A stretch of DNA of 64,000 nucleotides from an uncultured Alphaproteobacteria bacterium. GTDB lineage: Bacteria > Pseudomonadota > Alphaproteobacteria > HIMB59 > GCA-002718135. Below are positions 1 to 64,000 of this stretch, one piece after another. The stretch is from assembly GCA_902614085.1 (NCBI GenBank), contig CACMJS010000002.1:234268-298267 (forward strand). The letters are read 5' to 3'. Positions within the stretch are counted from its first letter, which is position 1. Each line of letters starts with the position of its first letter. The position numbers were made by a program, and so were the translations under genes. Below the pieces are notes generated by a model, which searched no databases, was not told where the DNA came from, and saw only the letters and a program-made list of their open reading frames with translations.

Positions 1-1418
1 GCAATAGATATTCTCTGCCTTTGCCCTCCTGAAAATTCATGCGGGTATCGATCTAGAGATTGTCTGGTCATTCCCACAATATCTATTAGGTCATAAACAT
101 TTTGTAAAAGATCATTATTGCTAATATTTTTTTGAAAAAATTTAATTGGTTCTGCAATAATATCCTTAACTTTGAAACGAGGATTTAGAGATGAGTAAGG
201 ATCTTGAAAAATCATTTGAATTTGACCTCTACTATTATGGATTTGATATTTTTTATTTGAATTATATAGAGGTTCATTATTATAAATTAAATTACCTTTA
301 TTAGGACTAATTAATCCAGTAATAATTTTTGCAATAGTTGATTTACCTGAACCAGACTCTCCAACTAATCCAAGTGTCTCACCTTCGAATAATTCAAAAG
401 ATACATTGTCGACAGCTTTAACTATTTTATCATTCGAACTTTTATTAGAAATAAATGAAAAACCACTACCTAAAGAATTATCATCAAAAACTTTTGTCAC
501 TTCCTCAAGTTTTAATAATTTTTGATTTTTATTTTCCCTTATACCCCATGTTTTAATAATATTTTTAGTCAAATCCTTGGAACTAGATGTTATTTCCTTA
601 CCATCGGGGCTAATCAATTTAAATCTATCAATTTTCTTATTTGTTGGTGGTACTGAAATTACTAAGCTTCTTGCTTCTGTTGATTTTGGATTTGTTAATA
701 ATTCTTTAGTCTCACCTTGTTCAACAATATGTCCGTATCTCATGACAATAACTTTATCAGTAGTCTCTGCTATGACTCCCATATCATGCGTAATAATTAT
801 AACACCAAGATTTCTTTTCTTTGTAAGATCTTTAAGAAGTTCTAATATTTGATATTGAATACTTACATCTAAAGCTGTTGTTGGTTCATCTGCAATTATT
901 AAGTCAGGTTCACAACTTATTGCTAAAGCTATAACAACTCTTTGACGCATACCGCCACTAAATTGGTGTGGATAGTCTTCAATTCTTTTTTCAGCGTTCT
1001 CTATTCCAACCTCTTTAAGTAGTTGAATTGATTTTTTAAGTGAATCTTGATAACTTAAATTTAAATGAGCCTGAATAGTTTCAATTAATTGATCTTTTAT
1101 TTTAAATAGAGGGTTTAATGAAGTTTGAGGGTCTTGAAAGACAAATCCTATTTTTTTTCCTCTAATATTTTGAATTATTTCTTCATTACTTCTTAATTCA
1201 ATATTGTCTATTTTTATTGAGCCATCTGTGATTTCACCTGGAGGATCAATCAAGTTAATTATCGCATTTGCAATTGTAGATTTTCCAGATCCAGACTCAC
1301 CAACAATTCCTAATATTTCGCCTCTTTCTAAAGAAAATTCTACATTTTTGCTTGCAACAATAGTTTCCTTACGTGTTGGATAACTTATGTTTAAATTTTT
1401 TACTTCTAAAAAACTCAT
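1..1418 (-). CDS. ABC transporter ATP-binding protein with two fused ATPase domains (Dpp/Opp peptide-nickel type); 3' end lies beyond the window start
   Basis: The open frame runs off the window, so it is absent from the ORF track. Hand translation from ATG at 1416-1418 gives MSFLEVKNLNISYPTRKE...GIVGESGSGKST (Walker A). A second in-frame Walker A (VGESGSGKST) is encoded at about 339-365. An FSGGQRQR signature is encoded at about 10-35. I checked the linker at 480-560 and it is open in the same frame. The start overlaps the permease stop (ATGA). Confidence 0.85.
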   Translation of the reverse strand, partial: MSFLEVKNLNISYPTRKETIVASKNVEFSLERGEILGIVGESGSGKSTIANAIINLIDPPGEITDGSIKIDNIELRSNEEIIQNIRGKKIGFVFQDPQTSLNPLFKIKDQLIETIQAHLNLSYQDSLKKSIQLLKEVGIENAEKRIEDYPHQFSGGMRQRVVIALAISCEPDLIIADEPTTALDVSIQYQILELLKDLTKKRNLGVIIITHDMGVIAETTDKVIVMRYGHIVEQGETKELLTNPKSTEARSLVISVPPTNKKIDRFKLISPDGKEITSSSKDLTKNIIKTWGIRENKNQKLLKLEEVTKVFDDNSLGSGFSFISNKSSNDKIVKAVDNVSFELFEGETLGLVGESGSGKSTIAKIITGLISPNKGNLIYNNEPLYNSNKKYQIHNSRGQIQMIFQDPYSSLNPRFKVKDIIAEPIKFFQKNISNNDLLQNVYDLIDIVGMTRQSLDRYPHEFSGGQRQRISI

Positions 1419-2338
1419 CTCTTTTTTAATTTTGGATTTAAAGCATCTCTCATCCAATCCCCTAATAAATTAATTGATAATGCTAAAACAATTAAGAAAA
1501 TTGCTGGAAAAAAAGTAATCCACCACTCTCCTGAAAATAAAAAATTATTTCCAAACCTTATTAGAGTCCCAAGAGAAGGTGTTGTTGGTGGAACGCCAAC
1601 ACCTAAAAAACTTAAGGTGGACTCTGTAATAATTGCAAGTGCTAATCCGATTGTAGCAATTACTAATATAGGCCGAAGTATATTTGGTAAAATATGCTTA
1701 AACATAATTAATATATTTGATAATCCAATAATTCTTGAAGCTGAGACATACTCTTTATTTTTTTCAACTAAGGTTGATGCTCTCGATACTCTTGCAAACT
1801 GAGGCCATTCTGAAATACCAATGGCGAAAATCAAAACATAAATTGCCATTTCGTCATGCATTGATTGTGAGATAATTGCTCTTGCAATACCATCAACAAG
1901 TAAAGCCATTAAAATACTTGGAATAGTTAACTGCACATCTGTAAGACGCATTACAATAATCTCATACCTACCACCAATATATCCAGCTGTTATTCCAAGA
2001 AAAACTCCAAGTATCATTGCAAAAATTATAGATGCAAAACCAACGATCAATGAAATTCTTGAACCATAAATCATTGTTGAAAACATATCTCTTCCTTGCT
2101 GATCAGTTCCTAATATGAAGCTAAAACTTCCTCCCTCCGACCATACTGGTGGGGTAAAGGCATCCATTAAAGAAACTGATGCTGGATCAAAAGGATTATA
2201 AGGTGCAACTATCCCAGCAAATACAGAACAAAAAAGTATAATAAAAAATATTGTTGAAGAAATTACTGCTAATTTAGAATTAAAGAAACTGTATCCAATA
2301 TCAGTATCGTATATTTTATTGTACGTTTTAAGTAGCAT
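1415..2338 (-). CDS. ABC peptide-type transporter permease (DppC/OppC-like)
   Basis: 307-aa multi-TM protein carrying the BPD_transp_1-type EAA loop region (SASRIIGLSNILIMFKHILPN). It sits between a DppB-like permease and the fused ATPase. Confidence 0.85.
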   Translation of the reverse strand: MLLKTYNKIYDTDIGYSFFNSKLAVISSTIFFIILFCSVFAGIVAPYNPFDPASVSLMDAFTPPVWSEGGSFSFILGTDQQGRDMFSTMIYGSRISLIVGFASIIFAMILGVFLGITAGYIGGRYEIIVMRLTDVQLTIPSILMALLVDGIARAIISQSMHDEMAIYVLIFAIGISEWPQFARVSRASTLVEKNKEYVSASRIIGLSNILIMFKHILPNILRPILVIATIGLALAIITESTLSFLGVGVPPTTPSLGTLIRFGNNFLFSGEWWITFFPAIFLIVLALSINLLGDWMRDALNPKLKKR

Positions 2339-2339
2339 T

Positions 2340-3317
2340 TTAACTACCCTCTTCCTTCAGCCTAATTCTAGGATCAATAAAATAGTATGTGATATCTACA
2401 ATAAAATTTATCATAACAAATATAAAAGCTACCATAATCATGTATGCTGACATAATTGGAATATCGACAAAGTATACTGCTTTGATAAATAATGACCCCA
2501 TGCCTGGCCATTGAAAAACTGTTTCTGTAATAATTGAAAAAGCAATTAACGTTCCAATGTTAATACCTGTAATAGTAATAACTGGAATTAATCCATTTTT
2601 TAGCGCATGCTTATAATTAATAACACTCCTTTTTATACCTCTTGCTTTTGCAAATTTAATATAATCTGTTTGTAAAATTTCCATCATTTCAGCGCGGACT
2701 AATCTAATAACATAGGTCATTTGAAATAAACTTAACGTAACTGATGGGAGTATCAGTGCTTTTAAACCAGAAATAGTTAAAAATCCTGTACTCCAAAAAC
2801 CTAATTGTGTGACTTCACCTCTTCCAAAGGATGGAAGAACTCCTAAAATTACTGAAAACAAATAAATTAACATTATTCCTATAATGAATGTAGGTAATGA
2901 AACCCCTGCTAGAGAAATCACAAGAATAATATTAGAAATAAAACTGTCTCTGTAAATACCAGTATATACACCCAAGATAACACCGCTGATGATTGCAATT
3001 AGAGCGGAGACGAAAACTAATTCTAAAGTTGCAGGCATTCTTTCTGCAATTAAGTCTGAAACTTCTCTTTTTAATTGGTATGATATTCCAAAATCACCTT
3101 GAATTACATTTCCTATAAAACGTGAAAATTGAACGTAAACAGGATCATTTAAACCCAATACTTCTCTAACCTCTGCACGTCTTTCATCTGAAGCATCTTC
3201 TCCAGTCATACTATTTACTGGATCACCAACAAAATTAAATAAGGAAAATGAAACAAAAGCTACAACAATCATTACAAGAATAGATTGAAAGAGTCTTTTA
3301 AAGAAATAGCTAAACAT
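2340..3317 (-). CDS. ABC peptide-type transporter permease (DppB/OppB-like)
   Basis: 325 aa. N-terminus MFSYFFKRLFQSILVMIVV and the FAKARGIKRSVINYKHALKN motif are typical of DppB/OppB. Confidence 0.85.
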   Translation of the reverse strand: MFSYFFKRLFQSILVMIVVAFVSFSLFNFVGDPVNSMTGEDASDERRAEVREVLGLNDPVYVQFSRFIGNVIQGDFGISYQLKREVSDLIAERMPATLELVFVSALIAIISGVILGVYTGIYRDSFISNIILVISLAGVSLPTFIIGIMLIYLFSVILGVLPSFGRGEVTQLGFWSTGFLTISGLKALILPSVTLSLFQMTYVIRLVRAEMMEILQTDYIKFAKARGIKRSVINYKHALKNGLIPVITITGINIGTLIAFSIITETVFQWPGMGSLFIKAVYFVDIPIMSAYMIMVAFIFVMINFIVDITYYFIDPRIRLKEEGS

Positions 3318-3324
3318 GGTTTAA

Positions 3325-3350
3325 TTTCTGGCCAGATTACTGGCCAGAAA
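3325..3350 (-). promoter_or_regulatory. Intercistronic GC-rich stem-loop between the SBP gene and the first permease gene
   Basis: Perfect inverted repeat tttctggccag / atta / ctggccagaaa (11-bp stem, 4-nt loop). No clear T-tract follows it on the minus strand. Confidence 0.6.
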
Positions 3351-3362
3351 ATATAAAAATTA

Positions 3363-4937
3363 TTAGTTTACGTTTGCAAATCTAAATAATGGCTCGTTGT
3401 TCATTCTAATTGGAACATCGACATTACTTTTTGATGCTTGGTTAACAACTTGGTGATGTAAAGGAAGATATGTTACATCATCTTGAGTAATATCCCAAGC
3501 TTCAGCAATCATAGCATTTCTTTTATCTTGATCTGTTTCAACACCCATTGCCGCTACTAACTCATCAACTCTAGCATTACTGAAATTAACTTTATTCCAG
3601 CTACCAGCACTATCAAATAAGTACGAGTATACGTAATGACTATCAAAAGTTGGAACACCCCAACCTAACATGTACATGTCACTTGTCATACCGTTTGCGT
3701 CACCTTCTTTAACTTCTGAGAAGTGTTGACTTTTAGTTTTTGCATCAAGAGTTACATCAACTCCAATTTTAGCAAACATACCAATTGCAGCAACACAGAT
3801 TGCTTCATCGTTTATGTAACGATCATTTGGACAATCTAGTGTAACTTCAAATCCATCTGGATAACCAGCTTCTGCTAATAGTTTTTTTGATAGCTCTGGA
3901 TCATAAGGTAATCTTTCATCACGTGCAGCTGTATGACCATTTACACCAGGAGCAGTGATAATTCCTGCAGGAACACTTTGTCCTCTCATTACCTTATCCT
4001 TAATAGCTTCCATATCTAAAGCATGGTACATAGCTAAACGAACTCTTTTATCTGCAAAAGGATTTTTACCTTTGATATTAGATGAATTTAATTCAGCAGA
4101 ACCTTGATCCATTCCAAAAAATATTGTTCTATTTTGAGGAGTCATTTTTACACCATGTCCAGCAGAAGATTTGATTCTCTCAATATCTTGAACAGGAACA
4201 ACGTTTGTGTAGTCAATTTCTCCAGATAGAAGTGCTGCAACTCTTGTTGCATCATTTGCAATAGGAAGTAATTCAATAGTATCTACATTGAAAGTACTAT
4301 CATCACCCCACCAATCATTATTTTTTTCAAAAACAGTTCTTACGTCCTGTTCTCTAAAAGTAATTTTGAAAGGTCCAGTTCCGTTTGCATTAGAAGCACA
4401 ATAAGATGTTTCACCTGCATCCCAGTTGTATGAAACTTCACAACCATTTGCTTTTGCCCAATCTTCAGACATAACAAATATCTGAGTTAATTGATTTAAA
4501 AGAATTGGATTTGGTCCATCTGTTACAATCTGAACTGTGTGATCAGTTAATGCTGATGCTGATTTAATGCTTTTAATTAAATCTACCATATCAGATGGAG
4601 CAGTTTTTGCTCTATTGATACTAAAAGCAATATCACTAGCTGTTAAATCTGATCCATCATGAAATTTTACACCCTTACGAATTGTAAATATCCAAGTGTC
4701 ATCAGCAGTTGTTTTCCATGATTCAGCAAGCTGAGGAAGTATTTCCATATTAATACCTGGAGTTACTAAACCTTCATATACTTGACGCGAAACCATGTGA
4801 GTTGGTCCTTCGTTTTGTGCATGCGGATCAAGAGTTAAAGAGTCACCAGGCATTGACCATTTAATAGTGTTTGCAAATGCTGGTGAGAAAATACCCATGA
4901 AAAGCAAAGACAAAACAATGCTTAAAGTCTTTTTCAT
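3363..4937 (-). CDS. ABC transporter substrate-binding protein, family 5 (DppA/OppA-like), secreted
   Basis: SBP_bac_5-like sequence. I chose the internal start MKKTLSIVLSLLFMGIFSPAFA because it is a signal peptide preceded by GGAGGA (cat at 4935-4937). Confidence 0.85.
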   Translation of the reverse strand: MKKTLSIVLSLLFMGIFSPAFANTIKWSMPGDSLTLDPHAQNEGPTHMVSRQVYEGLVTPGINMEILPQLAESWKTTADDTWIFTIRKGVKFHDGSDLTASDIAFSINRAKTAPSDMVDLIKSIKSASALTDHTVQIVTDGPNPILLNQLTQIFVMSEDWAKANGCEVSYNWDAGETSYCASNANGTGPFKITFREQDVRTVFEKNNDWWGDDSTFNVDTIELLPIANDATRVAALLSGEIDYTNVVPVQDIERIKSSAGHGVKMTPQNRTIFFGMDQGSAELNSSNIKGKNPFADKRVRLAMYHALDMEAIKDKVMRGQSVPAGIITAPGVNGHTAARDERLPYDPELSKKLLAEAGYPDGFEVTLDCPNDRYINDEAICVAAIGMFAKIGVDVTLDAKTKSQHFSEVKEGDANGMTSDMYMLGWGVPTFDSHYVYSYLFDSAGSWNKVNFSNARVDELVAAMGVETDQDKRNAMIAEAWDITQDDVTYLPLHHQVVNQASKSNVDVPIRMNNEPLFRFANVN

Positions 4938-4999
4938 ATTATTTCCTCCATAGAAAAATTTGATGGTAGACCCATACAACTTCAATGGAAATATTCAAT

Positions 5000-5049
5000 A
5001 TTATTAGTATTAATAAGTGCTATATTTTGTCATAATTATTAGTATTAAT
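5000..5049. repeat. Two copies of a 15-bp direct repeat (attattagtattaat) 35 bp apart in a divergent promoter region
   Basis: Identical 15-mers at 5000-5014 and 5035-5049, between the SBP start (4937) and the nth start (5081). Confidence 0.7.
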
Positions 5050-5080
5050 TTAGACATACCCTTGGAGGAGGCTTGATATA

Positions 5081-5731
5081 GTGAAAAAAATAGAGAAGGC
5101 ACAAGAGATCTCTAGAATACTAAATCGTATATACAGAAAAGTACCTATTCCTCTTAACCACAAAAATAAATTTGAATTAGTTGTAGCTGTACTTCTTAGT
5201 GCTCAATGTACAGATGAAAGAGTTAATCAAGTTACACCAATACTATTTAAAAAAGCTAACACAGCTATAAAAATGACAAAAGTGCCAAAAAAAACAATTT
5301 ATAATATTATTCGCCCTTGTGGTTTGGCACCTCAAAAATCAAAAGCAATTTTTGAACTATCAAGAATTCTTGTAAAAAAATTTAAAGGCAATGTTCCAGA
5401 AAGTTTTGAAGAATTAGAAAAGTTGCCAGGTGTTGGTCACAAAACAGCCAGTGTTGTTATGTCTCAAGGATTTGGTCATCCAGCATTTCCAGTTGATACA
5501 CACATTCATCGTTTAGCTCAACGTTGGGGTTTAACAAATGGTAAAAATGTTGTCCAAACAGAAAAAGATTTAAAATATCTTTTTCCAAAAAAATCTTGGA
5601 ACAAACTTCATTTACAAATAATATTTTATGGAAGAGAATTTTGTCAGGCAAGAAGTTGTTATGGTTTGGAGTGTGAAATATGCAAGGTTTGTAATCCAAA
5701 GAGAAAAACGCCTATTAAAACAAAAAAGTAG
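5081..5731 (+). CDS. nth: Endonuclease III (HhH-GPD base-excision glycosylase)
   Basis: LLSAQCTDERVNQVTP, the HhH motif LPGVGHKTASVVM, a catalytic-region VDTHIHR, and a C-terminal Cys cluster. GTG start preceded by GGAGGAGG. Confidence 0.9.
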   Translation: MKKIEKAQEISRILNRIYRKVPIPLNHKNKFELVVAVLLSAQCTDERVNQVTPILFKKANTAIKMTKVPKKTIYNIIRPCGLAPQKSKAIFELSRILVKKFKGNVPESFEELEKLPGVGHKTASVVMSQGFGHPAFPVDTHIHRLAQRWGLTNGKNVVQTEKDLKYLFPKKSWNKLHLQIIFYGREFCQARSCYGLECEICKVCNPKRKTPIKTKK

Positions 5732-5734
5732 TAA

Positions 5735-6154
5735 TTAAAAAGGCTGAAATACAACAAGTATAAGTATAAAAATCAATATTACTGCTGGCGCTTCATTTGT
5801 AATTCTAAAAAACTTAGTGGAGTATTTATTTTTATCATTTTTAAAATCATTAAGACATTTTAAACAAAAAAAATGATAGCCAGATAATAAAATTACAAAT
5901 AAAATTTTTAATAGCAACCAAGTATCAATACCCACATAATGTGTAAGTGTAAAACCTGATATCCATGTCACTATAAAAGCTGGAAACATAATAATTCTGT
6001 ACAATTTTCCTTCCATTAGTTTGAATGTTTCTGAGGTTTCTTTTGTAATTTCAGGATTAGCATGATTTACAAACAAACGTGGCAGATATAAAAGTCCAGC
6101 CATCCAAGCTATGATACTAAAAATATGAATAACTTTCAGCGTATTATATAACAT
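5735..6154 (-). CDS. hemJ: Protoporphyrinogen IX oxidase, HemJ type (membrane protein)
   Basis: 139 aa with 4 TM segments. Motifs LKVIHIFSIIAWMAGLLYLPRLFVNHA ... NEAPAVILIFILILVVFQPF match my recollection of the HemJ family. The heme-gene context supports the call. Confidence 0.8.
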   Translation of the reverse strand: MLYNTLKVIHIFSIIAWMAGLLYLPRLFVNHANPEITKETSETFKLMEGKLYRIIMFPAFIVTWISGFTLTHYVGIDTWLLLKILFVILLSGYHFFCLKCLNDFKNDKNKYSTKFFRITNEAPAVILIFILILVVFQPF

Positions 6155-6157
6155 TAT

Positions 6158-6967
6158 TTATTCCCATACCGCGTGAGGAGGCATTGACATTAATATAGCA
6201 TCAACATTCCCACCAGTCTCTAGACCAAATTTTGTACCTCTATCATATAATAAGTTAAATTCAGCATAGCGACTACGCTTAACTAATTGTATCTTTTTTT
6301 CCTCTTCATTCCACTCCTCATCCTTAAGTGCAATTAAAGTATTTTTGATAAACTGATGAAAATAAGTACCTACGCCTTGGACAAATTCAAAATCTTTTCC
6401 CCAATCACCAGTTTGAAGGTAATCAAAAAATATTCCTCCAATACCTCTTGGTTCGTTTCTATGTTTAAGAAAAAAATAGTCATCACACCATTTTTTAAAT
6501 TTAGGATAATATGATTTATCATACTTATTACACAAAACTTCTAAACCACGATGATATTTTTTCTCATCCTCAAATATTACACATGGTGTAATATCCATGC
6601 CTCCACCAAACCATTCCTGAGTGGTTTTAATAAATCTTGTATTAAAATGCATAGAAGGAATTTTAGGTGAAACAGGATGTAATACAACACTGATGCCGGT
6701 TGCATTATAATTTGGATCTTCTTTAGCACCCGGAATAGCATCTCTCATATTTTCGTTAAATGTCCCAGAGACGGTAGAAATATTTACTCCACCTTTTTCA
6801 ATAATATTACCCTTAATTTTACTCATTTTACCACCACCATCACCTTTGTGATCCCAGTTACTTATTTCAAATTGATTTTCATCAATGTTTTGAATAGTTT
6901 CAACTAAGTTATCTCGTAATTTTTCAAACCATTCTTTTGCAGTATTAAATTTGGGATCAGCAATCAT
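6158..6967 (-). CDS. hemF: Oxygen-dependent coproporphyrinogen III oxidase
   Basis: HemF motifs: ISVVLHPVSPKIPSMHFNTRF, WFGGGMDITP, RNEPRGIGGIFFDY. I preferred the ATG at 6965-6967, which overlaps the hemH stop (ATGA), over the TTG at 6976. Confidence 0.9.
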   Translation of the reverse strand: MIADPKFNTAKEWFEKLRDNLVETIQNIDENQFEISNWDHKGDGGGKMSKIKGNIIEKGGVNISTVSGTFNENMRDAIPGAKEDPNYNATGISVVLHPVSPKIPSMHFNTRFIKTTQEWFGGGMDITPCVIFEDEKKYHRGLEVLCNKYDKSYYPKFKKWCDDYFFLKHRNEPRGIGGIFFDYLQTGDWGKDFEFVQGVGTYFHQFIKNTLIALKDEEWNEEEKKIQLVKRSRYAEFNLLYDRGTKFGLETGGNVDAILMSMPPHAVWE

Positions 6968-7989
6968 AATGGCCAACCTTGAGTATGTTTTTTTATCAGA
7001 TTTACAAAAACGTCTATGTGATCATCGTGATCATTCAAGCAAGGTATATAATGATAATTTTCTCCACCTGACTCCATAAAATATTCTTTATTTTCTTCTT
7101 CAAGTTCTTCAAGTGTTTCAAGACAATCACTACTGAAACCAGGAGATATTATATGTATATTTTTAATCCCTTGTTTTGGTAATTCTTTTAATGTTTCACT
7201 TGTATATGGCTTTAACCATTCCTCTCTTCCAAATCTACTTTGGAAAGTAGTCATTATCTCATCATCGGATAATCCCATATGTTCTTTAACAAGTCTTGTG
7301 GTTTTAAGACAAAAGCAATGATACGGATCACCATTAGTCAAATACCGTTTTGGTATACCATGATAACTAAAAATAATTTTTTGTGGTTTTGAAGTTTTTT
7401 TCCAAAATGATTTTATTGAATTTGACAATGCTTCAATATAATTTTTTTCTTCAAAGTACTGATTGATAAAACGCATTTCAGGTATCCAACGCCATTTTTG
7501 CAATACATTTGTTACTTCATCAAATGTACTACCTGTTGTTGCAGCACAATATTGCGGATACATAGGTAGAACTAATAATCTTCTTACTTGTTTTTTTTGA
7601 AGTTTTAACAAAGCATCTGGAATAGATGGATTGCCATAGCGCATCCCAACTTCAAAAACTATATTTTCATTTTTTGAAGAAAAAGATGATTGGATTTTAT
7701 TTAGTTGTCTGTTTGCTATATCTAAAAGTGGAGAACCCTTATCAGTCCAAATTTGTTTGTATGCTTCTGCTGACTTTGATGGTCTTATTTGTAAAATTAC
7801 TAGCTTCAATATAATTTGCCATAAGATTTTAGGCAATTCGATTACTCTAGGATCTGATAAAAATTGATTAAGATAAACTTTTAGTTCTTTTTTATTTGGA
7901 GCATCTGGAGTGCCTAGGTTAGTAATTAAAACACCAATTTTTTCTTTACTACCGTGCTCATAATCTTTTTCACCTATATATTTAACCAT
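6964..7989 (-). CDS. hemH: Ferrochelatase
   Basis: GVLITNLGTPDAPN...YLNQFLSDPRVIELP, LPMYPQYCAATTGS and FSYHGIP are typical ferrochelatase motifs. Confidence 0.9.
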   Translation of the reverse strand: MVKYIGEKDYEHGSKEKIGVLITNLGTPDAPNKKELKVYLNQFLSDPRVIELPKILWQIILKLVILQIRPSKSAEAYKQIWTDKGSPLLDIANRQLNKIQSSFSSKNENIVFEVGMRYGNPSIPDALLKLQKKQVRRLLVLPMYPQYCAATTGSTFDEVTNVLQKWRWIPEMRFINQYFEEKNYIEALSNSIKSFWKKTSKPQKIIFSYHGIPKRYLTNGDPYHCFCLKTTRLVKEHMGLSDDEIMTTFQSRFGREEWLKPYTSETLKELPKQGIKNIHIISPGFSSDCLETLEELEEENKEYFMESGGENYHYIPCLNDHDDHIDVFVNLIKKHTQGWPL

Positions 7990-7994
7990 ATCTA

Positions 7995-8993
7995 TTAGCT
8001 AAATTCTTTTCTGATATTTTCTATAAATAAATGAACATTTTTTTCTGGAGTATTTTTGTTAATTCCATGTCCAAGGCCACAAATCCAACCGTTAAGATTT
8101 TCAATTGATTTCATTTTTTCAATAAAATCTTTTAAATCATTAAGAAATGTATCTGATTCACTCAACATTAATTGTTCATTGAAATTACCCTGAATAAATC
8201 CATGTTTTTGATTTTTAAACATAGATATTAGATCTATTGTGTGATCATAACCAAAACCAGCAAAGGGAAAACTGATGATAGAATTTAGATCTGTTAAACT
8301 TTTACCTCTTGAATAAAAGCCAACTTTATTTGGAAAAGAAATTGCAATCTCTTCCAAAAATTTGGAATAAATTTCATGAAAATTTATTTTATCTAAATCA
8401 TACAAGGAACTATCAAAAATCATGACAAGTTCAACACCTGCATCTAATTGTAATTGAATATTTTTCTTTAGAAGGGGTAAGAGAATTTTTGAAATAAATT
8501 CTAAATTCATTTTAGTGTCGATTAAATCAGAGTTATTATTTCCAAATGCATATTTTGATAATGTCCAAGGTCCGCCAACAAATCCAATTAAACTTTTATT
8601 ATTTGGCAATTTCTCTTTTGTTATTTTTATAGCTTCAAATTGAAATTGCATATACTCAATGCCGCGATCAATATTACTATAATCATTAATGTTTTCTGAA
8701 TTTATATAAGAATTAAATTTAGGTCCTGGGTCAAACTTTAATTCTAAACCAAGTCCTTCTAAGATGAATAAAATATCACTGAATAAAATTGCAATATCGT
8801 AATCAAACTCTTGTATTGGACCAAAAGCAACTTCTGCGGCTAGATCTGGAGTTTTACATAGTTCTTCAAAAGTATATTTTTCTTTGAGCTTGCGATAATG
8901 CGAATGGTACCTTCCAGCCTGTCTCATAAACCAAATGGGTGGTGTTTTTTGAATATTTCTTTTGAGAGCATTTTCGAATAAAATATTTGTCAT
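7995..8993 (-). CDS. hemE: Uroporphyrinogen decarboxylase
   Basis: PPIWFMRQAGRY signature. I chose the start MTNILFENAL (cat at 8991-8993), just after the hemC stop. Confidence 0.9.
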   Translation of the reverse strand: MTNILFENALKRNIQKTPPIWFMRQAGRYHSHYRKLKEKYTFEELCKTPDLAAEVAFGPIQEFDYDIAILFSDILFILEGLGLELKFDPGPKFNSYINSENINDYSNIDRGIEYMQFQFEAIKITKEKLPNNKSLIGFVGGPWTLSKYAFGNNNSDLIDTKMNLEFISKILLPLLKKNIQLQLDAGVELVMIFDSSLYDLDKINFHEIYSKFLEEIAISFPNKVGFYSRGKSLTDLNSIISFPFAGFGYDHTIDLISMFKNQKHGFIQGNFNEQLMLSESDTFLNDLKDFIEKMKSIENLNGWICGLGHGINKNTPEKNVHLFIENIRKEFS

Positions 8994-8995
8994 TT

Positions 8996-10504
8996 TTAAG
9001 CTTTTAGTAATTTTTTCTTCCAACTATCATAAGATAGCTCAACAAAAAGATTTTTATCATTACCTAATATTTTACTAATCTCATTGTATGTATTTCCTGG
9101 GCCACAAAAATGATATTTTTCTATAATTTTAGGATATTTATCAATACTCGCCTTAAAAGCTGAACTGCTCATCCAATAAAAGTACTTTTTCTTTTCTATA
9201 TCTATTTCAAAATCAATAGACTCCAATTGATACGTTTCAATTTTATTTTTTATCAAACTTTCAGGAGATTTAGAATGAGTTAACTTAACCCAAGAATTAT
9301 TTGTAAGTGAATTAATATCTTTATCAAAATCCTCACCCAAACCATCTGAAGTTCCATTCACCCAAATACCTCTTTCAGATAAATTTTTCCATGTTCTTAA
9401 ACCACTAGTCCAAATAACATTATTTGATTGGATTTTTGACTTATCTGGGATTGAGCTAATTCGTGAAACATAAATACATTTATTTTGTAAATTATTTATA
9501 TCATCGACATTTTCATTTAATTGTTTTCTGGAAAAAATTTTATAATTTTTTAAATTTTCAGGATAAATTTCATCAGTTGTATTACTAGAAAAACTTATAT
9601 CTTTTGGATCAATAAAATCCCAGCTCTCAAAATGATTACCATTTTCATCTTCACCCCTTTTAGATACAACTAATCCTAATTTATGTGAGATATAAGATAC
9701 TCCTATTTTTTGGTGACATCCTCCTCCATAATTTTTTAAAATATTTCTTTCTTGAATAACATTTGAATAATCTTTGGAAAAATTAATATCATTTAAAATT
9801 TCGTTAAGTTTATTATCTTTAATTCTTGTTTCAATCGCTAGAGCTCCTTGTCCAGGAGAACAAGGGTTTATAGACAATGGTAAAACAGACCATAGACATT
9901 CATTAATATATTTTTTTAGAGTTATTTTTAATTCATTAAATTCAGAATAATTATTCAAAAGTAATCTATCAATTGCTGCCTTAGCAACAATAAAACCATC
10001 ACTGTCAGGATCTTCCAAAAATTTTTTAAATCTAGTGGGTATGTTACCTCTTATATTTTCAAAGCATACTTCATCAAACTTTTGTGGAAGATAATTTGCA
10101 ATAAAATTTTCTAAATTATATTGTCTTCTTGGTGATGAGCAAAGAATAGTAATTTTCTTACTATCTAATGTTATGTTTTTTTTTAAGAATAATATATCTC
10201 GTTTATCAGCACGTTTTAATGTTGCAGCAATTTTAGTTTTCTCGCCAACTTCAATTGGAAGATCCTTCCAAGAATGGACAATTAAATCACATTTGTTATT
10301 TATTAATTCATCTCTTAAATCATTAGTAAAAACACCTTCTGTCGGCATTTCAGAAAGAGGTGTTTTTAGATCTTTATCTCCTGAAGTACTTCTAGTTAAA
10401 AATTCTATTTCTACAAAAGGATGTTTTGATTGCAAATAATCGGAAAATTCACGTGCTTGAATTATTGCCAAATCACTTTTTCTAGATAAAATTCTTATTT
10501 TCAT
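8996..10504 (-). CDS. hemC: Hydroxymethylbilane synthase (porphobilinogen deaminase) with a ~190-aa C-terminal extension resembling part of uroporphyrinogen-III synthase
   Basis: The N-terminal ~300 aa carry HemC motifs (IVHSWKDLP, SPGQGALAIETR, GGGCHQKIGV). Total length is 502 aa versus about 310 for a typical HemC. The tail (encoded at about 8999-9577) has HEM4-like strings (VIWTSGLRTWKNL, YFYWMSSSAFKA, FCGPGNTYNEI). Confidence 0.8.
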   Translation of the reverse strand: MKIRILSRKSDLAIIQAREFSDYLQSKHPFVEIEFLTRSTSGDKDLKTPLSEMPTEGVFTNDLRDELINNKCDLIVHSWKDLPIEVGEKTKIAATLKRADKRDILFLKKNITLDSKKITILCSSPRRQYNLENFIANYLPQKFDEVCFENIRGNIPTRFKKFLEDPDSDGFIVAKAAIDRLLLNNYSEFNELKITLKKYINECLWSVLPLSINPCSPGQGALAIETRIKDNKLNEILNDINFSKDYSNVIQERNILKNYGGGCHQKIGVSYISHKLGLVVSKRGEDENGNHFESWDFIDPKDISFSSNTTDEIYPENLKNYKIFSRKQLNENVDDINNLQNKCIYVSRISSIPDKSKIQSNNVIWTSGLRTWKNLSERGIWVNGTSDGLGEDFDKDINSLTNNSWVKLTHSKSPESLIKNKIETYQLESIDFEIDIEKKKYFYWMSSSAFKASIDKYPKIIEKYHFCGPGNTYNEISKILGNDKNLFVELSYDSWKKKLLKA

Positions 10505-10546
10505 TACTTATATTTCTATAAATAACACTATATTGTAAAATTGGTA

Positions 10547-11110
10547 ATGGTTGAATTTAAAGGTACAAAATCTTCGTGGGGCTTGGTTGCAAAACTTTTT
10601 CATTGGTCATTGGCACTTCTTCTTTTTTGGCAAGTTGCAACAGGGATTAGCCTTCATAATATGGAATTTTCTCCTCTTAAAATGGGTTTTATTATTACTC
10701 ATAAATTTTTTGGCACCTTAGTCTTTAGTTTAGTAGTGCTTAGATTAATGTGGAAATACATATTTAATACTCATCCTAAATATGAAAATATTCCTTTATT
10801 TCATAAATTAGTTTCGAATTTAGTCCATTTTGTTCTTTATGGTTTAGTTATTCTTATTCCTATTCAGGGTACCTTTATGACATGGCTTGGAGGAGAAGAT
10901 GTTCATCTCTTGGGATTAATTAAAATACCACCTTTAATCGAAGAGAATTTTTTTTTATACCCGCAAGCTCTAGCTATACACTACTACTCAGCACTTTTAT
11001 TAACAGCTCTTTTTTCACTTCATATTGCAGCGGCTTTGTATCATCGATTTATAATTAAAGATAAATATGGTGTCTGGAGGAGAATGTCTTTTAGTAGAAA
11101 TAAGGTGTGA
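10547..11110 (+). CDS. Cytochrome b561 family membrane protein (CybB-like)
   Basis: 4-TM protein with conserved His positions (FHWSLALLL, ITHKFFG, AIHYYSA, HIAAALYHRF). ATG at 10547 preferred over TTG at 10541. Confidence 0.7.
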   Translation: MVEFKGTKSSWGLVAKLFHWSLALLLFWQVATGISLHNMEFSPLKMGFIITHKFFGTLVFSLVVLRLMWKYIFNTHPKYENIPLFHKLVSNLVHFVLYGLVILIPIQGTFMTWLGGEDVHLLGLIKIPPLIEENFFLYPQALAIHYYSALLLTALFSLHIAAALYHRFIIKDKYGVWRRMSFSRNKV

Positions 11111-11165
11111 CAATTCATTCAATTAAACACTTACAATTAAAGATTGGGTAAGATATCTAACATTT

Positions 11166-12401
11166 ATGCAATATAAAAATTTCTTTAAATCTGAATTAAA
11201 AAATTTAAAAGATCAGGGTCTTTATAGGGACTTTAGAAACATAGACAGACCTATAAAAAGTTTTCCAAATGCAGATGAAAGTTTCAAAAATAAAGAAAGA
11301 GAAGTAGAGGTTTGGTGTTCTAATGACTATCTGAACATGAGTCAGCACCCAGAAGTCGTAAATGAAATTGTAAAAACACTACTTGAATATGGATCTGGTT
11401 CAGGTGGAACAAGAAATATTTCTGGTACATCAACCTATCATACTGAACTTGAAAAAAAACTGGCAAATGTTCATAATAAAGAGGCGGCATTAGTTTTTGC
11501 TTCTGCTTATACAGCAAACCAATCTACTTTATGGACTTTAGGAAAAAAAATAAAAGATATTGAGATATTTTCTGATGAATTAAATCACGCATCTTTAATA
11601 CAAGGTATTAAGAATAGTGGAGCTAAGTGTCATATATTTAAACACAATGACATTGATCATTTAGAACAGTTACTAAAAGAGTCAAATGTAGATAATCCTA
11701 AGTTAATCGTTTTTGAAAGTTTATACTCTATGGAAGGTATAAGATCGCCTATAGTTAAAATTGTAGAGTTAGCAAAAAAATATAACTGTATGACATATTT
11801 GGATGAAGTTCATTCAGTTGGACTTTACGGTGAAGAAGGTAAAGGTATTGCAGTAGAAATGGGAGTTGAAGATAAAATAGATATTATTAATGGAACTTTA
11901 GCAAAAGCATATGGTCAAATGGGAGGTTATATTGCTGCTAGCTCAGAAATAATTGACTACATTAGAAGTTTTGCTCCAGGTTTTATTTTTACAACTTCAA
12001 TCTGCCCATCAATTGCTGCAGGAGCAGCTAAAGCAATAGATATTGTTTCTCTAGCAGAGCAACTAAGAATAAGAATAAAAGAAAATGCAGCTTTAATAAG
12101 AGAAAATTTAGATTCCTTAGCAATCCCTTATTTGGATACAAATTCTCATATTGTAGCAGTATTAATTAATGATCCTTTTTTATGCAAAAAAGTGTCTAAA
12201 GATTTAATTGATGATCATGGTATTTATGCGCAGCCAATTTTTTACCCGACTGTACCAAAAGGTTTAGAAAGACTGAGAATAACTGTTACCCCAAAACATA
12301 GAAAAGAGCATATTGAAAAAATGATTAAGGCTCTTGATACAGTTTGGTCTAAAAATAATTTACCAAGAAAAAATAATAATAAAGTTACAGCAAATATTTA
12401 A
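11166..12401 (+). CDS. hemA: 5-aminolevulinate synthase (C4 pathway, alphaproteobacterial type)
   Basis: 411-aa PLP enzyme of the alpha-oxoamine synthase family. Motifs: [42 protein letters not shown]. Confidence 0.9.
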
Positions 12402-13300
12402 GTTTTAATATTGATATCAATCTGCCTAGCAGCAAAACCATAATAAACTACTGCTAACGTTATTATAAAACCTCCAATTATTACAGTTGTACTTGGCACT
12501 TCATTAATCCCAAAAATAGGAAGCCATACCCAAAGAACTCCCCCAACAACTTCCATTAAAGATAAAAGTGCTAGCTCAGCTGAGGGTAAATATTTTGCTC
12601 CAAGACTATAAAGTATCAAACCAGCTGCTACAATTAACCCATGAAGTATACTTAAATAATTATTTATTTCAGGCATTAAAATAAAAGGTTCAAAAGAAAA
12701 TCCTAAGATAAAGAATGCAAATATTGCACAAAATATTCCCGCTAAAACAACTGTTGTAAATTTTGGTGTTTCAGGTTTCCATCTTATTGTAACAGTATAC
12801 AAAGCAAAACCAGTTGCAGAAATAAATCCTATTATTGCTCCTAAAGCAGTTCCTGAAATACTGTCATTAATAATCATCACACAAACACCTATAAATGCTA
12901 CAACCATTGCAATTAATGTTGATTTTTTAAGTATTTCACCAAGAACAAAATAACCAACAATAGCTGCAATAAAAGGCATAGCTGCTAACATAAATAGTGT
13001 AACAGCAGCCGTAGTCATAGTAATAGAAAAAATAAATCCTGTAAAAGCTGTTGCTAGGAATAGTCCACCAAGTATTGATGACATTCCTATTCTGAGAAAA
13101 TTTTTATAAAAAGCAAATCCTTCCCGAAAAAATAAATATATAAGAAGTATAATTGAAATAGTTAAACCTCTATAAAATAAATATTGAAAAACATATTGAT
13201 GGCCGTCCACCATATATCTAACAGTCAACGCACCAAAACTCCAAAAAATTCCAGCAAGAAAAACTACACAAAAGGCATATAGATAAGAATTTTGACTCAT
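12398..13300 (-). CDS. DMT superfamily (EamA-like) transporter
   Basis: 300 aa with about 10 TM segments and duplicated EamA-type halves. Confidence 0.7.
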
Positions 13301-13474
13301 TGTTTAAAGGTCAAATCATTAAATTTGATAAAAGTAAATTAATATTTTAATTATTTATTTGAATACCCGTTTCTTTACTTCCTGTGATTTTAAAATTGAC
13401 TTTGTTATCATCATTTTTTTTTATTTCAGATACGTCTGACATTTTGCAACTGGCAATAAAAAGAAATGATAAAA

Positions 13475-13978
13475 TTATTGGCAACTGCCTATAGAACCAA
13501 GAGCACATTTTTTACCATCTATCCATATAGCATTTGACAAATTTGCTTCATCAAAAATTGCACCTGAAATATTAGCACCAAGTAGATTTGCCTCATATAG
13601 ATTTGCACCTTTAAAAGTCGCTCCAAAGAGATTAGATCCCTCAAAGTTTACTTTTGCAAGGTTTGCATTATCAAAGTTAGCATTATTACAATTAGCTCCC
13701 TGTAAATTTGAAGCATATAAATTAGAATTACTGAAATTTGAGAAGATAAAATTACCAATAGATAAATTTGAATTATTTAGTTGAGATTTTTCAAAATTAG
13801 ATAAAGATAAATTAACTCCTGACATTTGAGAATTTGCCAAACCAGTACCAGAAAGATCGAGGTTTTCTACAAAATTACAATTAGTCCAATCAACATCATT
13901 TGCTGGTTGATCACTGCATGCAGCAAATACAGAATATGTGCTAATGAAACTTAAGACAAATATAATTAAAAATCTCAT
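13475..13978 (-). CDS. Secreted (possibly lipoprotein) pentapeptide-repeat protein
   Basis: Signal peptide MRFLIIFVLSFISTYSVFAA followed by Cys. Runs of A(N/D)Lxx pentapeptides follow (ANLYEANLLGANISGAIFDEANLSNA). It lies 41 nt downstream of the MotB-like gene on the same strand. Confidence 0.8.
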   Translation of the reverse strand: MRFLIIFVLSFISTYSVFAACSDQPANDVDWTNCNFVENLDLSGTGLANSQMSGVNLSLSNFEKSQLNNSNLSIGNFIFSNFSNSNLYASNLQGANCNNANFDNANLAKVNFEGSNLFGATFKGANLYEANLLGANISGAIFDEANLSNAIWIDGKKCALGSIGSCQ

Positions 13979-14019
13979 ATTGAATTTTTATGATCAGTTT
14001 ATGTTAAATTTAAGGCAAA

Positions 14020-15786
14020 TTAGCGTGAAGTGAGTTTTAATTCAATCCTTCTATTCTGTTGAAGATCACTCTCAGTTTCTCCATTACTGATAGGATAAAA
14101 CTCTCCAAATCCTGCAGATGCTAATCTATTTGGTGGAAAACCAAGATCAAGAAGAAGTTTTAAAACTGTATTAGCTCTAGCTGAAGATAATTCCCAGTTA
14201 GAAGGATATCTAATTGTTTGAATAGGTTTTTTGTCAGTGTGTCCTTCTACCATGATAATCCAGTCAATATCTGAAGGAATATCATTAGTAGTCTCTTTTA
14301 AAGTAAGGCCAATTTCACTTAACTTTTCTTTACCAGATAGTTGTAAATCTGCTGAAGCAGAATCAAATAATAGCTCTGATTCAAAAATAAATCTATCTCC
14401 TACAATTTTAATATCTTTTCTATCACCTAAAATAGATTGTAGTTTTCCAAAAAACTCAGATCTATATTTTTGAAGTTCAAATACTTTTGATGTAAGGGCT
14501 TTATTTAACTTTTCACCTAGCACCTCTATTTCTAAATCTTTAATCAAAGCCTGACTTTCACTAGCTTCTAGAGCACTATTAAGCAAAGCAATTTCTTTTT
14601 GCAGAGTGTCAATCTGATTAGATAGAATTTCTACCTGTTCTAATGTTTTTGAAGCTTGTATTTCCATATTTTTAATTTCTTCAAGCGATGTTTCTTTTTG
14701 TGTTTGATTTTCTTGCTCTAATAATGCAATTTGATTTTGAAGTAGCTCAAGCTTATCAAGTTGTTGTTTTTGTTTATCTTCAGACAAAGAAAGTACATTA
14801 TTAAGTTCAGATATTTTTCCTCGCAAATTAAAAATAGTGCTATCTTTCTGAATTAAATCTTTATTTAATCTTGCTAATTCTTCATTTTTAAACCTAATTG
14901 CATCAAGTTGTTCATTAAGTGATGCATCTTTTAAGCCAAGACTATCATTAATTTCTAAAAGATCATTCATTAGTTCTTGATATTGGGATATTTGACTTTG
15001 TAATTCTTCATCTCTTAAGGATAGTTCGATGTTTGTTTTTTCCAATTCATCATTTAAATTTAAGAGTTGTTCATTTTTATTTTTAATTGCAAGCAATTGC
15101 TCTTCAATTCCGCCTTCCTCTAAACCCAGACTTTCGTTAATGGCAATTAAATTTTCATTCTTCTCATTTAATTCTGCTATTGTCGATTTGAGAGATTTTT
15201 CACTTTCAAGTAGTTTAAAATTAGCATTATCTAATTCTTGATTAAGTATTTTTAGTTGATCAATTCTTGTTGCAAGTGCTTTATTAATTCGTTCTCCAAG
15301 TCCCTCGGTTTCAAGTAAAGTAATTTCTTGTCCTTCATAAGTTTCTAATGCATTTGCAACTATTCTCAGTTCTTTTAAAAGACTACTAATTTGCTCGGAT
15401 AAAGCTATTATATTTTGTTCCTGAACAAATATTTCTGATCGTTTTTTTGCAACATCAGTTTGTAATTGCTCACTTAATAATTGCTCACTTTGTAAATTTA
15501 ATTCTGTATCTTCAAGTTTTTTCTCAGTTTCATAAAGAGTTGAAAGAGCTTCTTCTTTATCTTTTGTTTCAATAACAAGTATTTTAGATAATTCATTTAT
15601 TTGTGTTCTTAAATCTTGAAGCGCCTTATCTCGACCAGATATAGCATCACTCAGATATATTTGCGAAACAGTAAAAACCATTAGCACAAATATGATTACT
15701 ATTAAAAGAGTAGCTAGAACATCGACAAAACCAGGCCAAATATTTGTTGTATCAGCAAGTCTATTTCTTAAAGACCTAGTAGACAT
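14020..15786 (-). CDS. MotB/OmpA-family protein: N-terminal TM with conserved Asp, ~400-aa coiled coil, C-terminal OmpA-like peptidoglycan-binding domain
   Basis: The TM segment IWPGFVDVLATLLIVIIFVL carries Asp22 (MotB/ExbD-like). Residues 45-440 are heptad-rich and rich in E, L, Q, K. The C-terminus reads MVEGHTDKKP...NWELSSARANTVLKLL...GFGEFYP...NRRIELKL (OmpA_C-like). Confidence 0.8.
   Translation of the reverse strand: MSTRSLRNRLADTTNIWPGFVDVLATLLIVIIFVLMVFTVSQIYLSDAISGRDKALQDLRTQINELSKILVIETKDKEEALSTLYETEKKLEDTELNLQSEQLLSEQLQTDVAKKRSEIFVQEQNIIALSEQISSLLKELRIVANALETYEGQEITLLETEGLGERINKALATRIDQLKILNQELDNANFKLLESEKSLKSTIAELNEKNENLIAINESLGLEEGGIEEQLLAIKNKNEQLLNLNDELEKTNIELSLRDEELQSQISQYQELMNDLLEINDSLGLKDASLNEQLDAIRFKNEELARLNKDLIQKDSTIFNLRGKISELNNVLSLSEDKQKQQLDKLELLQNQIALLEQENQTQKETSLEEIKNMEIQASKTLEQVEILSNQIDTLQKEIALLNSALEASESQALIKDLEIEVLGEKLNKALTSKVFELQKYRSEFFGKLQSILGDRKDIKIVGDRFIFESELLFDSASADLQLSGKEKLSEIGLTLKETTNDIPSDIDWIIMVEGHTDKKPIQTIRYPSNWELSSARANTVLKLLLDLGFPPNRLASAGFGEFYPISNGETESDLQQNRRIELKLTSR
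14854..15141 (-). repeat. Intragenic tandem duplication (~63-residue period) within the coiled coil of the MotB-like protein
   Basis: INESLGLEEGGIEEQLLAIKNKNEQLLNLNDEL (residues 216-248) versus INDSLGLKDASLNEQLDAIRFKNEELARLNKDL (residues 279-311). A second motif pair, LGERINKALATRI (about residue 163) and LGEKLNKALTSKV (about residue 423), brackets the coil. Confidence 0.7.
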
Positions 15787-15788
15787 TA

Positions 15789-16814
15789 TTATTTTTTAAT
15801 TTTCTTTAGTTCTTTTTCAATTTTCTGAAAATACTCTTTAACTTTTTTTGCTTCTAATATTCCATTTTTGCTTAAAGCTTCTGTAAGGTTCATTAGTGTA
15901 GATTGTGTGTTTAATTGTGAAGATAAGAAATTTGATAATTGCTTATCAAGATTTGAAGAGTTGGAATTGATTTTGTTAAGTATTTCATTAAACTTCTCTA
16001 AATTATTTGAAATTTTAGTTTGACTGTCAGATGATTTCTTAAAAGCATTTAGGAGGTTTTCTAAGTTGTCATAGATTTTTTGAATTGCTTCACCTGTAGG
16101 CTTATCTTCTACTTTAGAAAAATCTGGAGAAGAATTGCTATTAAGGATTTTTTCAAAGTATTGACTAAATTTATTTTGAGCTTGTCCAAGATTTAAATCA
16201 AGTAATCCTAATATTAAAGAGCCAGCTAAACCTAATAAAGAACTGCTAAATGCAATACTCATTCCTTCAAGTGGAGCGTTTAATCCATCTTTAAGAGAAT
16301 TAAAAAAACCTGCAACATTTGTGTCATCTATACCTAGGCCGCTGATAACATTGCCAACAGATCCAATGGTTTTTAGAAGTCCCCAGAAAGTTCCAAGGAG
16401 TCCTAAAAAAACTAGCAAGCCTACCAGGTAACGAGAAGTTTCTCTTATGCTTATCAAAGTCATATCAGAATTCTCTATCAATCTATTTATTGATGAACTT
16501 TTAAAAACAAATTTTCCGTCAAGATTTTTTAATTCGAGAGAAATATTTTTGTCTTGTCCTCTTAAATTAGAGAATGCTTCTATAGAATTTGTAATATTAA
16601 AGTTTGAGAAAGATATATATTTGTAATTTAAGTTAATGAGATGAAAAAAATTAAATACAATTCCAGTTAACAGGGCTAATAAAATTATAATGTTAATAAA
16701 AATATTTGATAAAAAAGCATTCTGTAAAACTGGGTATAATAAAACAACAATAACAAAAACAGCAACCAAGAATATTGATGCTCTAATTATGTAATTATTT
16801 AAGGATAGTGCCAT
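15789..16814 (-). CDS. MotA/TolQ/ExbB-family proton-channel protein with a ~130-aa Ser/Asn/Lys-rich C-terminal coiled-coil tail
   Basis: 4 predicted TM segments. Family motifs: LVFLGLLGTFWGLLKTIG and MSIAFSSSLLGLAGSLILGLLDL. Its stop lies 2 nt before the MotB-like start. Confidence 0.8.
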   Translation of the reverse strand: MALSLNNYIIRASIFLVAVFVIVVLLYPVLQNAFLSNIFINIIILLALLTGIVFNFFHLINLNYKYISFSNFNITNSIEAFSNLRGQDKNISLELKNLDGKFVFKSSSINRLIENSDMTLISIRETSRYLVGLLVFLGLLGTFWGLLKTIGSVGNVISGLGIDDTNVAGFFNSLKDGLNAPLEGMSIAFSSSLLGLAGSLILGLLDLNLGQAQNKFSQYFEKILNSNSSPDFSKVEDKPTGEAIQKIYDNLENLLNAFKKSSDSQTKISNNLEKFNEILNKINSNSSNLDKQLSNFLSSQLNTQSTLMNLTEALSKNGILEAKKVKEYFQKIEKELKKIKK

Positions 16815-16864
16815 AAATAAAAGATTATATTACCTATCTTGGAAATTCAATAAATATTGACTGT

Positions 16865-18049
16865 TTAGTTGTATATATAATTTCTTGTGAGAGGCAGATT
16901 GTTAATATTCTTTGCTATTTGTATTTGAAAAACAACATTACCCATATTTACAAAGGAATACTTACTTGCCAATAGATAAAACTCCCACATTCTAAAGAAA
17001 CGTTGATCAAACATCTTTATAATTTTATCTTTATTTTCAATAACATTTTGATACCACTTTGAAAGAGTGTGAGCGTAATGTAGTCTTAAAACCTCAACAT
17101 CTGTTACATTTATATTAAGTTTTTGTGTTTCATTCATTACTTCAGATAATGATGGAATATAACCACCAGGAAAAATATATTTTCTTATCCAAGGACTAGT
17201 AGCTGTTGGTTTGCCCCTTTGACCAATAGTATGCAAAAGAAAAACACCATTTTCTTTAAGTATATCATTAGCTTTACTTAAATAAGTTTTGAAGTATTTA
17301 ACACCAACATGCTCAAACATTCCAACTGATACTATACGATCATATTTTTCAGTCTCATTTCTATAATCTTGTAGTGCAAATGAAACTTTACCGCTCAAAC
17401 CTTCTTTTTGTGCTCGTTCAGATGCAGTTTTAAATTGATTTTCTGAAAGTGTGATTCCTTTAACTTTGGCGCCAGTAGATTTAGCTATTTCAATTGCCAT
17501 GCCTCCCCAACCACACCCAATATCAAGAACATCCATATTTTCTGTAATTTGAAGTTTTTTAATTATATGTTGTTTTTTATCTTTCTGTGCTTGATCTAAA
17601 CTCATATTTGGATTGTGAAAATATGCACAAGAATATTGCATATCCTGATCAAGAAATAATTTATATAAATCTTCATTTATATCGTAGTGGTGTGCTACAT
17701 TTTTTTTTGAATTTACAAGTTTATTAATCTGCTGAAATGGCATTAAAATAGAAGATAAATATTCATAAAATTTATAAAACTTATTGTTAGAAATAAAGTC
17801 ATCGTAACAATTAGATATTATATTGAGAAAGTCTTCTATAGTGCCTTTTTCTATAACTAACTCCTCATTCATATATGCTTCACCTATATGAAGATTAGGG
17901 TTTAAGAATAGTTTTCTTTCAATAGATTTGTTTTTTAATCTTATACAAACGTGTGGATTTGAATTTCCAAATTTATAAATCTTATCATTAGAATCTATGA
18001 TTTCTAATGTTCCATCAAAGTTAAGTTTTTTCAGTACACTGAATAACAT
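16865..18049 (-). CDS. Cyclopropane-fatty-acyl-phospholipid synthase family SAM-dependent methyltransferase
   Basis: 394 aa. SAM motif VLDIGCGWGGMAIEIA, plus the Cfa-like strings HYDINEDLYKLFLD and MQYSCAYF. Confidence 0.8.
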   Translation of the reverse strand: MLFSVLKKLNFDGTLEIIDSNDKIYKFGNSNPHVCIRLKNKSIERKLFLNPNLHIGEAYMNEELVIEKGTIEDFLNIISNCYDDFISNNKFYKFYEYLSSILMPFQQINKLVNSKKNVAHHYDINEDLYKLFLDQDMQYSCAYFHNPNMSLDQAQKDKKQHIIKKLQITENMDVLDIGCGWGGMAIEIAKSTGAKVKGITLSENQFKTASERAQKEGLSGKVSFALQDYRNETEKYDRIVSVGMFEHVGVKYFKTYLSKANDILKENGVFLLHTIGQRGKPTATSPWIRKYIFPGGYIPSLSEVMNETQKLNINVTDVEVLRLHYAHTLSKWYQNVIENKDKIIKMFDQRFFRMWEFYLLASKYSFVNMGNVVFQIQIAKNINNLPLTRNYIYN

Positions 18050-18135
18050 GTTTTTTTATTTTAAGAAAAACGTCACTTATGTCAATAACTCTAAATTATT
18101 AACATTTGATGAGAAAATAATTTGTAGAGATTGAC

Positions 18136-18360
18136 TTAAGCAGCAATGCGACGATTTTTTTGAGCTTCTTTTTCTTTTTTAAGCTCTTTTTCGTCAATAT
18201 ACGCAACATCACAGTGACTCTGACAATAAGGCTTCCCAGCAACGGTATCAGCTTCACAAAAATGAAAATCTTTCTCTTGTGGATCTCCAATTGGCCATTG
18301 GCAACTTGAGAAACTGTGCATCACACTGTTTTGTTTAAAATAATTTTTTAATATAGACAT
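18136..18360 (-). CDS. Small protein consisting only of a GcrA-like C-terminal domain
   Basis: 74 aa from ATG at 18358-18360. CQWPIGDPQEKDFHFCEADTVAGKPYCQSHCDVAY matches my recollection of the Caulobacter GcrA C-terminus (CKWPIGDP...FTFCG...PYCVEHARVAY). No N-terminal HTH part is present. Confidence 0.65.
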   Translation of the reverse strand: MSILKNYFKQNSVMHSFSSCQWPIGDPQEKDFHFCEADTVAGKPYCQSHCDVAYIDEKELKKEKEAQKNRRIAA

Positions 18361-18514
18361 AATAATTTTATTAATTTCGAGGTAGTTTATATTTATGAAA
18401 AAACCAGTATTCAACATTAAATATAAAAAAGTTGTTAATTATCAATATGTTAGTATCTTAATCTTTTTGACCTACTATATGTTGATACATAATTTATAAG
18501 AAAAACGAATCGGT

Positions 18515-18697
18515 TTATCGAAAAAATAAAATTATAAATAATAGTGCCAAAAAAAACAGATAGGATTTGATCACAAAACTTTTAGTTAATTTGGATTTGG
18601 GAGGTTTTCTCAAATATATAAAGAAAACAATAGTACTCCAAAATAATAAAAGTATTACCCAGCCTGTTAAAAAAGCGTAATAAAAATCGACAGACAT
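18515..18697 (-). CDS. Hypothetical small membrane protein (2 TM)
   Basis: 60-aa ORF with two hydrophobic segments, 20 nt downstream of msrA on the same strand. I recognise no family. Confidence 0.35.
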   Translation of the reverse strand: MSVDFYYAFLTGWVILLLFWSTIVFFIYLRKPPKSKLTKSFVIKSYLFFLALLFIILFFR

Positions 18698-18717
18698 AAG
18701 TTCCCTAAAGAATTAAT

Positions 18718-19179
18718 CTATATAGCGCAGTGTAAACCTGTTTTTTGGATATATTTTTGATGATATTCTTCAGCTTTATAGAATTCCTTAGCTACTGATA
18801 TTTCAGTGACAATATTTATTCCTGCACTTTTAGCATATTCATTTTTTGAATGAATAGATTTAATTTTTTGATCTTCGTTATAATAATATATCGCTGATCT
18901 ATATTGTGTTCCAATATCAGGACCTTGTCTATTTAAAGTTGTAGGATCATGACACTTCCAGAAAACCTTCAAAAGATCTTCATAGGATATTTTAGAATTA
19001 TCAAATTCAACTAAAACAACCTCAGTATGATTTGTATTGCCTTGGCAAACACTTTCATAAGAAGGGTTAATAGTATCGCCTCCAGAATAACCAACCAAGG
19101 TATTTATTACACCTGGAGTTTTACAAAATGTTTCTTCCACACCCCAGAAGCAACCTGCGCCAAATAATGCTTTTTCCAT
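18718..19179 (-). CDS. msrA: Peptide-methionine (S)-S-oxide reductase
   Basis: GAGCFWGVE active-site motif; 153 aa. Confidence 0.9.
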   Translation of the reverse strand: MEKALFGAGCFWGVEETFCKTPGVINTLVGYSGGDTINPSYESVCQGNTNHTEVVLVEFDNSKISYEDLLKVFWKCHDPTTLNRQGPDIGTQYRSAIYYYNEDQKIKSIHSKNEYAKSAGINIVTEISVAKEFYKAEEYHQKYIQKTGLHCAI

Positions 19180-19219
19180 ATTTATAAATATATATGTAAT
19201 ATAAAATATATCAATTTTT

Positions 19220-19801
19220 ATGAGTCCAAAATTTAAAATTTTAGATAAAAAGAATATTCACGACGGTTTCTTTAAAATGAATGAAGTTACTCTAAAATAC
19301 AAAAAATATGATGGAAATTGGAGTAATGAAATAAAAAGAGAGTTATTTGGTGGTGCACAAGTATCTGCAGTCTTACCATATGACCCTGTAAATAAAAAAA
19401 TTGTTTTAATTCAACAATTCAGACCCGGGACTATTTCTAAAGATAATCAAAATTATCTAGATGAAATAGTTGCTGGAATAATTGACCCTGGTGAAACTCC
19501 AGAAGATACCGCCAAAAGAGAATGCTTGGAAGAAACTGGATGTGAAATAATCAATCTTAAATCTATACAAGGTTACTTTCCTGCCCCTGGATCGTCTGAA
19601 TCTTTTTATAATCTTTTTTTAGGCGAGGTAATTGCTCCAGATAAAGAAATTATAAGAGGACTGGAGAATGAAAATGAGGATATATTAGTTAAAAGTTATA
19701 GTTTTGATGAAGTAAAAACAAAGATGAATAAAAAAGAAATTTTAAATGGGCTTACACTAATAGCATTACAATGGTTTTTTTTAAACATTGAACGAAACTA
19801 A
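19220..19801 (+). CDS. Nudix hydrolase, ADP-ribose pyrophosphatase-like
   Basis: Nudix box GIIDPGETPEDTAKRECLEETG; NudF-like length (193 aa). Confidence 0.75.
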   Translation: MSPKFKILDKKNIHDGFFKMNEVTLKYKKYDGNWSNEIKRELFGGAQVSAVLPYDPVNKKIVLIQQFRPGTISKDNQNYLDEIVAGIIDPGETPEDTAKRECLEETGCEIINLKSIQGYFPAPGSSESFYNLFLGEVIAPDKEIIRGLENENEDILVKSYSFDEVKTKMNKKEILNGLTLIALQWFFLNIERN

Positions 19802-20133
19802 GTTCCTATACCTCTTTCATAAGGTTGAACTAATTCTTTACATATTAAATTCATATCTAAAGTCTCAACATTTTTATCTATAGTTTGATATTCCTGACAC
19901 TCATATACTTCGTTATCTTTTTGGAGAACTGTTACAAATAAGATTATTGTTAAATCATTTCCAACCTCTATGTCACTTATAGCGTAGCTTTTAACTTCAA
20001 ATCCCTCATTGATAAGATCTTTATAAGATTTCTCTGACTCTAGCCATTGATCTATATTTGGATTAGCTGTTGAAAGGTTAGAAAAAAACAAAAATACAGA
20101 AAATAAAAAAATAGTTAGTTTGCTTTTAGCCAT
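19798..20133 (-). CDS. Hypothetical secreted protein
   Basis: 111 aa with signal peptide MAKSKLTIFLFSVFLFFSNLSTA. I recognise no family. Confidence 0.5.
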   Translation of the reverse strand: MAKSKLTIFLFSVFLFFSNLSTANPNIDQWLESEKSYKDLINEGFEVKSYAISDIEVGNDLTIILFVTVLQKDNEVYECQEYQTIDKNVETLDMNLICKELVQPYERGIGT

Positions 20134-20657
20134 TGTAGAACTTCATTTATATGTTTGTTAGGAGGAAAAATAGGGTAGAATACTTTTTTAACAATATTTT
20201 TTTCCACAATAAGAGTTAATCTTTTAAAATAAATTTTGTTTTCAATTTCAAAATGTGGCATTTTTAATGAATTGAGCAAAATATTTTCTGAATCACTTAA
20301 AACATCAAAAGGAATTACTAACCTATCTGTCATTTCCCTAATATAATCTATTGTTTGAGTCGATATTCCTATAGGCAGCGCATTTAGTTTGATTAATTCT
20401 TCATAATTATCTCTAAAGCTACAGGTCTCCACAGTACAGCCAATGGCTCCTGGAGTTTTATTCCAATTTTTAGGTAAACTTTCATTTGGATTACCTGTCA
20501 TAGAATAAAAATATAAAATCAAACGGAAAGTGTCAGATCTTTTTATTTTTAATAGATTTCCCTGTTGATTTTTAAGAGAAATATCCGGCAAAAACTTATT
20601 TAAAAGATGATCAGCTTTTCCATCATTTTGCGGTTTAGGAAATTTACTATAATCCAT
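20115..20657 (-). CDS. Peroxiredoxin-like thioredoxin-fold protein (AhpC/TSA-Bcp type)
   Basis: PGAIGCTVETCSFRD motif (CxxxxC). I preferred the ATG at 20655-20657 over the upstream TTG. Confidence 0.6.
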   Translation of the reverse strand: MDYSKFPKPQNDGKADHLLNKFLPDISLKNQQGNLLKIKRSDTFRLILYFYSMTGNPNESLPKNWNKTPGAIGCTVETCSFRDNYEELIKLNALPIGISTQTIDYIREMTDRLVIPFDVLSDSENILLNSLKMPHFEIENKIYFKRLTLIVEKNIVKKVFYPIFPPNKHINEVLQWLKAN

Positions 20658-20705
20658 ACTAATTTGTCTTGTATAATCCAATTCTATATATCATAAGATA
20701 GTTTT

Positions 20706-21644
20706 ATGACTCAAATTAAACCTCTCTCTAGTATGGAAACTCCTCGCTTTGCTGACGTTGCTACTTTTTTTCGTTTACCTATTATAAAAGATTTAAATAA
20801 ATTAGACTACTGTGTTGCAGGCGTACCATGGGATGGAGGAACTACTAATAGACCTGGCGCTAGACATGGGCCAAGAGAAATTAGAAATGCATCGTCACTT
20901 GTAAGGCTTTATCACCCTGTTTCACTTAAGAGCCCTTATGATAAATTTAATATTGCAGATATTGGTGATTGTCCGGTAAATCCAGCAGACCTAAATGATA
21001 GTTTAGATAAAATAGAAAAATTTTACTCAAATATTTATAATTCCAAAACAATACCATTATCAATTGGAGGTGATCACTTAATTAGCCTACCAATTCTTAG
21101 AGGTATAGCAAAAGAAAAACCAATCGGTTTATTTCAGTTTGATTCTCATTCTGATACTTGGGACACTTATTTTGGAGGATTTAAATATACTCATGGCACA
21201 CCATTTAGAAGAGCTATAGAAGAAAATCTAATTGATCCAAAAAAATATGTAATCCTTGGTCTTCGTGGGGCTTTATATGATCCTGAAGATTTAAGTTGGG
21301 CTAGAGAACAAGGTGTAACTATTATTACTATAGATGATTATTATGAAATGGGATTTAATAAATGTATTGAAAAAATTTATGAAGTTCTAGTTAATACAGA
21401 TACTTATTTTACATTTGATATTGATGGAATAGACCCAACTTTTGCGCCAGGCACTGGGACTCCAGAAGTAGGAGGCTTTAATGTGAGAGAGGCACAAACT
21501 ATTATAAGAGCACTAAACAAAATCAACTTTGTAGGAGGTGATGTTGTAGAGGTATCACCACCATTTGATGTAAATAATATGACTTCATTAGTAGGAGCAA
21601 CAATTGCCTTTGAAATGCTTTGTACTATGACAAAAGTAAATTAA
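20706..21644 (+). CDS. Agmatinase-family ureohydrolase (SpeB / guanidino-acid hydrolase-like)
   Basis: Arginase-fold metal-binding motifs: GGDHLISLP, FDSHSDTW, DIDGIDP, EVSPPFD. Confidence 0.8.
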   Translation: MTQIKPLSSMETPRFADVATFFRLPIIKDLNKLDYCVAGVPWDGGTTNRPGARHGPREIRNASSLVRLYHPVSLKSPYDKFNIADIGDCPVNPADLNDSLDKIEKFYSNIYNSKTIPLSIGGDHLISLPILRGIAKEKPIGLFQFDSHSDTWDTYFGGFKYTHGTPFRRAIEENLIDPKKYVILGLRGALYDPEDLSWAREQGVTIITIDDYYEMGFNKCIEKIYEVLVNTDTYFTFDIDGIDPTFAPGTGTPEVGGFNVREAQTIIRALNKINFVGGDVVEVSPPFDVNNMTSLVGATIAFEMLCTMTKVN

Positions 21645-22204
21645 AACTCTTCGAAATTTGAAGCTCCAACACATAAAACATTTTTTAAATCTAGATATTT
21701 ATTAATATTATCTTTATTGACTCCACCTGTTGGAATAAATTTTATATCCTTTAGAATGTTTTCAATTGATTGTAATTTTTTTTGCTCTCCATTTAAATTT
21801 GCTGGAAAAAATTTAATTATTTTATAACCTTTTTTATTAAGATGTATAAACTCACTGACCGTTTCGGCTCCAGGAATATATAATAAGTTATTAATTTCTA
21901 AAATCTCATCAACAATTCCAGGAGAGACAAAAAAGTTAAAATTATGATCTTGACCCTTAATAAAATCCTCTTTTTTTAAAACTGAGCCCAACCCAAATTT
22001 ATGTTTGGTAAAATGTTTTTGTAATTCTAGTGCTATATCAAAAGATTGATTTTCTCTCAGTGTTACTTCAATATATCGAATAGATTTATTTTTCTCTAAA
22101 TATTTGCTTAAGCGATCAATATCATTGCTTACAGTTGTAGTATTAAGAATTGGTAAAATTTTTTGTTCTTTTAGTTTTAATTGTAATTCGCTATTTAACA
22201 TCAA
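21641..22204 (-). CDS. eda: KDPG/KHG-type class I aldolase (Eda-like)
   Basis: 187 aa. IKFFPA motif and a GGV... C-terminal region; directly downstream of kdgK. It is shorter and more divergent than a typical Eda. Confidence 0.65.
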   Translation of the reverse strand: MMLNSELQLKLKEQKILPILNTTTVSNDIDRLSKYLEKNKSIRYIEVTLRENQSFDIALELQKHFTKHKFGLGSVLKKEDFIKGQDHNFNFFVSPGIVDEILEINNLLYIPGAETVSEFIHLNKKGYKIIKFFPANLNGEQKKLQSIENILKDIKFIPTGGVNKDNINKYLDLKNVLCVGASNFEEF

Positions 22205-23087
22205 CTATTGCTCCTTTTTGCATGATTATCTTCGAGCCCAGAAGACTGGCTTCTTTCAGAGCTAAAGCTGGATCGTTATGAATAATAAAATTTGATACGT
22301 AGGCAGCATTAAATCCATCTCCAGCTCCTGAAGTATCAATTACTTTTCTAATAAATTTATTTCTTATTGTATATTTTTTTTTATTTTGAATTGAGTAAGT
22401 TAATTTAGCATTTTTTCTAAATATACCATGATCTATTTTGTATTTATTTATTAATTTTTCAAAATTACTTAAACTATTGTCATTTTTCCAAAATTGTAGA
22501 TCTTCACCTGACACAAAACAAATATCAACGAAATTTAAAATAGAATGCAAAAAATTGTTTAAATTTTTTTTAGTCCATCGATTAATTCTAATATTAAAAT
22601 CAAAGATAATTTTTACTTTTTTATTTTTTAATAATTTTAATAAATTAACAAAATTACTTATTTTAGATGGATCAATAATTGAAAGTGTAATTCCAGAAAA
22701 ATAGATATAATCAAAATTCTTCAAATTTTTAAATAATGAAACAAAATCTATCTTATTAAAGTAATTTTTTGCTGCACTATTATCTCTCCAATAAAAAAAT
22801 TGTTTTTCTCCGTTATTTCTATTCTTAATTAAATATAAACCAATTTCATGACTATTAACTTGCTTGATTAATTTTGTTGAAATTTTTTTAGAATTTATGA
22901 ATTCCAAAACTGATCTGTTTACACTAGTTTTACCAATGGCAGTAAGAAAAGAGACATCAAAATATTTTTTATCAATATAGTTACAAAAATTTAACGTATC
23001 ACCTGCAAATGATTGTTGAAAAATATTATTCTTAGTATTGGCAATTTCAATCATACATTCACCAACTGAACAAATTTTTGTTTTCAT
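22191..23087 (-). CDS. kdgK: 2-dehydro-3-deoxygluconokinase-like PfkB kinase
   Basis: PfkB family (DTSGAGDGFNAAY), adjacent to the Eda-like gene. Confidence 0.7.
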   Translation of the reverse strand: MKTKICSVGECMIEIANTKNNIFQQSFAGDTLNFCNYIDKKYFDVSFLTAIGKTSVNRSVLEFINSKKISTKLIKQVNSHEIGLYLIKNRNNGEKQFFYWRDNSAAKNYFNKIDFVSLFKNLKNFDYIYFSGITLSIIDPSKISNFVNLLKLLKNKKVKIIFDFNIRINRWTKKNLNNFLHSILNFVDICFVSGEDLQFWKNDNSLSNFEKLINKYKIDHGIFRKNAKLTYSIQNKKKYTIRNKFIRKVIDTSGAGDGFNAAYVSNFIIHNDPALALKEASLLGSKIIMQKGAIVDVK

Positions 23088-23095
23088 AATTAACT

Positions 23096-23419
23096 TTAGT
23101 CGTGATGAAAAACTTCTTCCATACTAGACCACCATTCTCCTTTTTTTCTATTTGGGTCTGGAATTTGACATGGTCCACAAACACTCCACCACTCTTGAAC
23201 TTTAGGGTTTGAAGCCATTAACTTATTATCTCTATCAAGATTGTCTCCGTGATATTCAACATATCCAAAAAGAGTATTTTTATGCAAATATATAGAATAA
23301 TTCTTAAAATTAAGTTCTGTTAAATTTTCTAAGACTTCAGGCCAAACATTTGCATGAAGTTTTTTATATTCTTCTATTTTTTCCTCTTTAATTCCAAGAG
23401 TCATACCTAATCTAATCAT
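23096..23419 (-). CDS. L-rhamnose/L-fucose mutarotase (RhaM/DUF718 family)
   Basis: 107 aa. YKKLHANVWPEVL...NYSIYL...WW pattern of the RhaM family; fucose-operon context. Confidence 0.75.
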   Translation of the reverse strand: MIRLGMTLGIKEEKIEEYKKLHANVWPEVLENLTELNFKNYSIYLHKNTLFGYVEYHGDNLDRDNKLMASNPKVQEWWSVCGPCQIPDPNRKKGEWWSSMEEVFHHD

Positions 23420-24880
23420 TTATAAATATTCCTTTCTTGTTATTTTAAAACTGTATGCATGCTCGCATGGTTTATTATCTGGTCTTGTTATATGGAGTCC
23501 ATCTCTGGTATGTTTCCATTCTACTTTATCAGTACTTCCTAATAATTCTACCCTTTCAATTTCATTATCAAAAAGTTTATATATACTTTCTATCGTAAAA
23601 TCTTTGCTAGGCCATCCTAATGCAGTTGCATACAAAAAATTATCTTTTGTAGTGAACCTAAAATCTTTAGCAGTATAAATTAGTTTTGCTCGATTATCTG
23701 AAAAAGGTCCTGCTTCATTCATTTTAGTTGGGCCTTCTCCATATTGATCCCATGTTTCTGTTTCAAATATTGCTTCTCCATTTACATCAAGCCAATTTCC
23801 AATACCTTCTAAAAGATTTTTATCTTCTTCTGGAATTGTTCCATCAGGTTTTGGCCCAATATTTAAGAGCATGTATCCATTTTTACTAACATTATCTATT
23901 AAGTAGTGAACTAAATCTGTCGTAGTTTTATATTTTGAATTCTTCATATAAGCCCAAGCACTTCCATCGTGGACTGTGGTATCAGTAATCCAATCATAGT
24001 GGGTTAATTCTGACTCTCTTCCTAGTTCAAGATCTAATAATCCAGAACCGGGGGGAAGATCATGCCATTTATAAGATACAACTACTTCATTACCCCACTC
24101 AGTTTCTTTGTTATAATAATATGAAAGAAAATCTTTTTTATACTTTTCATGAATAAATCTAATTCCAAAATCAAACCATACATAGTCTGGTTTATAATTA
24201 TCTACTACTTCTTTTAATCTATTTAACCATCTATCATGAAAAGCTTTACTAGGCTTGTCTTGATGTTCATTTTTTCTACCCCAATGATCAGGATATACAG
24301 CCTGATTTCCTATTAAATCTAAATTGTGAAGTTCACCATATAAACTTTCATATTCCTTTTTTGATGTATCAAAATCATTATTCCAGTGTGGGAAAAAAAA
24401 CCAGTTTTCAGCATGATGCATTGCTACCATATATTTCATCCCTTTATTTCTAATTGCTTTTTCAAGTTCTCCAACAATATCTCTTTTTGGCCCCATCTTA
24501 GATGCACACCATTCGGTATCAGAACAATTCCACATTGGAAAACCATCATGATGCTCTGCTACAGGTCCAGCAAATTTTGCTCCAGATCGATAATACAAAT
24601 CTGCCCACTCTTCTGCATTAAATTTTTCAGCAGTAAACATTGGTATAAAATCTTTATATCCAAATTTAGATGGATGACCATAATGTTTACAATGATAATC
24701 AAACTGAGGACTAGGTGGTCTATACATCCAATAAGGATACCACGTCACATTCGGTCCAGCAGCTGGAACAGAATAGATTCCCCAATGAGCATAAATACCA
24801 AACTTCGCTTTTTTAAACCAATTTGGTGTTTGATGTTGTTTTATTGATGACCAAGTTGGTTCAAAATAGTTTTGTTTCAT
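23420..24880 (-). CDS. Alpha-L-fucosidase, GH29, no signal peptide (cytoplasmic)
   Basis: N-terminus WFKKAKFGIYAHWGIYSVPA and the GH29-like strings HHDGFPMW and YVWFDF. The N-terminus is not hydrophobic. Confidence 0.85.
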   Translation of the reverse strand: MKQNYFEPTWSSIKQHQTPNWFKKAKFGIYAHWGIYSVPAAGPNVTWYPYWMYRPPSPQFDYHCKHYGHPSKFGYKDFIPMFTAEKFNAEEWADLYYRSGAKFAGPVAEHHDGFPMWNCSDTEWCASKMGPKRDIVGELEKAIRNKGMKYMVAMHHAENWFFFPHWNNDFDTSKKEYESLYGELHNLDLIGNQAVYPDHWGRKNEHQDKPSKAFHDRWLNRLKEVVDNYKPDYVWFDFGIRFIHEKYKKDFLSYYYNKETEWGNEVVVSYKWHDLPPGSGLLDLELGRESELTHYDWITDTTVHDGSAWAYMKNSKYKTTTDLVHYLIDNVSKNGYMLLNIGPKPDGTIPEEDKNLLEGIGNWLDVNGEAIFETETWDQYGEGPTKMNEAGPFSDNRAKLIYTAKDFRFTTKDNFLYATALGWPSKDFTIESIYKLFDNEIERVELLGSTDKVEWKHTRDGLHITRPDNKPCEHAYSFKITRKEYL

Positions 24881-24911
24881 CGCTTAATTAAATTTAAATT
24901 TATATAATCTT

Positions 24912-25736
24912 TTAAAGACTATAAAATTGAGTTGCATTTCGAGAAAATATTTTATTTTTTTCGTCTTCAGAAAAAGAATTGCAATAATTCATTGCTAAAT
25001 CAAACCAATTTGAATAATTATCTGCCATTGTTAAAACAGGCCAATCACTTCCCCACATTAATTTATCAGATCCAAAAGTGTTAAGAATAAAATCAATATA
25101 AGGATCAAGCTGTTCTTTTGTATAATCTGGACCAACTTCAGTGAGAATTCCAGAGAATTTACAATAAACATTACTTGCATTTGATAATTCAGTCATATCT
25201 TTTTTCCATTGGTCAATTTCAGATTTAGTAATCACGGGCTTAGCAATATGATCAATAACTATAGGAAGGAAATCATATTTTTTAACAAATTGTATAAGAT
25301 GTTGAAGATGATTTGGTCGAACTAAAGCGTCAAAAGTTAAATTTTTTGTATTTAAATATTTTATATTTTCTTTTAAGTGATCATTTAACATCCAAGCATC
25401 ATCTTGAATATCGTGAATCATAGGTCTAAAACCTTTTAAAAATTTACTCTCACAAAGTTTATCAATATCATCTTTAGCATTGTTACTATCTAGATCAACC
25501 CAACCCACCACGCCTGCAATAAATTCATATCTTAATGCTAAACTTAATGTAAATTCTGTTTCAGCAAACGTGTCAGCAGCTTGGACAATTACTGTTTTAG
25601 TTATATTTTTTTGTTTTATAAGTGGCTCAAGATCTTCTGGAAAAAAATCTTTATATAAGACTTTCATATCTGGGGTCATCCAAGAGTAATCTCCTCTTGA
25701 AAGTTTCCAAAAATGTTGATGACTATCTACGTACAT
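24912..25736 (-). CDS. Amidohydrolase_2 family lactonase (L-fucono-1,5-lactonase-like)
   Basis: MYVDSHQHFW N-terminus and a GSDWPV motif, typical of cog3618 lactonases. Adjacent to the fuconate dehydratase gene. Confidence 0.75.
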   Translation of the reverse strand: MYVDSHQHFWKLSRGDYSWMTPDMKVLYKDFFPEDLEPLIKQKNITKTVIVQAADTFAETEFTLSLALRYEFIAGVVGWVDLDSNNAKDDIDKLCESKFLKGFRPMIHDIQDDAWMLNDHLKENIKYLNTKNLTFDALVRPNHLQHLIQFVKKYDFLPIVIDHIAKPVITKSEIDQWKKDMTELSNASNVYCKFSGILTEVGPDYTKEQLDPYIDFILNTFGSDKLMWGSDWPVLTMADNYSNWFDLAMNYCNSFSEDEKNKIFSRNATQFYSL

Positions 25737-27032
25737 TTATTTCCAATAAGTACCATTATTATAATCAAATTCATTAAGAGAACTATCTTTAATTTTTACA
25801 GAATATCCTGGATTTGTAGGAGTAACATATCCACCATCTTTAATTATTGCTGGATTTTCAAAATGTTCAGAGCAGCTTTCTGCATATTCACTTAATAATA
25901 ATTCATGATTAGAAATTATAAACTTGTTGATTAAATTTAAATGTTGAACATATTCACATAAACCAACGCCACCTGCGTGAGGAATAACGGGGGTATTAAA
26001 CTTACTAGCTATTAAAAGAACTGGTAAAATTTCATTTATACTTGCAATTCTACAACTATCAATTTGGCAATAATCTAAAGATTTGTGTTCTATAAATTGT
26101 TTAAACATAACTTTATTTTGTATCATTTCTCCTGTTGCAAGATTAATGTCAGGATGTGCATCTTTAATTTTTTTAAAACCTAAAACATCATCAGGGTTGG
26201 TTGGTTCTTCATAGAATAAAATATCGAACTGTTTTAGTTTTCCAATATTTTCTATAGTCTCATTTACACTCCAGATTTGATTTGAATCTACCATCAATTT
26301 ATTATTATCACCTATTAATTCTCTTACTAATTTACAGCGATGGATATCTCTTTCTATATCTTGACCAACTTTCATTTTAAAATGAGTCCAACCCTTACTT
26401 AAATTTTCTTCAACTAGTCTTTTCATTTTTTCATCTGAATACCCCAGCCAACCAGCTGCAGTTGTGTATGCTGGAAAAATAGTGGAATTTAAATCGTCTA
26501 AGTTTGAAGGCAAACTTAGTTTTTTTTGATCAATTATTTTAGCCGCTTCATCTTTAGTAATTACATCGTCGATATAAGAAAAAGAGAGTTTATCTAATAA
26601 ATCTCTTGTTTCTAATTCTATTATGTATCTCCAAAGAGGTTTTTTATGAAATTTAGAAATTAAATCCCATATTGCATTAAAAAAAGCTGCAGCTGCAAGA
26701 TGCGTTACACCTTTTTGTGGCCCTACCCATCGTAATTGACTGTGGTTTGTAATTTTTTCCCATATGGATGCAATATCCCTCTCTATTTCCTCAATATTTT
26801 TTCCAATAATAAATTCTTTAAAGTATTCTATAACAGTACAACAAAGATCATTACCTTTTCCAATAGTAAAGGTTAATCCAATACCGGTTAGATCTTTTTG
26901 ATCAGTAAATATTGTGACATAAGTTGCAGAATAATCACAATCAACATGGACAGCATCAGTTCCCAAATTATCTTTTGATGTTGGAAAACGAATATCCTGA
27001 GTTTTAATATCAATTATTTTCATATTGGACAT
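25737..27032 (-). CDS. L-fuconate dehydratase-like enolase-superfamily (mandelate racemase subgroup) enzyme
   Basis: 431 aa. N-terminus KIIDIKTQDIRFPTS, then FKMKVG, YEEP and HAGGVGLCE, consistent with the FucD-type family. Confidence 0.75.
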   Translation of the reverse strand: MSNMKIIDIKTQDIRFPTSKDNLGTDAVHVDCDYSATYVTIFTDQKDLTGIGLTFTIGKGNDLCCTVIEYFKEFIIGKNIEEIERDIASIWEKITNHSQLRWVGPQKGVTHLAAAAFFNAIWDLISKFHKKPLWRYIIELETRDLLDKLSFSYIDDVITKDEAAKIIDQKKLSLPSNLDDLNSTIFPAYTTAAGWLGYSDEKMKRLVEENLSKGWTHFKMKVGQDIERDIHRCKLVRELIGDNNKLMVDSNQIWSVNETIENIGKLKQFDILFYEEPTNPDDVLGFKKIKDAHPDINLATGEMIQNKVMFKQFIEHKSLDYCQIDSCRIASINEILPVLLIASKFNTPVIPHAGGVGLCEYVQHLNLINKFIISNHELLLSEYAESCSEHFENPAIIKDGGYVTPTNPGYSVKIKDSSLNEFDYNNGTYWK

Positions 27033-28021
27033 CTTTCATCAATTAGTTTTTCATTAAGTAAATCTTTCCACAAATCTTCAGGGATTGGAAAATTTAAAAA
27101 TCCTAAGTTTTGCTCCACTTGATCAAGCCTATCCATGCCTAATATCATGGAAGTGACAAGTTTATTAGTATAACAAAATTGTATTGCTGCTGCCGGGACA
27201 GGCACATCATATTTTTTACAAATATTTGCAATTTTTAAGTATCGTTGTTTAACTTCTTCTGGAATTTTATCATAAAAATAAGTAATATTTTCACCTACAC
27301 CTTTAGCTAAAATTCCTGAATTAAAAATTCCTGCAAGAATAATTCCTATATTATTTTTTTCAGCAATAGGGAAAAAATCATTGAGAGCATTTTGATCCAA
27401 TAATGAATATCTGCCTGCTAGAACCATACAATCAAAATCGCCTGCATTTGCAAATCTTGCACATATATCAGAGTCATTTACTCCTACTCCAATAGCTTTG
27501 ATAACTTTTTCTTCTTTTAGTTTTTGTACAGCTTTATACGCGCCATCCATTGCTAATTTAAAATAATGATCAACCTCGTCACCAAAATTAAATCGATCTA
27601 CATCATGAATTAAACAAATATCTACTTTTGAAACAGCTAATCTTAGTAATGATTGCTCAAATGCTCTCATCACACCGTCATAAGAGTAATCGAGATTAGG
27701 AGAAAAATTTAAACTTCCTGCAAATCTCCCTGTATCTATATTTTCTTTTTTTGCTGGTGTAAGATATCTTCCAACTTTGGTTGATAAAAAATAACTATCC
27801 TCATCTACAGTTTTTAAAAAATTTCCTAATCTATGTTCACTTAATCCATAACCATATAAAGGTGATGTATCATAAATATTGACTCCTTTTTCATAGCTTT
27901 TTTCAAGTATGTCATAGCAATTTCGTTCATCAAGATTTTCAAATAAATTGCCTAAGGGTGCTCCACCAAAACCAATAGCTGTTAAGTTTATATCAGTTTT
28001 TCCAAGCTGTCTTTTATTCAT
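27020..28021 (-). CDS. Aldo/keto reductase, D-threo-aldose (L-fucose) 1-dehydrogenase-like
   Basis: AKR motifs (IGFGGAPLGN, DTSPLYGYGLSE, IHDVD); operon context. Confidence 0.7.
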   Translation of the reverse strand: MNKRQLGKTDINLTAIGFGGAPLGNLFENLDERNCYDILEKSYEKGVNIYDTSPLYGYGLSEHRLGNFLKTVDEDSYFLSTKVGRYLTPAKKENIDTGRFAGSLNFSPNLDYSYDGVMRAFEQSLLRLAVSKVDICLIHDVDRFNFGDEVDHYFKLAMDGAYKAVQKLKEEKVIKAIGVGVNDSDICARFANAGDFDCMVLAGRYSLLDQNALNDFFPIAEKNNIGIILAGIFNSGILAKGVGENITYFYDKIPEEVKQRYLKIANICKKYDVPVPAAAIQFCYTNKLVTSMILGMDRLDQVEQNLGFLNFPIPEDLWKDLLNEKLIDERCPI

Positions 28022-29522
28022 GAATATTTCCCATAATTGATGAACTCATTTCTTCATAGTTATGATTATTGATAGTTTCACCAACTACCTTAAAATCTTT
28101 CATTGTTATAATTCTATCTGCTAAGCTAATCATTTCAGGCATATCACTGGTAATTAAAATTATTGATGTGCCTTTTAAAGATAGTTCAATAATTAATTCA
28201 TGAAGGTAAGATTTTGTTTTTATATCTATACCAACTGTGGGTTCATCAATAAATAATATATCAGTTCCAGAAGCTAGCCATTTAGCTACACTAATTTTTT
28301 GCTGATTACCTCCAGATAAGTTAGAAACGATTTGTTGGTATGAAGGTGTTTTTACTTCAAGTTGTTTCACATAAGGATCTACTTTATTGTAAACAATACT
28401 GTCATTTAAAAATGATAATATTTTTTTCAAATTTGACCAGACTGTTATTCCAGCATTCGATAAAACATCATGCATTAGAATTAATCCCTCTTTTTTTCTG
28501 TCTTCACTTATGTATCCAATTTTATATTTTTCTAGTGCATCTTTTGGAGACTTAATTTTAATTTCTTTATTGTTGAGTAAAATCTGTCCAGAATTAATTT
28601 TATCTAACCCCATTACACATTTTATTAATTCTGTTCTTCCTGCACCAACTAAACCGTATAATCCAAGTATTTCACCTTTTTTTAAATTTAAATTAATATT
28701 TTTATGACCAAGGTCAGTGTTTATTGATTGTAGATCTAGTAAACTTTCATCTGTAAAATCAATATTTTTCTTAGATTTAATTATTTGTTCATCTCTACCA
28801 ATCATTAATTTAACAAGTTTCTGTCTATTAAGATTAGTAATTTGTTCAGACTCACAAGCATTTTTACCATCTCTCAAAACAGTAACTTCATCACAAATTT
28901 CAAATACTTCCTCTAATTTGTGACTTACAAAAACTATACTTACATCTTGTTCAGCAACTAATCGTTTAAGTAAGGCAAATAAATTTTTTGTATCTTGTGG
29001 GGATAATGATGAAGTTGGCTCATCTAATAATAGTATTTTTGATTCTAAGGATAAGGCTTTAGCTATTTCACACAGTTGCATTTTTGCAACTGTTAAATCT
29101 GATACTATTGTATTTGGATCTATATCCAGCTCCATAATATCGAGCCATTTTTTTGATTCTTTGGCAACAGTATTATAATCAATTAATCCTAAATTATTTT
29201 TAGGGAGGTTGGTTAACATTAAATTTTCACCAACTGAAAACCTCCTAATTAAATTTCTTTCTTGGTGCACAACTGAAATTCCAGCATTCATTGCTTCATT
29301 AGGTGAAGAAAAAGACTTCTCTTGATTATTTAAAAATAGCTTTCCTTCATTTTGATTATATACTCCTGTAATAATTTTAATTAATGTAGATTTTCCTGCT
29401 CCATTTTCACCAAGAAGTGCATGGATTGATTTTTTTTTGAGTCTAAAGTTTGCATTATCAAGAGCTTTAACACCAGGAAAATTTTTTGTAATGTTATTGA
29501 GTTCTAAAATATAATCACTCAT
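28014..29522 (-). CDS. Sugar ABC transporter ATP-binding protein, tandem ATPase (CUT2, RbsA-like)
   Basis: 502 aa with two ABC domains (GENGAGKST; LSGGNQQK). Confidence 0.9.
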   Translation of the reverse strand: MSDYILELNNITKNFPGVKALDNANFRLKKKSIHALLGENGAGKSTLIKIITGVYNQNEGKLFLNNQEKSFSSPNEAMNAGISVVHQERNLIRRFSVGENLMLTNLPKNNLGLIDYNTVAKESKKWLDIMELDIDPNTIVSDLTVAKMQLCEIAKALSLESKILLLDEPTSSLSPQDTKNLFALLKRLVAEQDVSIVFVSHKLEEVFEICDEVTVLRDGKNACESEQITNLNRQKLVKLMIGRDEQIIKSKKNIDFTDESLLDLQSINTDLGHKNINLNLKKGEILGLYGLVGAGRTELIKCVMGLDKINSGQILLNNKEIKIKSPKDALEKYKIGYISEDRKKEGLILMHDVLSNAGITVWSNLKKILSFLNDSIVYNKVDPYVKQLEVKTPSYQQIVSNLSGGNQQKISVAKWLASGTDILFIDEPTVGIDIKTKSYLHELIIELSLKGTSIILITSDMPEMISLADRIITMKDFKVVGETINNHNYEEMSSSIMGNIHE

Positions 29523-30483
29523 CTGAAAAAACCTTTGTTCTTCTCTCTTCTCTATATTCTCTGTATCTATTTATAAATACCGCTAATAAAATCATAAATC
29601 CTAAAAATATTTGAACAAAAAAAGGATCAATTTTAAAAATTACTAAAGCTTGAGAAATTATAGAAACTAATATCACACCAAAAGCAGTAGCAATAACATC
29701 TACTTTTCCACCAGCAAGTATAGCGCCTCCAATTACCGGAGCAGCAAATGAAGGTAATAGCCAAGAATCACCTATATTGGGTGTCCCAAGTTGTAATCTA
29801 CAAACCACTAACATTCCACCGATAGCAGCTAAAAGGCCTGATATAACATGGGCATAAATAACTATTTTTGTTGAAGATATTCCTATTAGTTCTGATGATT
29901 GTACATTATTCCCATATGCCAGCATATACCTTCCAAGTGATGTTCTATTCATTAAAATCCACATCAGCACAGTTATAATAATTGGTATAATAACTAAATA
30001 AGGTATAGGGCCAAAGATTTTTGCATTTCCAAAAAATTTAACAGCCTCAGGAATTTCATAAAAAGGTTGAGCCTCTGTTATTCCTAAATTCATTCCTTTA
30101 AAAATGTAAAGTGTAGCAAGAGTAATAATAAAAGCTGATATGCCAGTTTTAACAGTGATGTATCCATTTATAAAACCACAAGCAAGACCAATTAATAATC
30201 CAATTAGAACAGCAGGTAAAATAGACATGCTATAAACTTCCATTAAGCCAGTAAATGAAATCGCAACTAAGCCACCAATTGCTCCAACAGATAAGTTCAT
30301 TTGACCAATTGCAATGATAATCATTTGTGACATTGCCACAACGAGCATCAAACTAACACTCAGCATTAAAACATATAAATTAAATGGAGAAATAAATGCA
30401 GGCTTAAACAATGAAATTAAGATTGAACCAAAAATTAAAACTAAACCAAGTCCAAACCAATCTTTTTTTAAAAGTGCGCTCAT
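29515..30483 (-). CDS. Sugar ABC transporter permease (CUT2, RbsC-like)
   Basis: 322 aa with about 10 TM segments; BPD_transp_2-type. Confidence 0.85.
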   Translation of the reverse strand: MSALLKKDWFGLGLVLIFGSILISLFKPAFISPFNLYVLMLSVSLMLVVAMSQMIIIAIGQMNLSVGAIGGLVAISFTGLMEVYSMSILPAVLIGLLIGLACGFINGYITVKTGISAFIITLATLYIFKGMNLGITEAQPFYEIPEAVKFFGNAKIFGPIPYLVIIPIIITVLMWILMNRTSLGRYMLAYGNNVQSSELIGISSTKIVIYAHVISGLLAAIGGMLVVCRLQLGTPNIGDSWLLPSFAAPVIGGAILAGGKVDVIATAFGVILVSIISQALVIFKIDPFFVQIFLGFMILLAVFINRYREYREERRTKVFSDE

Positions 30484-31466
30484 GAAACAATTGAATTTTT
30501 AACAGTAAAATATTCTCTAGCTCTATCTAGCAGAACAGCTCCTAATAATATGATCCCAAGAAAAAATCTTACCCAAAATTCACCAACGTCAATTAAGTAT
30601 AATCCATTATTTATTAATGTGACAAGAATTGCCCCTAGCATTGTTCCAAAAACTGTAACCTTACCACCAGAAAGAAGTGTTCCACCCAATACTGGAGCTA
30701 AAAAAGCAGGTAATAACCAATCAAATCCAAGATGACCGGCCATAGACGGTATTGCAGCACCAATTCTTGCTGTTAACATAATACCTGCAAGTGCTGCTAA
30801 GAAGCCTGACAACATATGACAGTAAATAAACATTCTATCTACAGAAATACCTGATAATTCTGCAGCATCAGGATTAGCTCCAGCTGCGATAAGCTTTCGG
30901 CCAATATCAGTGTATTTAAAAATGTAATAAAGTACAAAACAAGTCAGCACACTGATAATTAGTAATGGTGAAATATATTTATTGAAAAGTTTTAAACTTC
31001 CAAAATCAGTAAAAGCCTCTGGTAATTTTCTAAAAGCTTCTGCTTCAGTTAGCAAGGTCATGAAGCCAAAATAAATACTCATCGTTGCTAGTGTAACAAT
31101 GAAACTATGAACACCTGTTCTAACAGTTACAAATCCATTAATCCAACCCAGAAATGAACCAAAAGCTAAAACTAAAATGATTGTAATAGAAATAGGAATT
31201 CCCATACTTTCCATACACCAACCACCAAACATTGCTGCAGAAACACCTAAAGCACCTAGAGATAGATTTAAGCCTCCAGTAAGTATAACTACCATCATTG
31301 CTAAACCAATCATTATATCTAGAGCAACTACTCTTGAGAGAGCATAAATATTGAATCTTGAAGTAAATCCATCAGTTGAAAAGGAAAAAATACAAATAAA
31401 TACAATTACCAAAATAAGTAAACCAAACTGATTAGTTTTTACAAAATTAGGAATTTTATTATTCAT
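30480..31466 (-). CDS. Sugar ABC transporter permease (CUT2, RbsC-like)
   Basis: 328-aa paralog of the adjacent permease. Confidence 0.85.
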   Translation of the reverse strand: MNNKIPNFVKTNQFGLLILVIVFICIFSFSTDGFTSRFNIYALSRVVALDIMIGLAMMVVILTGGLNLSLGALGVSAAMFGGWCMESMGIPISITIILVLAFGSFLGWINGFVTVRTGVHSFIVTLATMSIYFGFMTLLTEAEAFRKLPEAFTDFGSLKLFNKYISPLLIISVLTCFVLYYIFKYTDIGRKLIAAGANPDAAELSGISVDRMFIYCHMLSGFLAALAGIMLTARIGAAIPSMAGHLGFDWLLPAFLAPVLGGTLLSGGKVTVFGTMLGAILVTLINNGLYLIDVGEFWVRFFLGIILLGAVLLDRAREYFTVKNSIVS

Positions 31467-31473
31467 AAAAAAA

Positions 31474-31490
31474 GGGGGCTTAATGCCCCC
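31474..31490 (-). terminator. Intercistronic GC hairpin plus T-tract between the SBP gene and the first permease gene
   Basis: On the minus strand it reads GGGGGC-ATTAA-GCCCCC followed by TTTTTTT. The T-tract abuts the permease ATG (31464-31466). Confidence 0.7.
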
Positions 31491-31498
31491 ATATTATT

Positions 31499-32527
31499 TT
31501 AACTTGGACAGTTTAGATATGTGCTATCAAAAGTTTCTAAAATTTCTAGAGAAATTCCTCTCATAGCCATAACGTATGTATCAACATCGCTAATATCAAC
31601 AAATACAGTACCTGAATCAATAAATTGATCAGTTTGTGCAGTTGATTTCCAAGGTGCATCAGCTTTGAACTCACAACCTTGTCTAACTTTGTCCATTACA
31701 TATGAACCAATGTAACCTTGTCCATATGGGTTTTGAAGCATAGTTCCATGAACATAACCATCTTTAATAGCTTTTAAAACTACTTCGTCATGATCAATAC
31801 CAACCATTTTAATTCTTTTATCGCCCATATTAGTTAAAGCTTGTGCTGCTACAACAGCAGGAACCCAAGCAGTAGTAACAATACCATCTACTTCACTTCC
31901 TTGAGCTGCCATGAAAGCATTAATTTTTTCATCAGCTGGTTCATAAGCATCAATATCAGCAATAACTTGAATAATTTCTACTCCACCACCTGCTTCTGAA
32001 ACAGCTTGTTCAACAGCATTGATTCTTAGAGTTGTATTTGGATCAACTAAGAAACCAGTAAAGTGAGCAATTTTTCCTTTGCCACCTAAAGCTTTAATTA
32101 ATTCTTTTGTACCAAGATAAGCTGAGTGACCAGTGTCAGTTCCAAAACAAAATTTTGCTTGAGTTGGTTGTTCAACACATCCTGCTAAAGCAGCTGTTGG
32201 TATACCAGCATCATCTAGTTCACCTAAAATTTTATTTGTACCAACTGCATCACCAGGAAATACAAGTACTGCATTGTAACCTTGACCAACTAAACTTTCA
32301 ATTAACTCGTTTTGTTGACTTAGATCCCACTCTGCAGGGACTCTGTAATCTGCTTTTCCTAAACCAAAGTCTTCTACAGCATCTAAACCTGCTTGTTCCC
32401 ACGCAGCAAAATAAGGGTGAGGGCCACCAGGGACTAGAGCTACTTTAGTAACACCATGACCACCGGCAAAAACAGGTGATACTAGTAAAGCAAAAAAAGA
32501 AGTTAAAAATATTATAAATTTTTTCAT
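31499..32527 (-). CDS. Periplasmic monosaccharide-binding protein (CUT2, RbsB-like)
   Basis: 342 aa with signal peptide MKKFIIFLTSFFALLVSPVFA. Peripla_BP_4-like and rich in Ala/Gly/Val. Confidence 0.85.
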   Translation of the reverse strand: MKKFIIFLTSFFALLVSPVFAGGHGVTKVALVPGGPHPYFAAWEQAGLDAVEDFGLGKADYRVPAEWDLSQQNELIESLVGQGYNAVLVFPGDAVGTNKILGELDDAGIPTAALAGCVEQPTQAKFCFGTDTGHSAYLGTKELIKALGGKGKIAHFTGFLVDPNTTLRINAVEQAVSEAGGGVEIIQVIADIDAYEPADEKINAFMAAQGSEVDGIVTTAWVPAVVAAQALTNMGDKRIKMVGIDHDEVVLKAIKDGYVHGTMLQNPYGQGYIGSYVMDKVRQGCEFKADAPWKSTAQTDQFIDSGTVFVDISDVDTYVMAMRGISLEILETFDSTYLNCPS

Positions 32528-32631
32528 TATTCCTCCTTAAATTTTTTTTAATGTATTCAGATTTAGAACTTAAATCAACAAAAATAAAATAAAGTATTTA
32601 TTTATAATTATATTGATTATACTATTGTCAT

Positions 32632-33819
32632 ATGCTGTACTCATTTAGATGGTTTGGTCATAATGATCCTTCAAAATTAGATCAAATTCGACAGATAGGC
32701 GTTGAGGGAATCGTATCATCACTAGCACAAGTAAAATATGGTGAAAAATGGTCTGCATTTGAAATCAAGAAAAGAAAGAAATTTATTGAAAGTTTCAAAA
32801 TTAATAACAATAAAAATTTAACTTGGAGTGTTGTTGAAAGTCTTCCTGTCCATAATGACATAAAAAAGAGGTCAGGGAGATATAAATATTACATAGATCA
32901 ATACAAAGAGTCATTGATAAATTTAGGAAAGAATAAGATTAAAAATATTTGTTACAATTTTATGCCATTGATTGATTGGGTGAGAACAGATTTAAATCAT
33001 CAACTACCAAATGGAGCATTTGCTCTAAAATATAATCATCTTCATGTCTGTGCATTTGAAAATTTTATTTTGAAATCAAAAACAGCAAAAAAAAGGTATT
33101 CATCTAAAGAAATCCATACTTCAAAAAAAATATTACAAAAAATGAATTCTAGTGATTTAAAAAAACTTAAGATGTCTTTACTTGGAGGGTTAGCTGCAAA
33201 CGATAGAAAGTATACAATTAAAGATTTAAATTATGAGATTGATCAATTTGTAGAATTAAATCATAGTGATTTACAAAATAATTTAAAAGATTTTATAGAA
33301 GAAATTTATCCAATCATAAAAAAATATAATATTCATTACAATATTCATCCAGATGATCCTCCATATAATGTTTATGGATTACCAAGAATTGTTTCTAATG
33401 AAAAAGATATTAATTTTATTGTGAATATAAAAAAAGATATAAATGTAGGTTTAACTTTTTGTACAGGATCCCTTGGTGTTAATAAAAAAAATAACTTAGT
33501 TAATATAATTAAAAAATATGGTTCTTATATAAATTTTATTCATTTAAGAAATATAAGACACATTCCAAAATCTCTTGATTTTTATGAAGATGACCACCTT
33601 AATGGAAGCCTGGACATGGTGTCTATTGTCAAAGCAATATTAAAAGAAGAAAATAAAAGGAAAAAAAGTAATCATCCTATTAAACAAATTCCTATGAGGC
33701 CTGATCATGGGCATACAATACTTCATGACCAATTTAATTCAGTAATACCTGGATATTCATTATTAGGCAGAATGAAAGGGCTAGATCAGCTTAAAGGTGT
33801 AATAAAAGCTATAAATTAA
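32632..33819 (+). CDS. uxuA: Mannonate dehydratase
   Basis: N-terminus FRWFGHNDPSKLDQIRQIG resembles the UxuA RWYGPNDPV motif; 395 aa. Confidence 0.8.
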   Translation: MLYSFRWFGHNDPSKLDQIRQIGVEGIVSSLAQVKYGEKWSAFEIKKRKKFIESFKINNNKNLTWSVVESLPVHNDIKKRSGRYKYYIDQYKESLINLGKNKIKNICYNFMPLIDWVRTDLNHQLPNGAFALKYNHLHVCAFENFILKSKTAKKRYSSKEIHTSKKILQKMNSSDLKKLKMSLLGGLAANDRKYTIKDLNYEIDQFVELNHSDLQNNLKDFIEEIYPIIKKYNIHYNIHPDDPPYNVYGLPRIVSNEKDINFIVNIKKDINVGLTFCTGSLGVNKKNNLVNIIKKYGSYINFIHLRNIRHIPKSLDFYEDDHLNGSLDMVSIVKAILKEENKRKKSNHPIKQIPMRPDHGHTILHDQFNSVIPGYSLLGRMKGLDQLKGVIKAIN

Positions 33820-34858
33820 TTTTTACCTTATATTTATTTGCTAAAAACAAAAAATCAGTTTTTAATTCCTTATCAATTGGAATACCTGTTTTTAATCTTT
33901 TTTTAGAAGTAATTTTTTCTTTTTCACCTGGATATAAAATTGGATTATTATTTTTTTTTGATTTTTGTTTTTGTAGATCACTCATATAGTTTTTCATACC
34001 TTTAAAATATTGTTTTTTTGTAGTGAAAGCATTTAATGAAATGGCGATTAAGAAATGTCCTAACTTTCTTGGTGTACTAAAATCTGGTCCAATCATTGAT
34101 AATAAACGGTATCCATGAGCCATACCAATAAGAGGTCCACACATTATTTCTACAGAAGAAGATAATCCAAAACCTTTATACCCATATTCTTTACCTCCAA
34201 GTGGAGCCAAAGAAACAGCGTTATAAGGGTTAGTCGTGTAGTTTCCGGATTTATCAAGTGCAATCTCAGAGTTTAATTTAGTAGAATTTGCTCTGGCTCT
34301 CATAACTTTATTCCATGCTATCGAAGTTGAAGAAAAATCTGCATGTAAAAAGTCTTTATTACCTATTGGTGCTGTAAAAGAATAAGGATTAGTCCCATGA
34401 AAAGGTTTCTTACCATTATACGGTATTGCAAAAGCATCTGAGTGTGTAAATGAAAAACCAACACAGTCGTTTTGTGCAATATCCATAGAATATACACCTG
34501 CAGCACCATAGTGTGAAGAGTTTATTATGCCAATTGAAGCAATGCCATTCTTCTTTGCCATAGATGATACTATTGCTGATGCCTTTAAAGCTGCTACATG
34601 CCCTAAGCCATCATCAGCATCATAGACAGCTACACCTCTATTTTTTTTTATAAGCTTCATTTTAGGTTTTGCTTTTATTCTTCCGTTTTCAATACATTTT
34701 ACATAATGAGAAAATAATCTAATACCATGACTGTCCACGCCTCTAATAGAAGAATCTAAAAGTGATTTAATAAGTAAATTTCTATCTTTTTTTGGAACAG
34801 ATAGTTTTGATAAAATGCTATCAAAAAATTTATTTATATTGTTGGTTAAAATTTTCAT
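33809..34858 (-). CDS. Ldh_2 family oxidoreductase (malate/L-lactate/sulfolactate/2,3-diketogulonate dehydrogenase family)
   Basis: 349 aa. RGVDSHGIRLF, SSHYGAAG and FHGTNP motifs of the Ldh_2 family. The substrate cannot be determined from sequence. Confidence 0.75.
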   Translation of the reverse strand: MKILTNNINKFFDSILSKLSVPKKDRNLLIKSLLDSSIRGVDSHGIRLFSHYVKCIENGRIKAKPKMKLIKKNRGVAVYDADDGLGHVAALKASAIVSSMAKKNGIASIGIINSSHYGAAGVYSMDIAQNDCVGFSFTHSDAFAIPYNGKKPFHGTNPYSFTAPIGNKDFLHADFSSTSIAWNKVMRARANSTKLNSEIALDKSGNYTTNPYNAVSLAPLGGKEYGYKGFGLSSSVEIMCGPLIGMAHGYRLLSMIGPDFSTPRKLGHFLIAISLNAFTTKKQYFKGMKNYMSDLQKQKSKKNNNPILYPGEKEKITSKKRLKTGIPIDKELKTDFLFLANKYKVKINL

Positions 34859-34859
34859 C

Positions 34860-36290
34860 TTATGAAATTATTTCTTTTAATAATGATTTTAAAGGATTTT
34901 CTTTCATTAAATTTAGATTTTTTTTGACTGCTGCTAACATTTCTTCTTTTTTACTTTCCGAAAGATTAAAAATATTTTTATTATTAATTATTTCTTCAAA
35001 AAAATTATCCTTATTATTTTTGTAAACACTGTAAAAATATTCTTTATTTCCATCATCCAGTCTATTTTGATCTTCTTCAATAATTTGAAATAAGAAAAAT
35101 AACCAAGAGGCTATGATAAATTGAATATATTTAGTTGCTCCTTTATTATTATTGTAGGTATCAAGTATTCTTATAGGTATTTTTAAAGAACCATCCATAG
35201 CAATTCTTAACAATTTATCCTCTATGTAGGTATTTTTAAATCTTTCTAAAATTTTCATTTTGTACTCATTAATATTAAAGTCATCTTTAGTTTCTAAAGT
35301 GGGTATCACTTCTTGGTCTAAAAAATTTAAAATAAAATTGTAAATATTTTTATCCTCTATTGCTTCATGAACATATGTATACCCACACAAATGACCAATG
35401 TATGCTACAGCTGAGTGGGAAGCATTCAGTATTTTAAGTTTATTATTTTCATAAAATTTTACATCTTCAACAAATTTTATTTTATTATTTGATAAAATAT
35501 TTTTTAGCTCATCATTATTTGATTGAATATACCAATCTCTATAAGGTTCAGTAACCACAATTGTATTATCATTATATGGCAAGTTAAAATATTCAGATTG
35601 TTTATTATTATTTGGAACAATTCCATCAACCATAGATAATGGGAACTCAATATTATTATCAAACCAATCTAAACACTTTGGATATTTTTTTTCTATAAAT
35701 TGTTTAACTAAATTTTTTAAAATTGTTCCATTTTCAGACAAATTATCACAACTTAAAACAATTAATTTTTTTTTGTTTTTCTTATATCTTTCTATTATTC
35801 CAAAACTTAGATGACCTATCAAAGTTGATAATTCTTTATCCTCTAGATCATTAATAATTTGATTCGAAAAATTTAATTTTTTATTTTTATCAAAATGATA
35901 TCCCTTTTCAGTAACAGTAATTGTAATTAATTTAATTTTTTCAGATACAATTAAATTTCTTATTTCATTCTTGTGTTTTAAACCAAATAAAACTTTTTTA
36001 ATTGGATTTAAAATATCAACTTTTTTGTAATTATTTGATATCCTTACCAAAGAATACAAGTAGTCTTGTAACTGCATTTTATTATTTGTTTCTTCAGACC
36101 TTAAATTGACCCCAATTATGGAAATGTTTTTATTATTTTCTAATATTTCATGAATATATAGTGCTTGGTGAGCTCTATGAAAATTACCAATACCAAAATG
36201 AAGTATGCAATCTTCATTATTATTAATATTATAACTTGGAAATGATTGTTCTTTTAAAAGATTTCTATTTATGTTTTTATTTAATTGCAT
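34860..36290 (-). CDS. Mannitol dehydrogenase family oxidoreductase (fructuronate/tagaturonate reductase-like)
   Basis: 476 aa. ILHFGIGNFHRAHQALY N-terminal motif; next to uxuA. Confidence 0.75.
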   Translation of the reverse strand: MQLNKNINRNLLKEQSFPSYNINNNEDCILHFGIGNFHRAHQALYIHEILENNKNISIIGVNLRSEETNNKMQLQDYLYSLVRISNNYKKVDILNPIKKVLFGLKHKNEIRNLIVSEKIKLITITVTEKGYHFDKNKKLNFSNQIINDLEDKELSTLIGHLSFGIIERYKKNKKKLIVLSCDNLSENGTILKNLVKQFIEKKYPKCLDWFDNNIEFPLSMVDGIVPNNNKQSEYFNLPYNDNTIVVTEPYRDWYIQSNNDELKNILSNNKIKFVEDVKFYENNKLKILNASHSAVAYIGHLCGYTYVHEAIEDKNIYNFILNFLDQEVIPTLETKDDFNINEYKMKILERFKNTYIEDKLLRIAMDGSLKIPIRILDTYNNNKGATKYIQFIIASWLFFLFQIIEEDQNRLDDGNKEYFYSVYKNNKDNFFEEIINNKNIFNLSESKKEEMLAAVKKNLNLMKENPLKSLLKEIIS

Positions 36291-36320
36291 ATTAATAATT
36301 AAAATATACTTAAACAGAAG

Positions 36321-37073
36321 ATGATCAATAAAATATATAAAAGTGTGCTTATAACTGGTGCATCAAGTGGTATTGGCTTAGAAACACTTAAAAGATTTTT
36401 AAAAGAAAATGTAAAAGTTTATGCTCTTGATAAAGACGTTTCAATCTTAGAGAAATTGAAAAAAAAACATAAATTTGAAATCATTCAAATTGATCTCTTT
36501 GACACGGATCAAATTTATAAAAAACTCTCCAAAGTAAAAGTTGATATTGTAGTTTGTAATGCAGGCATTGGAAGAGGGGCTGAAGGTATATTAAAAGCGT
36601 CAAGGCAAGATATTGAATTATCTACAAGATTAAATGTCGAGTCTTATCTTCATACTTTAAAAGCTATTGTTCCAGGAATGATAAAAAGAAGAAAAGGACA
36701 TGTAGTTTTAATGGGGTCTCTTGCAGGTCTATATCCACAAATGAGTACTGTTTATGGTGGTCAAAAAGGTGCTATCCATAGAATCGCACAAAGCTTAAGA
36801 ATTGAACTTAGCGGTTCAAGAGTTAAAGTTTCTGAAATATGTCCTGGAAGAACTAAAACAAATTTTGGTAAAGCTGCATTTACAGATAAAAATAAAGCTA
36901 AAAAATTTATGTCTGGTTTTACTCTTCTCGAGCCAAGAGATATTGCTGATGCTATTATGTTTGCAGTAAGTGTTAGATGGCGAAGCAATATTAGTACTAT
37001 TGAAATTTCTGGCACAGAACAATCCCCAGGTGGAGTGCCGATTATTCCAGTAAAAGATCCAATACTTTCATAA
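36321..37073 (+). CDS. Short-chain dehydrogenase/reductase (classical SDR)
   Basis: ITGASSGIG, NAGIG and YGGQK (YxxxK) motifs. Confidence 0.85.
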   Translation: MINKIYKSVLITGASSGIGLETLKRFLKENVKVYALDKDVSILEKLKKKHKFEIIQIDLFDTDQIYKKLSKVKVDIVVCNAGIGRGAEGILKASRQDIELSTRLNVESYLHTLKAIVPGMIKRRKGHVVLMGSLAGLYPQMSTVYGGQKGAIHRIAQSLRIELSGSRVKVSEICPGRTKTNFGKAAFTDKNKAKKFMSGFTLLEPRDIADAIMFAVSVRWRSNISTIEISGTEQSPGGVPIIPVKDPILS

Positions 37074-37114
37074 ATTAATTAAATATTTTTTATTTTAATA
37101 TAATAAAATTAATT

Positions 37115-38218
37115 ATGGAAAAACCTGTCAGATTTGGTGTTATTGGCATAGGAGGTATGGGAGCAAATCATGCTAAAAAATTGCAAGAGAATAAAATAGA
37201 AAATGCCATCTTAGCCGCAGTTGCTGATTCAAATGTAGAATATAAAAATAAATATGAAAATATTCCTTTTTTTGAAAATACTGATAATTTTTTTGATAAT
37301 AAAATTATAGATGCGGCAATCATTGCTACACCTCATAAATCGCACATAGATCTAGCGAAAAAAGCTCTCGAAAATAATATTAATGTTATAATTGAAAAAC
37401 CCTTAGCAATAACTAGTAAAAAGTGTCGAGAATTTATTAATATTTCACAAAGTTTTAAAACATTTTTTACTGTTATGCTAAATCAAAGGACTAATCCTGT
37501 TTATGTTAAGATAAAGGAACTAATTAATGGAAACGAATTAGGTAAAGTTCACCGTTTTCAATGGACAATAACTAATTGGTTTAGAACAAACTATTATTAT
37601 CAGACGTCTAATTGGAGAGCTAAATGGGAAAGTGAAGGTGGGGGCGTTTTAATAAATCAGAGTATTCACCAACTTGATTTGTGTCAGTGGTTATTTGGTA
37701 TGCCTGACAGTGTATATACTGATTTGGGATTAGGTCGCTTTCATGAGATAGAAGTTGAAGATGAAGTGACTTCAATCTTTAAATATAAAAATGGATTAAA
37801 AGGTGTATTTATTACAACAACAGGTGAAGCTCCTGGTGTAAACAGATTGGAAATTGCATCAGATAAGGGTTTAATTACAATTCAGGATAATAATGTTACA
37901 TGGGAAAAAATAGATTCATCTACTGAATTTATTAAAAACTCTAAAACACTTTTTGGAATGCCTAAGAAAGAAAAAATTAATTTCAATTTTAAGGCTGATT
38001 TGGATCAACATATTGAGCATCAAAGACTTATTCAAAACTTTACAAACTTCCTCCTAGGAAAAGAAAAACTGTTAGTGAATGGAAAAGATGGTTTAAATTC
38101 AGTTGAATTAATTAATGCGATGGTTCTATCGGGATTAGAGGAAAAAAAAATAGAGCTTCCTTTAGATGAGGTTAAATATGAACAAAAATTAGAAGAAATG
38201 ATAAGTAAATCAAGATGA
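37115..38218 (+). CDS. Gfo/Idh/MocA family oxidoreductase
   Basis: N-terminal Rossmann fold RFGVIGIGGMGANH, plus the EKP motif (IIEKPLA). Confidence 0.85.
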   Translation: MEKPVRFGVIGIGGMGANHAKKLQENKIENAILAAVADSNVEYKNKYENIPFFENTDNFFDNKIIDAAIIATPHKSHIDLAKKALENNINVIIEKPLAITSKKCREFINISQSFKTFFTVMLNQRTNPVYVKIKELINGNELGKVHRFQWTITNWFRTNYYYQTSNWRAKWESEGGGVLINQSIHQLDLCQWLFGMPDSVYTDLGLGRFHEIEVEDEVTSIFKYKNGLKGVFITTTGEAPGVNRLEIASDKGLITIQDNNVTWEKIDSSTEFIKNSKTLFGMPKKEKINFNFKADLDQHIEHQRLIQNFTNFLLGKEKLLVNGKDGLNSVELINAMVLSGLEEKKIELPLDEVKYEQKLEEMISKSR

Positions 38219-38985
38219 AAATTAATCAAATTGCAGTAACTCTTTATACCGTTAGAGATTTTTGCCAAAATGAAAAAGATTTATTTGAAAGTCTAAAAAA
38301 AATCAAAAATATTGGATATAGTAGCATTCAAATCAGTGGTGTTGGTTTAATTAATCCTAAAACAATAAAAAGCATGTGTGAAGATTTGAGTTTAGTTATA
38401 TGCGCTACACATGAACCAAATGAACAAATTATAAAAAATACTGATGAAGTTATTAATAAGCTAAATATTTTTAATTGCGAATATTCAGCTCTTCCTTATC
38501 CATTAAATGTAGATATGAAAAACTTAGAAGAAATTGATAAATTCATAGAAGATATAAATATCGCTGGCTCCAAGTTTCATGCAGAAGGAAAGGTGCTATG
38601 CTACCATAATCATGCACTTGAATTCCAAAAAGTTCAAAATGAAATAATTTTAGAAAGAATTTATAAAAATACAGATAGTACATTCATACAAGGAGAGCCA
38701 GATATTTATTGGATACAAAAAGGTGGTCAAAATCCATTAATGTGGTGTAAAAAATTAGATCAACGAATGCCATTATTACATTTAAAAGATTTTATAATGA
38801 TAAATGATCAAGAAAGTTTTTTTGCAGAGGTTGGCTTAGGTAATTTAGATATCAAAAATATTGTTAAAACAGCAACAGATTCAGGTTGTAAGTGGTATAT
38901 TGTTGAACAAGATGAATGTAATGGCGATCCTTTTGATTCACTTCAGATTAGCTATAATAATTTAGTAAAATATGCAGTTACTTAA
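38215..38985 (+). CDS. Xylose isomerase-like TIM-barrel protein (sugar phosphate isomerase/epimerase, AP_endonuc_2)
   Basis: 256 aa. YHNHALEF, DIYW, HLKD and EQD metal-ligand-like pattern. Its start overlaps the stop of the upstream Gfo gene (ATGA). Confidence 0.75.
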   Translation: MKINQIAVTLYTVRDFCQNEKDLFESLKKIKNIGYSSIQISGVGLINPKTIKSMCEDLSLVICATHEPNEQIIKNTDEVINKLNIFNCEYSALPYPLNVDMKNLEEIDKFIEDINIAGSKFHAEGKVLCYHNHALEFQKVQNEIILERIYKNTDSTFIQGEPDIYWIQKGGQNPLMWCKKLDQRMPLLHLKDFIMINDQESFFAEVGLGNLDIKNIVKTATDSGCKWYIVEQDECNGDPFDSLQISYNNLVKYAVT

Positions 38986-40192
38986 GAAAAAAACTTTTTG
39001 CGTTTTGATTTAATAAATTATTAATATCCCTTTCTATTATAAATTTTGATAACTCGTAATTTTTCTTAGAAAGATCTTCATAATATTCATATAAAATTTC
39101 ATGTAAGATATTTTTGAAATGAGACCATTTGTATATAAGTTGATCAGTAACTCTTGCATCGGAATGCTGAGGTATAAATGATAGACCTAGCATATCAATC
39201 CTCATTTTTAGAACAATTTTTACAATACTTGGCTGGTTCATAAACCACCAAAAACCAAATATTTTTAAATTAGGATGTTTACGAGCTAAGACAGTTAATT
39301 CGTGCTGATCATTTAAAGATAAACAAGTTACAAGAAATTTGTTTTCCGGAAAAGAATTACATAATTTACTTAGTTCTTTGAGATTAATATCACCAATCCC
39401 ATCTCCAGCTAAACCAAAACTACTATTTACAGCTCGTTTAACACCTAACATTAAAGACAATGGGATATTTTTTTTATTTAACCATGATAAGATTAATTTC
39501 CAAAGAGGATCATTTAAGATTTCTTTAAAATTATCTGAATTTGCTGAAATAGCTGCATACACTGGATTGGATACTAAAAAACAACTATCTAAATAATTTA
39601 TTACAATATCATTTGCTTTTTGATTTATCTTAGTTTGATTTTTTGCAACCTCAGTTGCTTGGGAATTGTTAATAATTAAATCATCTAGTCTTAATGATGA
39701 TTGAAATATATTTCTATCCCAATCATTATCTTTATATAAATTCCATTCATCAATATCAAATGGATTATTTGTCATTACTAAAGAAGAAACGTTTGATAAT
39801 TTTAAAATTTTTTCATCTGTAAGAGATTTATTTTCATATTCATTTTTTAGTTCTTCAAAAGTTTTATTATTATAATTAATATCTAATTTTTGAAGTACAG
39901 TTAGTACGCCTTTACACGCTTCAGAAATTGGTGTTCTATTTTGAAATAATTCTTCCCAGATAAGTTTTGCTTTATTTACGTCATCCAGAGAGTAAAATTT
40001 TTCTGCACTTATATTTGCATTGGTTAATAATTCTGCAATTAAATAATGATAGTTTAACAAATTAATAAAACCAGAAAGAGAATGACTTTTAAAGGCAGAT
40101 GGAAATAAATGCGTATGAATATCAAAAATTTTTGTATTATTAATAACGACTTCTAAAGTATCAGATAATTCCTGATTAGACATATTCATCAC
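38978..40192 (-). CDS. Amidohydrolase-superfamily protein, divergent uronate isomerase (UxaC)-like
   Basis: DIHTHLFP (HxH), followed by an NYHYLIAELL segment in the position of the UxaC DHYKWR region. It is 404 aa (short for UxaC), so the assignment is tentative. Confidence 0.45.
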   Translation of the reverse strand: MMNMSNQELSDTLEVVINNTKIFDIHTHLFPSAFKSHSLSGFINLLNYHYLIAELLTNANISAEKFYSLDDVNKAKLIWEELFQNRTPISEACKGVLTVLQKLDINYNNKTFEELKNEYENKSLTDEKILKLSNVSSLVMTNNPFDIDEWNLYKDNDWDRNIFQSSLRLDDLIINNSQATEVAKNQTKINQKANDIVINYLDSCFLVSNPVYAAISANSDNFKEILNDPLWKLILSWLNKKNIPLSLMLGVKRAVNSSFGLAGDGIGDINLKELSKLCNSFPENKFLVTCLSLNDQHELTVLARKHPNLKIFGFWWFMNQPSIVKIVLKMRIDMLGLSFIPQHSDARVTDQLIYKWSHFKNILHEILYEYYEDLSKKNYELSKFIIERDINNLLNQNAKSFFLK

Positions 40193-41208
40193 TTAATATT
40201 GCCAAGCCTAATTGCATTTTTTTGAGCTTTGATTGCCAATTCCATCACTTTTAAACAATGTGATTGATCCATTGCAGTACTAGTTCTGTTTACAACATCA
40301 CCCATTAATCTCTCAAAATATGTTAGGGGTTCTTTAGAAGCATCTTTATATTCATATTTCTTATTATTAACTAAAAAAAGGTGATCTGTACCCTCTCTAC
40401 CAACAAGATCGACATACTTTCTTAATTCTATGTATCCTTTTGTACCTAAAATAGTCAATCTGCCATCGCCCCAATTAGGTAAAGCATCAGGAGTGTACCA
40501 GTCTACCCTAATGTAACCTCTACCCTTATCTCCATGAATTAAAATTTCACCAAAATCTTCAAACTTATTATGTTCAGGATTTGAAAAATTACCTGTTGAA
40601 GAATTTATAATTTCTACATTTTTAGATCCAGTAAAAAATAAAAACTGATCTATTTGATGTGAAGCAATATCACATAAAATACCACCATATTGATCGTAAT
40701 CAAAAAACCAATCAGGTCTAGTTTGAATATTCAATCTGTGAGGTCCCATTCCAATTGTTTGAACAACATCTCCAATTTCGCCCGCTTGAATTAAATCATA
40801 GGCAGTTTGAACTGACGGCACTTCAAATCTTTCAGAAAAATCAATTGAAAAAATTTTTCCTGTTTTTTTTGCAGTATTTTCAATTTCTTTAAGTTGTTCT
40901 AAAGTTGTACATCCAGGTTTATCTAACATTACATCTTTTCCAGCATTCATACACTCAATAGCTAAAGCTGCTCTTTTAACTGGAATGTCTGCTATCAACA
41001 CTAATTCAATTTCTTTATTTTTTAATAAATCCTCTTTATTTGTAAAGCGGGGTATATCAGGATGTTTTTCATTAAAATCTTTTGTAATTTTATTATCAGT
41101 TTCATTCCACCAGCCAACACATTCGCATCCCAAATTTAACATACCATTTAATTGTCCAAAAATGTGTCTATGCTCAACACCCATTGCAGCAACTTTAATT
41201 TTTCTCAT
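40189..41208 (-). CDS. Gfo/Idh/MocA family oxidoreductase
   Basis: 339 aa. Rossmann N-terminus, the MLDKP (EKP-like) motif, and a Gfo C-terminal domain. Confidence 0.8.
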   Translation of the reverse strand: MRKIKVAAMGVEHRHIFGQLNGMLNLGCECVGWWNETDNKITKDFNEKHPDIPRFTNKEDLLKNKEIELVLIADIPVKRAALAIECMNAGKDVMLDKPGCTTLEQLKEIENTAKKTGKIFSIDFSERFEVPSVQTAYDLIQAGEIGDVVQTIGMGPHRLNIQTRPDWFFDYDQYGGILCDIASHQIDQFLFFTGSKNVEIINSSTGNFSNPEHNKFEDFGEILIHGDKGRGYIRVDWYTPDALPNWGDGRLTILGTKGYIELRKYVDLVGREGTDHLFLVNNKKYEYKDASKEPLTYFERLMGDVVNRTSTAMDQSHCLKVMELAIKAQKNAIRLGNIK

Positions 41209-41219
41209 GATTAAATATT

Positions 41220-42248
41220 TTACTCCATTGTAATTAGTTTATTTTTTTTAGATGATTCTATCATTGCATCAATGAGATAATGAACTTTCAATGCTTCTTT
41301 TCCAGTAATTTCAAATTTTTCATTTGTGCTAATTGATTTTGCAAAATTAAGTATAAGATCTTTATGCCAATCAAATGGAAAGGCCATAGGATCAGCACTA
41401 CCACCAGTTCCAGATTCCTCTCCATACTCTTCTTTCTTACCATTCCTCCAATTAATGATAAGTGTTCCTGCTTCAAGTTTGACTGTTGCATTTTCACAAT
41501 GAAGGACAATTGACTCTGATGAGCCTGGAAAAACACTCGTTGAAGCGAATAAAGATGCAATTACGCTATTTTTAAATTTAATACCTCCAGTTACAAAATT
41601 TTCTGACTCCATTTTGTGAAACTTTGTAGTTTCTGCCATTACCATCACCTCTTTAACATCTCCTAAAAGACTGATAGCAAGATCAAGTGTATGAATAGCT
41701 TGGCTTATAAGAACTCCTCCACCATCTCTTTTATATGTTCCTCTACCTGGTTCATCATAATAAGACTGTTCTCGCCACCATGGAATATTGATTTGAGCTG
41801 AAAAAATTTGACCAAATTTATTCTCATTTATTAATGATTTTAATTTAATTGAGGATTTTCTAAATCGATGTTGAAAAACTATACCTAGGTTAACTTTATT
41901 GTTTTCACAAATTGAAACTATACTTTTTGCATTTTCTAAAGTTCGTTCAATTGGTTTTTCCATTAAGATATGTTTTCCATATTTACTAAATTGCTCTACT
42001 AGTTCTAAGCGTTGATTTGGAGGCGTGATGATATCCACTATGTCAACTTCAGGATTATCATAAATACTATCAATGTCTTGAAATGAATTAAAATTATAAT
42101 TTTTAGAAAAATTTTCTCTTTTTTCCTTATTTCGAGAAAAAACTCCAACTACATTAATGTCATCCTTTAATTCATTTAAAGCCAAGGCATGGGGTTTTGC
42201 AGCCATACCCGTACCAATAATGGCAAGTCCAATTTTTTTAGAACTCAT
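41220..42248 (-). CDS. Gfo/Idh/MocA family oxidoreductase
   Basis: GLAIIGTGMAAKPH and MEKPIE motifs. Confidence 0.85.
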   Translation of the reverse strand: MSSKKIGLAIIGTGMAAKPHALALNELKDDINVVGVFSRNKEKRENFSKNYNFNSFQDIDSIYDNPEVDIVDIITPPNQRLELVEQFSKYGKHILMEKPIERTLENAKSIVSICENNKVNLGIVFQHRFRKSSIKLKSLINENKFGQIFSAQINIPWWREQSYYDEPGRGTYKRDGGGVLISQAIHTLDLAISLLGDVKEVMVMAETTKFHKMESENFVTGGIKFKNSVIASLFASTSVFPGSSESIVLHCENATVKLEAGTLIINWRNGKKEEYGEESGTGGSADPMAFPFDWHKDLILNFAKSISTNEKFEITGKEALKVHYLIDAMIESSKKNKLITME

Positions 42249-43330
42249 TAATTATTTTTTTTTGATACAGACATGCCATTCTCTTCAAAAAGATGAACTG
42301 AATCTCTTTTAAAACGAAGATATAATTCTTCTCCCTTATTAATTTTATATTGCCCGGTATGATGAACAATTAATTGTTTTATTCCTTCACCCTGACAATA
42401 AAAGTAAGTTTCACTTCCGAGCTGTTCAGTAAAATCAACATGTACTTTCAAATCTGAATTTTGCTGTTCACAAACTTCTATATGTTCAGGCCTTATCCCA
42501 AGAGAATAAGGTGTATTATTTTGTAAATTTTTATGATTTGTTTGTAAATTCAATGCATCTGAAACTAAATTAAATGAACCAGACTTATCAATTGCATTAA
42601 CTTTTATAAAATTCATTTTTGGCGATCCAATGAAACCAGCTACAAAAATATCACTGGGATTATTATATAAATCAAGTGGTGCTCCTGCTTGCGCAACATA
42701 ACCATTATTTAAAACTACTATTTGATCAGCCAATGTCATTGCTTCAACTTGATCATGTGTAACATAAATCATAGTACCACCAATTTTTTCATGAAGTGCT
42801 GATAATTCTTTTCTCATTGTTACTCTTAACTCAGCATCAAGATTAGATAAGGGCTCATCAAACAAAAATGCTTTTGGATCTCTAACTATTGCTCTGCCAA
42901 TAGCTACTCTTTGTCTTTGACCACCAGAAAGTGCTTTTGGTTTTCTTTGAAGATACTCTTCAATTTGTAAAAGCTTAGCTGCGCTATTAACTTTTTCTTC
43001 AATTGTTTTTTTATCAATTTTTAGATTTTCCAATGCAAAGGCCATATTTTTAAAAACAGACATGTGAGGATACAAAGCATATGATTGAAAAACCATAGCC
43101 AAACCTCTTTCTGAAGCGGGTATATTACTTACTTCATTTCCGTCGATTAAAATTTCTCCTGATGTAATTCTTTCTAATCCAGCAATAATTCTTAATAATG
43201 TTGACTTACCACATCCAGAGGGGCCAACTAAAACTAGGAATTTTCCACTTTCAACTTTCAAATCAACTCCATGAATTACTTCTGTTTGATCATAACTTTT
43301 ATAAATGTCCTTTAATATGATTTCAGTCAT
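42248..43330 (-). CDS. Sugar ABC transporter ATP-binding protein (CUT1, MalK/UgpC-like)
   Basis: GPSGCGKST, LSGGQRQR, and a C-terminal TOBE-like region. Confidence 0.9.
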   Translation of the reverse strand: MTEIILKDIYKSYDQTEVIHGVDLKVESGKFLVLVGPSGCGKSTLLRIIAGLERITSGEILIDGNEVSNIPASERGLAMVFQSYALYPHMSVFKNMAFALENLKIDKKTIEEKVNSAAKLLQIEEYLQRKPKALSGGQRQRVAIGRAIVRDPKAFLFDEPLSNLDAELRVTMRKELSALHEKIGGTMIYVTHDQVEAMTLADQIVVLNNGYVAQAGAPLDLYNNPSDIFVAGFIGSPKMNFIKVNAIDKSGSFNLVSDALNLQTNHKNLQNNTPYSLGIRPEHIEVCEQQNSDLKVHVDFTEQLGSETYFYCQGEGIKQLIVHHTGQYKINKGEELYLRFKRDSVHLFEENGMSVSKKNN

Positions 43331-44340
43331 CTATCTCTTCTCATTATTGCTTTGTCAGGGTCAGCATGTTGTAAGTGTATAGGCGGCATCCCATTCAAGA
43401 TTTTTTTTATATCATTCATCATCATATCTCTTATATTTTTATATGAATAATCTAAAGCACCTGCAACATGTGAAGTAAATAAAATATTAGATTTTTTTCT
43501 AAAAGTTGAATCTGCTGGCACAGGCTCTACTGGATATACATCTATAGCTGCTCTAAAATATTCATTTTCAGCAAGTTCAATAAATTCGTCAAAATCAACA
43601 ACCTCCGCTCTACTTACTAAAACTACTGAACTATTTTTTTTAATTAATTTTAATTTATCTTTACTAATAAATCCTTCATTTTCAGTAGTAACTCCAGCTA
43701 ATATGAATATAAATTTATTGTTAGATAATAAATCATCAATCGATACAGGGTTTACACCCTGGCTTTCTAAGTATTCATTAGATAACCATGGATCAAATAC
43801 TGAAATTTTACAGTTAAAGGGTTTTAACAAAGGAAGTAAACTTTTTGCTAAATTTCCAAACCCAATTAACCCAACATTTGAGTTAAAAAGTGTATAAGCA
43901 AATTTATTTTCTTTAATTCCATATTGCTCTTCAGAATTTAAAAACTTTTTGTAAACTCCCAAAACATTTCTAGAAAGAGAGATTGCGTAACCTATACAAG
44001 CTTCAGCAACAGCAGGAGCCATGGCAGGTGCAGCTGATAAAACATAAATACCTCTTCTATGTGCTTCATGATAATCAATATTCGGTTCCCAATTTGCTTT
44101 GACATTTATAATTGCTTTAATTTTTTTTGATTTATCTAAACGTTCTTTAGGCATAGCAGTCTGTCCAACTAATATTTCAATATCTTCAATATTTTTATCT
44201 ACAAGTTCATCAGGAGCTCGACTACCAAAGTGATAAATTAAATTAGATATTTTTTCTAATTCAGTCTTAACATCATTGGTAAAAACCATTTCTTCATTTC
44301 TTGGATAAGGATCAAAAAAAATTAGAGGTTTGTCTTGCAT
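43327..44340 (-). CDS. D-isomer-specific 2-hydroxyacid dehydrogenase family protein, embedded in an ABC operon
   Basis: GLIGFGNLAKSL NAD motif. Catalytic-type R (VSRAEVVD), E (DVYPVEP) and H (SHVAG). I chose the start MQDKPLIFF (cat at 44338-44340), which overlaps the permease stop by 1 nt; the longer track ORF overlaps the permease. Confidence 0.8.
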   Translation of the reverse strand: MQDKPLIFFDPYPRNEEMVFTNDVKTELEKISNLIYHFGSRAPDELVDKNIEDIEILVGQTAMPKERLDKSKKIKAIINVKANWEPNIDYHEAHRRGIYVLSAAPAMAPAVAEACIGYAISLSRNVLGVYKKFLNSEEQYGIKENKFAYTLFNSNVGLIGFGNLAKSLLPLLKPFNCKISVFDPWLSNEYLESQGVNPVSIDDLLSNNKFIFILAGVTTENEGFISKDKLKLIKKNSSVVLVSRAEVVDFDEFIELAENEYFRAAIDVYPVEPVPADSTFRKKSNILFTSHVAGALDYSYKNIRDMMMNDIKKILNGMPPIHLQHADPDKAIMRRDR

Positions 44341-45404
44341 TACTTCATACCTGTGCTTGCTATTCCTGTTGTTATAAATTTTTGTAAGTAAGCAAATATA
44401 ATTGCTATAGGTAATAAAGTTACCATAGTCATTGATAATACATAATTCCACTGACTAGTAAGTTCTCCGTGAAATGCGTTTAATCCAATTTGCAATGTAT
44501 AAACTTCACTTTTAGATAAAACTATTAAAGGCCATAAGAAATCATTCCATCTCCACATTATGGAAAAAATTGCTAAAACTGCAATAGCCGGTATAGATAA
44601 AGGTAGGACAACTCGCCAATAAATTGCCCATTCACTTGCGTGATCCATTCTTGCTGCTTCTATAAGCTCTCTAGGCAATGTAAGCATATATTGACGAAGT
44701 AAAAAAACTCCTGTTGGTGTTGCGGCACCTGGAAGAATTACGCCCCATAATGAATTTATCATTCCAAAGTTTGCAACAACATAAAAAACTGGAACCAAAA
44801 TTATCGTTAATGGAATTAATAATGTACCTATAACAAAAACAAGTGCAAAATTTTTCCCCCTAAACTCATATATAGAAAGTGCATATGCTGCCATTGAATT
44901 TATTATTAACGTTATTATTGTGGCAACAACTGTAATGAAAGTTGAGTTTTTGAAATAAAGTAAAAAATCATACTTTCTTAAAGGATCAACATAGTTTTGC
45001 CACTGAATTTTAAATTCTCTAATTTTTTCTCTTTTATCAATTGGTACTTTTACTGTTTCTCCTGGGTTTAGAGGATCAACCATTTTAGCATTAATTCCAA
45101 TTCTTTTAATTTGTGCTAACTGCTTTACTGACCCATCTTCTTGTGTCACATTAAAAATTGGTAAGGGTTTATCGTATCCTTCAACATCAACTTGAATTTG
45201 AGAAAGTGGCAAAATTGTTGGAGGATATTCTTGTATACCTGCTAAGGTCTTTAATGAAGATAATCCTAACCACACAACAGGACCAAACATTAAAAGAACA
45301 CCTAGAAATAAATAAAAATAAGAAAAATAATCTGTCCAATGATATTTATTTTTATATCTTTTTTTTGTAGCAATTTTTATTATTCTTGAAGTTGTTTCTG
45401 ACAT
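44340..45404 (-). CDS. Sugar ABC transporter permease (CUT1, MalG/UgpE-like)
   Basis: 354 aa. EAA-loop region ELIEAARMDHASEWAIYWRVVLP. Confidence 0.85.
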   Translation of the reverse strand: MSETTSRIIKIATKKRYKNKYHWTDYFSYFYLFLGVLLMFGPVVWLGLSSLKTLAGIQEYPPTILPLSQIQVDVEGYDKPLPIFNVTQEDGSVKQLAQIKRIGINAKMVDPLNPGETVKVPIDKREKIREFKIQWQNYVDPLRKYDFLLYFKNSTFITVVATIITLIINSMAAYALSIYEFRGKNFALVFVIGTLLIPLTIILVPVFYVVANFGMINSLWGVILPGAATPTGVFLLRQYMLTLPRELIEAARMDHASEWAIYWRVVLPLSIPAIAVLAIFSIMWRWNDFLWPLIVLSKSEVYTLQIGLNAFHGELTSQWNYVLSMTMVTLLPIAIIFAYLQKFITTGIASTGMK

Positions 45405-45405
45405 A

Positions 45406-46437
45406 TTAGATTTCTTGATGTTTACTTTCTTTGTTTCGACTGAAATATAATTGCATAAGTGTTAAAAATAAAAGTACCACACCAAGAACCATAGATGCGG
45501 CAGCTGCAAGACCAAAATTTTGAACAGATCCAGATGAAGCAAATCCTGTGGTAAAAATATATTGAACAATTAATGATGTAGATGTTCCAGGCCCCCCACC
45601 AGTTAAAACATATATTTCATCAAATGTTTGAACACCTTTTATTGAGGCAAGAATAAATACAACTAATAAATTTGGCATTAGAAGAGGTAGAGTTATTCGA
45701 AAGAAAATTCTTTCTCGGCTAGTTCCATCCATTTCGGCTGCCTCATATAAATTTGGAGGTATTGCTTGAAGACCTGCTAATACAATCAGAGTGTAAAAAC
45801 CCATATGGGCCCATATTGATACAAAGATTACAGATGCCATAGCCCATGATGGATCCGTTAAAAATGATACTTTGTCTCCACCATAAGACTCAATTATAGC
45901 ATTGAAAGCTCCATTTTTTAGCAGTATCCATTGCCAAATCAAACCAACAACAACTGGTGACAATAAAACAGGGAAAAAAAATACCGATCTAAAAAAACCT
46001 CTGCCAATAATTTTCTTATTTAATATCACGGCAGTCAAAACCGAAAAGAAAATCATTAAGCCAACTTGAAAAACAACAAAGAATATAGTGTTATAAACTC
46101 CTCTCCAAAAAAAATCTTCTGTACATGTATTTGGGTTTAAATAACTCTCACAATCAAATAACTGATCATATTGTTTTGTTGTAGGAAGTTCTCTTTCAGC
46201 AAATAACAGTTCGTCACCAGATGATAATGAAAAGAAAAAGTTTGCACCAAGAGGGATTATTACAAATAATCCAAAAAAAATTAAATTTGGAAGCAAAAAA
46301 ATATATGGCATATTTCTTACACCAATAATTTTTTGAATTGGCCACATGATTAAATCAATGGCATGCATTAAAAAAGCAAAGGGAATATTTAAAATTCTAA
46401 GGAAAAATTTTTTTATTTGATTTCTAATATTTTCCAT
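45406..46437 (-). CDS. Sugar ABC transporter permease (CUT1, MalF/UgpA-like)
   Basis: 343 aa. YEAAEMDGTSRERIFFRITLP motif. Confidence 0.85.
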   Translation of the reverse strand: MENIRNQIKKFFLRILNIPFAFLMHAIDLIMWPIQKIIGVRNMPYIFLLPNLIFFGLFVIIPLGANFFFSLSSGDELLFAERELPTTKQYDQLFDCESYLNPNTCTEDFFWRGVYNTIFFVVFQVGLMIFFSVLTAVILNKKIIGRGFFRSVFFFPVLLSPVVVGLIWQWILLKNGAFNAIIESYGGDKVSFLTDPSWAMASVIFVSIWAHMGFYTLIVLAGLQAIPPNLYEAAEMDGTSRERIFFRITLPLLMPNLLVVFILASIKGVQTFDEIYVLTGGGPGTSTSLIVQYIFTTGFASSGSVQNFGLAAAASMVLGVVLLFLTLMQLYFSRNKESKHQEI

Positions 46438-46453
46438 TAAATAAATTCGAAAA

Positions 46454-46478
46454 AAAGCTGCTCAAAAAGAGCAGCTTT
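46454..46478 (-). terminator. Intercistronic hairpin plus T-tract after the SBP gene
   Basis: aaagctgctc / aaaaa / gagcagcttt (10-bp stem). On the minus strand a T-run follows, then the permease gene. Confidence 0.7.
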
Positions 46479-46502
46479 ATATTATTATTATTTTGGATGT
46501 AA

Positions 46503-47783
46503 TTATCCGCCGTATTTTTCTTTAAGTTGTTTTTCAACATCTTCATCCATACGCTCCCAAGCTTCTTCCATTGTCATTTCGCCAACAATAGCCTGTCCTA
46601 ATCTTGAGATGATTGCGTTAAACATTATACGGTTGTCAACGTGTGCCTGAAGATCAAAAGCAACTTGATCAATAGTTGGCACTGCACCAGCAAAAGTGTT
46701 TAATGCGTGTTTTGCGTTTGGATCATCAGTTTGATAGTCAACTTGTAGATCTAAGTGTCCAGGGATAGCAAGAACTTGACCAATAAAACTACTTAGTTGT
46801 TCTTTACTAGAAAGGTAATCCATTACCTTTCCAACAGCAGGATTAGCATTGAATGCTAATAGTGCATTTCCACCTGGCATTCCAGTACATGCAGCAGGAC
46901 CACATGGAGCTGGTACAGCCCACCAGTCAAAATCATCTCCAACTTCATTTGCGAATCTTCCAATTTGCCATGAACCACTCATCATGAAAACTACCTCAGC
47001 AGCATTCCACCAATCATTTGGGGCATGATATTTAGATCCTGAAACTGATCCCCAAAGATCTTTACTCATTGTACCTGCTTGGTGCCAATCATAAAGCATT
47101 TGAGTCATAGCTTTTAATCCATCATCAACTAATTTTGGATCACCGTTTGAATCAAAATATTTCGCTCCCATAGAAATTGCTGGGCCTGATACACGGTGAC
47201 CTGATCTATCCCAAGCCATTGGAATAGGAGTACCTGTTTTTTCTGCTACTTCAATTGAAACTGCTGCCCATTCTTCCCAAGTTGCACCAGGGCCTAATAG
47301 ATCTACACCAGCTTGTTCAAATAAAGTTTTATTTACATATGGACCAGTAACAGTCATTGTAGAATGAAAACCATGAATTGAAGTTGTATCTCCAGACTTA
47401 CGATACCAATTTAAAAAAGGACCGAAGCTTTTTTCATAGTAACTTGGATCAGCTACGTAAGGTGTAATATCAGCGTAATATTTATTTAATCCACCAAGAT
47501 CTGTAACACGTGCAATGTCAGGACCTTCTCCAGCTGCAAGCTGAATAGGTAAGGTGTTCATTATTGCATCATATGGTACAATATCTAAAATTACATTTAT
47601 ATCTGGATTAGCTGCATTAAACTCATCAATTTGTGCTGCGATTGGCACATTTTCTTTATCTCCATCTCCGTACCACATAATTCTTACATCTGTGGCAGCA
47701 AAAGAAACTGCAGAAATTAAAGTTAATGAGAGTGAAATTAAAGCTACAGATATTGCTTTAAAAATAAACTTAATGTTCATCAT
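46503..47783 (-). CDS. Extracellular solute-binding protein, family 1 (CUT1 sugar SBP)
   Basis: 426 aa. Signal peptide ...LISAVSFAA. SBP_bac_1-like. Confidence 0.85.
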   Translation of the reverse strand: MMNIKFIFKAISVALISLSLTLISAVSFAATDVRIMWYGDGDKENVPIAAQIDEFNAANPDINVILDIVPYDAIMNTLPIQLAAGEGPDIARVTDLGGLNKYYADITPYVADPSYYEKSFGPFLNWYRKSGDTTSIHGFHSTMTVTGPYVNKTLFEQAGVDLLGPGATWEEWAAVSIEVAEKTGTPIPMAWDRSGHRVSGPAISMGAKYFDSNGDPKLVDDGLKAMTQMLYDWHQAGTMSKDLWGSVSGSKYHAPNDWWNAAEVVFMMSGSWQIGRFANEVGDDFDWWAVPAPCGPAACTGMPGGNALLAFNANPAVGKVMDYLSSKEQLSSFIGQVLAIPGHLDLQVDYQTDDPNAKHALNTFAGAVPTIDQVAFDLQAHVDNRIMFNAIISRLGQAIVGEMTMEEAWERMDEDVEKQLKEKYGG

Positions 47784-47826
47784 CTTTCCTCCATTTTTAT
47801 TAAGTTTTAAACATAAAGTAAAACGT

Positions 47827-47840
47827 TTTACAACAATTTT
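47827..47840. promoter_or_regulatory. Perfect 14-bp palindrome GTAAAACGTTTTAC resembling a LacI-family operator
   Basis: Self-complementary with a central CG and an AAACGTTT core. It lies in the divergent intergenic region, 44 nt upstream of the SBP start and 97 nt upstream of the isomerase-like gene. Confidence 0.5.
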
Positions 47841-47936
47841 TAATTACTATTATTGAGTTTTTATAAATAACAATTATTGTGAAAAAATTAACTTAATGAC
47901 TTGGGAGTCCCCAAAAACAAAGGATTTTAAATTTAT

Positions 47937-49319
47937 ATGAAATTGAAAGTTGGTTACTTTGGTATTGGTCGTTTAACATTTGATACGGGATTGGCTGAAA
48001 AATATTTTCAACTTATTAGTAAAAAAATTAATTTAAAATATAAGAATTCAATTGGTATAGAAAAAATTGTTTACACTGAAACAGATGTAAAAAATTTAAT
48101 AAAATTTTTTAAAAAAAAACCTTGTGATTATTATATAGCAATACAAACAACCTTTACTGATGCTAAATTTATAGTTGAATTTTCAAAAATTTTTTCCGAA
48201 AAGTTTTTGCTCTTGGCCATTCAAGAGAATAGGACGGGCAAAAGATTAAGATTAAATTCTATATGTGGTTTAAATTTAGCATCTCATGCATTACAAAAAA
48301 ATAATTTTTATCCTTCTCTAGATATATTGGATTTAAAAAAAGATTTAAAGAATCAAATTCAAATTAAACTTCCAAGAAGAAAAAAAATCTTTTTAAAATC
48401 ATTAAAATTGAACAAAAAATACAACAAGCAAGCAAATGAAATTTATAAAAAAATAAATAATCAAAATTTAGGCCTAATTGGTAAAAGACCTGAAGGTTTT
48501 TATACATGTGATTTTAATAAATCTGAGTTGAAAGAAAAATTAAAAGTAAATATAAAAAATATATCTTTAAGTAAACTTTTTGATATTTCTAAAAATTTAT
48601 CAAATAAAGAATTAATAAATACCAAAAATAATACAAAAAAATATATTTCAAATCTGGATAAATTAAATCAAAAAGAGTTAAACAAAAGCCTTTCACTTTA
48701 TAATGGTCTGAAAATTATAAAAAGCAAAAATAACTTAGATAATTTAGCAGTTCGATGTTGGCCAGAAACATTTACAGAATATGGTTGTGCAATTTGTGCA
48801 CCTATGGCAATGATGAATGAAGAGCTCGTAAGCAGTGCTTGTGAGGCTGATGTTTTAGGATCAGTAAGCTGTAATATTTTAAATAAAATTTCTAACTCAC
48901 CTGCTTTATTAGTAGATATTGTAGATGTCAGAAAATCAGATCAAACTGCAGTTTTTTGGCATTGCGGACTTGCTCCAAAAAGTATGGCAGATGGAAAAAT
49001 AAAAGCAGGTATACACTCCAACAGACTAAAACCTTTATTACACGAATTTGCTCTTAAGGCAGGTGATATAACTATATTTAGAATATCAAAAACTAGAAAT
49101 AAGTTAATATTCTTTGTGCAAAAAGCAAAGATCTTAAAGAGAAAAAAGTCATTTTCAGGAACATCAGGTGTTGTAACTTTAGGCAGTAGTACATATTCAA
49201 AATTTAAAAGATTATTTGAATCTGGTATTGAGCACCATTTAGGTTTTACTTATGGTAATTTTGAAAAAGAAATAAAGTTGCTTGCAGGAAAATTAAATAT
49301 TCCCGTTTATACATTATGA
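47937..49319 (+). CDS. L-fucose/L-arabinose isomerase-family (COG2407-like) protein
   Basis: 460 aa. VRCWPE...GCAICAPMAMMN...ACEADVLGS pattern, which I recall from FucI-like isomerases. Assignment is tentative. Confidence 0.5.
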   Translation: MKLKVGYFGIGRLTFDTGLAEKYFQLISKKINLKYKNSIGIEKIVYTETDVKNLIKFFKKKPCDYYIAIQTTFTDAKFIVEFSKIFSEKFLLLAIQENRTGKRLRLNSICGLNLASHALQKNNFYPSLDILDLKKDLKNQIQIKLPRRKKIFLKSLKLNKKYNKQANEIYKKINNQNLGLIGKRPEGFYTCDFNKSELKEKLKVNIKNISLSKLFDISKNLSNKELINTKNNTKKYISNLDKLNQKELNKSLSLYNGLKIIKSKNNLDNLAVRCWPETFTEYGCAICAPMAMMNEELVSSACEADVLGSVSCNILNKISNSPALLVDIVDVRKSDQTAVFWHCGLAPKSMADGKIKAGIHSNRLKPLLHEFALKAGDITIFRISKTRNKLIFFVQKAKILKRKKSFSGTSGVVTLGSSTYSKFKRLFESGIEHHLGFTYGNFEKEIKLLAGKLNIPVYTL

Positions 49320-50401
49320 ACAAAATTAAATATGGCATAATTGGAGCAGGTACAATGGCTAGAGAGCATATAAACAATATATCAATTATTGAAGATGCTG
49401 AAGTAGTCGCTTTAAGTGACCCCGATGATCATTCACTTGAAAAATCAAAAAAAATTGCCCCAAATGAAATAAAAATTTTCAATAATTACATCGAAATGGC
49501 TGAGGCAAATTTAGCTGATGTTTTTTTAATATCATCTCCCAATTTCACTCATTATGGAATTGTTAAGGATCTAATTAAATACAATAAGCATTTTTTGATT
49601 GAAAAACCCCTTTGTACTAATACGGCTGATTGTATTGATTTAAAAAAAATAACTACAAATTATAAATCGATAGTTTGGATTGGAATGGAATATAGATACA
49701 TGCCTCCTGTAGCAAAATTTATTCAAAATATTCATAATAATAAAATTGGAGATTTAAAAATGTTAGCCATTAGGGAGCATAGAGAACCTTTCTTGGTTAA
49801 AGTAAATGATTGGAATCGACTATCAAAAAATACAGGTGGTACATTAGTAGAAAAATGCTGTCATTTTTTTGATTTAATGAGATACATTATTAAAAGTGAT
49901 CCAATACAAGTTTACGCTAGTGGTGGGCAAGATGTGAACCATTTAGATGAAGAGTACAACGGTGAAAAATCAGATATTCTTGATAATGCTTATGTAATTG
50001 TTGATTTTGCAAACAAAGTGAGAGCTTCTTTAGATCTCTGTATGTTTGCTGAAAATTCAAATTTTCAAGAAGAACTATCTGCAGTAGGCACTAAAGGCAA
50101 AATAGAAACTGGAGTGCCATCTAGCAAATCTGGAATTAACAAATCAGAAGTTTTCCTTAACTTACGTAATAAGATAAAGCCAGATATTGAAACAATTGAG
50201 GTTGATAACAAAATACTTCAAGCAGGTCATCATCATGGTTCTACATATTATGAGCATCTGAAATTTTTAGATTGTATTAAAAATAAATCTAATCCAGAAG
50301 TTTCTCTTAATGATGGATTGATAGCTGTTGCCACTGGTGAGGCTGCAGAAAAATCAATAAAAGAAAATCGTATAGTTAAGATGAGTGAATTTAATCTTTA
50401 A
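49316..50401 (+). CDS. Gfo/Idh/MocA family oxidoreductase
   Basis: YGIIGAGTMAREH and IEKPL motifs. The start overlaps the upstream stop (ATGA). Confidence 0.85.
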   Translation: MNKIKYGIIGAGTMAREHINNISIIEDAEVVALSDPDDHSLEKSKKIAPNEIKIFNNYIEMAEANLADVFLISSPNFTHYGIVKDLIKYNKHFLIEKPLCTNTADCIDLKKITTNYKSIVWIGMEYRYMPPVAKFIQNIHNNKIGDLKMLAIREHREPFLVKVNDWNRLSKNTGGTLVEKCCHFFDLMRYIIKSDPIQVYASGGQDVNHLDEEYNGEKSDILDNAYVIVDFANKVRASLDLCMFAENSNFQEELSAVGTKGKIETGVPSSKSGINKSEVFLNLRNKIKPDIETIEVDNKILQAGHHHGSTYYEHLKFLDCIKNKSNPEVSLNDGLIAVATGEAAEKSIKENRIVKMSEFNL

Positions 50402-51326
50402 AATTTTCAAAAAATTTATTTGTTTTATCAATTATAAAATTACTTACTCTTACGTTCGATTCCTCAGTTACACCTGCGATATGAGGTGTTAAGATGCAAT
50501 TCATATCATTTGAAATATTTTTATAGAATGTTTCATTTACTGGTTCATTTTCAAAAACATCTAATGCAAAACCAGAGATATATTTGTTTCTATAAGCATC
50601 AATTAAGTCATTCTCATTTATGACACCACCCCTAGAAGTATTAATTATGATTGGTTGTTTTTTCATCTTAATAAAAACTTGTCTGTCAAATAAATACTTT
50701 GTGTCATTATTTAATGGAACATGAATAGAAATTATGTCGGCCAAATTAAGAATTTCATCAAATGATACTTTCTTAACATTATCTTCCTCCATTTGTTTCA
50801 AAGTTATAAAAGGATCATATGCGATACAGGTAACGTCAAAAACATTTACAAGCTTTAAAACTTTTTTTGAAATATCCCCAAAACCTATTAAGCCAAGAGT
50901 CTTTCCTTTTAGCTCTTTTGTAACAATTGATGTTCTTGGCCATGCTCCTTGTAGAGTTAGCTCATTAATAATTTGAGTTTTTTTTAATAATGTAAGGGAA
51001 GAATTCACAACGTATTCAGCAACAGAGTCAGAATTCATACCTGTTGCTGGCTGAACAATGATATTATTATTTTTGCAGTATTCTGTATCTATATTATCAA
51101 GGCCAACACCTAGTCTTCCTATAAACTTTAAATTAGATGCATTTATTAAAATATTCTTATCTAAACTTGTTTTATTCCTTACAATTATTCCATCAAATTT
51201 CTGAATTTCTTTTTCCAAAAAATCTTTATTTTGCCAAGCATCTTTTTTATAAATTACATCAAATTTTTTATTTATATTTTGTAATGATTGTGAATCTATA
51301 AATTCTGTAATTAAAATTTTTGTCAT
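50391..51326 (-). CDS. D-3-phosphoglycerate dehydrogenase-like 2-hydroxyacid dehydrogenase (no ACT domain)
   Basis: 311 aa. GLIGFGDISKKV NAD motif and a SerA-like N-terminal region (GRLGVGLDNID). Confidence 0.8.
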   Translation of the reverse strand: MTKILITEFIDSQSLQNINKKFDVIYKKDAWQNKDFLEKEIQKFDGIIVRNKTSLDKNILINASNLKFIGRLGVGLDNIDTEYCKNNNIIVQPATGMNSDSVAEYVVNSSLTLLKKTQIINELTLQGAWPRTSIVTKELKGKTLGLIGFGDISKKVLKLVNVFDVTCIAYDPFITLKQMEEDNVKKVSFDEILNLADIISIHVPLNNDTKYLFDRQVFIKMKKQPIIINTSRGGVINENDLIDAYRNKYISGFALDVFENEPVNETFYKNISNDMNCILTPHIAGVTEESNVRVSNFIIDKTNKFFENFKD

Positions 51327-52231
51327 TTAATTTTTCTAATTTTTAATTTTTTTGAAAATTTATTTACGTTGTTTAAATTTGGTATTGAATATATGCCACC
51401 AGTTTTCATACATTTTAATGTTGCAGTTGCTGCCGCTAATTGAACACTTTGAGAGTTTGATTTATTTAACGATAGAGCTGTTGCAAAAGCACCATGAAAA
51501 ACATCTCCTGCACAATTTGTTTCAACTGTTTTTACCTTTGGAACATTACAATGAAATAATGAGTTATTTTCAACCCAATAAACACCTTTCGATCCCATAG
51601 TAACTGCAACAAATTTATTTGTTTCATTGAATATTTGAAAAAGAGCATTTTGCATATTGATGTTTTTTTTATAAGTTTTCAAACCTTCTTCAGAAAATAT
51701 AGGGTGAGAAGCTTTGTTAACGATTTCAGAAATTTTATTTGAATTTTTAAAATTATCTAGATCAGCAACACATTTAATATTTTTTTTATTGGTATTAATA
51801 GCAATATTAAAGGCCATATCTATCCATCTCATATCTATTGAGTAAATATCCATTTTTCTAAAATTTAATTTGGGTATTTTCTTATAATCAAGTAATTTTG
51901 GATCATTGTAAGCTGCTAGTAATCTTTCACCTTTTTTATCCTCAATTACAAAGCTTTGCGAAGACTGACATTTTTTTATAAAAATTGATTTACTAGTGTT
52001 GATAGAAAATTTTTTTAATTCATTTTTTAAAAAGACTGAAGAATCATCGTCTCCAAATTTTCCAATGAATTTTGATTCAGAGCCCAAAATTTTTGCAGTA
52101 AATGCCGATACTGCTGCTGACCCGCCTAATCTTTTATCAATACCTCTAGATAAAACTTTAATTGGTTTTTTTGGAAATTTATCTATCCTACTTATGTAAT
52201 CTGTAAATATTGATCCTGCACAAATGATCAT
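51323..52231 (-). CDS. PfkB-family sugar kinase, possibly YihV (sulfofructose kinase)-like subfamily
   Basis: GKFGDDDSS, SSQSFVIEDKKGERL, NCAGDVFHGAFATAL, LKCMKTGG. These resemble my recollection of E. coli YihV strings (GRVGDDDTG, SSQSAIMVDTKGERI, GAGDVFHGALAVAL, LKCTRPGG). The subfamily call is unverified. Confidence 0.8.
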   Translation of the reverse strand: MIICAGSIFTDYISRIDKFPKKPIKVLSRGIDKRLGGSAAVSAFTAKILGSESKFIGKFGDDDSSVFLKNELKKFSINTSKSIFIKKCQSSQSFVIEDKKGERLLAAYNDPKLLDYKKIPKLNFRKMDIYSIDMRWIDMAFNIAINTNKKNIKCVADLDNFKNSNKISEIVNKASHPIFSEEGLKTYKKNINMQNALFQIFNETNKFVAVTMGSKGVYWVENNSLFHCNVPKVKTVETNCAGDVFHGAFATALSLNKSNSQSVQLAAATATLKCMKTGGIYSIPNLNNVNKFSKKLKIRKIK

Positions 52232-52241
52232 AAAATATTAG

Positions 52242-52811
52242 TTAAAGGTATTTAACTATACCGATAAACTTTCTAAACCTATCTCTTATAGTTATAGGAT
52301 TGAGTGGGATAGGATCAATTTTAACATTCCCAGAATTGATCTTTGAAATTATTACATATGAATTATCTTTATCATCAATGGCTTTGTTCAATTCATTAAT
52401 TGTTTCCTCACCAGAACATTCAATTACATTTTTGCAGCCAGCTCCTAATGCAACATCCTTTAAAGAAGTTTTCTCATCAGTAAATGTTCGTTGATCTCCT
52501 GTTGATCCATAAGAGCCATTATCGATTATCAATAAAGTATAGTTTGATGGCGCTCTATTGCCTATTGTTGCTAGGGTATTCATATTCATTAAAACTGATC
52601 CATCACCATCTATACTAATCACGTGTTTATTTTGAGATAGTGCCAAACCTAAGCCAATAGAAGATGATAAGCCCATACTGCCTAACATATAAAAAAAATT
52701 TGGTTGATCACTAATTTTATATAATTCTTGAGATGGAAGACCTATATTACAAATAACTAAGTTATCTTTAAGAATATTTTGTATCTTATTTAATAAATCA
52801 AAACGGTTCAT
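52242..52811 (-). CDS. ThDP-dependent decarboxylase beta subunit (sulfopyruvate decarboxylase ComE-like / PP domain)
   Basis: 189 aa. ThDP-binding motif GDGSVLMNMNTLATIG...NGSYGSTG. Confidence 0.75.
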   Translation of the reverse strand: MNRFDLLNKIQNILKDNLVICNIGLPSQELYKISDQPNFFYMLGSMGLSSSIGLGLALSQNKHVISIDGDGSVLMNMNTLATIGNRAPSNYTLLIIDNGSYGSTGDQRTFTDEKTSLKDVALGAGCKNVIECSGEETINELNKAIDDKDNSYVIISKINSGNVKIDPIPLNPITIRDRFRKFIGIVKYL

Positions 52812-53308
52812 TTATCATCTTTCATTAAATTGAAATCACATAAAATAGCTACTGGTGATTCAATAACTTTGGCATGTTTGCTAAATGTTGAAATTTTATC
52901 TAATTCTTTTTCAGAAGAACAATGCAGGATAGGAATTCTTAATGTTTGTAAAATATCTTCAGTTATTTTCGCCATTCCGCCTTGTGCTCCTACTGGCTCA
53001 CCTGGTGTACCCCTATAACTAATTAGAAAAATAACAGGCATTTGATATAATTGTAATAAAGATACAATTGCGTTCACTGAATTTCCAATTCCTGTATTCT
53101 GCATCATTATACATGGGAATTTATTTCCTAGATAAGCTCCAGCACAAATACCCATACCTTCTTCCTCTCGTGGTACAGCCGAATAATAAACATCCTTATC
53201 ATTTTCAAGAATATCAATCATATTAGCTAACAACTTACACGGAACGCTTAAATAAAAATCTACTCCACCTTTTTTTAAATTATCGATGATTTTTTTACTA
53301 ATTTTCAT
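52808..53308 (-). CDS. ThDP-dependent decarboxylase alpha subunit (sulfopyruvate decarboxylase ComD-like / Pyr domain)
   Basis: 166 aa. SVPCKLL, REEEGMGICAGAYLG, MQNTGIGNSVNAI. It overlaps the beta-subunit start by 4 nt. Confidence 0.75.
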   Translation of the reverse strand: MKISKKIIDNLKKGGVDFYLSVPCKLLANMIDILENDKDVYYSAVPREEEGMGICAGAYLGNKFPCIMMQNTGIGNSVNAIVSLLQLYQMPVIFLISYRGTPGEPVGAQGGMAKITEDILQTLRIPILHCSSEKELDKISTFSKHAKVIESPVAILCDFNLMKDDK

Positions 53309-53355
53309 TTATGCGGATGTCTATAGATATAAAATTATAAAAACAATAAATTAAT

Positions 53356-54408
53356 TTATTTAAAATCATTTCTTAATTTTATTTTTGTGTTTGAATTATA
53401 TTTTTCACCTTCTTTTAATATAGTTGATGGAAAATTTGGTTGATTAATAGCATCAGGAAAAATTTGCGTCTCTAGACACATGCCGTACTGTAAGCCATAA
53501 TTACGATTATGTTTACCATCGTATGAGTCTTTCATCATATTCCCAGTATAAAATTGTATTCCAGGTTGATCTGTAGAGTATTCAACTCCCATACCAGTAA
53601 TTTTACTGTAGATGGAAGCTATAGATTTATCAATTGAATGATCTTTAAGAACATAATTGTGATCGATACCACCACTTTCTAAAAAAGCATTATTTATTTC
53701 AAATGAATTATTAAGATCATATTTTGTATTAACTACATCGAATAATTTACCAGTAGGAATTGAGCCCTCATCAGTTTCACAAATTTGATTTGATGATATT
53801 CTTACAACATGATCAGTAATATTTTTGTAATTATCTTTATGACCGTGGAAATTCCAATAATTATGATTAGTCATATTAACAATAGTATCTTGGTCAGAAA
53901 TAGCATTAAAGGAAATTAGAATTTCGTTATTGTTATTAAGTTCATAAATAGTTTTGCAATTTAAGTTACCTGGATAATTTTCTTCTAAATGTTTAGAGTA
54001 GTAAGTAAGCTCTACTTTTATACTTTCACTTGTTTTTTTAATATCAGCTATTTTCCAAATCTTTTTATTAAAACCTACCTTTCCACCATGAAGATGATCA
54101 GGCTCGGTATTAGAATATAAATTATATTCTTCCCCATTAAGAGTAAATTTACTTTGCCCTATTCTATTACAAACTCTTCCAATAATTGAATTAAAATATC
54201 CATGAGCTTCCAGACAATCATCTAAATTACCATATCCTAATAATACATCCTCTGTTTCAGAGACATTAGAAGAAGTTGGAATACAAACTTCACTCATATA
54301 GCCGCCATATGTATAAAAACTAAAACTATAATTGTTTGAGTTAATAATATTAACTATGTCTATATCTAAACCTTTATCATTTTTAAGTTTGGTAATTTTA
54401 TATTCCAT
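53356..54408 (-). CDS. Aldose 1-epimerase (GalM-like mutarotase)
   Basis: IIGRVCNRIGQSKFTLNGEEYNL...HLHGGKVGFNKKIW motif. Confidence 0.85.
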   Translation of the reverse strand: MEYKITKLKNDKGLDIDIVNIINSNNYSFSFYTYGGYMSEVCIPTSSNVSETEDVLLGYGNLDDCLEAHGYFNSIIGRVCNRIGQSKFTLNGEEYNLYSNTEPDHLHGGKVGFNKKIWKIADIKKTSESIKVELTYYSKHLEENYPGNLNCKTIYELNNNNEILISFNAISDQDTIVNMTNHNYWNFHGHKDNYKNITDHVVRISSNQICETDEGSIPTGKLFDVVNTKYDLNNSFEINNAFLESGGIDHNYVLKDHSIDKSIASIYSKITGMGVEYSTDQPGIQFYTGNMMKDSYDGKHNRNYGLQYGMCLETQIFPDAINQPNFPSTILKEGEKYNSNTKIKLRNDFK

Positions 54409-55307
54409 TATGTTTTCCTTAACCTTTGAAAATTATTTTTTCTTTGTTGAAGATAAATGATTAATCCACCTAAAACTATGAAAAAAGCACCTGGGAAGAG
54501 TTGATCAACTGGCCATTCTGCAAAAAATATCCAACCTAAAATAAGTGCAAAAAATATCTCGATATAATCAAATGGCATAATTTTGCTTAGTTCTGCTTTT
54601 CTAGCACCATATATTAATAATAAAGTTCCAGATCCTCCTGCAATTCCCATGACACAAACTACTAAGAAATCATTTACACTTTTGAAATTTTCCCACATAC
54701 CAAAAAACATCACTAACATACATGCAACTATGATTGTTCCAGTTTGACCATACAAGTTGATCAGTGGTGAAGGAACATGATCCTCAAAACTTAAGGATGT
54801 TACTCTTGCTAATGAATATCCAAAAGCAGCAAGGATAGGTAGTAATAACATATAATTAAAATCTGATGACCAAGGTTGCATAATTAAAACGATACCTACA
54901 AAACCAGAAATTACTGCACTCATTTTGTACCAACCAAATTTTTCACCTAATATAGGAATAGCAAGAAGGGTAACCATCATAGGTCCTGTGTATTCCATGG
55001 TAGCAACTAAAGCAAAAGGGAGGTAGGCATAAGAAGTGTACAAACACAATTGAGCCAGTGCTACAAATACTCCTCGAAATAATCCTAACTTCCATTGTGT
55101 TATTTTTATTTGCCTACCATTGCGATGCCAATCATGTGAAAAATATAAAGCAATAACACATGGTATCATCCCAAATAAATTTCTAAAGACAGAAAGTTGA
55201 GCTGCTGGATATTCGTTTCGTAAAAATTTTATCGCAATGCCCATACAGTCTAATAAGAACAAACCTGAAAGTGATAGAATAACAGCTAAAAATAAATTAT
55301 TTTTCAT
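54408..55307 (-). CDS. DMT superfamily (EamA-like) transporter
   Basis: 299 aa with about 10 TM segments. Its stop overlaps the mutarotase start by 1 nt. Confidence 0.7.
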   Translation of the reverse strand: MKNNLFLAVILSLSGLFLLDCMGIAIKFLRNEYPAAQLSVFRNLFGMIPCVIALYFSHDWHRNGRQIKITQWKLGLFRGVFVALAQLCLYTSYAYLPFALVATMEYTGPMMVTLLAIPILGEKFGWYKMSAVISGFVGIVLIMQPWSSDFNYMLLLPILAAFGYSLARVTSLSFEDHVPSPLINLYGQTGTIIVACMLVMFFGMWENFKSVNDFLVVCVMGIAGGSGTLLLIYGARKAELSKIMPFDYIEIFFALILGWIFFAEWPVDQLFPGAFFIVLGGLIIYLQQRKNNFQRLRKT

Positions 55308-55317
55308 TGATCATAAT

Positions 55318-56379
55318 TTATTCATCTAAAATAATTTCTTTTCCTATTTCTTGACTTTTATAAATTCCATCTAAGATTTTCATTACTTGAAGAGAGTGTT
55401 CAGCTGGAATAGTAACAGCTTTATCATTTGCTACAAAATCTGCAAACTCAATACATTCTTTTGCATGAGCTTCAATGTTGTCTTTTAAATTTCCTTCTAT
55501 TTTTTTAGTTATATGAGTTTGAGAACTGATATCATTTTTTATAATTTCACAGTTGGGCCAATGTAAACCAGCTTCCCTTCCATATAACCATACCTGCATA
55601 TCTTCTAGTTTATCTTCTGGCAATTTATGATGAAGCATCCATGATACTTCAAGCATTAAGGTTGCACCATTTTTAAACCTAACAAATGCAGCTGCAAAAT
55701 CTTCAACGTTCATTGCTTCCTTATCGTACTCTCCATTATAACTAAAAGAAGTAGGTTGCTTTGCTAATTCTGTTTTTGACACACCTGTCACAGAAAGTGG
55801 TTCTGGGTTGTTCATAAACCATAGAGTTAAATCTAATACGTGCACCCCTATATCAATACAAGGACCTCCTCCTGAATTTTCTTTTTTTAAAAAACCAAGT
55901 GAGACTGGTAAATAATTTCTTCTAAGCATCCAAGAACGTGCATGATATATCGAACCAATTAATTTGGATTCTTCTTTTATTAATTGAGAATCTTTTCTGA
56001 ATCTAAAGTGTTGAGCACACATTAATTTTTTTTTCGTTTGATCTCTTACTTCAATCATTTTTTTTATTTGTGAAGCATTTGGAGCTAAGGGTTTTTCACA
56101 TAAAACATCTTTGCCAGCTTGCATTGCTTTAATTGCTAAATCACAGTGATAGTTATTAGGTGCACAAATATCTATAATATCTATATCTGGATCATTAATC
56201 ATGTCTAAAGGATCATGATATAATTTTTTTATTTGATTTGTATTACCCCAATCTTCAAGAATTGATTTGTTTATATCAGAGCCTGCTATTAATTCAGTAT
56301 GTTCAGACATATGCCAACCAGGAATGTGTAGTTTTGCAATACCCCCAACACCAATGATACCAACTTTTAATTTACTCAT
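55318..56379 (-). CDS. Gfo/Idh/MocA family oxidoreductase
   Basis: VGIIGVGGIAKLH and CEKPLA motifs. Confidence 0.85.
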   Translation of the reverse strand: MSKLKVGIIGVGGIAKLHIPGWHMSEHTELIAGSDINKSILEDWGNTNQIKKLYHDPLDMINDPDIDIIDICAPNNYHCDLAIKAMQAGKDVLCEKPLAPNASQIKKMIEVRDQTKKKLMCAQHFRFRKDSQLIKEESKLIGSIYHARSWMLRRNYLPVSLGFLKKENSGGGPCIDIGVHVLDLTLWFMNNPEPLSVTGVSKTELAKQPTSFSYNGEYDKEAMNVEDFAAAFVRFKNGATLMLEVSWMLHHKLPEDKLEDMQVWLYGREAGLHWPNCEIIKNDISSQTHITKKIEGNLKDNIEAHAKECIEFADFVANDKAVTIPAEHSLQVMKILDGIYKSQEIGKEIILDE

Positions 56380-56397
56380 TTGTACATTTTTTTTTAT

Positions 56398-57387
56398 TTA
56401 GATATTTATCCATTTTTTTTCTTTTTCTGACTGGTAAATTGATTCCATTATACTACTTCTCAATGCAGCTTCTGAAGGAGTTACTAAGTTTTTGTTATCA
56501 TTGTTTATTATTGCATTAAGAAATAAATCAAATGCATGAGGTAATGTTTCTGGTAAATTTTCTTCTATTCTTTCTATTTTTGCACGATCCTTATTTTCAT
56601 TTATAATTAATTTATCAATCGTTGTTCTTGCGTGAGCTTTTGTTCCGCTTAAAAAAATAGTATATGGTTGCTCTATATCTATCCAACCTGCTGCAATACT
56701 AGCAATTAATCCACTTTTAAATTTTAATAATGCCTCTCCACTTTCTTCACAGCCCGGGTATTGATTATATATTTTTGTAAAGGTTGCGCTTACTGACTCA
56801 ACATCAGAAAAAAACCACAAAAGAAGATCTAAAACATGTGTTCCTAAATCGCCAAAAGCTCCAACTCCTGCAACTTTAGGATCTGTCATCCATTGATAGT
56901 TTTGGAAAATATCTCTCATAATACCGTCATGGCAATTAACGAGTCGAATTCTTGAAATATCACCAAAATAGTTAGTATTAATTAATTCTTTAAGTTTTAT
57001 GTATACAGGATTGCTTCTCATAAAATAGCCAGTTTGAAAAATAATTTTTGAAGATTCTATTAAGTTTGCCATTTCAAAAGAATCTTTTTTCCCTAATCCC
57101 AGAGGTTTTTCAATAAAGCAGTGTTTTTTATGTTCAGTAATTTTTTTAACTAATTCATAGTGCAAGTTAGTTTCTGAACAAACAATAACGCCATCTAAAT
57201 TAGGTTCTTTCAGTAAATTAATATAGTCATCATAATTCTTACATTTCAGTTTTTCAGAGTCACTTTTAGACCTGTTCTTATCTTTGTCCCAAACACCAAT
57301 ACAATTAATTTGATTGTTTGAAATTACCTTAGAAATAAAATTTGGCGTATGAATATGAGAGGTTCCAATAAATGCAATATTTTTCAT
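56398..57387 (-). CDS. Gfo/Idh/MocA family oxidoreductase (divergent N-terminal dinucleotide motif)
   Basis: IAFIGTSHIHTPNF, IEKPLG, and a Gfo-type C-terminal domain. Confidence 0.75.
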   Translation of the reverse strand: MKNIAFIGTSHIHTPNFISKVISNNQINCIGVWDKDKNRSKSDSEKLKCKNYDDYINLLKEPNLDGVIVCSETNLHYELVKKITEHKKHCFIEKPLGLGKKDSFEMANLIESSKIIFQTGYFMRSNPVYIKLKELINTNYFGDISRIRLVNCHDGIMRDIFQNYQWMTDPKVAGVGAFGDLGTHVLDLLLWFFSDVESVSATFTKIYNQYPGCEESGEALLKFKSGLIASIAAGWIDIEQPYTIFLSGTKAHARTTIDKLIINENKDRAKIERIEENLPETLPHAFDLFLNAIINNDNKNLVTPSEAALRSSIMESIYQSEKEKKWINI

Positions 57388-57405
57388 TCCGATTATAAAA
57401 ACTAC

Positions 57406-58392
57406 TTATAGAGCACAACACTGATCAACCCAATGACCTGGTTCAACTTCAGTAAGCCCCATTTTTATTTCTCCACCTTTGCAATCTATTCCGGGATTAG
57501 GACATCTAGTTCTAAACACACAACCTGGAGGTGGATGTAATGCGCTGGGAATTTCTCCTTTTAATTCTATAGCTTCAGATCTTTTCTCAGGATCAATTGA
57601 TGGAATAGAAGATAATAATGCTTTTGTATAAGAATGTTTAGGGTTCTTAAATAATTGTCTTGAGGGTCCCATTTCAACTATATGCCCCAAATACATAACT
57701 GCAACCACATCACATACATGCGCTACTACACTTAAATCATGACTTATAAATAAGTAAGTAAGGTTTAGTTCAGTTTGAAGTTGTTTTAAAAGATTTAATA
57801 TATCTGCTTGTATTGACACATCTAAAGCAGCAACACTTTCATCTGCTACAATAAATTTTGGATTACTTACTAAGGCTCTTGCAATTGATATTCTTTGCCT
57901 TTGCCCTCCAGAAAATGCATGGGGAAACCTTCTTAAATGTTCAATATTTAATCTACATTTAGCTGCTATATCTCTTACTCTTTCATCAGTCTCTTGTCTT
58001 GAATTTGTTATTTTCATTACTTCCAAAGGTTCTGCTATAATATCTCTGACTGTCATTCTTGGGCTTAAAGCAGCATAAGGATCTTGAAAGATTAGTTGGG
58101 CTTTTTTTCTATATTCTTTTAAATCTTGTTTGTTCATATTTGTTAAATCATAATCTCTTTCATCATCATGAAAAATAACATTTCCTGAACTAATTTTATT
58201 AGCTCCAAGTATTGCCCTGCCAAGAGTAGTTTTTCCTGAACCAGACTCACCTACTAAACCAAAAAAAGATCCTTTTTGAATTTTGATATTAATATTGTTT
58301 ACAGCATGTATTTTTTGTTTTTTTGAAATAAAATTCTCTTGATAATCAAAATTTACAGAAACATTATTTACTGAAATTAAATTATTACCCAT
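57406..58392 (-). CDS. Opp/Dpp-type ABC ATP-binding protein (OppF-like)
   Basis: GESGSGKTT, FSGGQRQR, and a C-terminal oligopeptide-type domain with 4-5 Cys. I chose the start MGNNLISVNN (cat at 58390-58392). Confidence 0.85.
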   Translation of the reverse strand: MGNNLISVNNVSVNFDYQENFISKKQKIHAVNNINIKIQKGSFFGLVGESGSGKTTLGRAILGANKISSGNVIFHDDERDYDLTNMNKQDLKEYRKKAQLIFQDPYAALSPRMTVRDIIAEPLEVMKITNSRQETDERVRDIAAKCRLNIEHLRRFPHAFSGGQRQRISIARALVSNPKFIVADESVAALDVSIQADILNLLKQLQTELNLTYLFISHDLSVVAHVCDVVAVMYLGHIVEMGPSRQLFKNPKHSYTKALLSSIPSIDPEKRSEAIELKGEIPSALHPPPGCVFRTRCPNPGIDCKGGEIKMGLTEVEPGHWVDQCCAL

Positions 58393-59374
58393 TTTGACCA
58401 CACTTAATTCCACACTGATCAACCCAGTGACCTGGTTCAACTTCAATTAATTTCATTTCAATTTTACCATCTTTACCCTCTGGATTGTGATGAGGGCATC
58501 TAGTTCTAAACACACAACCAGTAGGTCTATCTAATGGACTTGGAATGTTTCCAGGTATTGGGGATAATGGTGCATCTAAGTTATTTATATCAGGCAAGGC
58601 TTGCAATAGACCTTTTGTATAAGGATGTTTGGGATTTTTAAGAATCTCATTTACTGGACCTTTTTCTACTACACTACCTAAATACATTACTGCTACATGA
58701 TCAGCTACCTGAGCAATAACACCTAGATCATGAGTAATAAATATTACTCCCATTTGATATTCTTTTATAATATCTTTAATTAAGTTAATTACTTGAGCTT
58801 GAATTGTTACATCTAAAGCAGTTGTTGGCTCATCTGCCAATAAAAGTTTTGGCATAGTTGAAAGCGCCATAGCTATCATCGCTCTTTGACGCATTCCTCC
58901 AGATAATTCAAATGCATATTGGTTAAAGCGTTTTTCTGCATCTGCAATACCTACTCTTTTAAGCATGTTTATAGATATAGATTTTGCTTCATCTTTATTA
59001 ATTTTTTTATGTATTAGTAATTGCTCAACCATTTGTGCGCCAATTTTTATTGCTGGAGCAAAACTTGCCATAGGCTCTTGAAAAATCATTGATACTTTAC
59101 CACCTCTAATTTTTTTTAAGTCTTGTTTAGAAGTAAACTGAAGAACGTTTTCATTATCCAAAATTATTTCTGCATCTTCATTATAAGAGGTGTTACCTGG
59201 GTTTAATTTCATAATTGATTTAGCTGTCACAGATTTTCCTGACCCAGATTCACCAACTATACCAAGTACTTCACCTTGATCTACAGAAAGTGAGATGTTT
59301 TCAACTGCTGTAATTCTACCTTCATCAGTATCAAATTTTACATCTAAGTTTTTTACTTCTAATAAATGACTCAT
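58385..59374 (-). CDS. Opp/Dpp-type ABC ATP-binding protein (OppD-like)
   Basis: GESGSGKSV, LSGGMRQR, and a Cys-rich C-terminal domain. Confidence 0.9.
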   Translation of the reverse strand: MSHLLEVKNLDVKFDTDEGRITAVENISLSVDQGEVLGIVGESGSGKSVTAKSIMKLNPGNTSYNEDAEIILDNENVLQFTSKQDLKKIRGGKVSMIFQEPMASFAPAIKIGAQMVEQLLIHKKINKDEAKSISINMLKRVGIADAEKRFNQYAFELSGGMRQRAMIAMALSTMPKLLLADEPTTALDVTIQAQVINLIKDIIKEYQMGVIFITHDLGVIAQVADHVAVMYLGSVVEKGPVNEILKNPKHPYTKGLLQALPDINNLDAPLSPIPGNIPSPLDRPTGCVFRTRCPHHNPEGKDGKIEMKLIEVEPGHWVDQCGIKCGQNG

Positions 59375-59375
59375 A

Positions 59376-60536
59376 TTACTTTACCTTATGAGGATCTGCT
59401 GCATCACGTAATCCATCCCCTACATAGACAAATGTTAAAATTAATACGACTAAGAAAAACACAGGTATGAAATACCATTGATAGTTTAAAAGTACGTCGG
59501 CCTTTGTTGCATTTTGCAAAAGTACACCTAGAGAGTTTACGGGCTCTCTCAAACCAAGTCCTATAAAACTTAAAGCTGTTTCAGATAATAACATGTATGG
59601 AAAACTAATAACTAAATCGACAATAATATAACTCGTAAAACTTGGTAATAAATGTCTTACAATAATATGAGTGGATGATGCTCCACAAAGTTTTGCAGCA
59701 AGAATATATTCTTGGCTTCTTTCGCTAAGTAGATGCGTTCTTACTCTTCTAGCAAGTGTTGGCCATGAAATTAATCCAAGCAAACAAGATATAAAAAAGA
59801 AACGTAATTCAGAACTCCATTCTAATGGTGCAAAGGCAGCAAGACACATAAAAAGAGGTATTGGTGGAACTGTTCTAATTGCATCAGTAAACATTTGCAG
59901 TACGCTATCAATCCAACCACCATAATAACCCGAAATTCCACCAATAATTAGCGATAGTACAAATGATATAAAAACACCAAGTGTACCTACAGCTAGTGAA
60001 ATATAAATTGCACTCAACGTTCTACTAAATAAATCTTTTCCTGCTTTATCTGTTCCAAATATATGAATTCCACCCTCTTCGACGCCAAATAAATGAGTAT
60101 TAAATGTAAAACCTGGAATTTTAAAATCTAAAATTTTACCTGGAAGATTTATATTAAAATCAAAAACTTTATATTCCCAGCCTTCGACAAAAAAATAAAC
60201 GTATCTTCTTTTTTCAGTATCAACTTTATACACCCATCTAAAATTTGTATCTGCTCCTCTATATTTTTCTAATGTATGTAAAAAAGGCCTAGCTGAAAAA
60301 CCATTCTCATCCCAAAACATTGGAATTTGAGGTGCTCCGTTTTCATAATCTTTATCTCTCCCTTTAATTGTTGGATCATAGGGTGATAAAAAATCTGCAA
60401 AGAGACTACAAATAATCATAAACAATAAAATAGAGCCAGCAATCATAGCTGATCTATTTCCGAAGAAGCGTGTTCTTACTAACTGCATCTGCGTTGCAGT
60501 ATAATAAGCTTCTTTTTTTTGATTACTAACCTCCAC
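59376..60536 (-). CDS. Opp/Dpp-type ABC permease (OppC-like, extended N-terminal/periplasmic region)
   Basis: 386 aa. ILAAKLCGASSTHIIVRHLLP EAA-type motif. Confidence 0.85.
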   Translation of the reverse strand: MEVSNQKKEAYYTATQMQLVRTRFFGNRSAMIAGSILLFMIICSLFADFLSPYDPTIKGRDKDYENGAPQIPMFWDENGFSARPFLHTLEKYRGADTNFRWVYKVDTEKRRYVYFFVEGWEYKVFDFNINLPGKILDFKIPGFTFNTHLFGVEEGGIHIFGTDKAGKDLFSRTLSAIYISLAVGTLGVFISFVLSLIIGGISGYYGGWIDSVLQMFTDAIRTVPPIPLFMCLAAFAPLEWSSELRFFFISCLLGLISWPTLARRVRTHLLSERSQEYILAAKLCGASSTHIIVRHLLPSFTSYIIVDLVISFPYMLLSETALSFIGLGLREPVNSLGVLLQNATKADVLLNYQWYFIPVFFLVVLILTFVYVGDGLRDAADPHKVK

Positions 60537-61539
60537 CCATAACTCCTTTTCTTATTCTTGGATCAATTATAGCTAAAATAATATCTGTTATAAAATTTAC
60601 AAAAACAATTGTTGCCGTTAAAAGAAAAATAATAGCACCTGCTAATTGCTGATCATTTGATCTTGCTAAAGCTTCAATCAATAATGCGCCAGCTTCCGTA
60701 AGAATTAAAATTAATGCTACAATCGGTAATGCACTAAATATTCGATTAAGATCAAAACCTATAGAATTAATAACTGGACCTAATGAATGTTTTGCGGGAT
60801 ATCTCCACAATAAACTCATCCCAGATATTCCTCTGGCTCTTGCAGCCATTACATATAATTTATCATTTTCATCTAACATTAGCGCTCTAACTGTTTGAAG
60901 AGCAAAGGCAGTTGCATTCCAACCTAAAACAAAAATGGGGAGCCAAGCTCTGCTTAAAAAATCGAATAATTTTGCTGATGACCATGGTTCGTTTTCATAT
61001 TCTTGAGAAAAGAGACCTGTCATTGTATCCCCATAATAAACAGTCATAAAAAGCATAATACAGAGTGCTACTAAAAAGTTGGGAAGTGCTATTCCAAGAT
61101 AACTAATAAATTTAAGGGTATTATCTAATGAAGCATATTTTGTCGTGGCCGATATAATCCCAACTGGTATGGCTATTAAATATGAAAATATTAGTGCAAC
61201 CAAACATATTGTTAGAGATAAAGTAAATCTTCCACTTAATAATTCATTAATATTCATTCTTAAAATACAACTGTCACCAAAATCTCCATTAAAAACTATA
61301 TTAGAAACCCATTTGCCATATCTGTACAAAAAAGGTTTATCCAAACCTAAACGAATTTTTTCTTTTTCTATATCTTCATACGTTATTTGTGATCCTTGGG
61401 TATTTTTAAATGCAAGATATCTTTCAGCACAAGTTCCAGGAACTAATTCCATTAACGAAAAAACAATAAAGCATACAAGAAGCAAAGTTATAACTGCAAG
61501 TCCCGCTCGTGTAAGAGTAAATTGTATAAAATTAATCAT
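60526..61539 (-). CDS. Opp/Dpp-type ABC permease (OppB-like)
   Basis: 337 aa. YVMAARARGISGMSLLWRYPAKH motif. Confidence 0.85.
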   Translation of the reverse strand: MINFIQFTLTRAGLAVITLLLVCFIVFSLMELVPGTCAERYLAFKNTQGSQITYEDIEKEKIRLGLDKPFLYRYGKWVSNIVFNGDFGDSCILRMNINELLSGRFTLSLTICLVALIFSYLIAIPVGIISATTKYASLDNTLKFISYLGIALPNFLVALCIMLFMTVYYGDTMTGLFSQEYENEPWSSAKLFDFLSRAWLPIFVLGWNATAFALQTVRALMLDENDKLYVMAARARGISGMSLLWRYPAKHSLGPVINSIGFDLNRIFSALPIVALILILTEAGALLIEALARSNDQQLAGAIIFLLTATIVFVNFITDIILAIIDPRIRKGVMGGG

Positions 61540-61575
61540 ATAAAATAATTAGAAAATAAGAATAATTAAAAAAAG

Positions 61576-61604
61576 AAAAGCGGCAATATATAATTGCCGC
61601 TTTT
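61576..61604 (-). terminator. Intercistronic hairpin flanked by A- and T-runs after the SBP gene
   Basis: aaaa-gcggcaat-atata-attgccgc-tttt. The GC core has an 8-bp stem. On the minus strand TTTTCTTTTTTT follows. Confidence 0.7.
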
Positions 61605-61625
61605 TTTATTATTTATTGAGTTAAA

Positions 61626-63680
61626 TTACTCGTCTAACCACCATTGAGTAGCTAGGTATGGGTATGTTCTATAATACTCATACGAAGTAGTTTTAAACTG
61701 CGTAAAGTTTTTCAACGCATTTCTATGATATGTTGGGAAAGGTGCTTTCACCGTACCAATCAATAGACTTTGCTCTGTTAACATTGTTGCAATTTTTTCT
61801 CCCCACTCGTTAGACTCAGCAGTACCAAGAGCATAAGATTGGAATTTATCAATTCCATCACTTAAGTCATACACCCACTGAGGAGGTTCAGTACCTTCGT
61901 CACCATTACTATCAATGTATGCTGCCCAATCTAAACCTTGCGTATGGTTAAAGTAGTTACCAAAAGGAGGTTTAAATGTTTCTGGGTTACCAGCAACAAT
62001 AGCTAATGGTTGACCTTTGTCCCAAACGTGAACATCAAGTTGGTTTGCAGCTTGCGAACCACGATATTCATCCGGAGTTACCTCTTTAAAAGTAGTTTTT
62101 ACTCCTACTTCATTAAAGTATCTTGCAACAAGTTCAACTTCAACACCACCAATACCTTGAGTAGCGTAATCAATGTTAATCGCTAGAGCATCACCATTTG
62201 GTAATTCTCTAAATCCATCTCCATCAACGTCTTTTAATCCTACTTCATCAAGAAGAGCATTTGCTCCATCTGGATCGTATTGAGTCATATGCATTTTTAT
62301 ACTTTCAGGAACGAAGTCAGGTGCAGGAGAAAATCCTACAAACTGCTCAACTTTACCTAAGCCGTAATATGCAACTTCGTTGATCTCGTCTCTATTCATC
62401 GCAATTGACATTGCTTGACGGAAACGAATATCTCCATAGACTTTACGTTTTTCAGGATCAGGATGTGTTACATTAAAACTAAATAATGCAGCACCACAAC
62501 CTGGGTTGATTTGAACTTGATATCCACCAGACTCAGCACCATCAAGTAATTGAGGAGCAGACTCTAATTGAACAGACTGAGATTTATAATCAACTTCACC
62601 ATTAACAAGTTTTAATAATCTTATTTCATTTTCATTGATGTATCTTTCATTTTGATAATCAATGTATGGTAATTGATTTCCAGCTGTATCAACTTGGAAA
62701 AAGTATGGGTTAGCTGCATAGACTCTACCTTCAGTAGTATCTTCAATCGTCATATAAGCTTCTAAAGAAGGATACGCTGCATAAGGTAATCCATCAACTA
62801 GATCAGGTCTAGCTAATAAAGGAGTTGGAGTATCAGTCCAACCAGAGTTACCATAATATGCTGCTAAAGCATCATAACCGTTTTCAAATCCTAAAGCTTG
62901 TGCATTTGCATCTGCATTTGAATCAATTTCCGGATGGAATTGTTCTAGGAAATGTGAAGGCATGAAGAACTGGTTATATGACCATGCAATAGTTGCAGTT
63001 AAACCAGGGAATGGTGATGGTAAATTAAATCTTACTGTTTGATCATCAATTACATCAACAGTCATTGGTTCTCCACCAACTAATAGATATGGATATGGTT
63101 TTTCACGAATATTTGGATTCATCATCAAATCTTCGTACCAAAACTCAACATCTCTTGCTACAAAAGGTTCACCGTTTGACCACTTGTGACCTTTACGTAA
63201 CATGAACGTTAAAGTAGTAAAATCATCATTCCACTCATAATCTTTAGCAACGTTTGGAACAATTGTACTTAAGTCATCTGCAAAACGTAATAAGTTAACG
63301 TGTCTTGTAGATAACATATCTGAAGTTCCAGCTTCTGTTGCGTTTGATAAAAAGTTTATTGTATTTCCATATTTACCAATAGAATCATATGGCACTACAA
63401 CAAGCGGCTCGTCAGGTAATCTATCCTCAACGGGAGGTAGACTTCCTGGGTTACCTTGTATTGTAGCGTTAATGCTAGCAATATTTGGATTGTCAGAAAA
63501 TTTCATCGTACAGCCGGCTGCACTTTCATATTCTGATAATTCATATTGCTGAGGATATTTTCCGCCTGTCTGTGCATCGTTCATTGTTGTACCTACACAA
63601 TGACCGCCTGCAAAAGAGCTTCCACTCCAAACAAAAGTTGCGGAAGAAAATATCAACGCTATGAATAATTTTTTTAACAT
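61626..63680 (-). CDS. Large (684 aa) family-5 ABC substrate-binding protein, secreted
   Basis: Signal peptide MLKKLFIALIFSSATFVWSGSSFA. SBP_bac_5-like core (KGHKWSNGEPFVARDVEFWYED). About 150 aa longer than typical DppA/OppA. Confidence 0.85.
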   Translation of the reverse strand: MLKKLFIALIFSSATFVWSGSSFAGGHCVGTTMNDAQTGGKYPQQYELSEYESAAGCTMKFSDNPNIASINATIQGNPGSLPPVEDRLPDEPLVVVPYDSIGKYGNTINFLSNATEAGTSDMLSTRHVNLLRFADDLSTIVPNVAKDYEWNDDFTTLTFMLRKGHKWSNGEPFVARDVEFWYEDLMMNPNIREKPYPYLLVGGEPMTVDVIDDQTVRFNLPSPFPGLTATIAWSYNQFFMPSHFLEQFHPEIDSNADANAQALGFENGYDALAAYYGNSGWTDTPTPLLARPDLVDGLPYAAYPSLEAYMTIEDTTEGRVYAANPYFFQVDTAGNQLPYIDYQNERYINENEIRLLKLVNGEVDYKSQSVQLESAPQLLDGAESGGYQVQINPGCGAALFSFNVTHPDPEKRKVYGDIRFRQAMSIAMNRDEINEVAYYGLGKVEQFVGFSPAPDFVPESIKMHMTQYDPDGANALLDEVGLKDVDGDGFRELPNGDALAINIDYATQGIGGVEVELVARYFNEVGVKTTFKEVTPDEYRGSQAANQLDVHVWDKGQPLAIVAGNPETFKPPFGNYFNHTQGLDWAAYIDSNGDEGTEPPQWVYDLSDGIDKFQSYALGTAESNEWGEKIATMLTEQSLLIGTVKAPFPTYHRNALKNFTQFKTTSYEYYRTYPYLATQWWLDE

Positions 63681-63831
63681 ATATTTTCTCCTATAAGATA
63701 AAATTATCGTATGATTTAGTTTGTAAACAATTTTGACTTTTTAGCAAAAAAATTTGACACTTTTATTACAGTTTTTTGTAAAAAATTGTGTATTTCTTGC
63801 TAATTAATTAATTTAATAATCATAAGTAAAT

Positions 63832-64000
63832 ATGAAAAAATCTAAAAAATCTGTGCTTTTTATATGTGCTGATCAATGGCGTTTTGACTGCTTTAGCTTC
63901 CTAGATCATCGATATGCTCTTACTCCGAACTTAGACAAGCTCGCTAAACAAAGTGTTGTTTTTAAATCGCATTTTGCAGGAATTGTTCCTTGTGGACCAT
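63832..64000 (+). CDS. Sulfatase (alkaline-phosphatase superfamily), N-terminal fragment, no signal peptide; continues beyond the window
   Basis: Hand translation: MKKSKKSVLFICADQWRFDCFSFLDHRYALTPNLDKLAKQSVVFKSHFAGIVPCGP. It shows LFICADQ.R.D, TPNLDKLA, and the start of a C-x-P-x-R formylglycine motif at the window edge. Confidence 0.7.
   Translation, partial: MKKSKKSVLFICADQWRFDCFSFLDHRYALTPNLDKLAKQSVVFKSHFAGIVPCGP

What the first reader, a model, noticed from the sequence alone, without database searches (positions are those of the whole stretch)
13475..16814. Orphan stator-like module: MotA/ExbB-like channel, MotB/OmpA-like protein with a ~400-aa coiled coil, and a secreted pentapeptide-repeat protein
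Three co-directional genes are tightly spaced (2-nt and 41-nt gaps).

- A 4-TM MotA/TolQ/ExbB-type channel (LGLLGTFWGLL, MSIAFSSSLLGLAG) has a ~130-aa Ser/Asn/Lys-rich cytoplasmic coiled-coil tail.
- Its partner carries a MotB-like TM with the conserved Asp (FVD, Asp22) and a C-terminal OmpA-type peptidoglycan-binding domain. About 400 residues of heptad-rich coiled coil separate the two, and this coil contains an internal ~63-residue duplication.
- A signal-peptide-bearing pentapeptide-repeat protein follows.

No flagellar, TonB/ExbD, TolA/TolB/Pal or gliding genes are nearby. At about 0.15 nm rise per residue, a straight 400-residue helix would be far longer than a typical periplasm. The geometry therefore differs from a canonical stator or Tol/Exb motor. 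The architecture is inverted relative to Zorya, where the long tail sits on the MotA-like subunit. This looks like an ion-driven envelope machine of unknown output in an apparently streamlined, probably non-flagellated genome.
Basis: partly seen in the sequence, partly recalled or inferred. Interest (0 to 1): 0.75.

Follow-up and report, generated by a model that had tools for sequence, protein, structure and literature searches.

The report
Orphan ZorAB-like ion motor pair
A marine SAR11-type bacterium without flagella carries a conserved gene pair for a small ion-driven membrane motor anchored to the cell wall by an unusually long protein stalk; the same pair occurs across related bacteria and its job is still unknown.

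Summary
Three co-directional minus-strand genes encode:
- A: a 4-TM MotA/ExbB/ZorA-superfamily protein (341 aa) with a heptad-periodic tail.
- B: a MotB-like protein (588 aa) with a TM helix carrying invariant Asp22, about 410 proline-free heptad residues, and a MotB-type peptidoglycan-binding domain.
- C: a secreted pentapeptide-repeat protein (167 aa).

A-B is neither TolQR/ExbBD nor a flagellar stator. It is also not SAR11-specific.
- The pair belongs to a large family, mainly alphaproteobacterial. B follows A in 73-75 of 80 genomes.
- Many relatives sit in a housekeeping context (thiE-efp-suhB-[U]-A-B-rpmE).
- In half of the loci a third gene, U, lies just upstream. It encodes a secreted Pro/Ala-rich OmpA-like protein and is absent from this window.
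- B passes NCBIfam PRK09039.
- A is closest to Zorya ZorA by profile and by fold, but no Zorya effector genes are adjacent.
- Both subunits carry coiled coils, so the layout is not "inverted Zorya".
- The SAR11 stalk is the longest seen and varies between strains in 28-residue steps.
- The pentapeptide gene is adjacent only in the four Pelagibacterales-like loci and resembles Caulobacter YjbI.

Komagataeibacter "MotA/MotB" belong to this family. They are dispensable and polar, and overexpression causes cell chaining. My best guess is a PMF-driven envelope or cell-separation machine. Function is unproven.

The parts
15789..16814 (-). Gene A: 341-aa ZorA/MotA/ExbB-superfamily membrane protein, the putative pentameric ion-channel ring subunit
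   Evidence: ORF. All 48 aligned family members, including this protein, hit PADLOC ZorA1 and ZorA3 profiles (window protein 2.7e-12). The AF2 model has pLDDT 86. All top 50 Foldseek PDB hits are A subunits of 5:2 motors, with ZorA 8vvn_D first.
16365..16436 (-). A TM3 (residues 127-150) carrying the invariant GLLGTFWGL motif (Thr142)
   Evidence: G138, L139, G141, T142, F143, G145 and L146 are invariant in 48 homologs. Hydropathy supports a TM segment.
16194..16265 (-). A TM4 (residues 184-207) carrying GMxxAFSSSLxGL (Ser190, Ser192)
   Evidence: G184, M185, F189, S192, G195 and L196 are invariant in 48 homologs. S190 is nearly invariant there and invariant in the 17-sequence TM-only alignment.
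16635..16793 (-). A TM1 and TM2 (residues 8-30 and 37-60). TM1 is an extra N-terminal helix compared with ExbB and ZorA
   Evidence: Hydropathy. The TM-only profile aligns A residues 31-155 to ExbB residues 24-162, which leaves TM1 unmatched. ZorA has three TM helices (PMC11946911).
16437..16634 (-). A cytoplasmic loop (residues 61-126) with short helices and a beta-hairpin (residues 96-103)
   Evidence: AF2 secondary structure. The ZorA membrane-proximal cytoplasmic domain likewise has helices H1-H3 plus a beta-hairpin.
15792..16193 (-). A C-terminal tail (residues 208-341), helical and heptad-periodic, predicted cytoplasmic
   Evidence: AF2 helices at 241-316 and 323-340. Heptad power z about 9. 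The tail is shorter than the family median (154 against 192 residues measured from the AFSSS motif).
14020..15786 (-). Gene B: 588-aa MotB-like subunit of the PRK09039 family, the putative dimeric axle
   Evidence: NCBIfam NF006543 scores 361 bits against a cut-off of 305. A B homolog lies directly downstream of A in 73-75 of 80 loci, with a median gap of 3 nt.
15667..15738 (-). B TM helix (residues 17-40) with WPGFVD. Asp22 is encoded at 15721-15723
   Evidence: W17, G19, V21 and D22 are invariant in 41 homologs. Hydropathy supports a TM segment.
14422..15654 (-). B periplasmic coiled-coil region (residues 45-455)
   Evidence: No proline in 411 residues. Heptad z=16 with a nearly constant register. 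AF2 secondary structure shows helices 18-151, 163-220, 227-283, 290-331 and 336-453 with Gly-rich breaks (low-confidence model). Residues about 100-360 are mostly a SAR11-specific insertion.
14854..15279 (-). Internal duplication in B (residues 170-248 against 233-311, offset 63)
   Evidence: 32 of 79 residues identical, BLOSUM62 score 148.
14974..15057 (-). The 28-residue unit LNDELEKTNxELSLRDEELQ..., present once here and two or three times in near-identical strains
   Evidence: The alignment of 588-, 616- and 644-aa variants shows the added copies.
14023..14412 (-). B C-terminal OmpA/MotB-type peptidoglycan-binding domain (residues 459-588)
   Evidence: Pfam PF00691 (3e-15). PDB sequence hits to MotS (4e-16), MotB and PomB. 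D518, N530, R537, R579 and R580 are invariant.
13475..13978 (-). Gene C: 167-aa secreted (or lipidated) pentapeptide-repeat protein. It is a lineage-specific neighbour and probably not part of the motor
   Evidence: PF00805 (1.8e-21). Signal sequence and cysteines at 21/34 and 158/166. Found downstream of B only in L001-L004.

Best explanation
**What it is.** Genes A and B encode the SAR11 representative of a widespread, chromosomally inherited family of ion-driven 5:2-type membrane motors, found mainly in Alphaproteobacteria. The closest characterised relatives are the ZorA-ZorB core of the Zorya system.

**Proposed assembly (inferred).**
- Five A subunits, each with four TM helices, form a ring around the TM helices of a B dimer.
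- Protons (or Na+) pass via B Asp22 and the conserved Thr142 and Ser190/192 of A. This flow drives rotation of the A ring relative to B.
- The B dimer continues from the membrane as a long parallel coiled coil. That coil ends in a MotB-type domain that grips peptidoglycan, so B is the fixed part.
- The A ring carries five cytoplasmic helical tails, a short version of the ZorA tail. These would be the moving or signalling output.

**Geometry.** The stalk would measure about 60 nm here and at least 26 nm in every relative. It is too long to stand upright between inner membrane and wall. It must therefore lie obliquely or in-plane, or fold at its Gly-rich breaks.

**Most likely role (inferred).** A housekeeping envelope function related to cell separation and envelope tethering, analogous to Tol-Pal. 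Immunity or motility is less likely.

**Gene C.** The downstream pentapeptide-repeat gene is an independent YjbI-like envelope protein that is merely adjacent in Pelagibacterales.

**Shown versus inferred.**
- Shown: gene structure, family membership, conservation, synteny, fold class, heptad periodicity, and length polymorphism.
- Inferred: 5:2 stoichiometry, rotation, ion type, stalk geometry, and physiological role.
For: **Fold and family of A**
- All 48 aligned members, the window protein included, hit PADLOC ZorA1 and ZorA3 profiles (best 4.6e-16). 38 of 48 hit PF01618 at 0.01 or better.
- The AF2 model has pLDDT 86. All top 50 Foldseek PDB hits are ZorA, ExbB, TolQ, PomA or MotA chains, with ZorA first and probability 1.0 for the leading hits.
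- The cytoplasmic beta-hairpin and the tail parallel ZorA as described in PMC11946911.

**B subunit**
- B exceeds the NCBIfam PRK09039.1-2 cut-off.
- Asp22 and the Asp/Asn/Arg residues of the peptidoglycan-binding domain are invariant.
- PDB sequence hits are to MotS, MotB and PomB peptidoglycan-binding domains.

**Pairing**
- B lies directly downstream of A in 73-75 of 80 species-level loci, with a median gap of 3 nt.

**Housekeeping character**
- The conserved neighbourhood is thiE-efp-suhB-[U]-A-B-(ABC transporter)-rpmE.
- The pair is retained in streamlined SAR11 and in Holosporales.
- Thousands of near-identical SAR11 copies exist.
- No ZorC-G-like genes are adjacent.

**Coiled coils**
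- Heptad periodicity is z=16 for the B stalk and z about 9 for the A tail.
- The B linker spans 179-473 residues across the family.

**Physiology**
- Komagataeibacter hansenii "MotA/MotB" belong to this family.
  - The primer-encoded termini are MTRPTTY, MARRSRR and ...EFRLTDR*, which match family termini.
  - The reported sizes (348 and 321 aa), the 4 TM and 1 TM + OmpA layouts, and the non-flagellated host also fit.
- Disruption of these genes is viable.
- Overexpression gives elongated, chained cells with septa. GFP fusions are polar or bipolar. These phenotypes resemble Tol-Pal phenotypes.
Against: - No complex was modelled or observed, so 5:2 stoichiometry and rotation are extrapolated from relatives.
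- Sequence similarity of A to any solved A subunit is marginal (ExbB E 0.035, ZorA E 7.8 with a TM-only profile). Foldseek E-values are only about 1e-3 to 1e-2.
- The window protein itself scores below the PF01618 gathering threshold (15.3 against 22.9 bits).
- The B model is of low confidence (pLDDT 57), so the stalk geometry is unknown.
- The Komagataeibacter data come from overexpression and GFP fusions in one genus. The authors interpreted them as motility effects.
- Strain-level length polymorphism of the stalk would also fit a protein under phage-driven diversifying selection.
- SAR11 lacks, at this locus, the U gene found in half of the relatives. SAR11 A also lacks the conserved C-terminal ELRxEIRLLxRTIA motif. 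The SAR11 machine may therefore work differently.
Confidence: 0.6

Rival explanations
1. The pair is a minimal, chromosomally fixed Zorya-like anti-phage sensor. B senses envelope perturbation during phage entry. A rotates and signals through its tail to an effector encoded elsewhere in the genome.
For: - The best profile and fold matches of A are to ZorA.
- B matches ZorB3 (1.8e-21).
- A has a ZorA-like tail and beta-hairpin.
- The stalk length varies between near-identical SAR11 strains in 28-residue steps, as expected under phage pressure.
Against: - No ZorC, D, E, F or G or other effector genes are adjacent.
- Synteny with efp, suhB and rpmE is conserved, and the distribution across an entire class looks vertical. 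Defence systems are typically patchy and sit in islands.
- NCBIfam ZorA scores are far below the cut-offs (15 against 100-500 bits).
- The A tail of about 100-190 residues is far shorter than the 500-residue tail of E. coli ZorA (residues 230-729; PMC11946911).
- ZorB has no linker, whereas B has at least 179 linker residues.
Confidence: 0.1
2. B is mainly a passive structural tether or periplasmic spacer between inner membrane and peptidoglycan. It would substitute for the missing Lpp-type links of Alphaproteobacteria. A would serve only as a membrane anchor or assembly factor, with no rotation.
For: - The long, proline-free coiled coil with a constant heptad register ends in a peptidoglycan-binding domain.
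- Length variation in exact 4-heptad steps suits a ruler.
- The upstream U protein is another peptidoglycan binder.
Against: - The residues that define the ion pathway of 5:2 motors are invariant across distant homologs: B Asp22, A Thr142, Ser190/192, and the Gly-rich TM3 and TM4 motifs. That is unexpected for a passive anchor.
- A and B show tight, translationally coupled pairing.
- A stalk of 26-70 nm exceeds any inner-membrane-to-wall spacing.
Confidence: 0.12
3. The three genes form one module. The secreted pentapeptide-repeat protein would be the periplasmic or outer-membrane output or partner of the motor.
For: - The genes are co-directional with a 41-nt gap, and no terminator-like site was predicted.
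- The arrangement is conserved in a Pelagibacterales relative whose A is only 62% identical (L004).
- YjbI-type proteins act at the envelope (PMC12864828).
Against: - The pentapeptide gene is absent downstream of B in the other 76 loci.
- In L001-L004 all flanking genes are syntenic as well, so adjacency carries little information.
- Caulobacter YjbI is described without any link to a MotA-like gene (0 occurrences of "MotA" in the paper).
- Relatives instead carry U upstream.
Confidence: 0.08
4. The pair is a non-flagellar motility or polymer-extrusion motor, comparable to AglRQS or GldLM. It would drive surface translocation or organise exopolysaccharide or cellulose export.
For: Komagataeibacter overexpressors spread about 3-fold further on soft agar and make looser cellulose. 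Disruptants make denser cellulose.
Against: - SAR11 is planktonic, and by general knowledge it is non-motile and lacks cellulose synthesis.
- The family occurs in very different lifestyles, including endosymbiotic Holosporales.
- No adhesin, track or secretion genes are syntenic.
- The spreading phenotype can follow from cell chaining.
Confidence: 0.05

Closest known systems
Zorya ZorA-ZorB core (5:2 proton-driven, peptidoglycan-anchored motor; PDB 8QYD, 8VVN)
   Same: - Best profile match: all 48 family members hit ZorA1 and ZorA3.
- Best fold match.
- The cytoplasmic domain has a beta-hairpin, and a C-terminal helical tail sits on the A subunit.
- The B subunit has the conserved TM Asp and an OmpA-like peptidoglycan-binding domain, with the TM helix running straight on into a periplasmic helix.
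   Different: - A has an extra N-terminal TM helix (4 against 3).
- The tail is about 100-190 residues, against 500 in E. coli ZorA.
- B has a coiled coil of 179-473 residues, whereas the ZorB peptidoglycan-binding domain is fused without a linker.
- No ZorC-G effector genes are adjacent.
- Synteny is housekeeping rather than a defence island.
- Scores are far below the NCBIfam ZorA cut-offs.
Flagellar stator MotA-MotB / PomA-PomB
   Same: - A has a 4-TM, N-in/C-in topology.
- B has a single TM helix with Asp and a MotB-type peptidoglycan-binding domain (best PDB sequence hits are MotS, MotB and PomB).
- The genes are adjacent and translationally coupled.
- Public annotation often calls them MotA and MotB.
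   Different: - There is no flagellar context; SAR11 and Komagataeibacter lack flagella.
- TIGR03818 MotA scores 13.8 bits against a cut-off of 303.8.
- All MotB, MotS and MotD models score far below their cut-offs.
- The cytoplasmic loop is only about 65 residues and does not match the torque-generating interface.
- The linker is a long coiled coil rather than a plug plus flexible linker.
Tol-Pal (TolQ-TolR-TolA-TolB-Pal)
   Same: - It uses a PMF-driven 5:2 motor of the same superfamily (TolQ appears among the fold hits).
- It links the inner membrane to the wall and outer membrane through a long helical periplasmic element (TolA domain II) and an OmpA-like peptidoglycan binder (Pal).
- Tol-Pal is widely reported to act at division sites.
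- Overexpression of tolQ/tolR gives elongated cells, as cited in the Komagataeibacter paper. This parallels the phenotypes and polar localisation reported for Komagataeibacter MotA/MotB.
   Different: - Here the Asp-bearing TM helix, the long helix and the peptidoglycan-binding domain are all in one polypeptide.
- No TolA, TolB or Pal genes are adjacent.
- TolR and ExbD lack an OmpA-like domain.
- A has a cytoplasmic tail that TolQ lacks.
NCBIfam PRK09039 'peptidoglycan-binding protein' (NF006542-NF006546)
   Same: B exceeds the curated cut-off of NF006543 (361 against 305 bits). Its N-terminal TM region and C-terminal 290 residues align to the model. The Minwuia homolog scores 420 bits.
   Different: The profile is 350 positions long. 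SAR11 B carries about 240 extra coiled-coil residues (largely residues 100-360). The family name says nothing about function.
Komagataeibacter hansenii 'MotA/MotB' (Jacek et al. 2018-2019)
   Same: - Same family, judged by the primer-encoded N and C termini, the sizes, the topology and the non-flagellated host.
- This is the only experimental handle found: the genes are dispensable, the proteins localise to poles, and overexpression gives chained, elongated cells.
   Different: - B is only 321 aa there against 588 here.
- The identification was not verified with full sequences.
- The authors interpret the genes as motility genes.
YjbI / PerA secreted pentapeptide-repeat proteins (Caulobacter CCNA_01968). 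This comparison applies to gene C only
   Same: An N-terminal secretion signal, a pentapeptide beta-helix, and one cysteine pair at each end (Cys21/34 and Cys158/166; PMC12864828).
   Different: - C ends one residue after the second cysteine pair and so lacks the charged C-terminal tail required for YjbI function.
- C has an extra Cys97.
- The VFAAC sequence could be a lipobox.
- Orthology was not tested.

Membership tests
MotA/ExbB/TolQ/ZorA superfamily (A subunits of 5:2 ion-driven motors) | Sequence match to PF01618 (MotA_ExbB) at the gathering threshold | tested here: not met
   The window protein scores 15.3 bits against a gathering threshold of 22.9, over residues 132-155 only. 38 of 48 family members match at E 0.01 or better, the best at 5.2e-6. 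One homolog carries a precomputed PF01618 hit (P0466).
MotA/ExbB/TolQ/ZorA superfamily (A subunits of 5:2 ion-driven motors) | The fold of the TM core and cytoplasmic domain | tested here: met
   The AF2 model has pLDDT 86. All top 50 Foldseek PDB hits are ZorA, ExbB, TolQ, PomA or MotA chains, with probability 1.0 for the leading hits and target-normalised TM-score up to 0.64.
MotA/ExbB/TolQ/ZorA superfamily (A subunits of 5:2 ion-driven motors) | A5B2 assembly with the B-subunit Asp facing polar residues in the last two TM helices of A | not testable with these tools
   No multimer prediction was available. The conserved residues are present (B Asp22; A Thr142, Ser190, Ser192), but their spatial relation is inferred.
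Zorya anti-phage system | ZorA and ZorB at curated family level | tested here: not met
   NCBIfam ZorA_4 scores 15.4 bits against a cut-off of 500, and ZorA_2 scores 13.4 against 100. PADLOC ZorA and ZorB profiles match only the core regions (2.7e-12 and 1.8e-21).
Zorya anti-phage system | Adjacent effector genes (ZorC/ZorD, ZorE, or ZorF/ZorG) | tested here: not met
   The neighbours are a CFA synthase, a pentapeptide protein and an EamA transporter. PADLOC returns no hit for C. Related loci are flanked by efp, suhB, U, an ABC transporter and rpmE.
Zorya anti-phage system | A long ZorA tail (500 residues, 230-729, in E. coli ZorA; long tails reported as conserved across Zorya types) | tested here: not met
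   The A tail is 134 residues here. The family median is 192 residues measured from the AFSSS motif. Tail description from PMC11946911.
Flagellar stator MotAB/PomAB | Equivalog-level match to MotA and MotB models | tested here: not met
   TIGR03818 MotA1 scores 13.8 bits against a cut-off of 303.8. The best MotB-type models (MotD 95 against 283; MotS 93 against 264) match only the peptidoglycan-binding domain.
Flagellar stator MotAB/PomAB | A flagellar gene set in the genome | tested here: inconclusive
   None was found among the ~55 ORFs scanned across the 64-kb window, but the whole genome could not be read. General knowledge holds that SAR11 lacks flagellar genes. Komagataeibacter lacks flagella according to PMC6570709.
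TolQR / ExbBD | A B subunit of the TolR/ExbD type (no OmpA-like domain) and a TolA or TonB partner | tested here: not met
   B has an OmpA/MotB-type domain. There is no TolA, TonB, TolB or Pal gene in the window, and no A or B paralog there. Whether the genome has a separate Tol-Pal set could not be tested.
NCBIfam PRK09039 peptidoglycan-binding protein (NF006543) | Whole-protein score above the curated cut-off | tested here: met
   361 bits against a cut-off of 305, in two stretches. The best stretch aligns residues 297-588 to model positions 49-350.
OmpA-like peptidoglycan-binding domain (PF00691) | Pfam match above the gathering threshold, with the conserved Asp and Arg of the binding site | tested here: met
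   56.7 bits against a threshold of 27.2. D518, N530, R537, R579 and R580 are invariant in 41 homologs. Actual peptidoglycan binding is not testable here.
Pentapeptide-repeat proteins / YjbI-type secreted PRP (gene C) | Pentapeptide repeats, a secretion signal, and a cysteine pair at each end of the beta-helix | tested here: met
   PF00805 scores 75.7 bits. There is a hydrophobic N-terminus, and cysteines at 21/34 and 158/166. The defining features are taken from PMC12864828.
Pentapeptide-repeat proteins / YjbI-type secreted PRP (gene C) | A charged C-terminal tail that inserts in the outer membrane | tested here: not met
   The protein ends ...KKCALGSIGSCQ, one residue after the second cysteine pair.

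The most novel reading that the evidence does not exclude
The A-B pair, with U in most relatives, would be a previously unrecognised housekeeping class of 5:2 rotary motor and a chromosomal sister, or ancestor, of the Zorya core. It would be conserved across Alphaproteobacteria and retained even in the minimal genome of SAR11, widely regarded as the ocean's most abundant bacterium. Its output would be new for this motor superfamily. One possibility is a PMF-powered, wall-anchored torsional or in-plane periplasmic coiled-coil device that senses or sets envelope geometry and reports to the cytoplasm through a rotating pentameric tail. Stalk length would be tuned between strains in 4-heptad steps.
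Probability: 0.3. Interest if true: 0.8.

Novelty: new variant of a known kind. Interest (0 to 1): 0.55.

Why it matters
- **A fresh test case for 5:2 motors.** These motors (MotAB, ExbBD, TolQR, GldLM, ZorAB) are a small set of machines that turn ion flow into mechanical work at the bacterial envelope. Each newly understood member has revealed a new output. This family is large and evidently under strong purifying selection. It survives extreme genome streamlining, yet no mechanism has been assigned to it.
- **A link to the origin of Zorya.** Its ZorA-like features in a non-defence, vertically inherited context bear on where Zorya came from.
- **A probe of envelope architecture.** The over-long, length-polymorphic periplasmic coiled coil poses a clear structural question: how is a stalk of 26-70 nm accommodated? 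The answer could say something about envelope architecture in Alphaproteobacteria, which by general knowledge lack Lpp.
- **Annotation.** The pair is widely mislabelled as flagellar MotA/MotB, or in SAR11 as NusB or FlaC. That mislabelling can create false inferences of motility in metagenomes.

Tried and rejected
1. **Rgs growth-pole proteins of Sinorhizobium.** I recalled RgsB/RgsC as a possible MotA/OmpA pair. The paper contains no occurrence of MotA, OmpA or ExbB, and RgsC is an M15 peptidase. Rejected.
2. **Literature searches for an assigned function.** I searched for "PRK09039", for MotAB-like or ZorA-like systems in Alphaproteobacteria, and in recent surveys of MotAB and Tol/Ton evolution. 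Nothing on this family turned up apart from the Komagataeibacter work.
3. **Sequence search of A against the PDB.**
   - The full-length protein gave no meaningful match (best E 0.1; mostly matches to its helical tail).
   - The full-length profile gave only coiled-coil noise from the tail.
   - A TM-only profile gave marginal ExbB (0.035) and ZorA (7.8) hits.
   - The relationship to solved motors therefore rests on PADLOC profiles and on fold.
4. **Structure prediction of B.**
   - The run with SAR11-only sequences gave pLDDT 57. I used it only for secondary structure, not for geometry.
5. **DNA-level tandem repeats in gene B.** None of significance were found. The duplication is old and visible only at protein level.
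6. **Co-variation of A tail length with B stalk length.** The trend is weak, negative and non-significant (Spearman -0.29, p=0.06, n=43).
7. **Promoter and terminator scan.** Promoter-like sites are no more frequent than in shuffled sequence, and no terminator was predicted. This is uninformative about co-transcription.
8. **Supplement search for Komagataeibacter sequences.** No sequences were found. Only primers were available.

Full report
**1. The observation**

- The window is about 30% GC. Its nearest public relatives are Pelagibacteraceae (SAR11) single-cell genomes and MAGs.
  - A, 16814..15789, 341 aa.
  - B, 15786..14020, 588 aa.
  - C, 13978..13475, 167 aa.
  - The gaps are 2 nt (A-B) and 41 nt (B-C).
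- A has four hydrophobic segments (8-30, 37-60, 127-150, 184-207) and a 134-residue K/N/S-rich tail.
- B has one TM segment containing WPGFVD (Asp22). Residues 45-455 contain no proline. Its C-terminal domain matches Pfam OmpA (3e-15) and MotS, MotB and PomB peptidoglycan-binding domains in the PDB (4e-16 and weaker).
- Heptad periodicity is far beyond chance: z=16 for B 45-455 and z about 9 for the A tail, with 0 of 2000 shuffles reaching either value. The register is almost constant along B.
- The internal duplication is real: residues 170-248 match 233-311, with 32 of 79 identical. The ten best self-match offsets (score 51 or more) other than 259 and 260 are multiples of seven.
- A weaker echo of the segment just before the peptidoglycan-binding domain (418-460) occurs at 158-200.
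- C has a signal sequence and pentapeptide repeats (1.8e-21).
- Among the roughly 55 ORFs scanned across the 64-kb window, none is a flagellar, Tol-Pal, Ton or gliding gene. The window holds no A or B paralog.

**2. What A is**

- The window protein falls below the Pfam MotA_ExbB threshold (15.3 against 22.9 bits). It has no meaningful PDB match by sequence (best E 0.1).
- PADLOC ZorA profiles match its TM3-TM4 core at 1e-11 to 1e-12.
- A search of 1.84 billion representative proteins found 2082 related clusters, 172 of them at E 1e-30 or better. Typical length is 350-400 aa.
- In a 48-sequence alignment the motifs GLLGTFWGL (TM3) and PLxGMxxAFSSSLxGL (TM4) are essentially invariant.
- All 48 members hit ZorA1 and ZorA3 profiles (best 4.6e-16). 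38 of 48 hit PF01618, more weakly (best 5.2e-6).
- An AlphaFold2 model (pLDDT 86) shows the four TM helices, a small cytoplasmic domain with a beta-hairpin (residues 96-103), and a long C-terminal helix.
- All 50 best Foldseek matches in the PDB are A subunits of 5:2 motors. ZorA comes first, then ExbB, further ZorA entries, TolQ, and PomA/MotA lower down.
- The E-values are modest (2.5e-3 and weaker). A TM-only sequence profile reaches only ExbB (0.035) and ZorA (7.8).
- A therefore belongs to a distinct family within the superfamily, nearest to ZorA.
- According to the Zorya structure paper, ZorA has three TM helices, a cytoplasmic domain with three helices and a beta-hairpin, and a long tail. 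ZorB has the essential Asp26 and a peptidoglycan-binding domain fused without a linker (PMC11946911).
- A shares the hairpin and a short tail. It has one extra N-terminal TM helix.

**3. What B is**

- B exceeds the curated cut-off of NCBIfam NF006543 (PRK09039.1-2, "peptidoglycan-binding protein"; 361 against 305 bits). Its N-terminus and last 290 residues align to a 350-position model.
- Across 41-73 homologs, four parts are conserved:
  - the TM helix (W17, G19, V21 and D22 invariant);
  - the following LSGRDxAL segment;
  - the helix before the domain (IAxLGxRLNxALAxKVxELxRYRSEFFGRL);
  - the MotB-type domain (D518, N530, R537, R579, R580).
- Residues about 100-360 of the SAR11 protein are largely lineage-specific.
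- The distance from the TM Asp to the YRSEFF motif is 179-473 residues across the family, with a median of 259. The Pelagibacterales proteins are the longest.
- At roughly 0.15 nm per residue, even the shortest stalk would be about 26 nm and this one about 60 nm.
  - It is a property of the whole family, not of SAR11 alone.
- Near-identical SAR11 strains carry B proteins of 588, 616 or 644 aa. The difference is one, two or three copies of a 28-residue (four-heptad) unit, LNDELEKTNxELSLRDEELQxQNEKLLx. The window carries the one-copy form.
- The monomer model of B is poor (pLDDT 57). I used it only for secondary structure: five helices separated by Gly-rich breaks at about 152-162, 221-226, 284-289 and 332-335.

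**4. Genomic context elsewhere**

The best 80 loci are mostly Alphaproteobacteria: Rhodospirillales, Azospirillum, Acetobacteraceae, Kordiimonas, Afipia and other Hyphomicrobiales, Sphingomonadales and Holosporales. A few are beta-, gamma- or deltaproteobacterial, or bins with other labels.
- A B homolog lies immediately downstream of A in 73-75 of 80 loci, with a median gap of 3 nt.
- The recurrent neighbourhood is thiE-like, efp, inositol monophosphatase (suhB-like), then A-B, then an oppositely oriented ABC transporter and rpmE. This is a housekeeping setting, not a defence island.
- In 40 of 80 loci a third gene, which I call U, sits directly upstream of A on the same strand. It encodes a signal peptide, a variable Pro/Ala-rich low-complexity region, and a C-terminal OmpA-like domain.
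- U is absent from the SAR11 window. There a cyclopropane-fatty-acid-synthase-type gene precedes A.
- The pentapeptide gene follows B only in the four Pelagibacterales-like loci, L001-L004. Every flanking gene is syntenic there too, so adjacency carries little information.

**5. What is known experimentally**

- Searches for PRK09039, for MotAB- or ZorA-like systems in Alphaproteobacteria, and in recent evolutionary surveys of MotAB and Tol/Ton found no treatment of this family.
- The exception is work on Komagataeibacter hansenii, a non-flagellated acetic acid bacterium. Its only "motility" genes are an adjacent motA (348 aa, 4 TM) and motB (321 aa, 1 TM plus OmpA-like domain) (PMC6570709).
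- The published cloning primers encode:
  - MotA starting MTRPTTY, identical to the start of a family member in my alignment (MTRPTTYLIRMLVFLG...);
  - MotB starting MARRSRR and ending ...EFRLTDR*.
  - The MotB termini match the family consensus MxxxRRR ... RRIELKLTxR.
- I therefore take these genes to be family members, although full sequences were not compared.
- Reported findings:
  - Overexpression gives longer cells growing in chains with visible septa.
  - Overexpressors spread about three-fold further on soft agar and make looser cellulose.
  - GFP fusions are polar in short cells and bipolar in long cells.
  - motA, motB and motAB disruptants are viable and make denser cellulose (PMC7347698).
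[quoted passage not shown] IMG labels some SAR11 copies of A "NusB" or "archaellum FlaC". None of these names reflects a tested function.

**6. Gene C**

- C has a secretion signal, a pentapeptide beta-helix, and cysteine pairs at both ends (21/34 and 158/166) plus Cys97.
- This is the architecture described for YjbI/PerA of Caulobacter. That protein is associated with the outer membrane and silences the ChvGI and UzcSR envelope-stress pathways (PMC12864828).
- C lacks the charged C-terminal tail listed as a required feature of YjbI.
- Its VFAAC sequence could be a lipobox.
- That paper makes no mention of MotA at all (0 occurrences).
- I treat C as an independent envelope protein.

**7. Mechanism**

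- Shown:
  - an A-B pair with the conserved ion-pathway residues of 5:2 motors;
  - a MotB-type wall anchor;
  - coiled coils on both subunits;
  - strong conservation and housekeeping synteny.
- Inferred from solved relatives:
  - A5B2 stoichiometry;
  - ion flow through B Asp22 and A Thr142/Ser190/Ser192 driving rotation of the A ring around a wall-anchored B dimer;
  - the five A tails forming the cytoplasmic output.
- The stalk cannot be perpendicular to the envelope. It must run obliquely or in-plane, or fold at its breaks.
- For the physiological role I commit, with modest confidence, to envelope maintenance and cell separation, analogous to Tol-Pal. The grounds are:
  - the chaining and polar localisation seen in Komagataeibacter;
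  - the association with a second peptidoglycan binder, U;
  - retention in minimal genomes.
- My confidence is about 0.85 that this is a superfamily-type motor pair of the described family. It is about 0.35 for the envelope and division role.
- Rivals:
  - a Zorya-like phage sensor with a remote effector (0.10). The length polymorphism would fit this;
  - a passive tether or ruler (0.12);
  - a motility or polymer-extrusion motor (0.05).

**8. Novelty and score**

- The kind of machine (5:2 motors with a peptidoglycan-binding B subunit) is known. The family is represented in databases.
- New here:
  - recognition that the family is ZorAB-like but housekeeping;
  - a family-wide over-long periplasmic coiled coil;
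  - a frequent third component, U;
  - in SAR11, an expanded stalk whose length varies between strains.
- I rate this a new variant of a known kind, with interest 0.55. It is a sound lead for specialists in these motors and in SAR11 cell biology. Many uncharacterised MotAB-like pairs are already known to exist: the mBio 2025 survey places 272 of its 379 proteins in the non-flagellar "generic ion transporter" group, which includes proteins of unknown function.

Noticed in passing
window 14974-15057 (B residues 244-271); proteins P0121-P0133 and others: A 28-residue, four-heptad unit of the B coiled coil is present one, two or three times in otherwise 97-99% identical SAR11 proteins (588, 616 or 644 aa). 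This is an in-register length polymorphism of the stalk within the population.
   Followed up: partly
L081 6936-7967 (Minwuia) and the ORF directly upstream of A in 40 of 80 loci, e.g. L018 5287-6300 and L038 6898-7908: A third conserved gene, U, lies upstream of A in many Alphaproteobacteria. It encodes a signal peptide, a Pro/Ala-rich low-complexity linker and a C-terminal OmpA-like domain. It is absent from the SAR11 window.
   Followed up: partly
alignment A1, C-terminal columns: Most A homologs end in a conserved ELRxEIRLLxRTIA motif. The SAR11 protein, whose tail is about 40 residues shorter, lacks it. The motif could be a partner-binding or membrane-binding site.
   Followed up: no
window about 21641-57400: A long run of sugar catabolism and transport genes, which looks unusual for a streamlined SAR11-type genome. 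It includes alpha-L-fucosidase (23420-24880), KDPG aldolase, two PfkB kinases, UxuA, a mannitol-dehydrogenase-like gene, aldose 1-epimerase, six GFO/IDH/MocA oxidoreductases and several ABC transporter components.
   Followed up: no
window 5735-12401: A heme biosynthesis cluster: UPF0093 (HemJ-like), coproporphyrinogen oxidase, ferrochelatase, uroporphyrinogen decarboxylase, a 502-aa porphobilinogen deaminase, cytochrome b561 and a class I/II aminotransferase that looks like ALA synthase. The C-terminal half of the deaminase has no Pfam match and may be a HemD fusion.
   Followed up: no
window 18136-18417 (-): A 93-aa ORF matches only the C-terminal part of the GcrA cell-cycle regulator domain (profile positions 107-152 of 155; E 6.8e-13). 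It could be a truncated or minimal GcrA.
   Followed up: no
window 38215-38985 (+), 38978-40192 (-), 47937-49319 (+): Three sizeable ORFs (256, 404 and 460 aa) inside the sugar-utilisation region have no Pfam match at E 1e-8 or better.
   Followed up: no
window 13916-13978 (C residues 1-21): The signal sequence of the pentapeptide protein ends VFA-AC. This could be a lipoprotein lipobox with Cys21 as the lipidated residue, rather than a signal peptidase I site. If so, the N-terminal "cysteine pair" reading would change.
   Followed up: no
cluster of window protein A: IMG annotations of SAR11 copies of A are spurious ("transcription termination factor NusB", "archaellum component FlaC"), apparently driven by the low-complexity helical tail. 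Elsewhere the family is widely named flagellar MotA/MotB, also in non-flagellated hosts such as SAR11 (JGI: "chemotaxis protein MotB") and Komagataeibacter.
   Followed up: partly

Follow-up and report, generated by a model that had tools for sequence, protein, structure and literature searches.

Organization of the operon

The analyzed stretch of DNA (the window, 64,000 nt) contains a string of 11 ORFs at positions 21641-32527, all on the minus strand. From the gene of the sugar-binding protein (SBP) onward, the intergenic gaps are 32, -4, -8, -8, -13, 0, 31, 0, 8 and -14 nt. All 11 ORFs were found as the first-pass annotation had listed them, tightly packed and co-directional, with gaps of -14 to 32 nt. 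Its enzyme families are backed by the Pfam scan of the operon, which returned Peripla_BP_4, BPD_transp_2, a tandem ABC ATPase, Aldo_ket_red, MR_MLE_C, Amidohydro_2, Alpha_L_fucos with Fucosidase_C, rhaM, PfkB and the aldolase family PF01081.

The first four genes encode a CUT2 transporter. The SBP (31499-32527, 342 aa, PF13407) is followed by permease 1 (30480-31466, 328 aa), which was outside the Pfam scan and was assigned from its position and sequence, the same gene order being kept in relatives. Permease 2 (29515-30483, 322 aa, PF02653) is AraH/RbsC-like, and the tandem-domain ATPase (28014-29522, 502 aa) is AraG/RbsA-like. The SBP is 84-91% identical to roseobacter SBPs located with fucD, rhaM and lactonase genes, and its ligand is probably an L-fucose-type monosaccharide. 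Comparison with the PDB and the Atlas returned generic sugar-binding proteins only, with no close relative solved with a ligand.

The hairpin reported after the SBP gene is present 3' of it at 31474-31490 (minus strand), with a 6-bp all-GC stem and a U7 tail. Since its folding z-score against shuffled sequences is only -1.3, it is described as terminator-like; it is possibly an attenuator or mRNA stabilizer. An Rfam search of positions 18000-48000 gave no match, and the promoter scan was uninformative (55 sites versus 72 expected).

Enzymes of the upper pathway

The aldo-keto reductase (AKR) family aldose 1-dehydrogenase (27020-28021, PF00248) is predicted to be of the L-fucose/L-galactose type; the five top-scoring relatives of solved structure are L-galactose dehydrogenases (E-values of 1e-31 to 7e-25). 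The next gene (25737-27032) encodes an L-fuconate dehydratase, FucD, of a form designated here as type A. It belongs to the FucD/ENOSF1 subgroup of the enolase superfamily, with E-values of 4e-119 against Xanthomonas campestris FucD and 9e-125 against human ENOSF1, the next subgroup following at 6e-34. An alignment with the Xanthomonas enzyme had been suggested by the first-pass annotation; the KxK, D/E/E, D and H positions, which we take to be the catalytic and metal-binding ones, are invariant in an alignment of 78 sequences. For the putative cog3618-type L-fuconolactonase (24912-25736, Amidohydro_2), the best NCBIfam model is L-fucono-1,5-lactonase (219 bits versus a cut-off of 400), and the sole PDB match is 4DLF (6e-37). 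A RhaM-family mutarotase (PF05336) is encoded at 23096-23419. Several enzymes of the operon and of the lower route score below the NCBIfam equivalog cut-offs. At the level of sequence, the earlier suggestion of an upper route of the L-fucose type is supported, as are the enzyme families.

Lower pathway genes

It was correctly stated earlier that the operon itself contains neither a 2-keto-3-deoxy-L-fuconate (L-KDF) dehydrogenase nor a FAH-family hydrolase. From this, a non-canonical lower pathway had been proposed, with KdgK and Eda replacing the two enzymes, and a search of the genome had been named as the check. Both enzymes are present, which is the genomic half of what had been set down as evidence against such a pathway. 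They form, together with the L-lactate dehydrogenase LldD, one three-gene block on another contig (C1) of the same genome, C1:394102-396871. The proposed replacement is thus not supported, and there is no new pathway, because the canonical second half of the fucose route sits elsewhere in the same genome.

The short-chain dehydrogenase (SDR) of this block (C1:394102-394869) is a type-1 L-KDF 4-dehydrogenase by its residues. It matches BDH2 at 1e-85 and the Herbaspirillum huttiense L-KDF dehydrogenase (L-KDFDH; 8XWK, 8Y11 and 8Y4J) at 3e-66, and it carries the type-1 residue set including S-Y-K. The substrate-binding R148, T183, R192, R214 and W252 are kept in 36 aligned sequences, with one gap at W252. 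The adjoining FAH-family hydrolase (C1:394857-395717) has an E-value of 5e-87 to the diketo-deoxy-rhamnonate hydrolase 8GSR and reaches 389 bits with NF053535 (cut-off 500); the substrate of 8GSR is the same compound as in the L-KDF route (PMC11199699). The lldD gene follows. An SDR within the window (36321-37073) was rejected as an L-KDF dehydrogenase, because it scores best with a YdfG-like model and accompanies the uxu genes.

GH29 glycosidase and its sugar

The accessory gene at 23420-24880 (PF01120 and PF16757) encodes a GH29 enzyme, an α-L-fucosidase or α-L-galactosidase. The signal peptide is indeed missing, as had been noted: the N-terminus is not hydrophobic (maximum 10-residue hydropathy 0.08), and the 31 nt upstream leave no room for one. 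The enzyme is thus predicted to be cytoplasmic. The nucleophile D237, the His-His pair H110 and H111, and the O4-binding H32 are conserved, and the likewise conserved E285 is the predicted acid/base residue. The closest solved structure (4e-112) is the exo-α-L-galactosidase BpGH29 of Bacteroides plebeius (PDB 7LJJ, 7LK7 and 7SNK), whose H68, V141, D264, E312, D327, W335 and N366 are identical here. In contrast, the O3-binding Glu (E66 in TmaFuc, E80 in BpGH29) is absent. Of 139 sequences, 138 have T or S in its place, two residues after an invariant Asn, in a GPN-x-[TS]-W motif; W265 of BpGH29 is mostly F. Unlike BpGH29, the enzyme has no signal peptide and is not surrounded by a porphyran locus. 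The likeness to an α-L-galactosidase combined with the missing Glu appears to be a new point, and on account of both, L-galactosides stay a possible substrate.

GH29 was found in 20 of 60 congeneric genomes. A 65%-identical homolog sits in a GH29-AKR-lactonase-Zn-dehydrogenase string, which presumably resembles the Bacteroides L-galactose route. The separate importer that had been postulated for the GH29 substrate receives some support from two relatives in which a CUT1 system has been inserted immediately ahead of GH29. It is a tentative and rather doubtful suggestion that GH29 represents an uncharacterized cytoplasmic subfamily cleaving α-L-galactosides or 3-O-modified fucosides. In that case, the operon would serve sugars of the L-galactose type, either in place of L-fucose or in addition to it, with KdgK and Eda possibly, though not necessarily, participating via 2-keto-3-deoxygluconate (KDG).

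L-galactose released from α-L-galactosides could even be the main substrate, being converted by the same upper and C1 enzymes into pyruvate and L-glycerate. Besides the nearest relatives of GH29 and of the AKR dehydrogenase and the gene string of the 65%-identical homolog, this is consistent with the O6-fixing Asp (D327 of BpGH29, D300 here), with the acceptance of L-galactonate by FucD, and with the L-KDFDH activity toward L-KDGal (kcat/Km of 1480 versus 7900 for L-KDF). However, characterized FucD and L-KDFDH favor the fucose series, and the second-best solved matches of GH29 are α-L-fucosidases. The methyl pocket of the SDR (W252) is kept, and the position of LldD behind the hydrolase is constant, in keeping with L-lactate formation from a 6-deoxy sugar. 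L-galactose is an unlikely main substrate.

Distribution of two FucD types

FucD occurs in the congeneric genomes in two distant forms, of which 50 of the 60 genomes have just one: type A (21 genomes) at the operon and type B (29 genomes) beside the dehydrogenase-hydrolase block. Co-occurrence of both would be expected in about 10 genomes and was found in none; the hypergeometric P of 6e-9 treats the genomes as independent and is thus overstated. The type B gene directly precedes the SDR in 20 of 20 type-B loci fetched, and SDR-FAH-lldD in all 19 whose contig continues. The SDR is also present in 16 of the 21 type-A genomes, the five genomes with no detected SDR being 53-84% complete. Kinship as the cause of the exclusion is not supported by the gyrB tree (one gene, 28 labeled genomes), on which the labels are unclustered, with 9 changes versus 9.7 after shuffling. 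The mutual exclusion of the two types appears to be a new point as well.

KdgK, Eda and the hexuronate genes

The last two genes of the operon encode a KdgK-type KDG kinase (22191-23087, PfkB) and a short 187-aa form of the KDPG aldolase Eda (21641-22204, PF01081). The best model of the kinase is KdgK NF052444, whose cut-off of 400 bits is not reached (198 bits), as in all relatives. Its PDB matches are two KDG kinases and one uncharacterized sugar kinase, and the GDxxN, GxY, YWR, DxNxR and AGD motifs common to KDG kinases are invariant in 36 sequences. Eda exceeds the PF01081 cut-off and scores 130 bits with TIGR01182 (cut-off 156). The residues looked for (E45, R49, K133 and the phosphate pocket T161, G162, G163 and S184) were all found: E46, R50, K131, T159, G160 and G161 are invariant in 39 aligned sequences, with S/T182. 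These are the only PF01081 gene and the only KdgK-like kinase in the genome.

The mannonate dehydratase gene uxuA, whose product forms KDG, lies at 32632-33819 on the plus strand (TIGR00695, 394 bits versus a cut-off of 199.55), divergently from the SBP gene across a 104-nt gap. The mannitol-dehydrogenase-family reductase at 34860-36290 (minus strand) is UxuB-like and scores below all equivalog cut-offs, UxaB and DalD being the alternatives. A divergent UxaC-like uronate isomerase (38978-40192, minus strand) gave no match in the Pfam scan at 1e-4; its homologs are named glucuronate isomerase, with an Atlas score of 0.99. A search for UxaE found none. Candidates for all five gene types of the Ashwell hexuronate pathway (UxaC, UxuB, UxuA, KdgK and Eda) thus occur within 19 kb, but the fucose module stands between kdgK-eda and the uxu genes, the isomerase is divergent and the reductase may be UxuB, UxaB or DalD.

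In relatives, kdgK-eda is separable from fucD. One type-B genome (G002) is devoid of the CUT2 genes, type-A fucD, lactonase and part of rhaM, and keeps uxuA, AKR, GH29, kdgK and eda. Another genome (G053) has kdgK-eda without type-A fucD, while in G030 and G037, which contain type-A fucD, neither an island kdgK-eda nor a uxuA was found. Roseobacter loci have the order ABC-fucD-rhaM(-lactonase), with no kdgK or eda nearby. Island kdgK co-occurs with the uxuA of this locus type (uxuA-A) in 13 of 14 genomes and with type-A fucD in 12 of 14; co-occurrence does not tell the partners apart, because the genes share an island, and only a few genomes separate them. In seven type-B genomes (75-89% complete), uxaC and uxuA are present but neither kdgK nor eda was detected, so hexuronate use in the genus does not always depend on KdgK and Eda. 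By sequence and location, KdgK and Eda most likely handle KDG. Of the options offered by the first-pass annotation, service to the hexuronate genes fits best, and the L-galactose option bears only on which sugar is taken in.

KDG could also tie KdgK and Eda to FucD, through FucD action on D-altronate, oxidation and reduction of L-KDGal at C5, or conversion of L-galactonate via tagaturonate and altronate. The X. campestris FucD retains some residual activity on D-altronate, kdgK-eda lies 8 nt after rhaM in most type-A loci, and the genome encodes several SDRs and a uronate isomerase. However, a KduD search of the genome gave nothing above the cut-off (best 176 versus 339 bits), and a separate UxaA/GarD-family dehydratase is encoded at C1:712712. 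The Bacteroides-type L-galactose pathway is presumably defined by a Zn-dependent L-galactonate 5-dehydrogenase; a single candidate query for it had one match in the genome, which at 26% identity was not accepted. Moreover, kdgK-eda and type-A fucD each occur without the other. A link of KdgK and Eda to FucD is improbable. Direct splitting of L-KDF by Eda into pyruvate and L-lactaldehyde, as a new terminal branch, would suit the shared operon, the short divergent Eda with its low TIGR01182 score and the aldolase route known in other bacteria (route 1, FucH), but the discovery of the SDR-FAH-lldD block led to its rejection, and it is highly improbable given the conserved phosphate pocket, the constant pairing with the kinase, and the genomes with type-A fucD and no eda (G030 and G037) or the reverse (G002 and G053).

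Proposed pathway and its meaning

The best explanation, with a probability of roughly three in four, is that the operon combines an upper L-fucose module with a kdgK-eda module for KDG, L-KDF being finished by the C1 enzymes. The CUT2 transporter would bring in free sugar, and cytoplasmic GH29 would set it free from small glycosides carried by another importer. Mutarotase, AKR dehydrogenase, lactonase and FucD, as the upper half of the non-phosphorylative pathway, would then produce L-KDF. L-KDF would be oxidized by the 4-dehydrogenase and cleaved by the FAH hydrolase into pyruvate and L-lactate, which LldD would convert to pyruvate. The same enzymes could serve L-galactose and D-arabinose. 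KdgK-Eda would act as the KDG sink of this genome (KDG to KDPG to pyruvate and GAP), fed mainly by the adjoining uxaC, uxuB and uxuA and located on the same predicted transcript, at the margin of a variable sugar island.

Compared with route 3, the non-phosphorylative L-fucose pathway of X. campestris (XCC4067/XCC4069) and H. huttiense (FucF/FucG), the genome has FucD, a type-1 L-KDF dehydrogenase (R-T-R-R), FAH and mutarotase, together with a putative lactonase and a putative aldose dehydrogenase. The differences are the two unlinked loci, CUT2 ABC uptake, the appended lldD and kdgK-eda on the upper operon. A two-operon fucose route has already been described for Ca. Indicimonas of AEGEAN-169 clade II/HIMB59 (Oggerin et al. 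2024, PMC11366302, Figs S11-S12), and the window operon is its first half. According to the text and legends of that paper, operon 1 comprises, as here, genes for ABC, AKR, mandelate racemase-family enzyme, amidohydrolase, mutarotase and the already published GH29, and operon 2, like the C1 block, those for SDR, FAH and L-lactate dehydrogenase; the scheme is presented there as a prediction. The same text and legends are silent on the trailing kdgK-eda, the two exclusive FucD types and the likeness of GH29 to an L-galactosidase. Ca. Indicimonas, an abundant open-ocean bacterium, is reported there to constitute about 5% of the cells in surface waters of the South Pacific Gyre.

As found, the operon is of minor importance: it bears out what had already been predicted in print, the use of fucose-type sugars by a known route in Ca. 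Indicimonas. That genomes have one or the other FucD type, at loci that are not linked, independently supports a common lower pathway on genomic grounds and is a neat example of gene replacement in a flexible genome. Should GH29 turn out to be an L-galactosidase or to take modified fucose, it would constitute a new GH29 specificity group and would change the view of which algal sugars are recycled by this clade.

Operon and host genome

Eleven minus-strand ORFs fill the interval 32527-21641, from the CUT2 SBP gene through two permeases, ATPase, AKR, fucD, lactonase, GH29, rhaM and kdgK to eda, with intergenic gaps of no more than 32 nt and five overlapping junctions. They bear out the co-directional operon described in the first-pass annotation, and the family calls match Pfam and NCBIfam; judging only from gene spacing, the string would be co-transcribed. 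The last gene, eda, shares 4 nt at its 3′ end with speB, which is convergent to it. Of the hairpin proposed 3′ of the SBP gene, the 6-bp GC stem and U7 tail are present, but its folding z of −1.3 against shuffles is near background.

The assembly is 1,648,007 bases long and 96% complete; GCA_902614085.1 is entered in Table S7 of Oggerin et al. 2024 (PMC11366302) as SAG AG-891-K05 of Ca. Indicimonas, with 28.7% GC. A 100%-identical SBP was found in SAGs from the same GTDB genus list (g__AG-337-I02, order HIMB59).

Lower fucose pathway

The upper L-fucose route proposed for the operon is supported. The accompanying proposal that KdgK and Eda replace the dehydrogenase and hydrolase acting on 2-keto-3-deoxy-L-fuconate (L-KDF) is not, since an SDR-FAH-lldD block is present on C1, another contig of this genome. 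The FAH search of the genome returned a single gene (C1:394857-395717), flanked by an SDR gene and an FMN-dependent lactate dehydrogenase gene (lldD). Among solved proteins, the SDR comes closest to human BDH2 (1e-85) and to the L-KDF 4-dehydrogenase of H. huttiense (L-KDFDH; 8XWK, 8Y11 and 8Y4J, 3e-66). In the alignment, the SDR and its 35 orthologs, one of which ends before W252, keep R148, R192, R214, T183, W252 and the catalytic triad; these match the L-KDFDH residues that bind the carboxylate (the three arginines) and form the methyl pocket (W252). The FAH protein is nearest to L-2,4-diketo-3-deoxyrhamnonate hydrolase (8GSR, 5e-87), whose substrate is identical to the fucose-route intermediate (PMC11199699). 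The legend of Fig. S11 gives the same two-operon layout for the Ca. Indicimonas group (PMC11366302). The system is a known pathway, its prediction for this group being already in print in that source.

Two types of FucD

FucD was found in 50 of the 60 congeneric genomes, exactly one in each. Type A (21 genomes, 72-100% identical to the window FucD) is encoded in the island beside speB. Type B (29 genomes, ~51% identical) is encoded directly before the SDR in 20/20 loci fetched, and before SDR-FAH-lldD where the contig runs on; galE occupies this position in type-A genomes. None of the 60 genomes carries both types, against ~10 expected under independence; the surveyed genomes are 53-90% complete and absence means "not found", both loci having been read directly in many. 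The labels are unclustered on the gyrB tree (9 changes vs 9.7 in shuffles). On the FucD tree the types form separate clades, and roseobacter FucDs group with type A. The simplest inference from this one-or-other distribution is that either type feeds the same dehydrogenase and hydrolase.

In type-B genomes, fucD-B is preceded by an uncharacterised module (L065:184-10476, G019 C2; L053-L072) of CUT1 ABC, RraA-like aldolase, MaoC-like protein, second binding-protein-like ORF, family III CoA-transferase and second enolase-superfamily enzyme genes, which is also present in two sister-family genomes.

KdgK and Eda as a probable sink for KDG

On the far side of the fucose module from kdgK-eda, the island encodes a mannonate dehydratase that scores above the cut-off of its family, together with a reductase of the mannitol family and a uronate isomerase, so it would make 2-keto-3-deoxygluconate (KDG) and need a sink. 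Eda is the sole PF01081 gene product of the genome and retains E45, R49, K133 and T161 together with the phosphate pocket G162, G163 and S184 (E. coli numbering). Compared with E. coli Eda, the protein (21641-22204) lacks ~25 C-terminal residues, and its relatives are similarly short (183-187 aa). Of the solved relatives of the kinase, two are KDG kinases and the third is an uncharacterised sugar kinase. The genome has six PfkB genes, and this is the only one that could be linked to KdgK, the other five being judged from neighbours and N-termini only.

GC at codon positions 1-2 (kdgK 0.27, eda 0.30; uxuB/uxaC/uxuA 0.26-0.31; fucose genes 0.34-0.49) is a weak sign, placing kdgK and eda nearer to uxuB, uxaC and uxuA than to the fucose genes. 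K/N/I/F content is likewise higher in these five genes than in the fucose module, third-position GC being similar (21641-41208). The uxuB and uxuA genes of type-A islands have a constant gene between them, for an Ldh_2-family dehydrogenase (33809-34858, minus strand; ureidoglycolate/sulfolactate dehydrogenase-like, below cut-offs). Another possible KDG source is a UxaA/GarD-family dehydratase (C1:712712-715015; PF04295; scoring 382 bits for galactarate dehydratase, short of the cut-off), its gene divergent from that of a xylose-dehydrogenase-like SDR.

The two modules are separated in several relatives. G002 keeps uxuA, AKR, GH29, kdgK and eda and differs from the window by three clean gaps (L073:2618-5236, G002 C11): one takes out the CUT2 genes, one fucD-A plus the lactonase gene, and one a 148-nt piece of rhaM; its fucD-B lies at the other locus. 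G053 has kdgK-eda and lacks fucD-A; G030 and G037 show the reverse, a type-A fucD but no kdgK-eda in the island, and a search of both for uxuA found none. Roseobacter loci read ABC-fucD-rhaM(-lactonase), with neither kdgK nor eda nearby.

One observation complicates this reading: seven type-B genomes (G019, G021, G022, G049, G018, G045, G047) have uxaC and uxuA with kdgK/eda undetected, and KDG must therefore exit by another route there. As L-KDFDH has an efficiency of ~1% on KDG, the KDG may pass through the SDR and FAH. uxuB is also present in the four loci read (L076, L077, L078, L085, from the first four genomes), apparently broken in G019. Alongside uxaC and uxuA, the island of these type-B genomes encodes a GH31 glycosidase together with a CUT1 system.

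GH29 and the sugar used

The GH29 lacks a signal peptide, as first annotated. It is an accessory gene, found in 20/60 relatives and absent from some otherwise complete type-A loci. The suggestion that its substrate enters by a separate oligosaccharide importer gains support from a CUT1 importer inserted before GH29 in G007 and G032. The lactonase-GH29 insert (L046:9978-16994 in G007; L048 in G032) holds, besides CUT1, genes named from sequence appearance alone: an SDR, a desaturase-like ORF, a GntR-like regulator and a PhyH-like ORF. A lone permease remnant occupies this site in L047:11406-11894 (G029) and L170.

Evidence for a 6-deoxy sugar as substrate comes from FucD, the W252 pocket and the lldD that accompanies the SDR-FAH pair. 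A second sugar-acid cluster (C1:476904-484121: lactonase-like ORF, IlvD/Edd-family dehydratase, enolase-superfamily enzyme, amidohydrolase, second mutarotase-like ORF, Gfo/Idh/MocA enzyme) could be the upper part of an L-rhamnose or pentose route that feeds the FAH hydrolase. Beside a CUT1 operon, a 460-aa ORF (47937-49319) matches PF02952, the L-fucose isomerase C-terminal domain, weakly (23.6 bits, below cut-off).

The GH29, in contrast to the signs of a 6-deoxy sugar, is nearest to the B. plebeius α-L-galactosidase (4e-112) and retains the Asp fixing O6 of L-galactose; the O3-binding Glu is Thr/Ser here and in nearly all 138 aligned relatives. At residues 42-47 (gene 23420-24880), GPN-x-[TS]-W replaces the usual E-W of GH29; this motif is common to ~120 homologs that lack a signal peptide, from Chloroflexota and other groups, which may form an uncharacterised subfamily. 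One close homolog lies in a GH29-AKR-lactonase-Zn-dehydrogenase string, and a search of this genome with one candidate query for the matching Zn-dehydrogenase found no counterpart, the best match being 26% identical. The best solved relatives of the AKR are L-galactose dehydrogenases. Since both FucD and L-KDFDH accept the L-galactose series, the bacterium could use L-galactose without any new enzyme.

Follow-up and report, generated by a model that had tools for sequence, protein, structure and literature searches.

Sulfoquinovose (SQ) is a sulfosugar of plants and algae, and bacteria of the HIMB59/AEGEAN-169 clade abound in the open ocean. Does a six-gene array in the genome of an alphaproteobacterium of this clade, encoding a split ThDP decarboxylase, belong to a pathway that degrades SQ towards sulfoacetaldehyde? 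The array lies in a window of 64,000 nt (the whole stretch of DNA analysed here), and a sequence-only reading had proposed that it forms an operon linking sulfosugar or C3-sulfonate processing to sulfoacetaldehyde. As judged by ORF positions and family profile searches, the six genes are located where that reading placed them (50391-55307, every ORF on the minus strand) and belong to the families it named. The features of the locus are as follows:

42248-47783, minus strand: sugar ABC importer with an embedded 2-hydroxyacid dehydrogenase, candidate sulfoquinovosyl-glycerol importer
47937-49319, plus strand: homologue of SftI/SqvD-type sulfoquinovose isomerase (fucose-isomerase fold), 460 aa; NF048012, 274.6 bits
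49316-50401, plus strand: SqgA, homologue of GH188 NAD+-dependent sulfoquinovosidase, 361 aa; PDB 8qc3, 357 bits
50391-51326, minus strand: SerA-like short (type III) D-2-hydroxyacid dehydrogenase, 311 aa, candidate (S)-3-sulfolactate dehydrogenase
51323-52231, minus strand: YihV-like PfkB kinase, 302 aa, candidate sulfofructose kinase; 36% identity to YihV
52242-52811, minus strand: ComE, sulfopyruvate decarboxylase beta subunit (ThDP PP domain), 189 aa; TIGR03846, 224.3 bits
52808-53308, minus strand: ComD, sulfopyruvate decarboxylase alpha subunit (ThDP PYR domain), 166 aa; TIGR03845, 160.6 bits
53356-54408, minus strand: GalM-type aldose 1-epimerase, 350 aa; Pfam Aldose_epim, 232 bits
54408-55307, minus strand: EamA/DMT transporter, 299 aa; Pfam EamA, 84 bits
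55318-57387, minus strand: two Gfo/Idh/MocA oxidoreductases, an optional insert in the array
57406-63680, minus strand: Opp/Dpp-type ABC importer, head of the co-directional array

The array is tightly packed: the ComD and ComE genes overlap by 4 nt, the PfkB gene starts 10 nt past the ComE stop and overlaps the SerA-like gene by 4 nt, and no terminator was found within the array. Five families independently linked to SQ or sulfonates lie within ~7 kb, and this clustering, together with its recurrence in most species-level relatives, is far beyond chance.

Two of the neighbouring genes had escaped the sequence-only reading. The gene convergent to the array, which had been counted among the IolG-like Gfo/Idh/MocA paralogues, is a homologue of the GH188 sulfoquinovosidase ArSqgA (PDB 8qc3; E 8e-106, 48% identity). 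The other top-scoring PDB matches are 8qc2 (353 bits) and the unnamed 8zn9 (305 bits), after which scores drop to 92 bits, and the inositol dehydrogenases in the PDB reach only about 40-60 bits. The catalytic and sulfonate-binding residues, the roles of which have been described (PMC10755693), are all conserved in the window copy and in seven divergent alleles (K107, Y136, R166, L170, K172, E189, H193 and H321). Translationally coupled to sqgA is the gene for an SftI/SqvD-type isomerase homologue, which had been reported missing in any known type. It aligns over its full length with the NF048012 'sulfoquinovose isomerase' model (E 1.4e-81), its sole NCBIfam match, at a score far under the curated cut-off of 700 bits; Pfam yields only a weak Fucose_iso_C match, and no PDB relative was found.

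The identification of the split decarboxylase as ComD/ComE-like has held up. Both subunits exceed the curated NCBIfam cut-offs, if only narrowly (ComD 160.6 vs 147.95 bits on TIGR03845, ComE 224.3 vs 221.5 bits on TIGR03846), and the GDG-X25-DN ThDP motif of the PP domain and the PYR-domain Glu are directly visible in the sequence. The closest relatives of the pair are methanogen and Asgard ComDE: ComD shares 39-43% identity with its counterparts in Methanobacteriaceae, 40% with that of a Methanocaldococcus sp. and 57% with that of a Desulfatibia MAG, and ComE is 38-51% identical to ComE of Methanobacteriaceae (including Methanobrevibacter) and 46% to that of a Methanocaldococcus sp. On the ComE model, the ten nearest 50%-cluster representatives of ComE that we examined obtain 201-238 bits, and all of them stay below the cut-off of the phosphonopyruvate decarboxylase (Ppd) model.

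The resemblance of the kinase to E. coli YihV, previously noted from motifs alone, is borne out by full-length alignment (36% identity, 170 bits), as compared to 24% identity and 50 bits for RbsK and no significant match for KdgK. Of the YihV residues with described roles (PMC8006165), D13, K27, S95, R138 and D244 are kept while N109 is replaced by Ala, leaving two of the three sulfonate-triad residues (K27 and R138) in place. The SerA-like protein scores 249 bits on the phosphoglycerate dehydrogenase (PGDH) model, which it covers in the catalytic part only, and its top PDB match is the PGDH 1wwk (177 bits); SerA R60, N108, R240, E269 and H292 are retained, with R62K and K141R changes. Its orthologues are found in SqgA/YihV/SftI clusters of other taxa. 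On high-GC contigs the gene adjoins ComC-like Ldh_2 and SuyB-like genes within YihV/aldolase/SftI/SqgA clusters, which supports a sulfolactate dehydrogenase role; in another taxon it ends an aldolase-SftI-SqgA-YihV operon, ahead of which lies a CsqR-like regulator gene in the same direction, and GlpK is located next to these genes. We therefore regard the protein as a candidate (S)-3-sulfolactate dehydrogenase, a function that remains inferred.

Taken together, we favour, with moderate confidence and without experimental data, the reading that the locus is an SQ glycoside catabolic cluster combining a sulfo-EMP-type upper pathway with a C3-to-C2 sulfonate branch. Sulfoquinovosyl-glycerol would enter through the neighbouring ABC importer (inferred) and be split by SqgA into SQ and glycerol, a step backed by strong homology and an intact set of active-site residues. 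The GalM-type mutarotase may equilibrate the SQ anomers (inferred), the SftI/SqvD-type isomerase would convert SQ to sulfofructose (moderate homology), and the YihV-like kinase, on the strength of good homology and two of the three triad residues, is predicted to yield sulfofructose-1-phosphate. An aldolase encoded outside the window would then release DHAP and (S)-sulfolactaldehyde, and an unidentified dehydrogenase would oxidise the latter to (S)-sulfolactate. (S)-sulfolactate is a spatial analogue of D-3-phosphoglycerate, and from this stereochemistry, the retained cationic pocket and the gene association we infer that the SerA-like enzyme could produce 3-sulfopyruvate, which ComDE, by strong homology, would decarboxylate to sulfoacetaldehyde. 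The sequence from (S)-sulfolactaldehyde via (S)-sulfolactate to sulfopyruvate is established chemistry (PMC12421959). Sulfoacetaldehyde might be cleaved by Xsc, or else reduced or oxidised and exported via the DMT transporter.

The operon proposed earlier is thus supported, given the favourable outcome for both decarboxylase and kinase and the presence of SqgA and an SftI-type isomerase next door, and the three-carbon sulfonate with which SQ breakdown usually ends is, in HIMB59, probably converted to sulfoacetaldehyde by oxidation and decarboxylation. As the sequence-only reading had noted, the 64,000-nt window holds no sulfofructose-phosphate (SFP) aldolase and no Xsc; nor does it contain a sulfolactaldehyde/aldehyde dehydrogenase or homologues of YihS, YihT, YihU or YihQ, which leaves the pathway's end and two of its middle steps without assigned genes. 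Since no report of this SQ cluster variant was found in the literature searched, a gene cluster for SQ breakdown with this composition appears to be previously undescribed.

The roles of the remaining neighbours are less certain. The epimerase, a candidate SQ mutarotase by inference, scores 257 and 227 bits on GalM models, both below cut-off, and is only 22% identical to YihR, and the DMT transporter is a possible sulfonate exporter, inferred without substrate data. The sugar ABC importer is divergent from sftI and consists of an SBP_bac_1 protein (46503-47783), two UgpAE-like permeases and a MalK/UgpC ATPase (42248-43330), with the 2-hydroxyacid dehydrogenase embedded at 43327-44451. In most island-bearing relatives whose sequence reaches far enough, the next genes after sftI encode an SBP1-type ABC system, with very different alleles. 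We detected neither a PDB relative such as SmoF nor similarity to the known SQGro-binding protein for the binding protein, and the substrate is therefore not shown; the system is a candidate sulfoquinovosyl-glycerol importer. The Gfo/Idh/MocA pair is probably not part of the SQ route: one of the two (55318-56379) is similar to the C-glycoside 3-oxidase DgpA (PDB 9m3d, DgpA1, 181 bits), the other has generic PDB matches only, and both are missing from many relatives, in which the DMT gene directly follows oppF. The Opp/Dpp-type importer (a 684-aa SBP_bac_5 protein, two permeases and two ATPases) is 84-100% conserved in relatives, with a hairpin (61573-61607) after the binding-protein gene. Two further genes had been brought into the sulfonate route, and in neither case is that role supported. 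The Ldh_2 gene at 33809-34858 is a genuine family member (Pfam, 293 bits) that scores the same on the models for ureidoglycolate dehydrogenase and sulfolactate dehydrogenase and reaches the cut-off of neither; the ORF that begins at 63832 resembles sulfatases at its N-terminus, and only 56 of its codons lie inside the window.

Across the HIMB59 order, as counted among 80 relatives retrieved from a one-genome-per-species collection, the arrangement GalM-ComD-ComE-YihV-like-SerA-like recurs, facing SqgA-SftI and the sugar ABC importer. ComD has GalM on its upstream side in 73 of 76 relatives, the DMT gene is present in 71 of 74, and the order PfkB-SerA-SqgA-SftI is found in 45 of 57; the same linkage is seen on independent low-GC metagenome contigs. 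A YihT-family gene occupies the cluster in seven related species, and these aldolases keep K193, S226 and R253. A flexible island has inserted between ComE and an agmatinase-family gene, with the SQ genes at the end nearest to ComE, and 11 species that lack the SQ genes retain ComDE, GalM and the DMT gene.

The adjacency of ComDE may consequently be positional. On this account, which we judge unlikely but by no means negligible, the SQ genes constitute an island module complete in itself, with sulfolactate or DHPS as its end product, and ComDE is a core pair of greater age that serves another purpose, which could be the breakdown of cysteate, sulfolactate or DHPS taken up from outside or the supply of sulfoacetaldehyde towards taurine or isethionate; insertion of the island immediately behind ComE would be the sole reason for their proximity. 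Consistent with this, ComE lies directly or nearly directly before the agmatinase-family gene at three loci (L072, L078 and L079), four carry small or different islands (L045, L055, L068 and L071), and the ComDE|agmatinase-like arrangement, together with an SsuA-family binding protein, is also found in the Desulfatibia MAG. Furthermore, the entire aldolase-SftI-SqgA-YihV-SerA operon occurs in a taxon with GC ~0.38 without ComDE being in view, and while ComDE is 75-98% conserved, the kinase (51-96%) and the SerA-like gene (53-93%) vary like island genes. However, a SerA-type sulfolactate dehydrogenase yields sulfopyruvate, which needs a consumer, and the cluster has neither a SuyAB pair nor an adjacent ComC-like partner. 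The mutarotase gene stays with ComDE where the island is missing, too, an association that is hard to explain if ComDE served C3 sulfonates alone, and the kinase gene directly follows ComE, co-directionally and after 7-22 nt, in 60 of 71 species.

That the cluster instead handles a non-sulfonated glycoside, with a true PGDH, a generic ketose kinase and GH188 and isomerase enzymes acting on a neutral sugar, seems to us quite improbable. The SerA-like protein does keep all PGDH catalytic and anion-binding residues, and the SftI and GalM scores fall below curated cut-offs; yet sulfonate-binding R166, L170 and K172 are conserved in every SqgA allele, the kinase has the YihV-specific K27 and R138, and the SerA-like gene, absent from 11 species and thus not a housekeeping serA, recurs beside sulfolactate-enzyme homologues in other taxa. 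We give almost no credence to a RhiEF-type phosphonopyruvate decarboxylase of phosphonate biosynthesis: RhiEF shares the two-subunit PYR/PP architecture and is the closest solved structure (PDB 9IZ3; 85 bits for ComE against the beta subunit, 59 bits for ComD against RhiE), no ComDE structure being among the PDB matches, but the similarity is much lower than to ComDE proteins, the Ppd model gives 99 bits (ComD) and 133.6 bits (ComE) against a cut-off of 312.5, and neither pepM nor other phosphonate genes were found among the family-scanned window ORFs (most ORFs of at least 120 aa). The alternative offered by the sequence-only reading, in which a minimal enzyme of IolD-like type cleaves C-C bonds for a cyclitol (inositol-type) pathway, drew on the Gfo/Idh/MocA paralogues, many of which, along with a xylose-isomerase-like TIM barrel, do occur in the wider island. 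We reject it as scarcely tenable: besides the ComD, ComE and Ppd models, the ThDP proteins match only acetolactate-synthase-type models, weakly (at most 32 bits), whereas at the thresholds applied they match no model of IolD, the neighbouring Gfo/Idh/MocA gene is sqgA, no IolE-, IolB- or IolJ-type gene was found near the ThDP genes, the flanking genes all having other family assignments, and the only IolC-model match is the YihV-like kinase (70 bits, far under the cut-off of 300).

Read as an SQ catabolic cluster with a ComDE branch, the locus shares the logic of the E. coli (yihO-yihW) and modified Arthrobacter sulfo-EMP pathways: an SQ glycosidase, a mutarotase, an SQ-to-sulfofructose isomerase and a PfkB-family sulfofructose kinase. 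The glycosidase is of the Arthrobacter SqgA type (GH188, 48% identical), and the YihT-family class I aldolase of some relatives, with K193 and R253 conserved, is a likeness to E. coli. In contrast, the isomerase is of the SftI/SqvD (fucose-isomerase) rather than the YihS type, the mutarotase is GalM- rather than YihR-type, the cluster has no YihU reductase, YihO/YihP transporter or regulator, nor an aldolase in the window, and a SerA-like dehydrogenase and ComDE take the place of the DHPS or sulfolactate end point. The GH188 'Tyr-variant' clusters of Actinobacteria, which are uncharacterised and have been put forward, without tests, as potentially new pathways (Backlund and Higgins 2024, PMC11465081), and our high-GC contigs L242 and L251 have the same gene set (GH188, fucose-isomerase-like, SF kinase, D-3-phosphoglycerate-dehydrogenase-like and ABC transporter genes, sometimes with an SFP aldolase). 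While sulfolactate disposal there is via SuyAB with a ComC-like partner and sulfite is released, HIMB59 has ComDE instead, with sulfoacetaldehyde expected, and its GH188 enzyme, unlike the Tyr variants, keeps the canonical L170.

Conversion of sulfolactate via sulfopyruvate to sulfoacetaldehyde by ComDE would be shared with Roseovarius nubinhibens, which degrades sulfolactate in this way (SlcD, ComDE, Xsc), and with archaea in their synthesis of coenzyme M (ComC, ComDE), but the sulfolactate dehydrogenase proposed for HIMB59 belongs to the SerA-type D-2-hydroxyacid dehydrogenases rather than being SlcD or ComC (Ldh_2), and a sulfosugar module is joined to the branch, with no Xsc or coenzyme M genes in view. 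Finally, the sulfo-TK pathway of Clostridium sp. MSTE9 likewise has an SqvD/SftI-type isomerase, a ThDP-dependent step and the C2 sulfonate sulfoacetaldehyde at its end; its ThDP enzyme, however, is a transketolase that acts on sulfofructose and sulfoerythrulose without a kinase, whereas HIMB59 pairs a 2-oxoacid decarboxylase with a YihV-type kinase, and the resemblance of the routes lies in the end product only.

The locus is, in our assessment, very probably a sulfoquinovose (SQ) gene cluster. As judged by ORF, Pfam and NCBIfam analysis, the positions, the minus strand and the family calls of the six genes singled out by the sequence-only reading at 50391-55307 all hold, and these six genes close a co-directional array of 13 genes that starts with an Opp-type ABC system.

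Features of the candidate SQ locus (coordinates; strand or orientation; assignment and its basis)
46503-47783 and onward; divergent from the isomerase gene; sugar ABC importer
47937-49319; upstream of sqgA and translationally coupled to it; SftI/SqvD-type isomerase homologue (NCBIfam)
49316-50401; plus, convergent; SqgA homologue, GH188 (PDB matches)
50391-51326; minus; D-2-hydroxyacid dehydrogenase, SerA-like (Pfam/NCBIfam)
51323-52231; minus; PfkB kinase, YihV-like (Pfam/NCBIfam)
52242-52811; minus; ThDP PP-domain protein (ComE), 189 aa (4-nt overlap with the ComD gene)
52808-53308; minus; ThDP PYR-domain protein (ComD), 166 aa (Pfam/NCBIfam)
53356-54408; minus; aldose 1-epimerase, GalM (Pfam/NCBIfam)
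54408-55307; minus; EamA/DMT transporter (Pfam/NCBIfam)
57406-63680; heads the co-directional array; Opp-type ABC system

Intergenic gaps within the array measure 0-47 nt, with the exception of 86 nt behind the binding-protein gene. Promoter-like sites were rarer in the window (GC ~30%) than in shuffled sequences, and the terminator scan returned a sole convincing hairpin inside the array: a strong bidirectional structure at 61573-61607, with 15 pairs and then a T-run, located between the gene for the 684-aa binding protein and the Opp-type permease genes. This hairpin is likely an attenuator giving a surplus of binding-protein transcript. The operon limits therefore rest on gene spacing. Not all relatives have the two Gfo/Idh/MocA genes (55318-57387) that separate oppF from the DMT gene; the product of the first resembles the C-glycoside 3-oxidase DgpA (PDB 9m3d, 181 bits).

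The gene at 49316-50401, earlier counted among the IolG-like paralogues, encodes instead a homologue of the GH188 NAD+-dependent sulfoquinovosidase SqgA: its product aligns over the full length with the ArSqgA and FlSqgA crystal structures (357 and 353 bits; PDB 8qc3 and 8qc2) and is 48% identical to ArSqgA. Beyond the top three PDB entries, the third being the unnamed 8zn9 at 305 bits, the next match scores 92 bits. The catalytic residues K107, Y136, E189, H193 and H321 and the sulfonate-binding residues R166, L170 and K172 (roles as described in PMC10755693) are all kept in the window's SqgA as well as in seven divergent alleles of relatives. An SQ isomerase of known type had been listed as missing; the product of 47937-49319 fills this place as an SftI/SqvD homologue, matching a single NCBIfam family, NF048012, over its full length (274.6 bits, E 1.4e-81). 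The score is short of the 700-bit equivalog cut-off, and equivalog membership is thus not shown. Together, the SqgA and SftI matches mean that an SQ isomerase homologue of known type and an SQ-specific glycosidase are both present. No SmoF-like match was found when SBP1, the binding protein of the sugar ABC importer, was compared with solved structures, and GalM is only 22% identical to YihR, so that the mutarotase role rests on context. A GH31 protein encoded beside ComD in one comparison locus (L076) was rejected as a sulfoquinovosidase, since it is without the YihQ residues W304 and Y508.

The YihV-like character of the kinase, proposed from sequence alone, was borne out within the comparison made, which took in the E. 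coli K-12 proteins YihV, RbsK and KdgK and left the remaining E. coli PfkB paralogues outside. Aligned from end to end, the protein is 36% identical to the sulfofructose kinase YihV (170 bits), as against 24% and 50 bits for RbsK and no significant match to KdgK. YihV residues D13, K27, S95, R138 and catalytic D244 are kept; N109, which together with K27 and R138 makes up the K-R-N sulfonate triad in the residue set defined by Sharma et al. (PMC8006165), is replaced by Ala in all kinase alleles, with Asn or Ser two positions further on. As far as homology can tell, the kinase comparison, the second refutation test set by the sequence-only reading, favours the sulfosugar reading.

The ThDP decarboxylase is made of separate adjacent PYR and PP subunits that carry the ThDP motif GDG-X(24-27)-N and the PYR-domain Glu, with GDGSVLMNMNTLATIGNRAPSNYTLLIIDN and REEEG directly visible in the translations. 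Both subunits pass the curated NCBIfam equivalog models for sulfopyruvate decarboxylase, if by a narrow margin (ComD on TIGR03845, 160.6 bits versus a cut-off of 147.95; ComE on TIGR03846, 224.3 versus 221.5), whereas on the phosphonopyruvate decarboxylase (Ppd) model TIGR03297 they reach just 99 and 134 bits versus 312.5. As a plain protein search with ComE was filled by close relatives, it took representatives of 50%-identity clusters to leave the clade; the full-length representatives are all at most 51% identical to the ComE query. On the ComE model, scores of the ten nearest full-length or fused representatives run from 201 to 238 bits, and the Ppd cut-off is reached by none of the ten; the genomic relatives retrieved for two such representatives are mostly methanogens and Asgard archaea, with scattered bacteria. 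ComD and ComE are 40% and 46% identical to proteins of Methanocaldococcus sp., and 57% and 54% to those of a Desulfatibia MAG; ComE is at most 51% identical to Methanobrevibacter-type proteins, and ComD 39-43% to those of Methanobacteriaceae.

A phosphonate reading could appeal to the closest solved structure, which is the split Ppd RhiEF, at scores of just 85 and 59 bits; it has to face the Ppd scores far below the cut-off, the passed ComDE cut-offs, the methanogen-type relatives and the fact that pepM was not found among the family-scanned ORFs of the window. On this evidence the first refutation test set by the sequence-only reading comes out for ComDE over Ppd, and Ppd identity is rejected. 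The split enzyme is thus placed, by model scores and kinship, closer to the ComDE of the coenzyme M pathway than to Ppd; decarboxylation of 3-sulfopyruvate itself is inferred. Nor did the cyclitol alternative, a minimal IolD-like enzyme suggested by the IolG-like paralogues around the ThDP genes, survive: IolD is a ~640-aa PYR-middle-PP protein, whereas the two short subunits have no middle domain and do not match the IolD model, and none of the partner genes iolE, iolB, iolC and iolJ is near the ThDP genes. We reject the phosphonate and cyclitol readings, and with them a neutral-sugar reading, against which stand the sulfonate-binding residues of SqgA and the YihV-specific K27 and R138 of the kinase; each of the three seems to us highly improbable.

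Among solved structures, the SerA-like protein comes closest to phosphoglycerate dehydrogenases of the short type III (1wwk, 177 bits). Alignment with E. coli SerA shows that the PGDH-type catalytic triad (R240, E269 and H292) is intact and that the cationic pocket is kept as well, with R60 and N108 unchanged, R62 replaced by K and K141 by R. The other 2-hydroxyacid dehydrogenase of the window (43327-44451) is without the SerA-type anion pocket. This 374-aa ORF lies within the ABC operon and has a GTG start, with an overlap of 112 nt with the permease gene upstream; its product aligns with the family only from about residue 65-70 on, and its true start is therefore probably further downstream. 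The sulfolactate enantiomer derived from SQ is (S), formed from (S)-sulfolactaldehyde (PMC12421959). By CIP rules we infer that (S)-sulfolactate corresponds in space to D-3-phosphoglycerate, so that a D-specific enzyme would have the right handedness.

The strongest support for the proposed role of the SerA-like protein comes from comparative gene association. A metagenome scan with SqgA uncovered a marine taxon with a GC of ~0.38-0.39 (contig L203, 4735-12447), in which a compact same-strand run encodes a CsqR-like regulator, a YihT-family aldolase and SftI-like, SqgA, YihV-like and SerA-like proteins, with a convergent glycerol kinase gene alongside; no ComDE is in view on this contig. The run with its glycerol kinase fits sulfoquinovosyl-glycerol (SQGro) as the substrate. 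On high-GC metagenome contigs, the SerA-like gene sits between SuyB-like and Ldh_2 genes, the best match of the latter being L-sulfolactate dehydrogenase. Across phyla the SerA-like gene thus travels with sulfopyruvate- or sulfolactate-using enzymes, and actinobacterial GH188 clusters with SuyAB carry an unexplained 'D-3-phosphoglycerate dehydrogenase' (micropublication, PMC11465081). Support for a putative (S)-sulfolactate dehydrogenase remains indirect, consisting of the pocket, the triad and the association with ComDE or ComC-like/SuyB-like genes, and the activity is inferred.

Several steps have no candidate in the window. Homologues of YihS, YihT, YihU, YihQ, YihO and YihP are all absent from it, as are a sulfofructose phosphate aldolase of YihT or SqiA type and Xsc, in agreement with the sequence-only reading on the latter two, and no aldehyde dehydrogenase was found among the window ORFs scanned. 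The sole aldolase of the window is an Eda-type gene, part of the KDG module. Seven related species, as well as other taxa, have a LacD/YihT-family aldolase gene upstream of sftI, its product in relatives being 25% identical to YihT with K193, S226 and R253 kept; the step is thus cluster-encoded elsewhere, not in the window's subclade. A search of species genomes for the relatives' aldolase found it in only eight close relatives and in none of the window's subclade; since such a search does not extend past close relatives, it does not demonstrate absence. The 404-aa ORF at 38978-40192, which closes the ABC/Gfo array, has zero family matches in Pfam and NCBIfam searches; its N-terminus, IFDIHTHLFP, by eye looks like the HxH motif of amidohydrolase-fold/uronate-isomerase-like enzymes. 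It is not an aldolase candidate. The Ldh_2 gene at 33809-34858, which had been brought in for the family's sulfolactate dehydrogenase ComC, is indeed there; we do not count it as a part of the system. It scores equally as sulfolactate and as ureidoglycolate dehydrogenase, below both cut-offs, and its neighbours are genes of hexuronate type. Its identity to the Ldh_2 genes found with SerA-like genes elsewhere is only 24-25%.

In the proposed pathway, SQGro would be imported (context) and cleaved by SqgA (strong homology), the mutarotase would equilibrate the anomers (context), and the SftI-type isomerase would yield sulfofructose, to be phosphorylated by the YihV-type kinase (moderate homology for both). 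An aldolase encoded elsewhere would then release DHAP and (S)-sulfolactaldehyde, and an unassigned enzyme would oxidise the latter to (S)-sulfolactate; both steps are gaps. Finally, the SerA-type dehydrogenase would oxidise (S)-sulfolactate to sulfopyruvate (context), which ComDE would decarboxylate to sulfoacetaldehyde (strong homology). The whole chain, including its functional coupling to ComDE, we consider somewhat better supported than not.

Conservation was followed in 80 loci retrieved from a one-genome-per-species collection by a ComE-like search, mostly single-cell genomes of uncultured Alphaproteobacteria, with a few labelled Pelagibacteraceae, MarineAlpha5 or 'HIMB59-LRMED'; on this basis the window is placed in the HIMB59/AEGEAN-169 lineage. 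Among species-level relatives, the kinase gene comes straight after ComE, at a distance of 7-22 nt, in 60 of 71, and the order kinase-SerA-like-SqgA-SftI is found in 45 of 57; upstream of ComD, GalM is present in 73 of 76 relatives and the DMT gene in 71 of 74. Low-GC metagenome contigs independently have SqgA facing SerA-kinase-ComE-ComD. The SQ genes are missing in 11 species, where the next gene after ComE, at once or with a few other sugar genes in between, belongs to the agmatinase family; its counterpart in the window is at 20706-21644. This junction defines 21641-52231 (21.6-52.2 kb) as a flexible carbohydrate island, of which the SQ genes form the ComE-proximal end; relatives have nothing, few genes or other sugar modules at the same site.

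Further modules of the flexible island (coordinates; assignment)
21641-23087; KdgK and Eda
23420-24880; alpha-L-fucosidase
24912-32527; lactonase, enolase-type dehydratase and AKR set with a ribose-type ABC system
32632-37073; UxuA, Ldh_2, mannitol-dehydrogenase-family gene and SDR

Several genes of the Gfo/Idh/MocA family, accompanied by a TIM-barrel partner, also belong to the island. In the core region beyond it lies a heme biosynthesis cluster (6158-12401) encoding coproporphyrinogen oxidase, ferrochelatase, uroporphyrinogen decarboxylase, a 502-aa HemC fusion and 5-aminolevulinate synthase. The window's sqgA and sftI are 57-68% and 45-62% identical, respectively, to the pairs in genomes of relatives (L001-L056) whose flanking genes (SerA-like, ComE, SBP1 and permeases) are 91-100% identical; the allele is uncommon, with a best metagenome match of 71%. 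The sqgA-sftI pair (47937-50401) looks like an allelic cassette swapped by recombination. Some island versions in relatives (L025, 18061-20039; L061, L063, L066, L069, L070 and others) carry a sulfatase and a formylglycine-generating enzyme behind the ABC genes adjoining the SQ module, and the window has a sulfatase-like N-terminus at 63832, where a sulfatase had been called. A link of sulfated with sulfonated sugar use is possible and itself untested.

The main rival explanation holds that ComDE is an older core function that neighbours the SQ genes only through the island insertion site. It can point to the 11 species without SQ genes and to a Candidatus Desulfatibia MAG (L097, 9495-11914), in which ComD-ComE is followed by a convergent agmatinase-family gene 46% identical to that of the window, just as they are arranged in HIMB59 genomes without the island; set beside this is the frequency with which the kinase gene directly follows ComE. 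We regard this rival as unlikely, if a serious contender. The same MAG has an SsuA-family sulfonate-binding protein near ComDE; a functional link between ComDE and the ureohydrolase, for example on a guanidino-sulfonate, is an unexplored idea only. The most inclusive form of our proposal is tentative, and we put it a little short of an even chance: that HIMB59/AEGEAN-169 bacteria run a hitherto unknown one-cell sulfo-EMP plus ComDE pathway in which SQGro yields DHAP, CO2 and, as the C2 sulfonate, sulfoacetaldehyde with its products, with a SerA-type enzyme recruited as (S)-sulfolactate dehydrogenase and with interchangeable allelic cassettes in a flexible island.

HIMB59/AEGEAN-169 are among the abundant, ecologically important streamlined bacterioplankton clades of the surface ocean. 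Sulfoquinovose is produced at gigatonne scale, and its marine turnover is credited mainly to Roseobacter, Alteromonas and similar copiotrophs; the "expanded sugar metabolism" of HIMB59/AEGEAN-169 is known just generically, and phosphate islands of HIMB59 have already been described. Full-text searches found nothing that combines HIMB59 with sulfopyruvate decarboxylase or sulfoquinovose terms with HIMB59/AEGEAN-169 names, and no described SQ cluster containing ComDE. A recent aquatic SQ review mentions neither ComDE nor HIMB59/AEGEAN-169, another does not mention sulfopyruvate, an SQ stable-isotope-probing study does not mention HIMB59/AEGEAN-169, and AEGEAN-169 genomics papers do not mention sulfonates. 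If true, our proposal would give the clade a specific, testable substrate, add a new exit from sulfoglycolysis (sulfolactate to sulfopyruvate to sulfoacetaldehyde, by a SerA-type dehydrogenase) and provide a function for the unexplained "D-3-phosphoglycerate dehydrogenase" gene of GH188 clusters in several phyla. In its most inclusive form it would also mean that a large part of the ocean's most abundant sulfosugar is consumed, so far unnoticed, by this clade, which would in turn supply C2 sulfonates or sulfite. Of the systems described, those that come closest are the SqgA-containing sulfo-EMP pathway and the actinobacterial GH188/SuyAB clusters, the latter untested, and the carbohydrate and sulfonate flexible island of HIMB59 is comparable with the phosphate islands described for this group.
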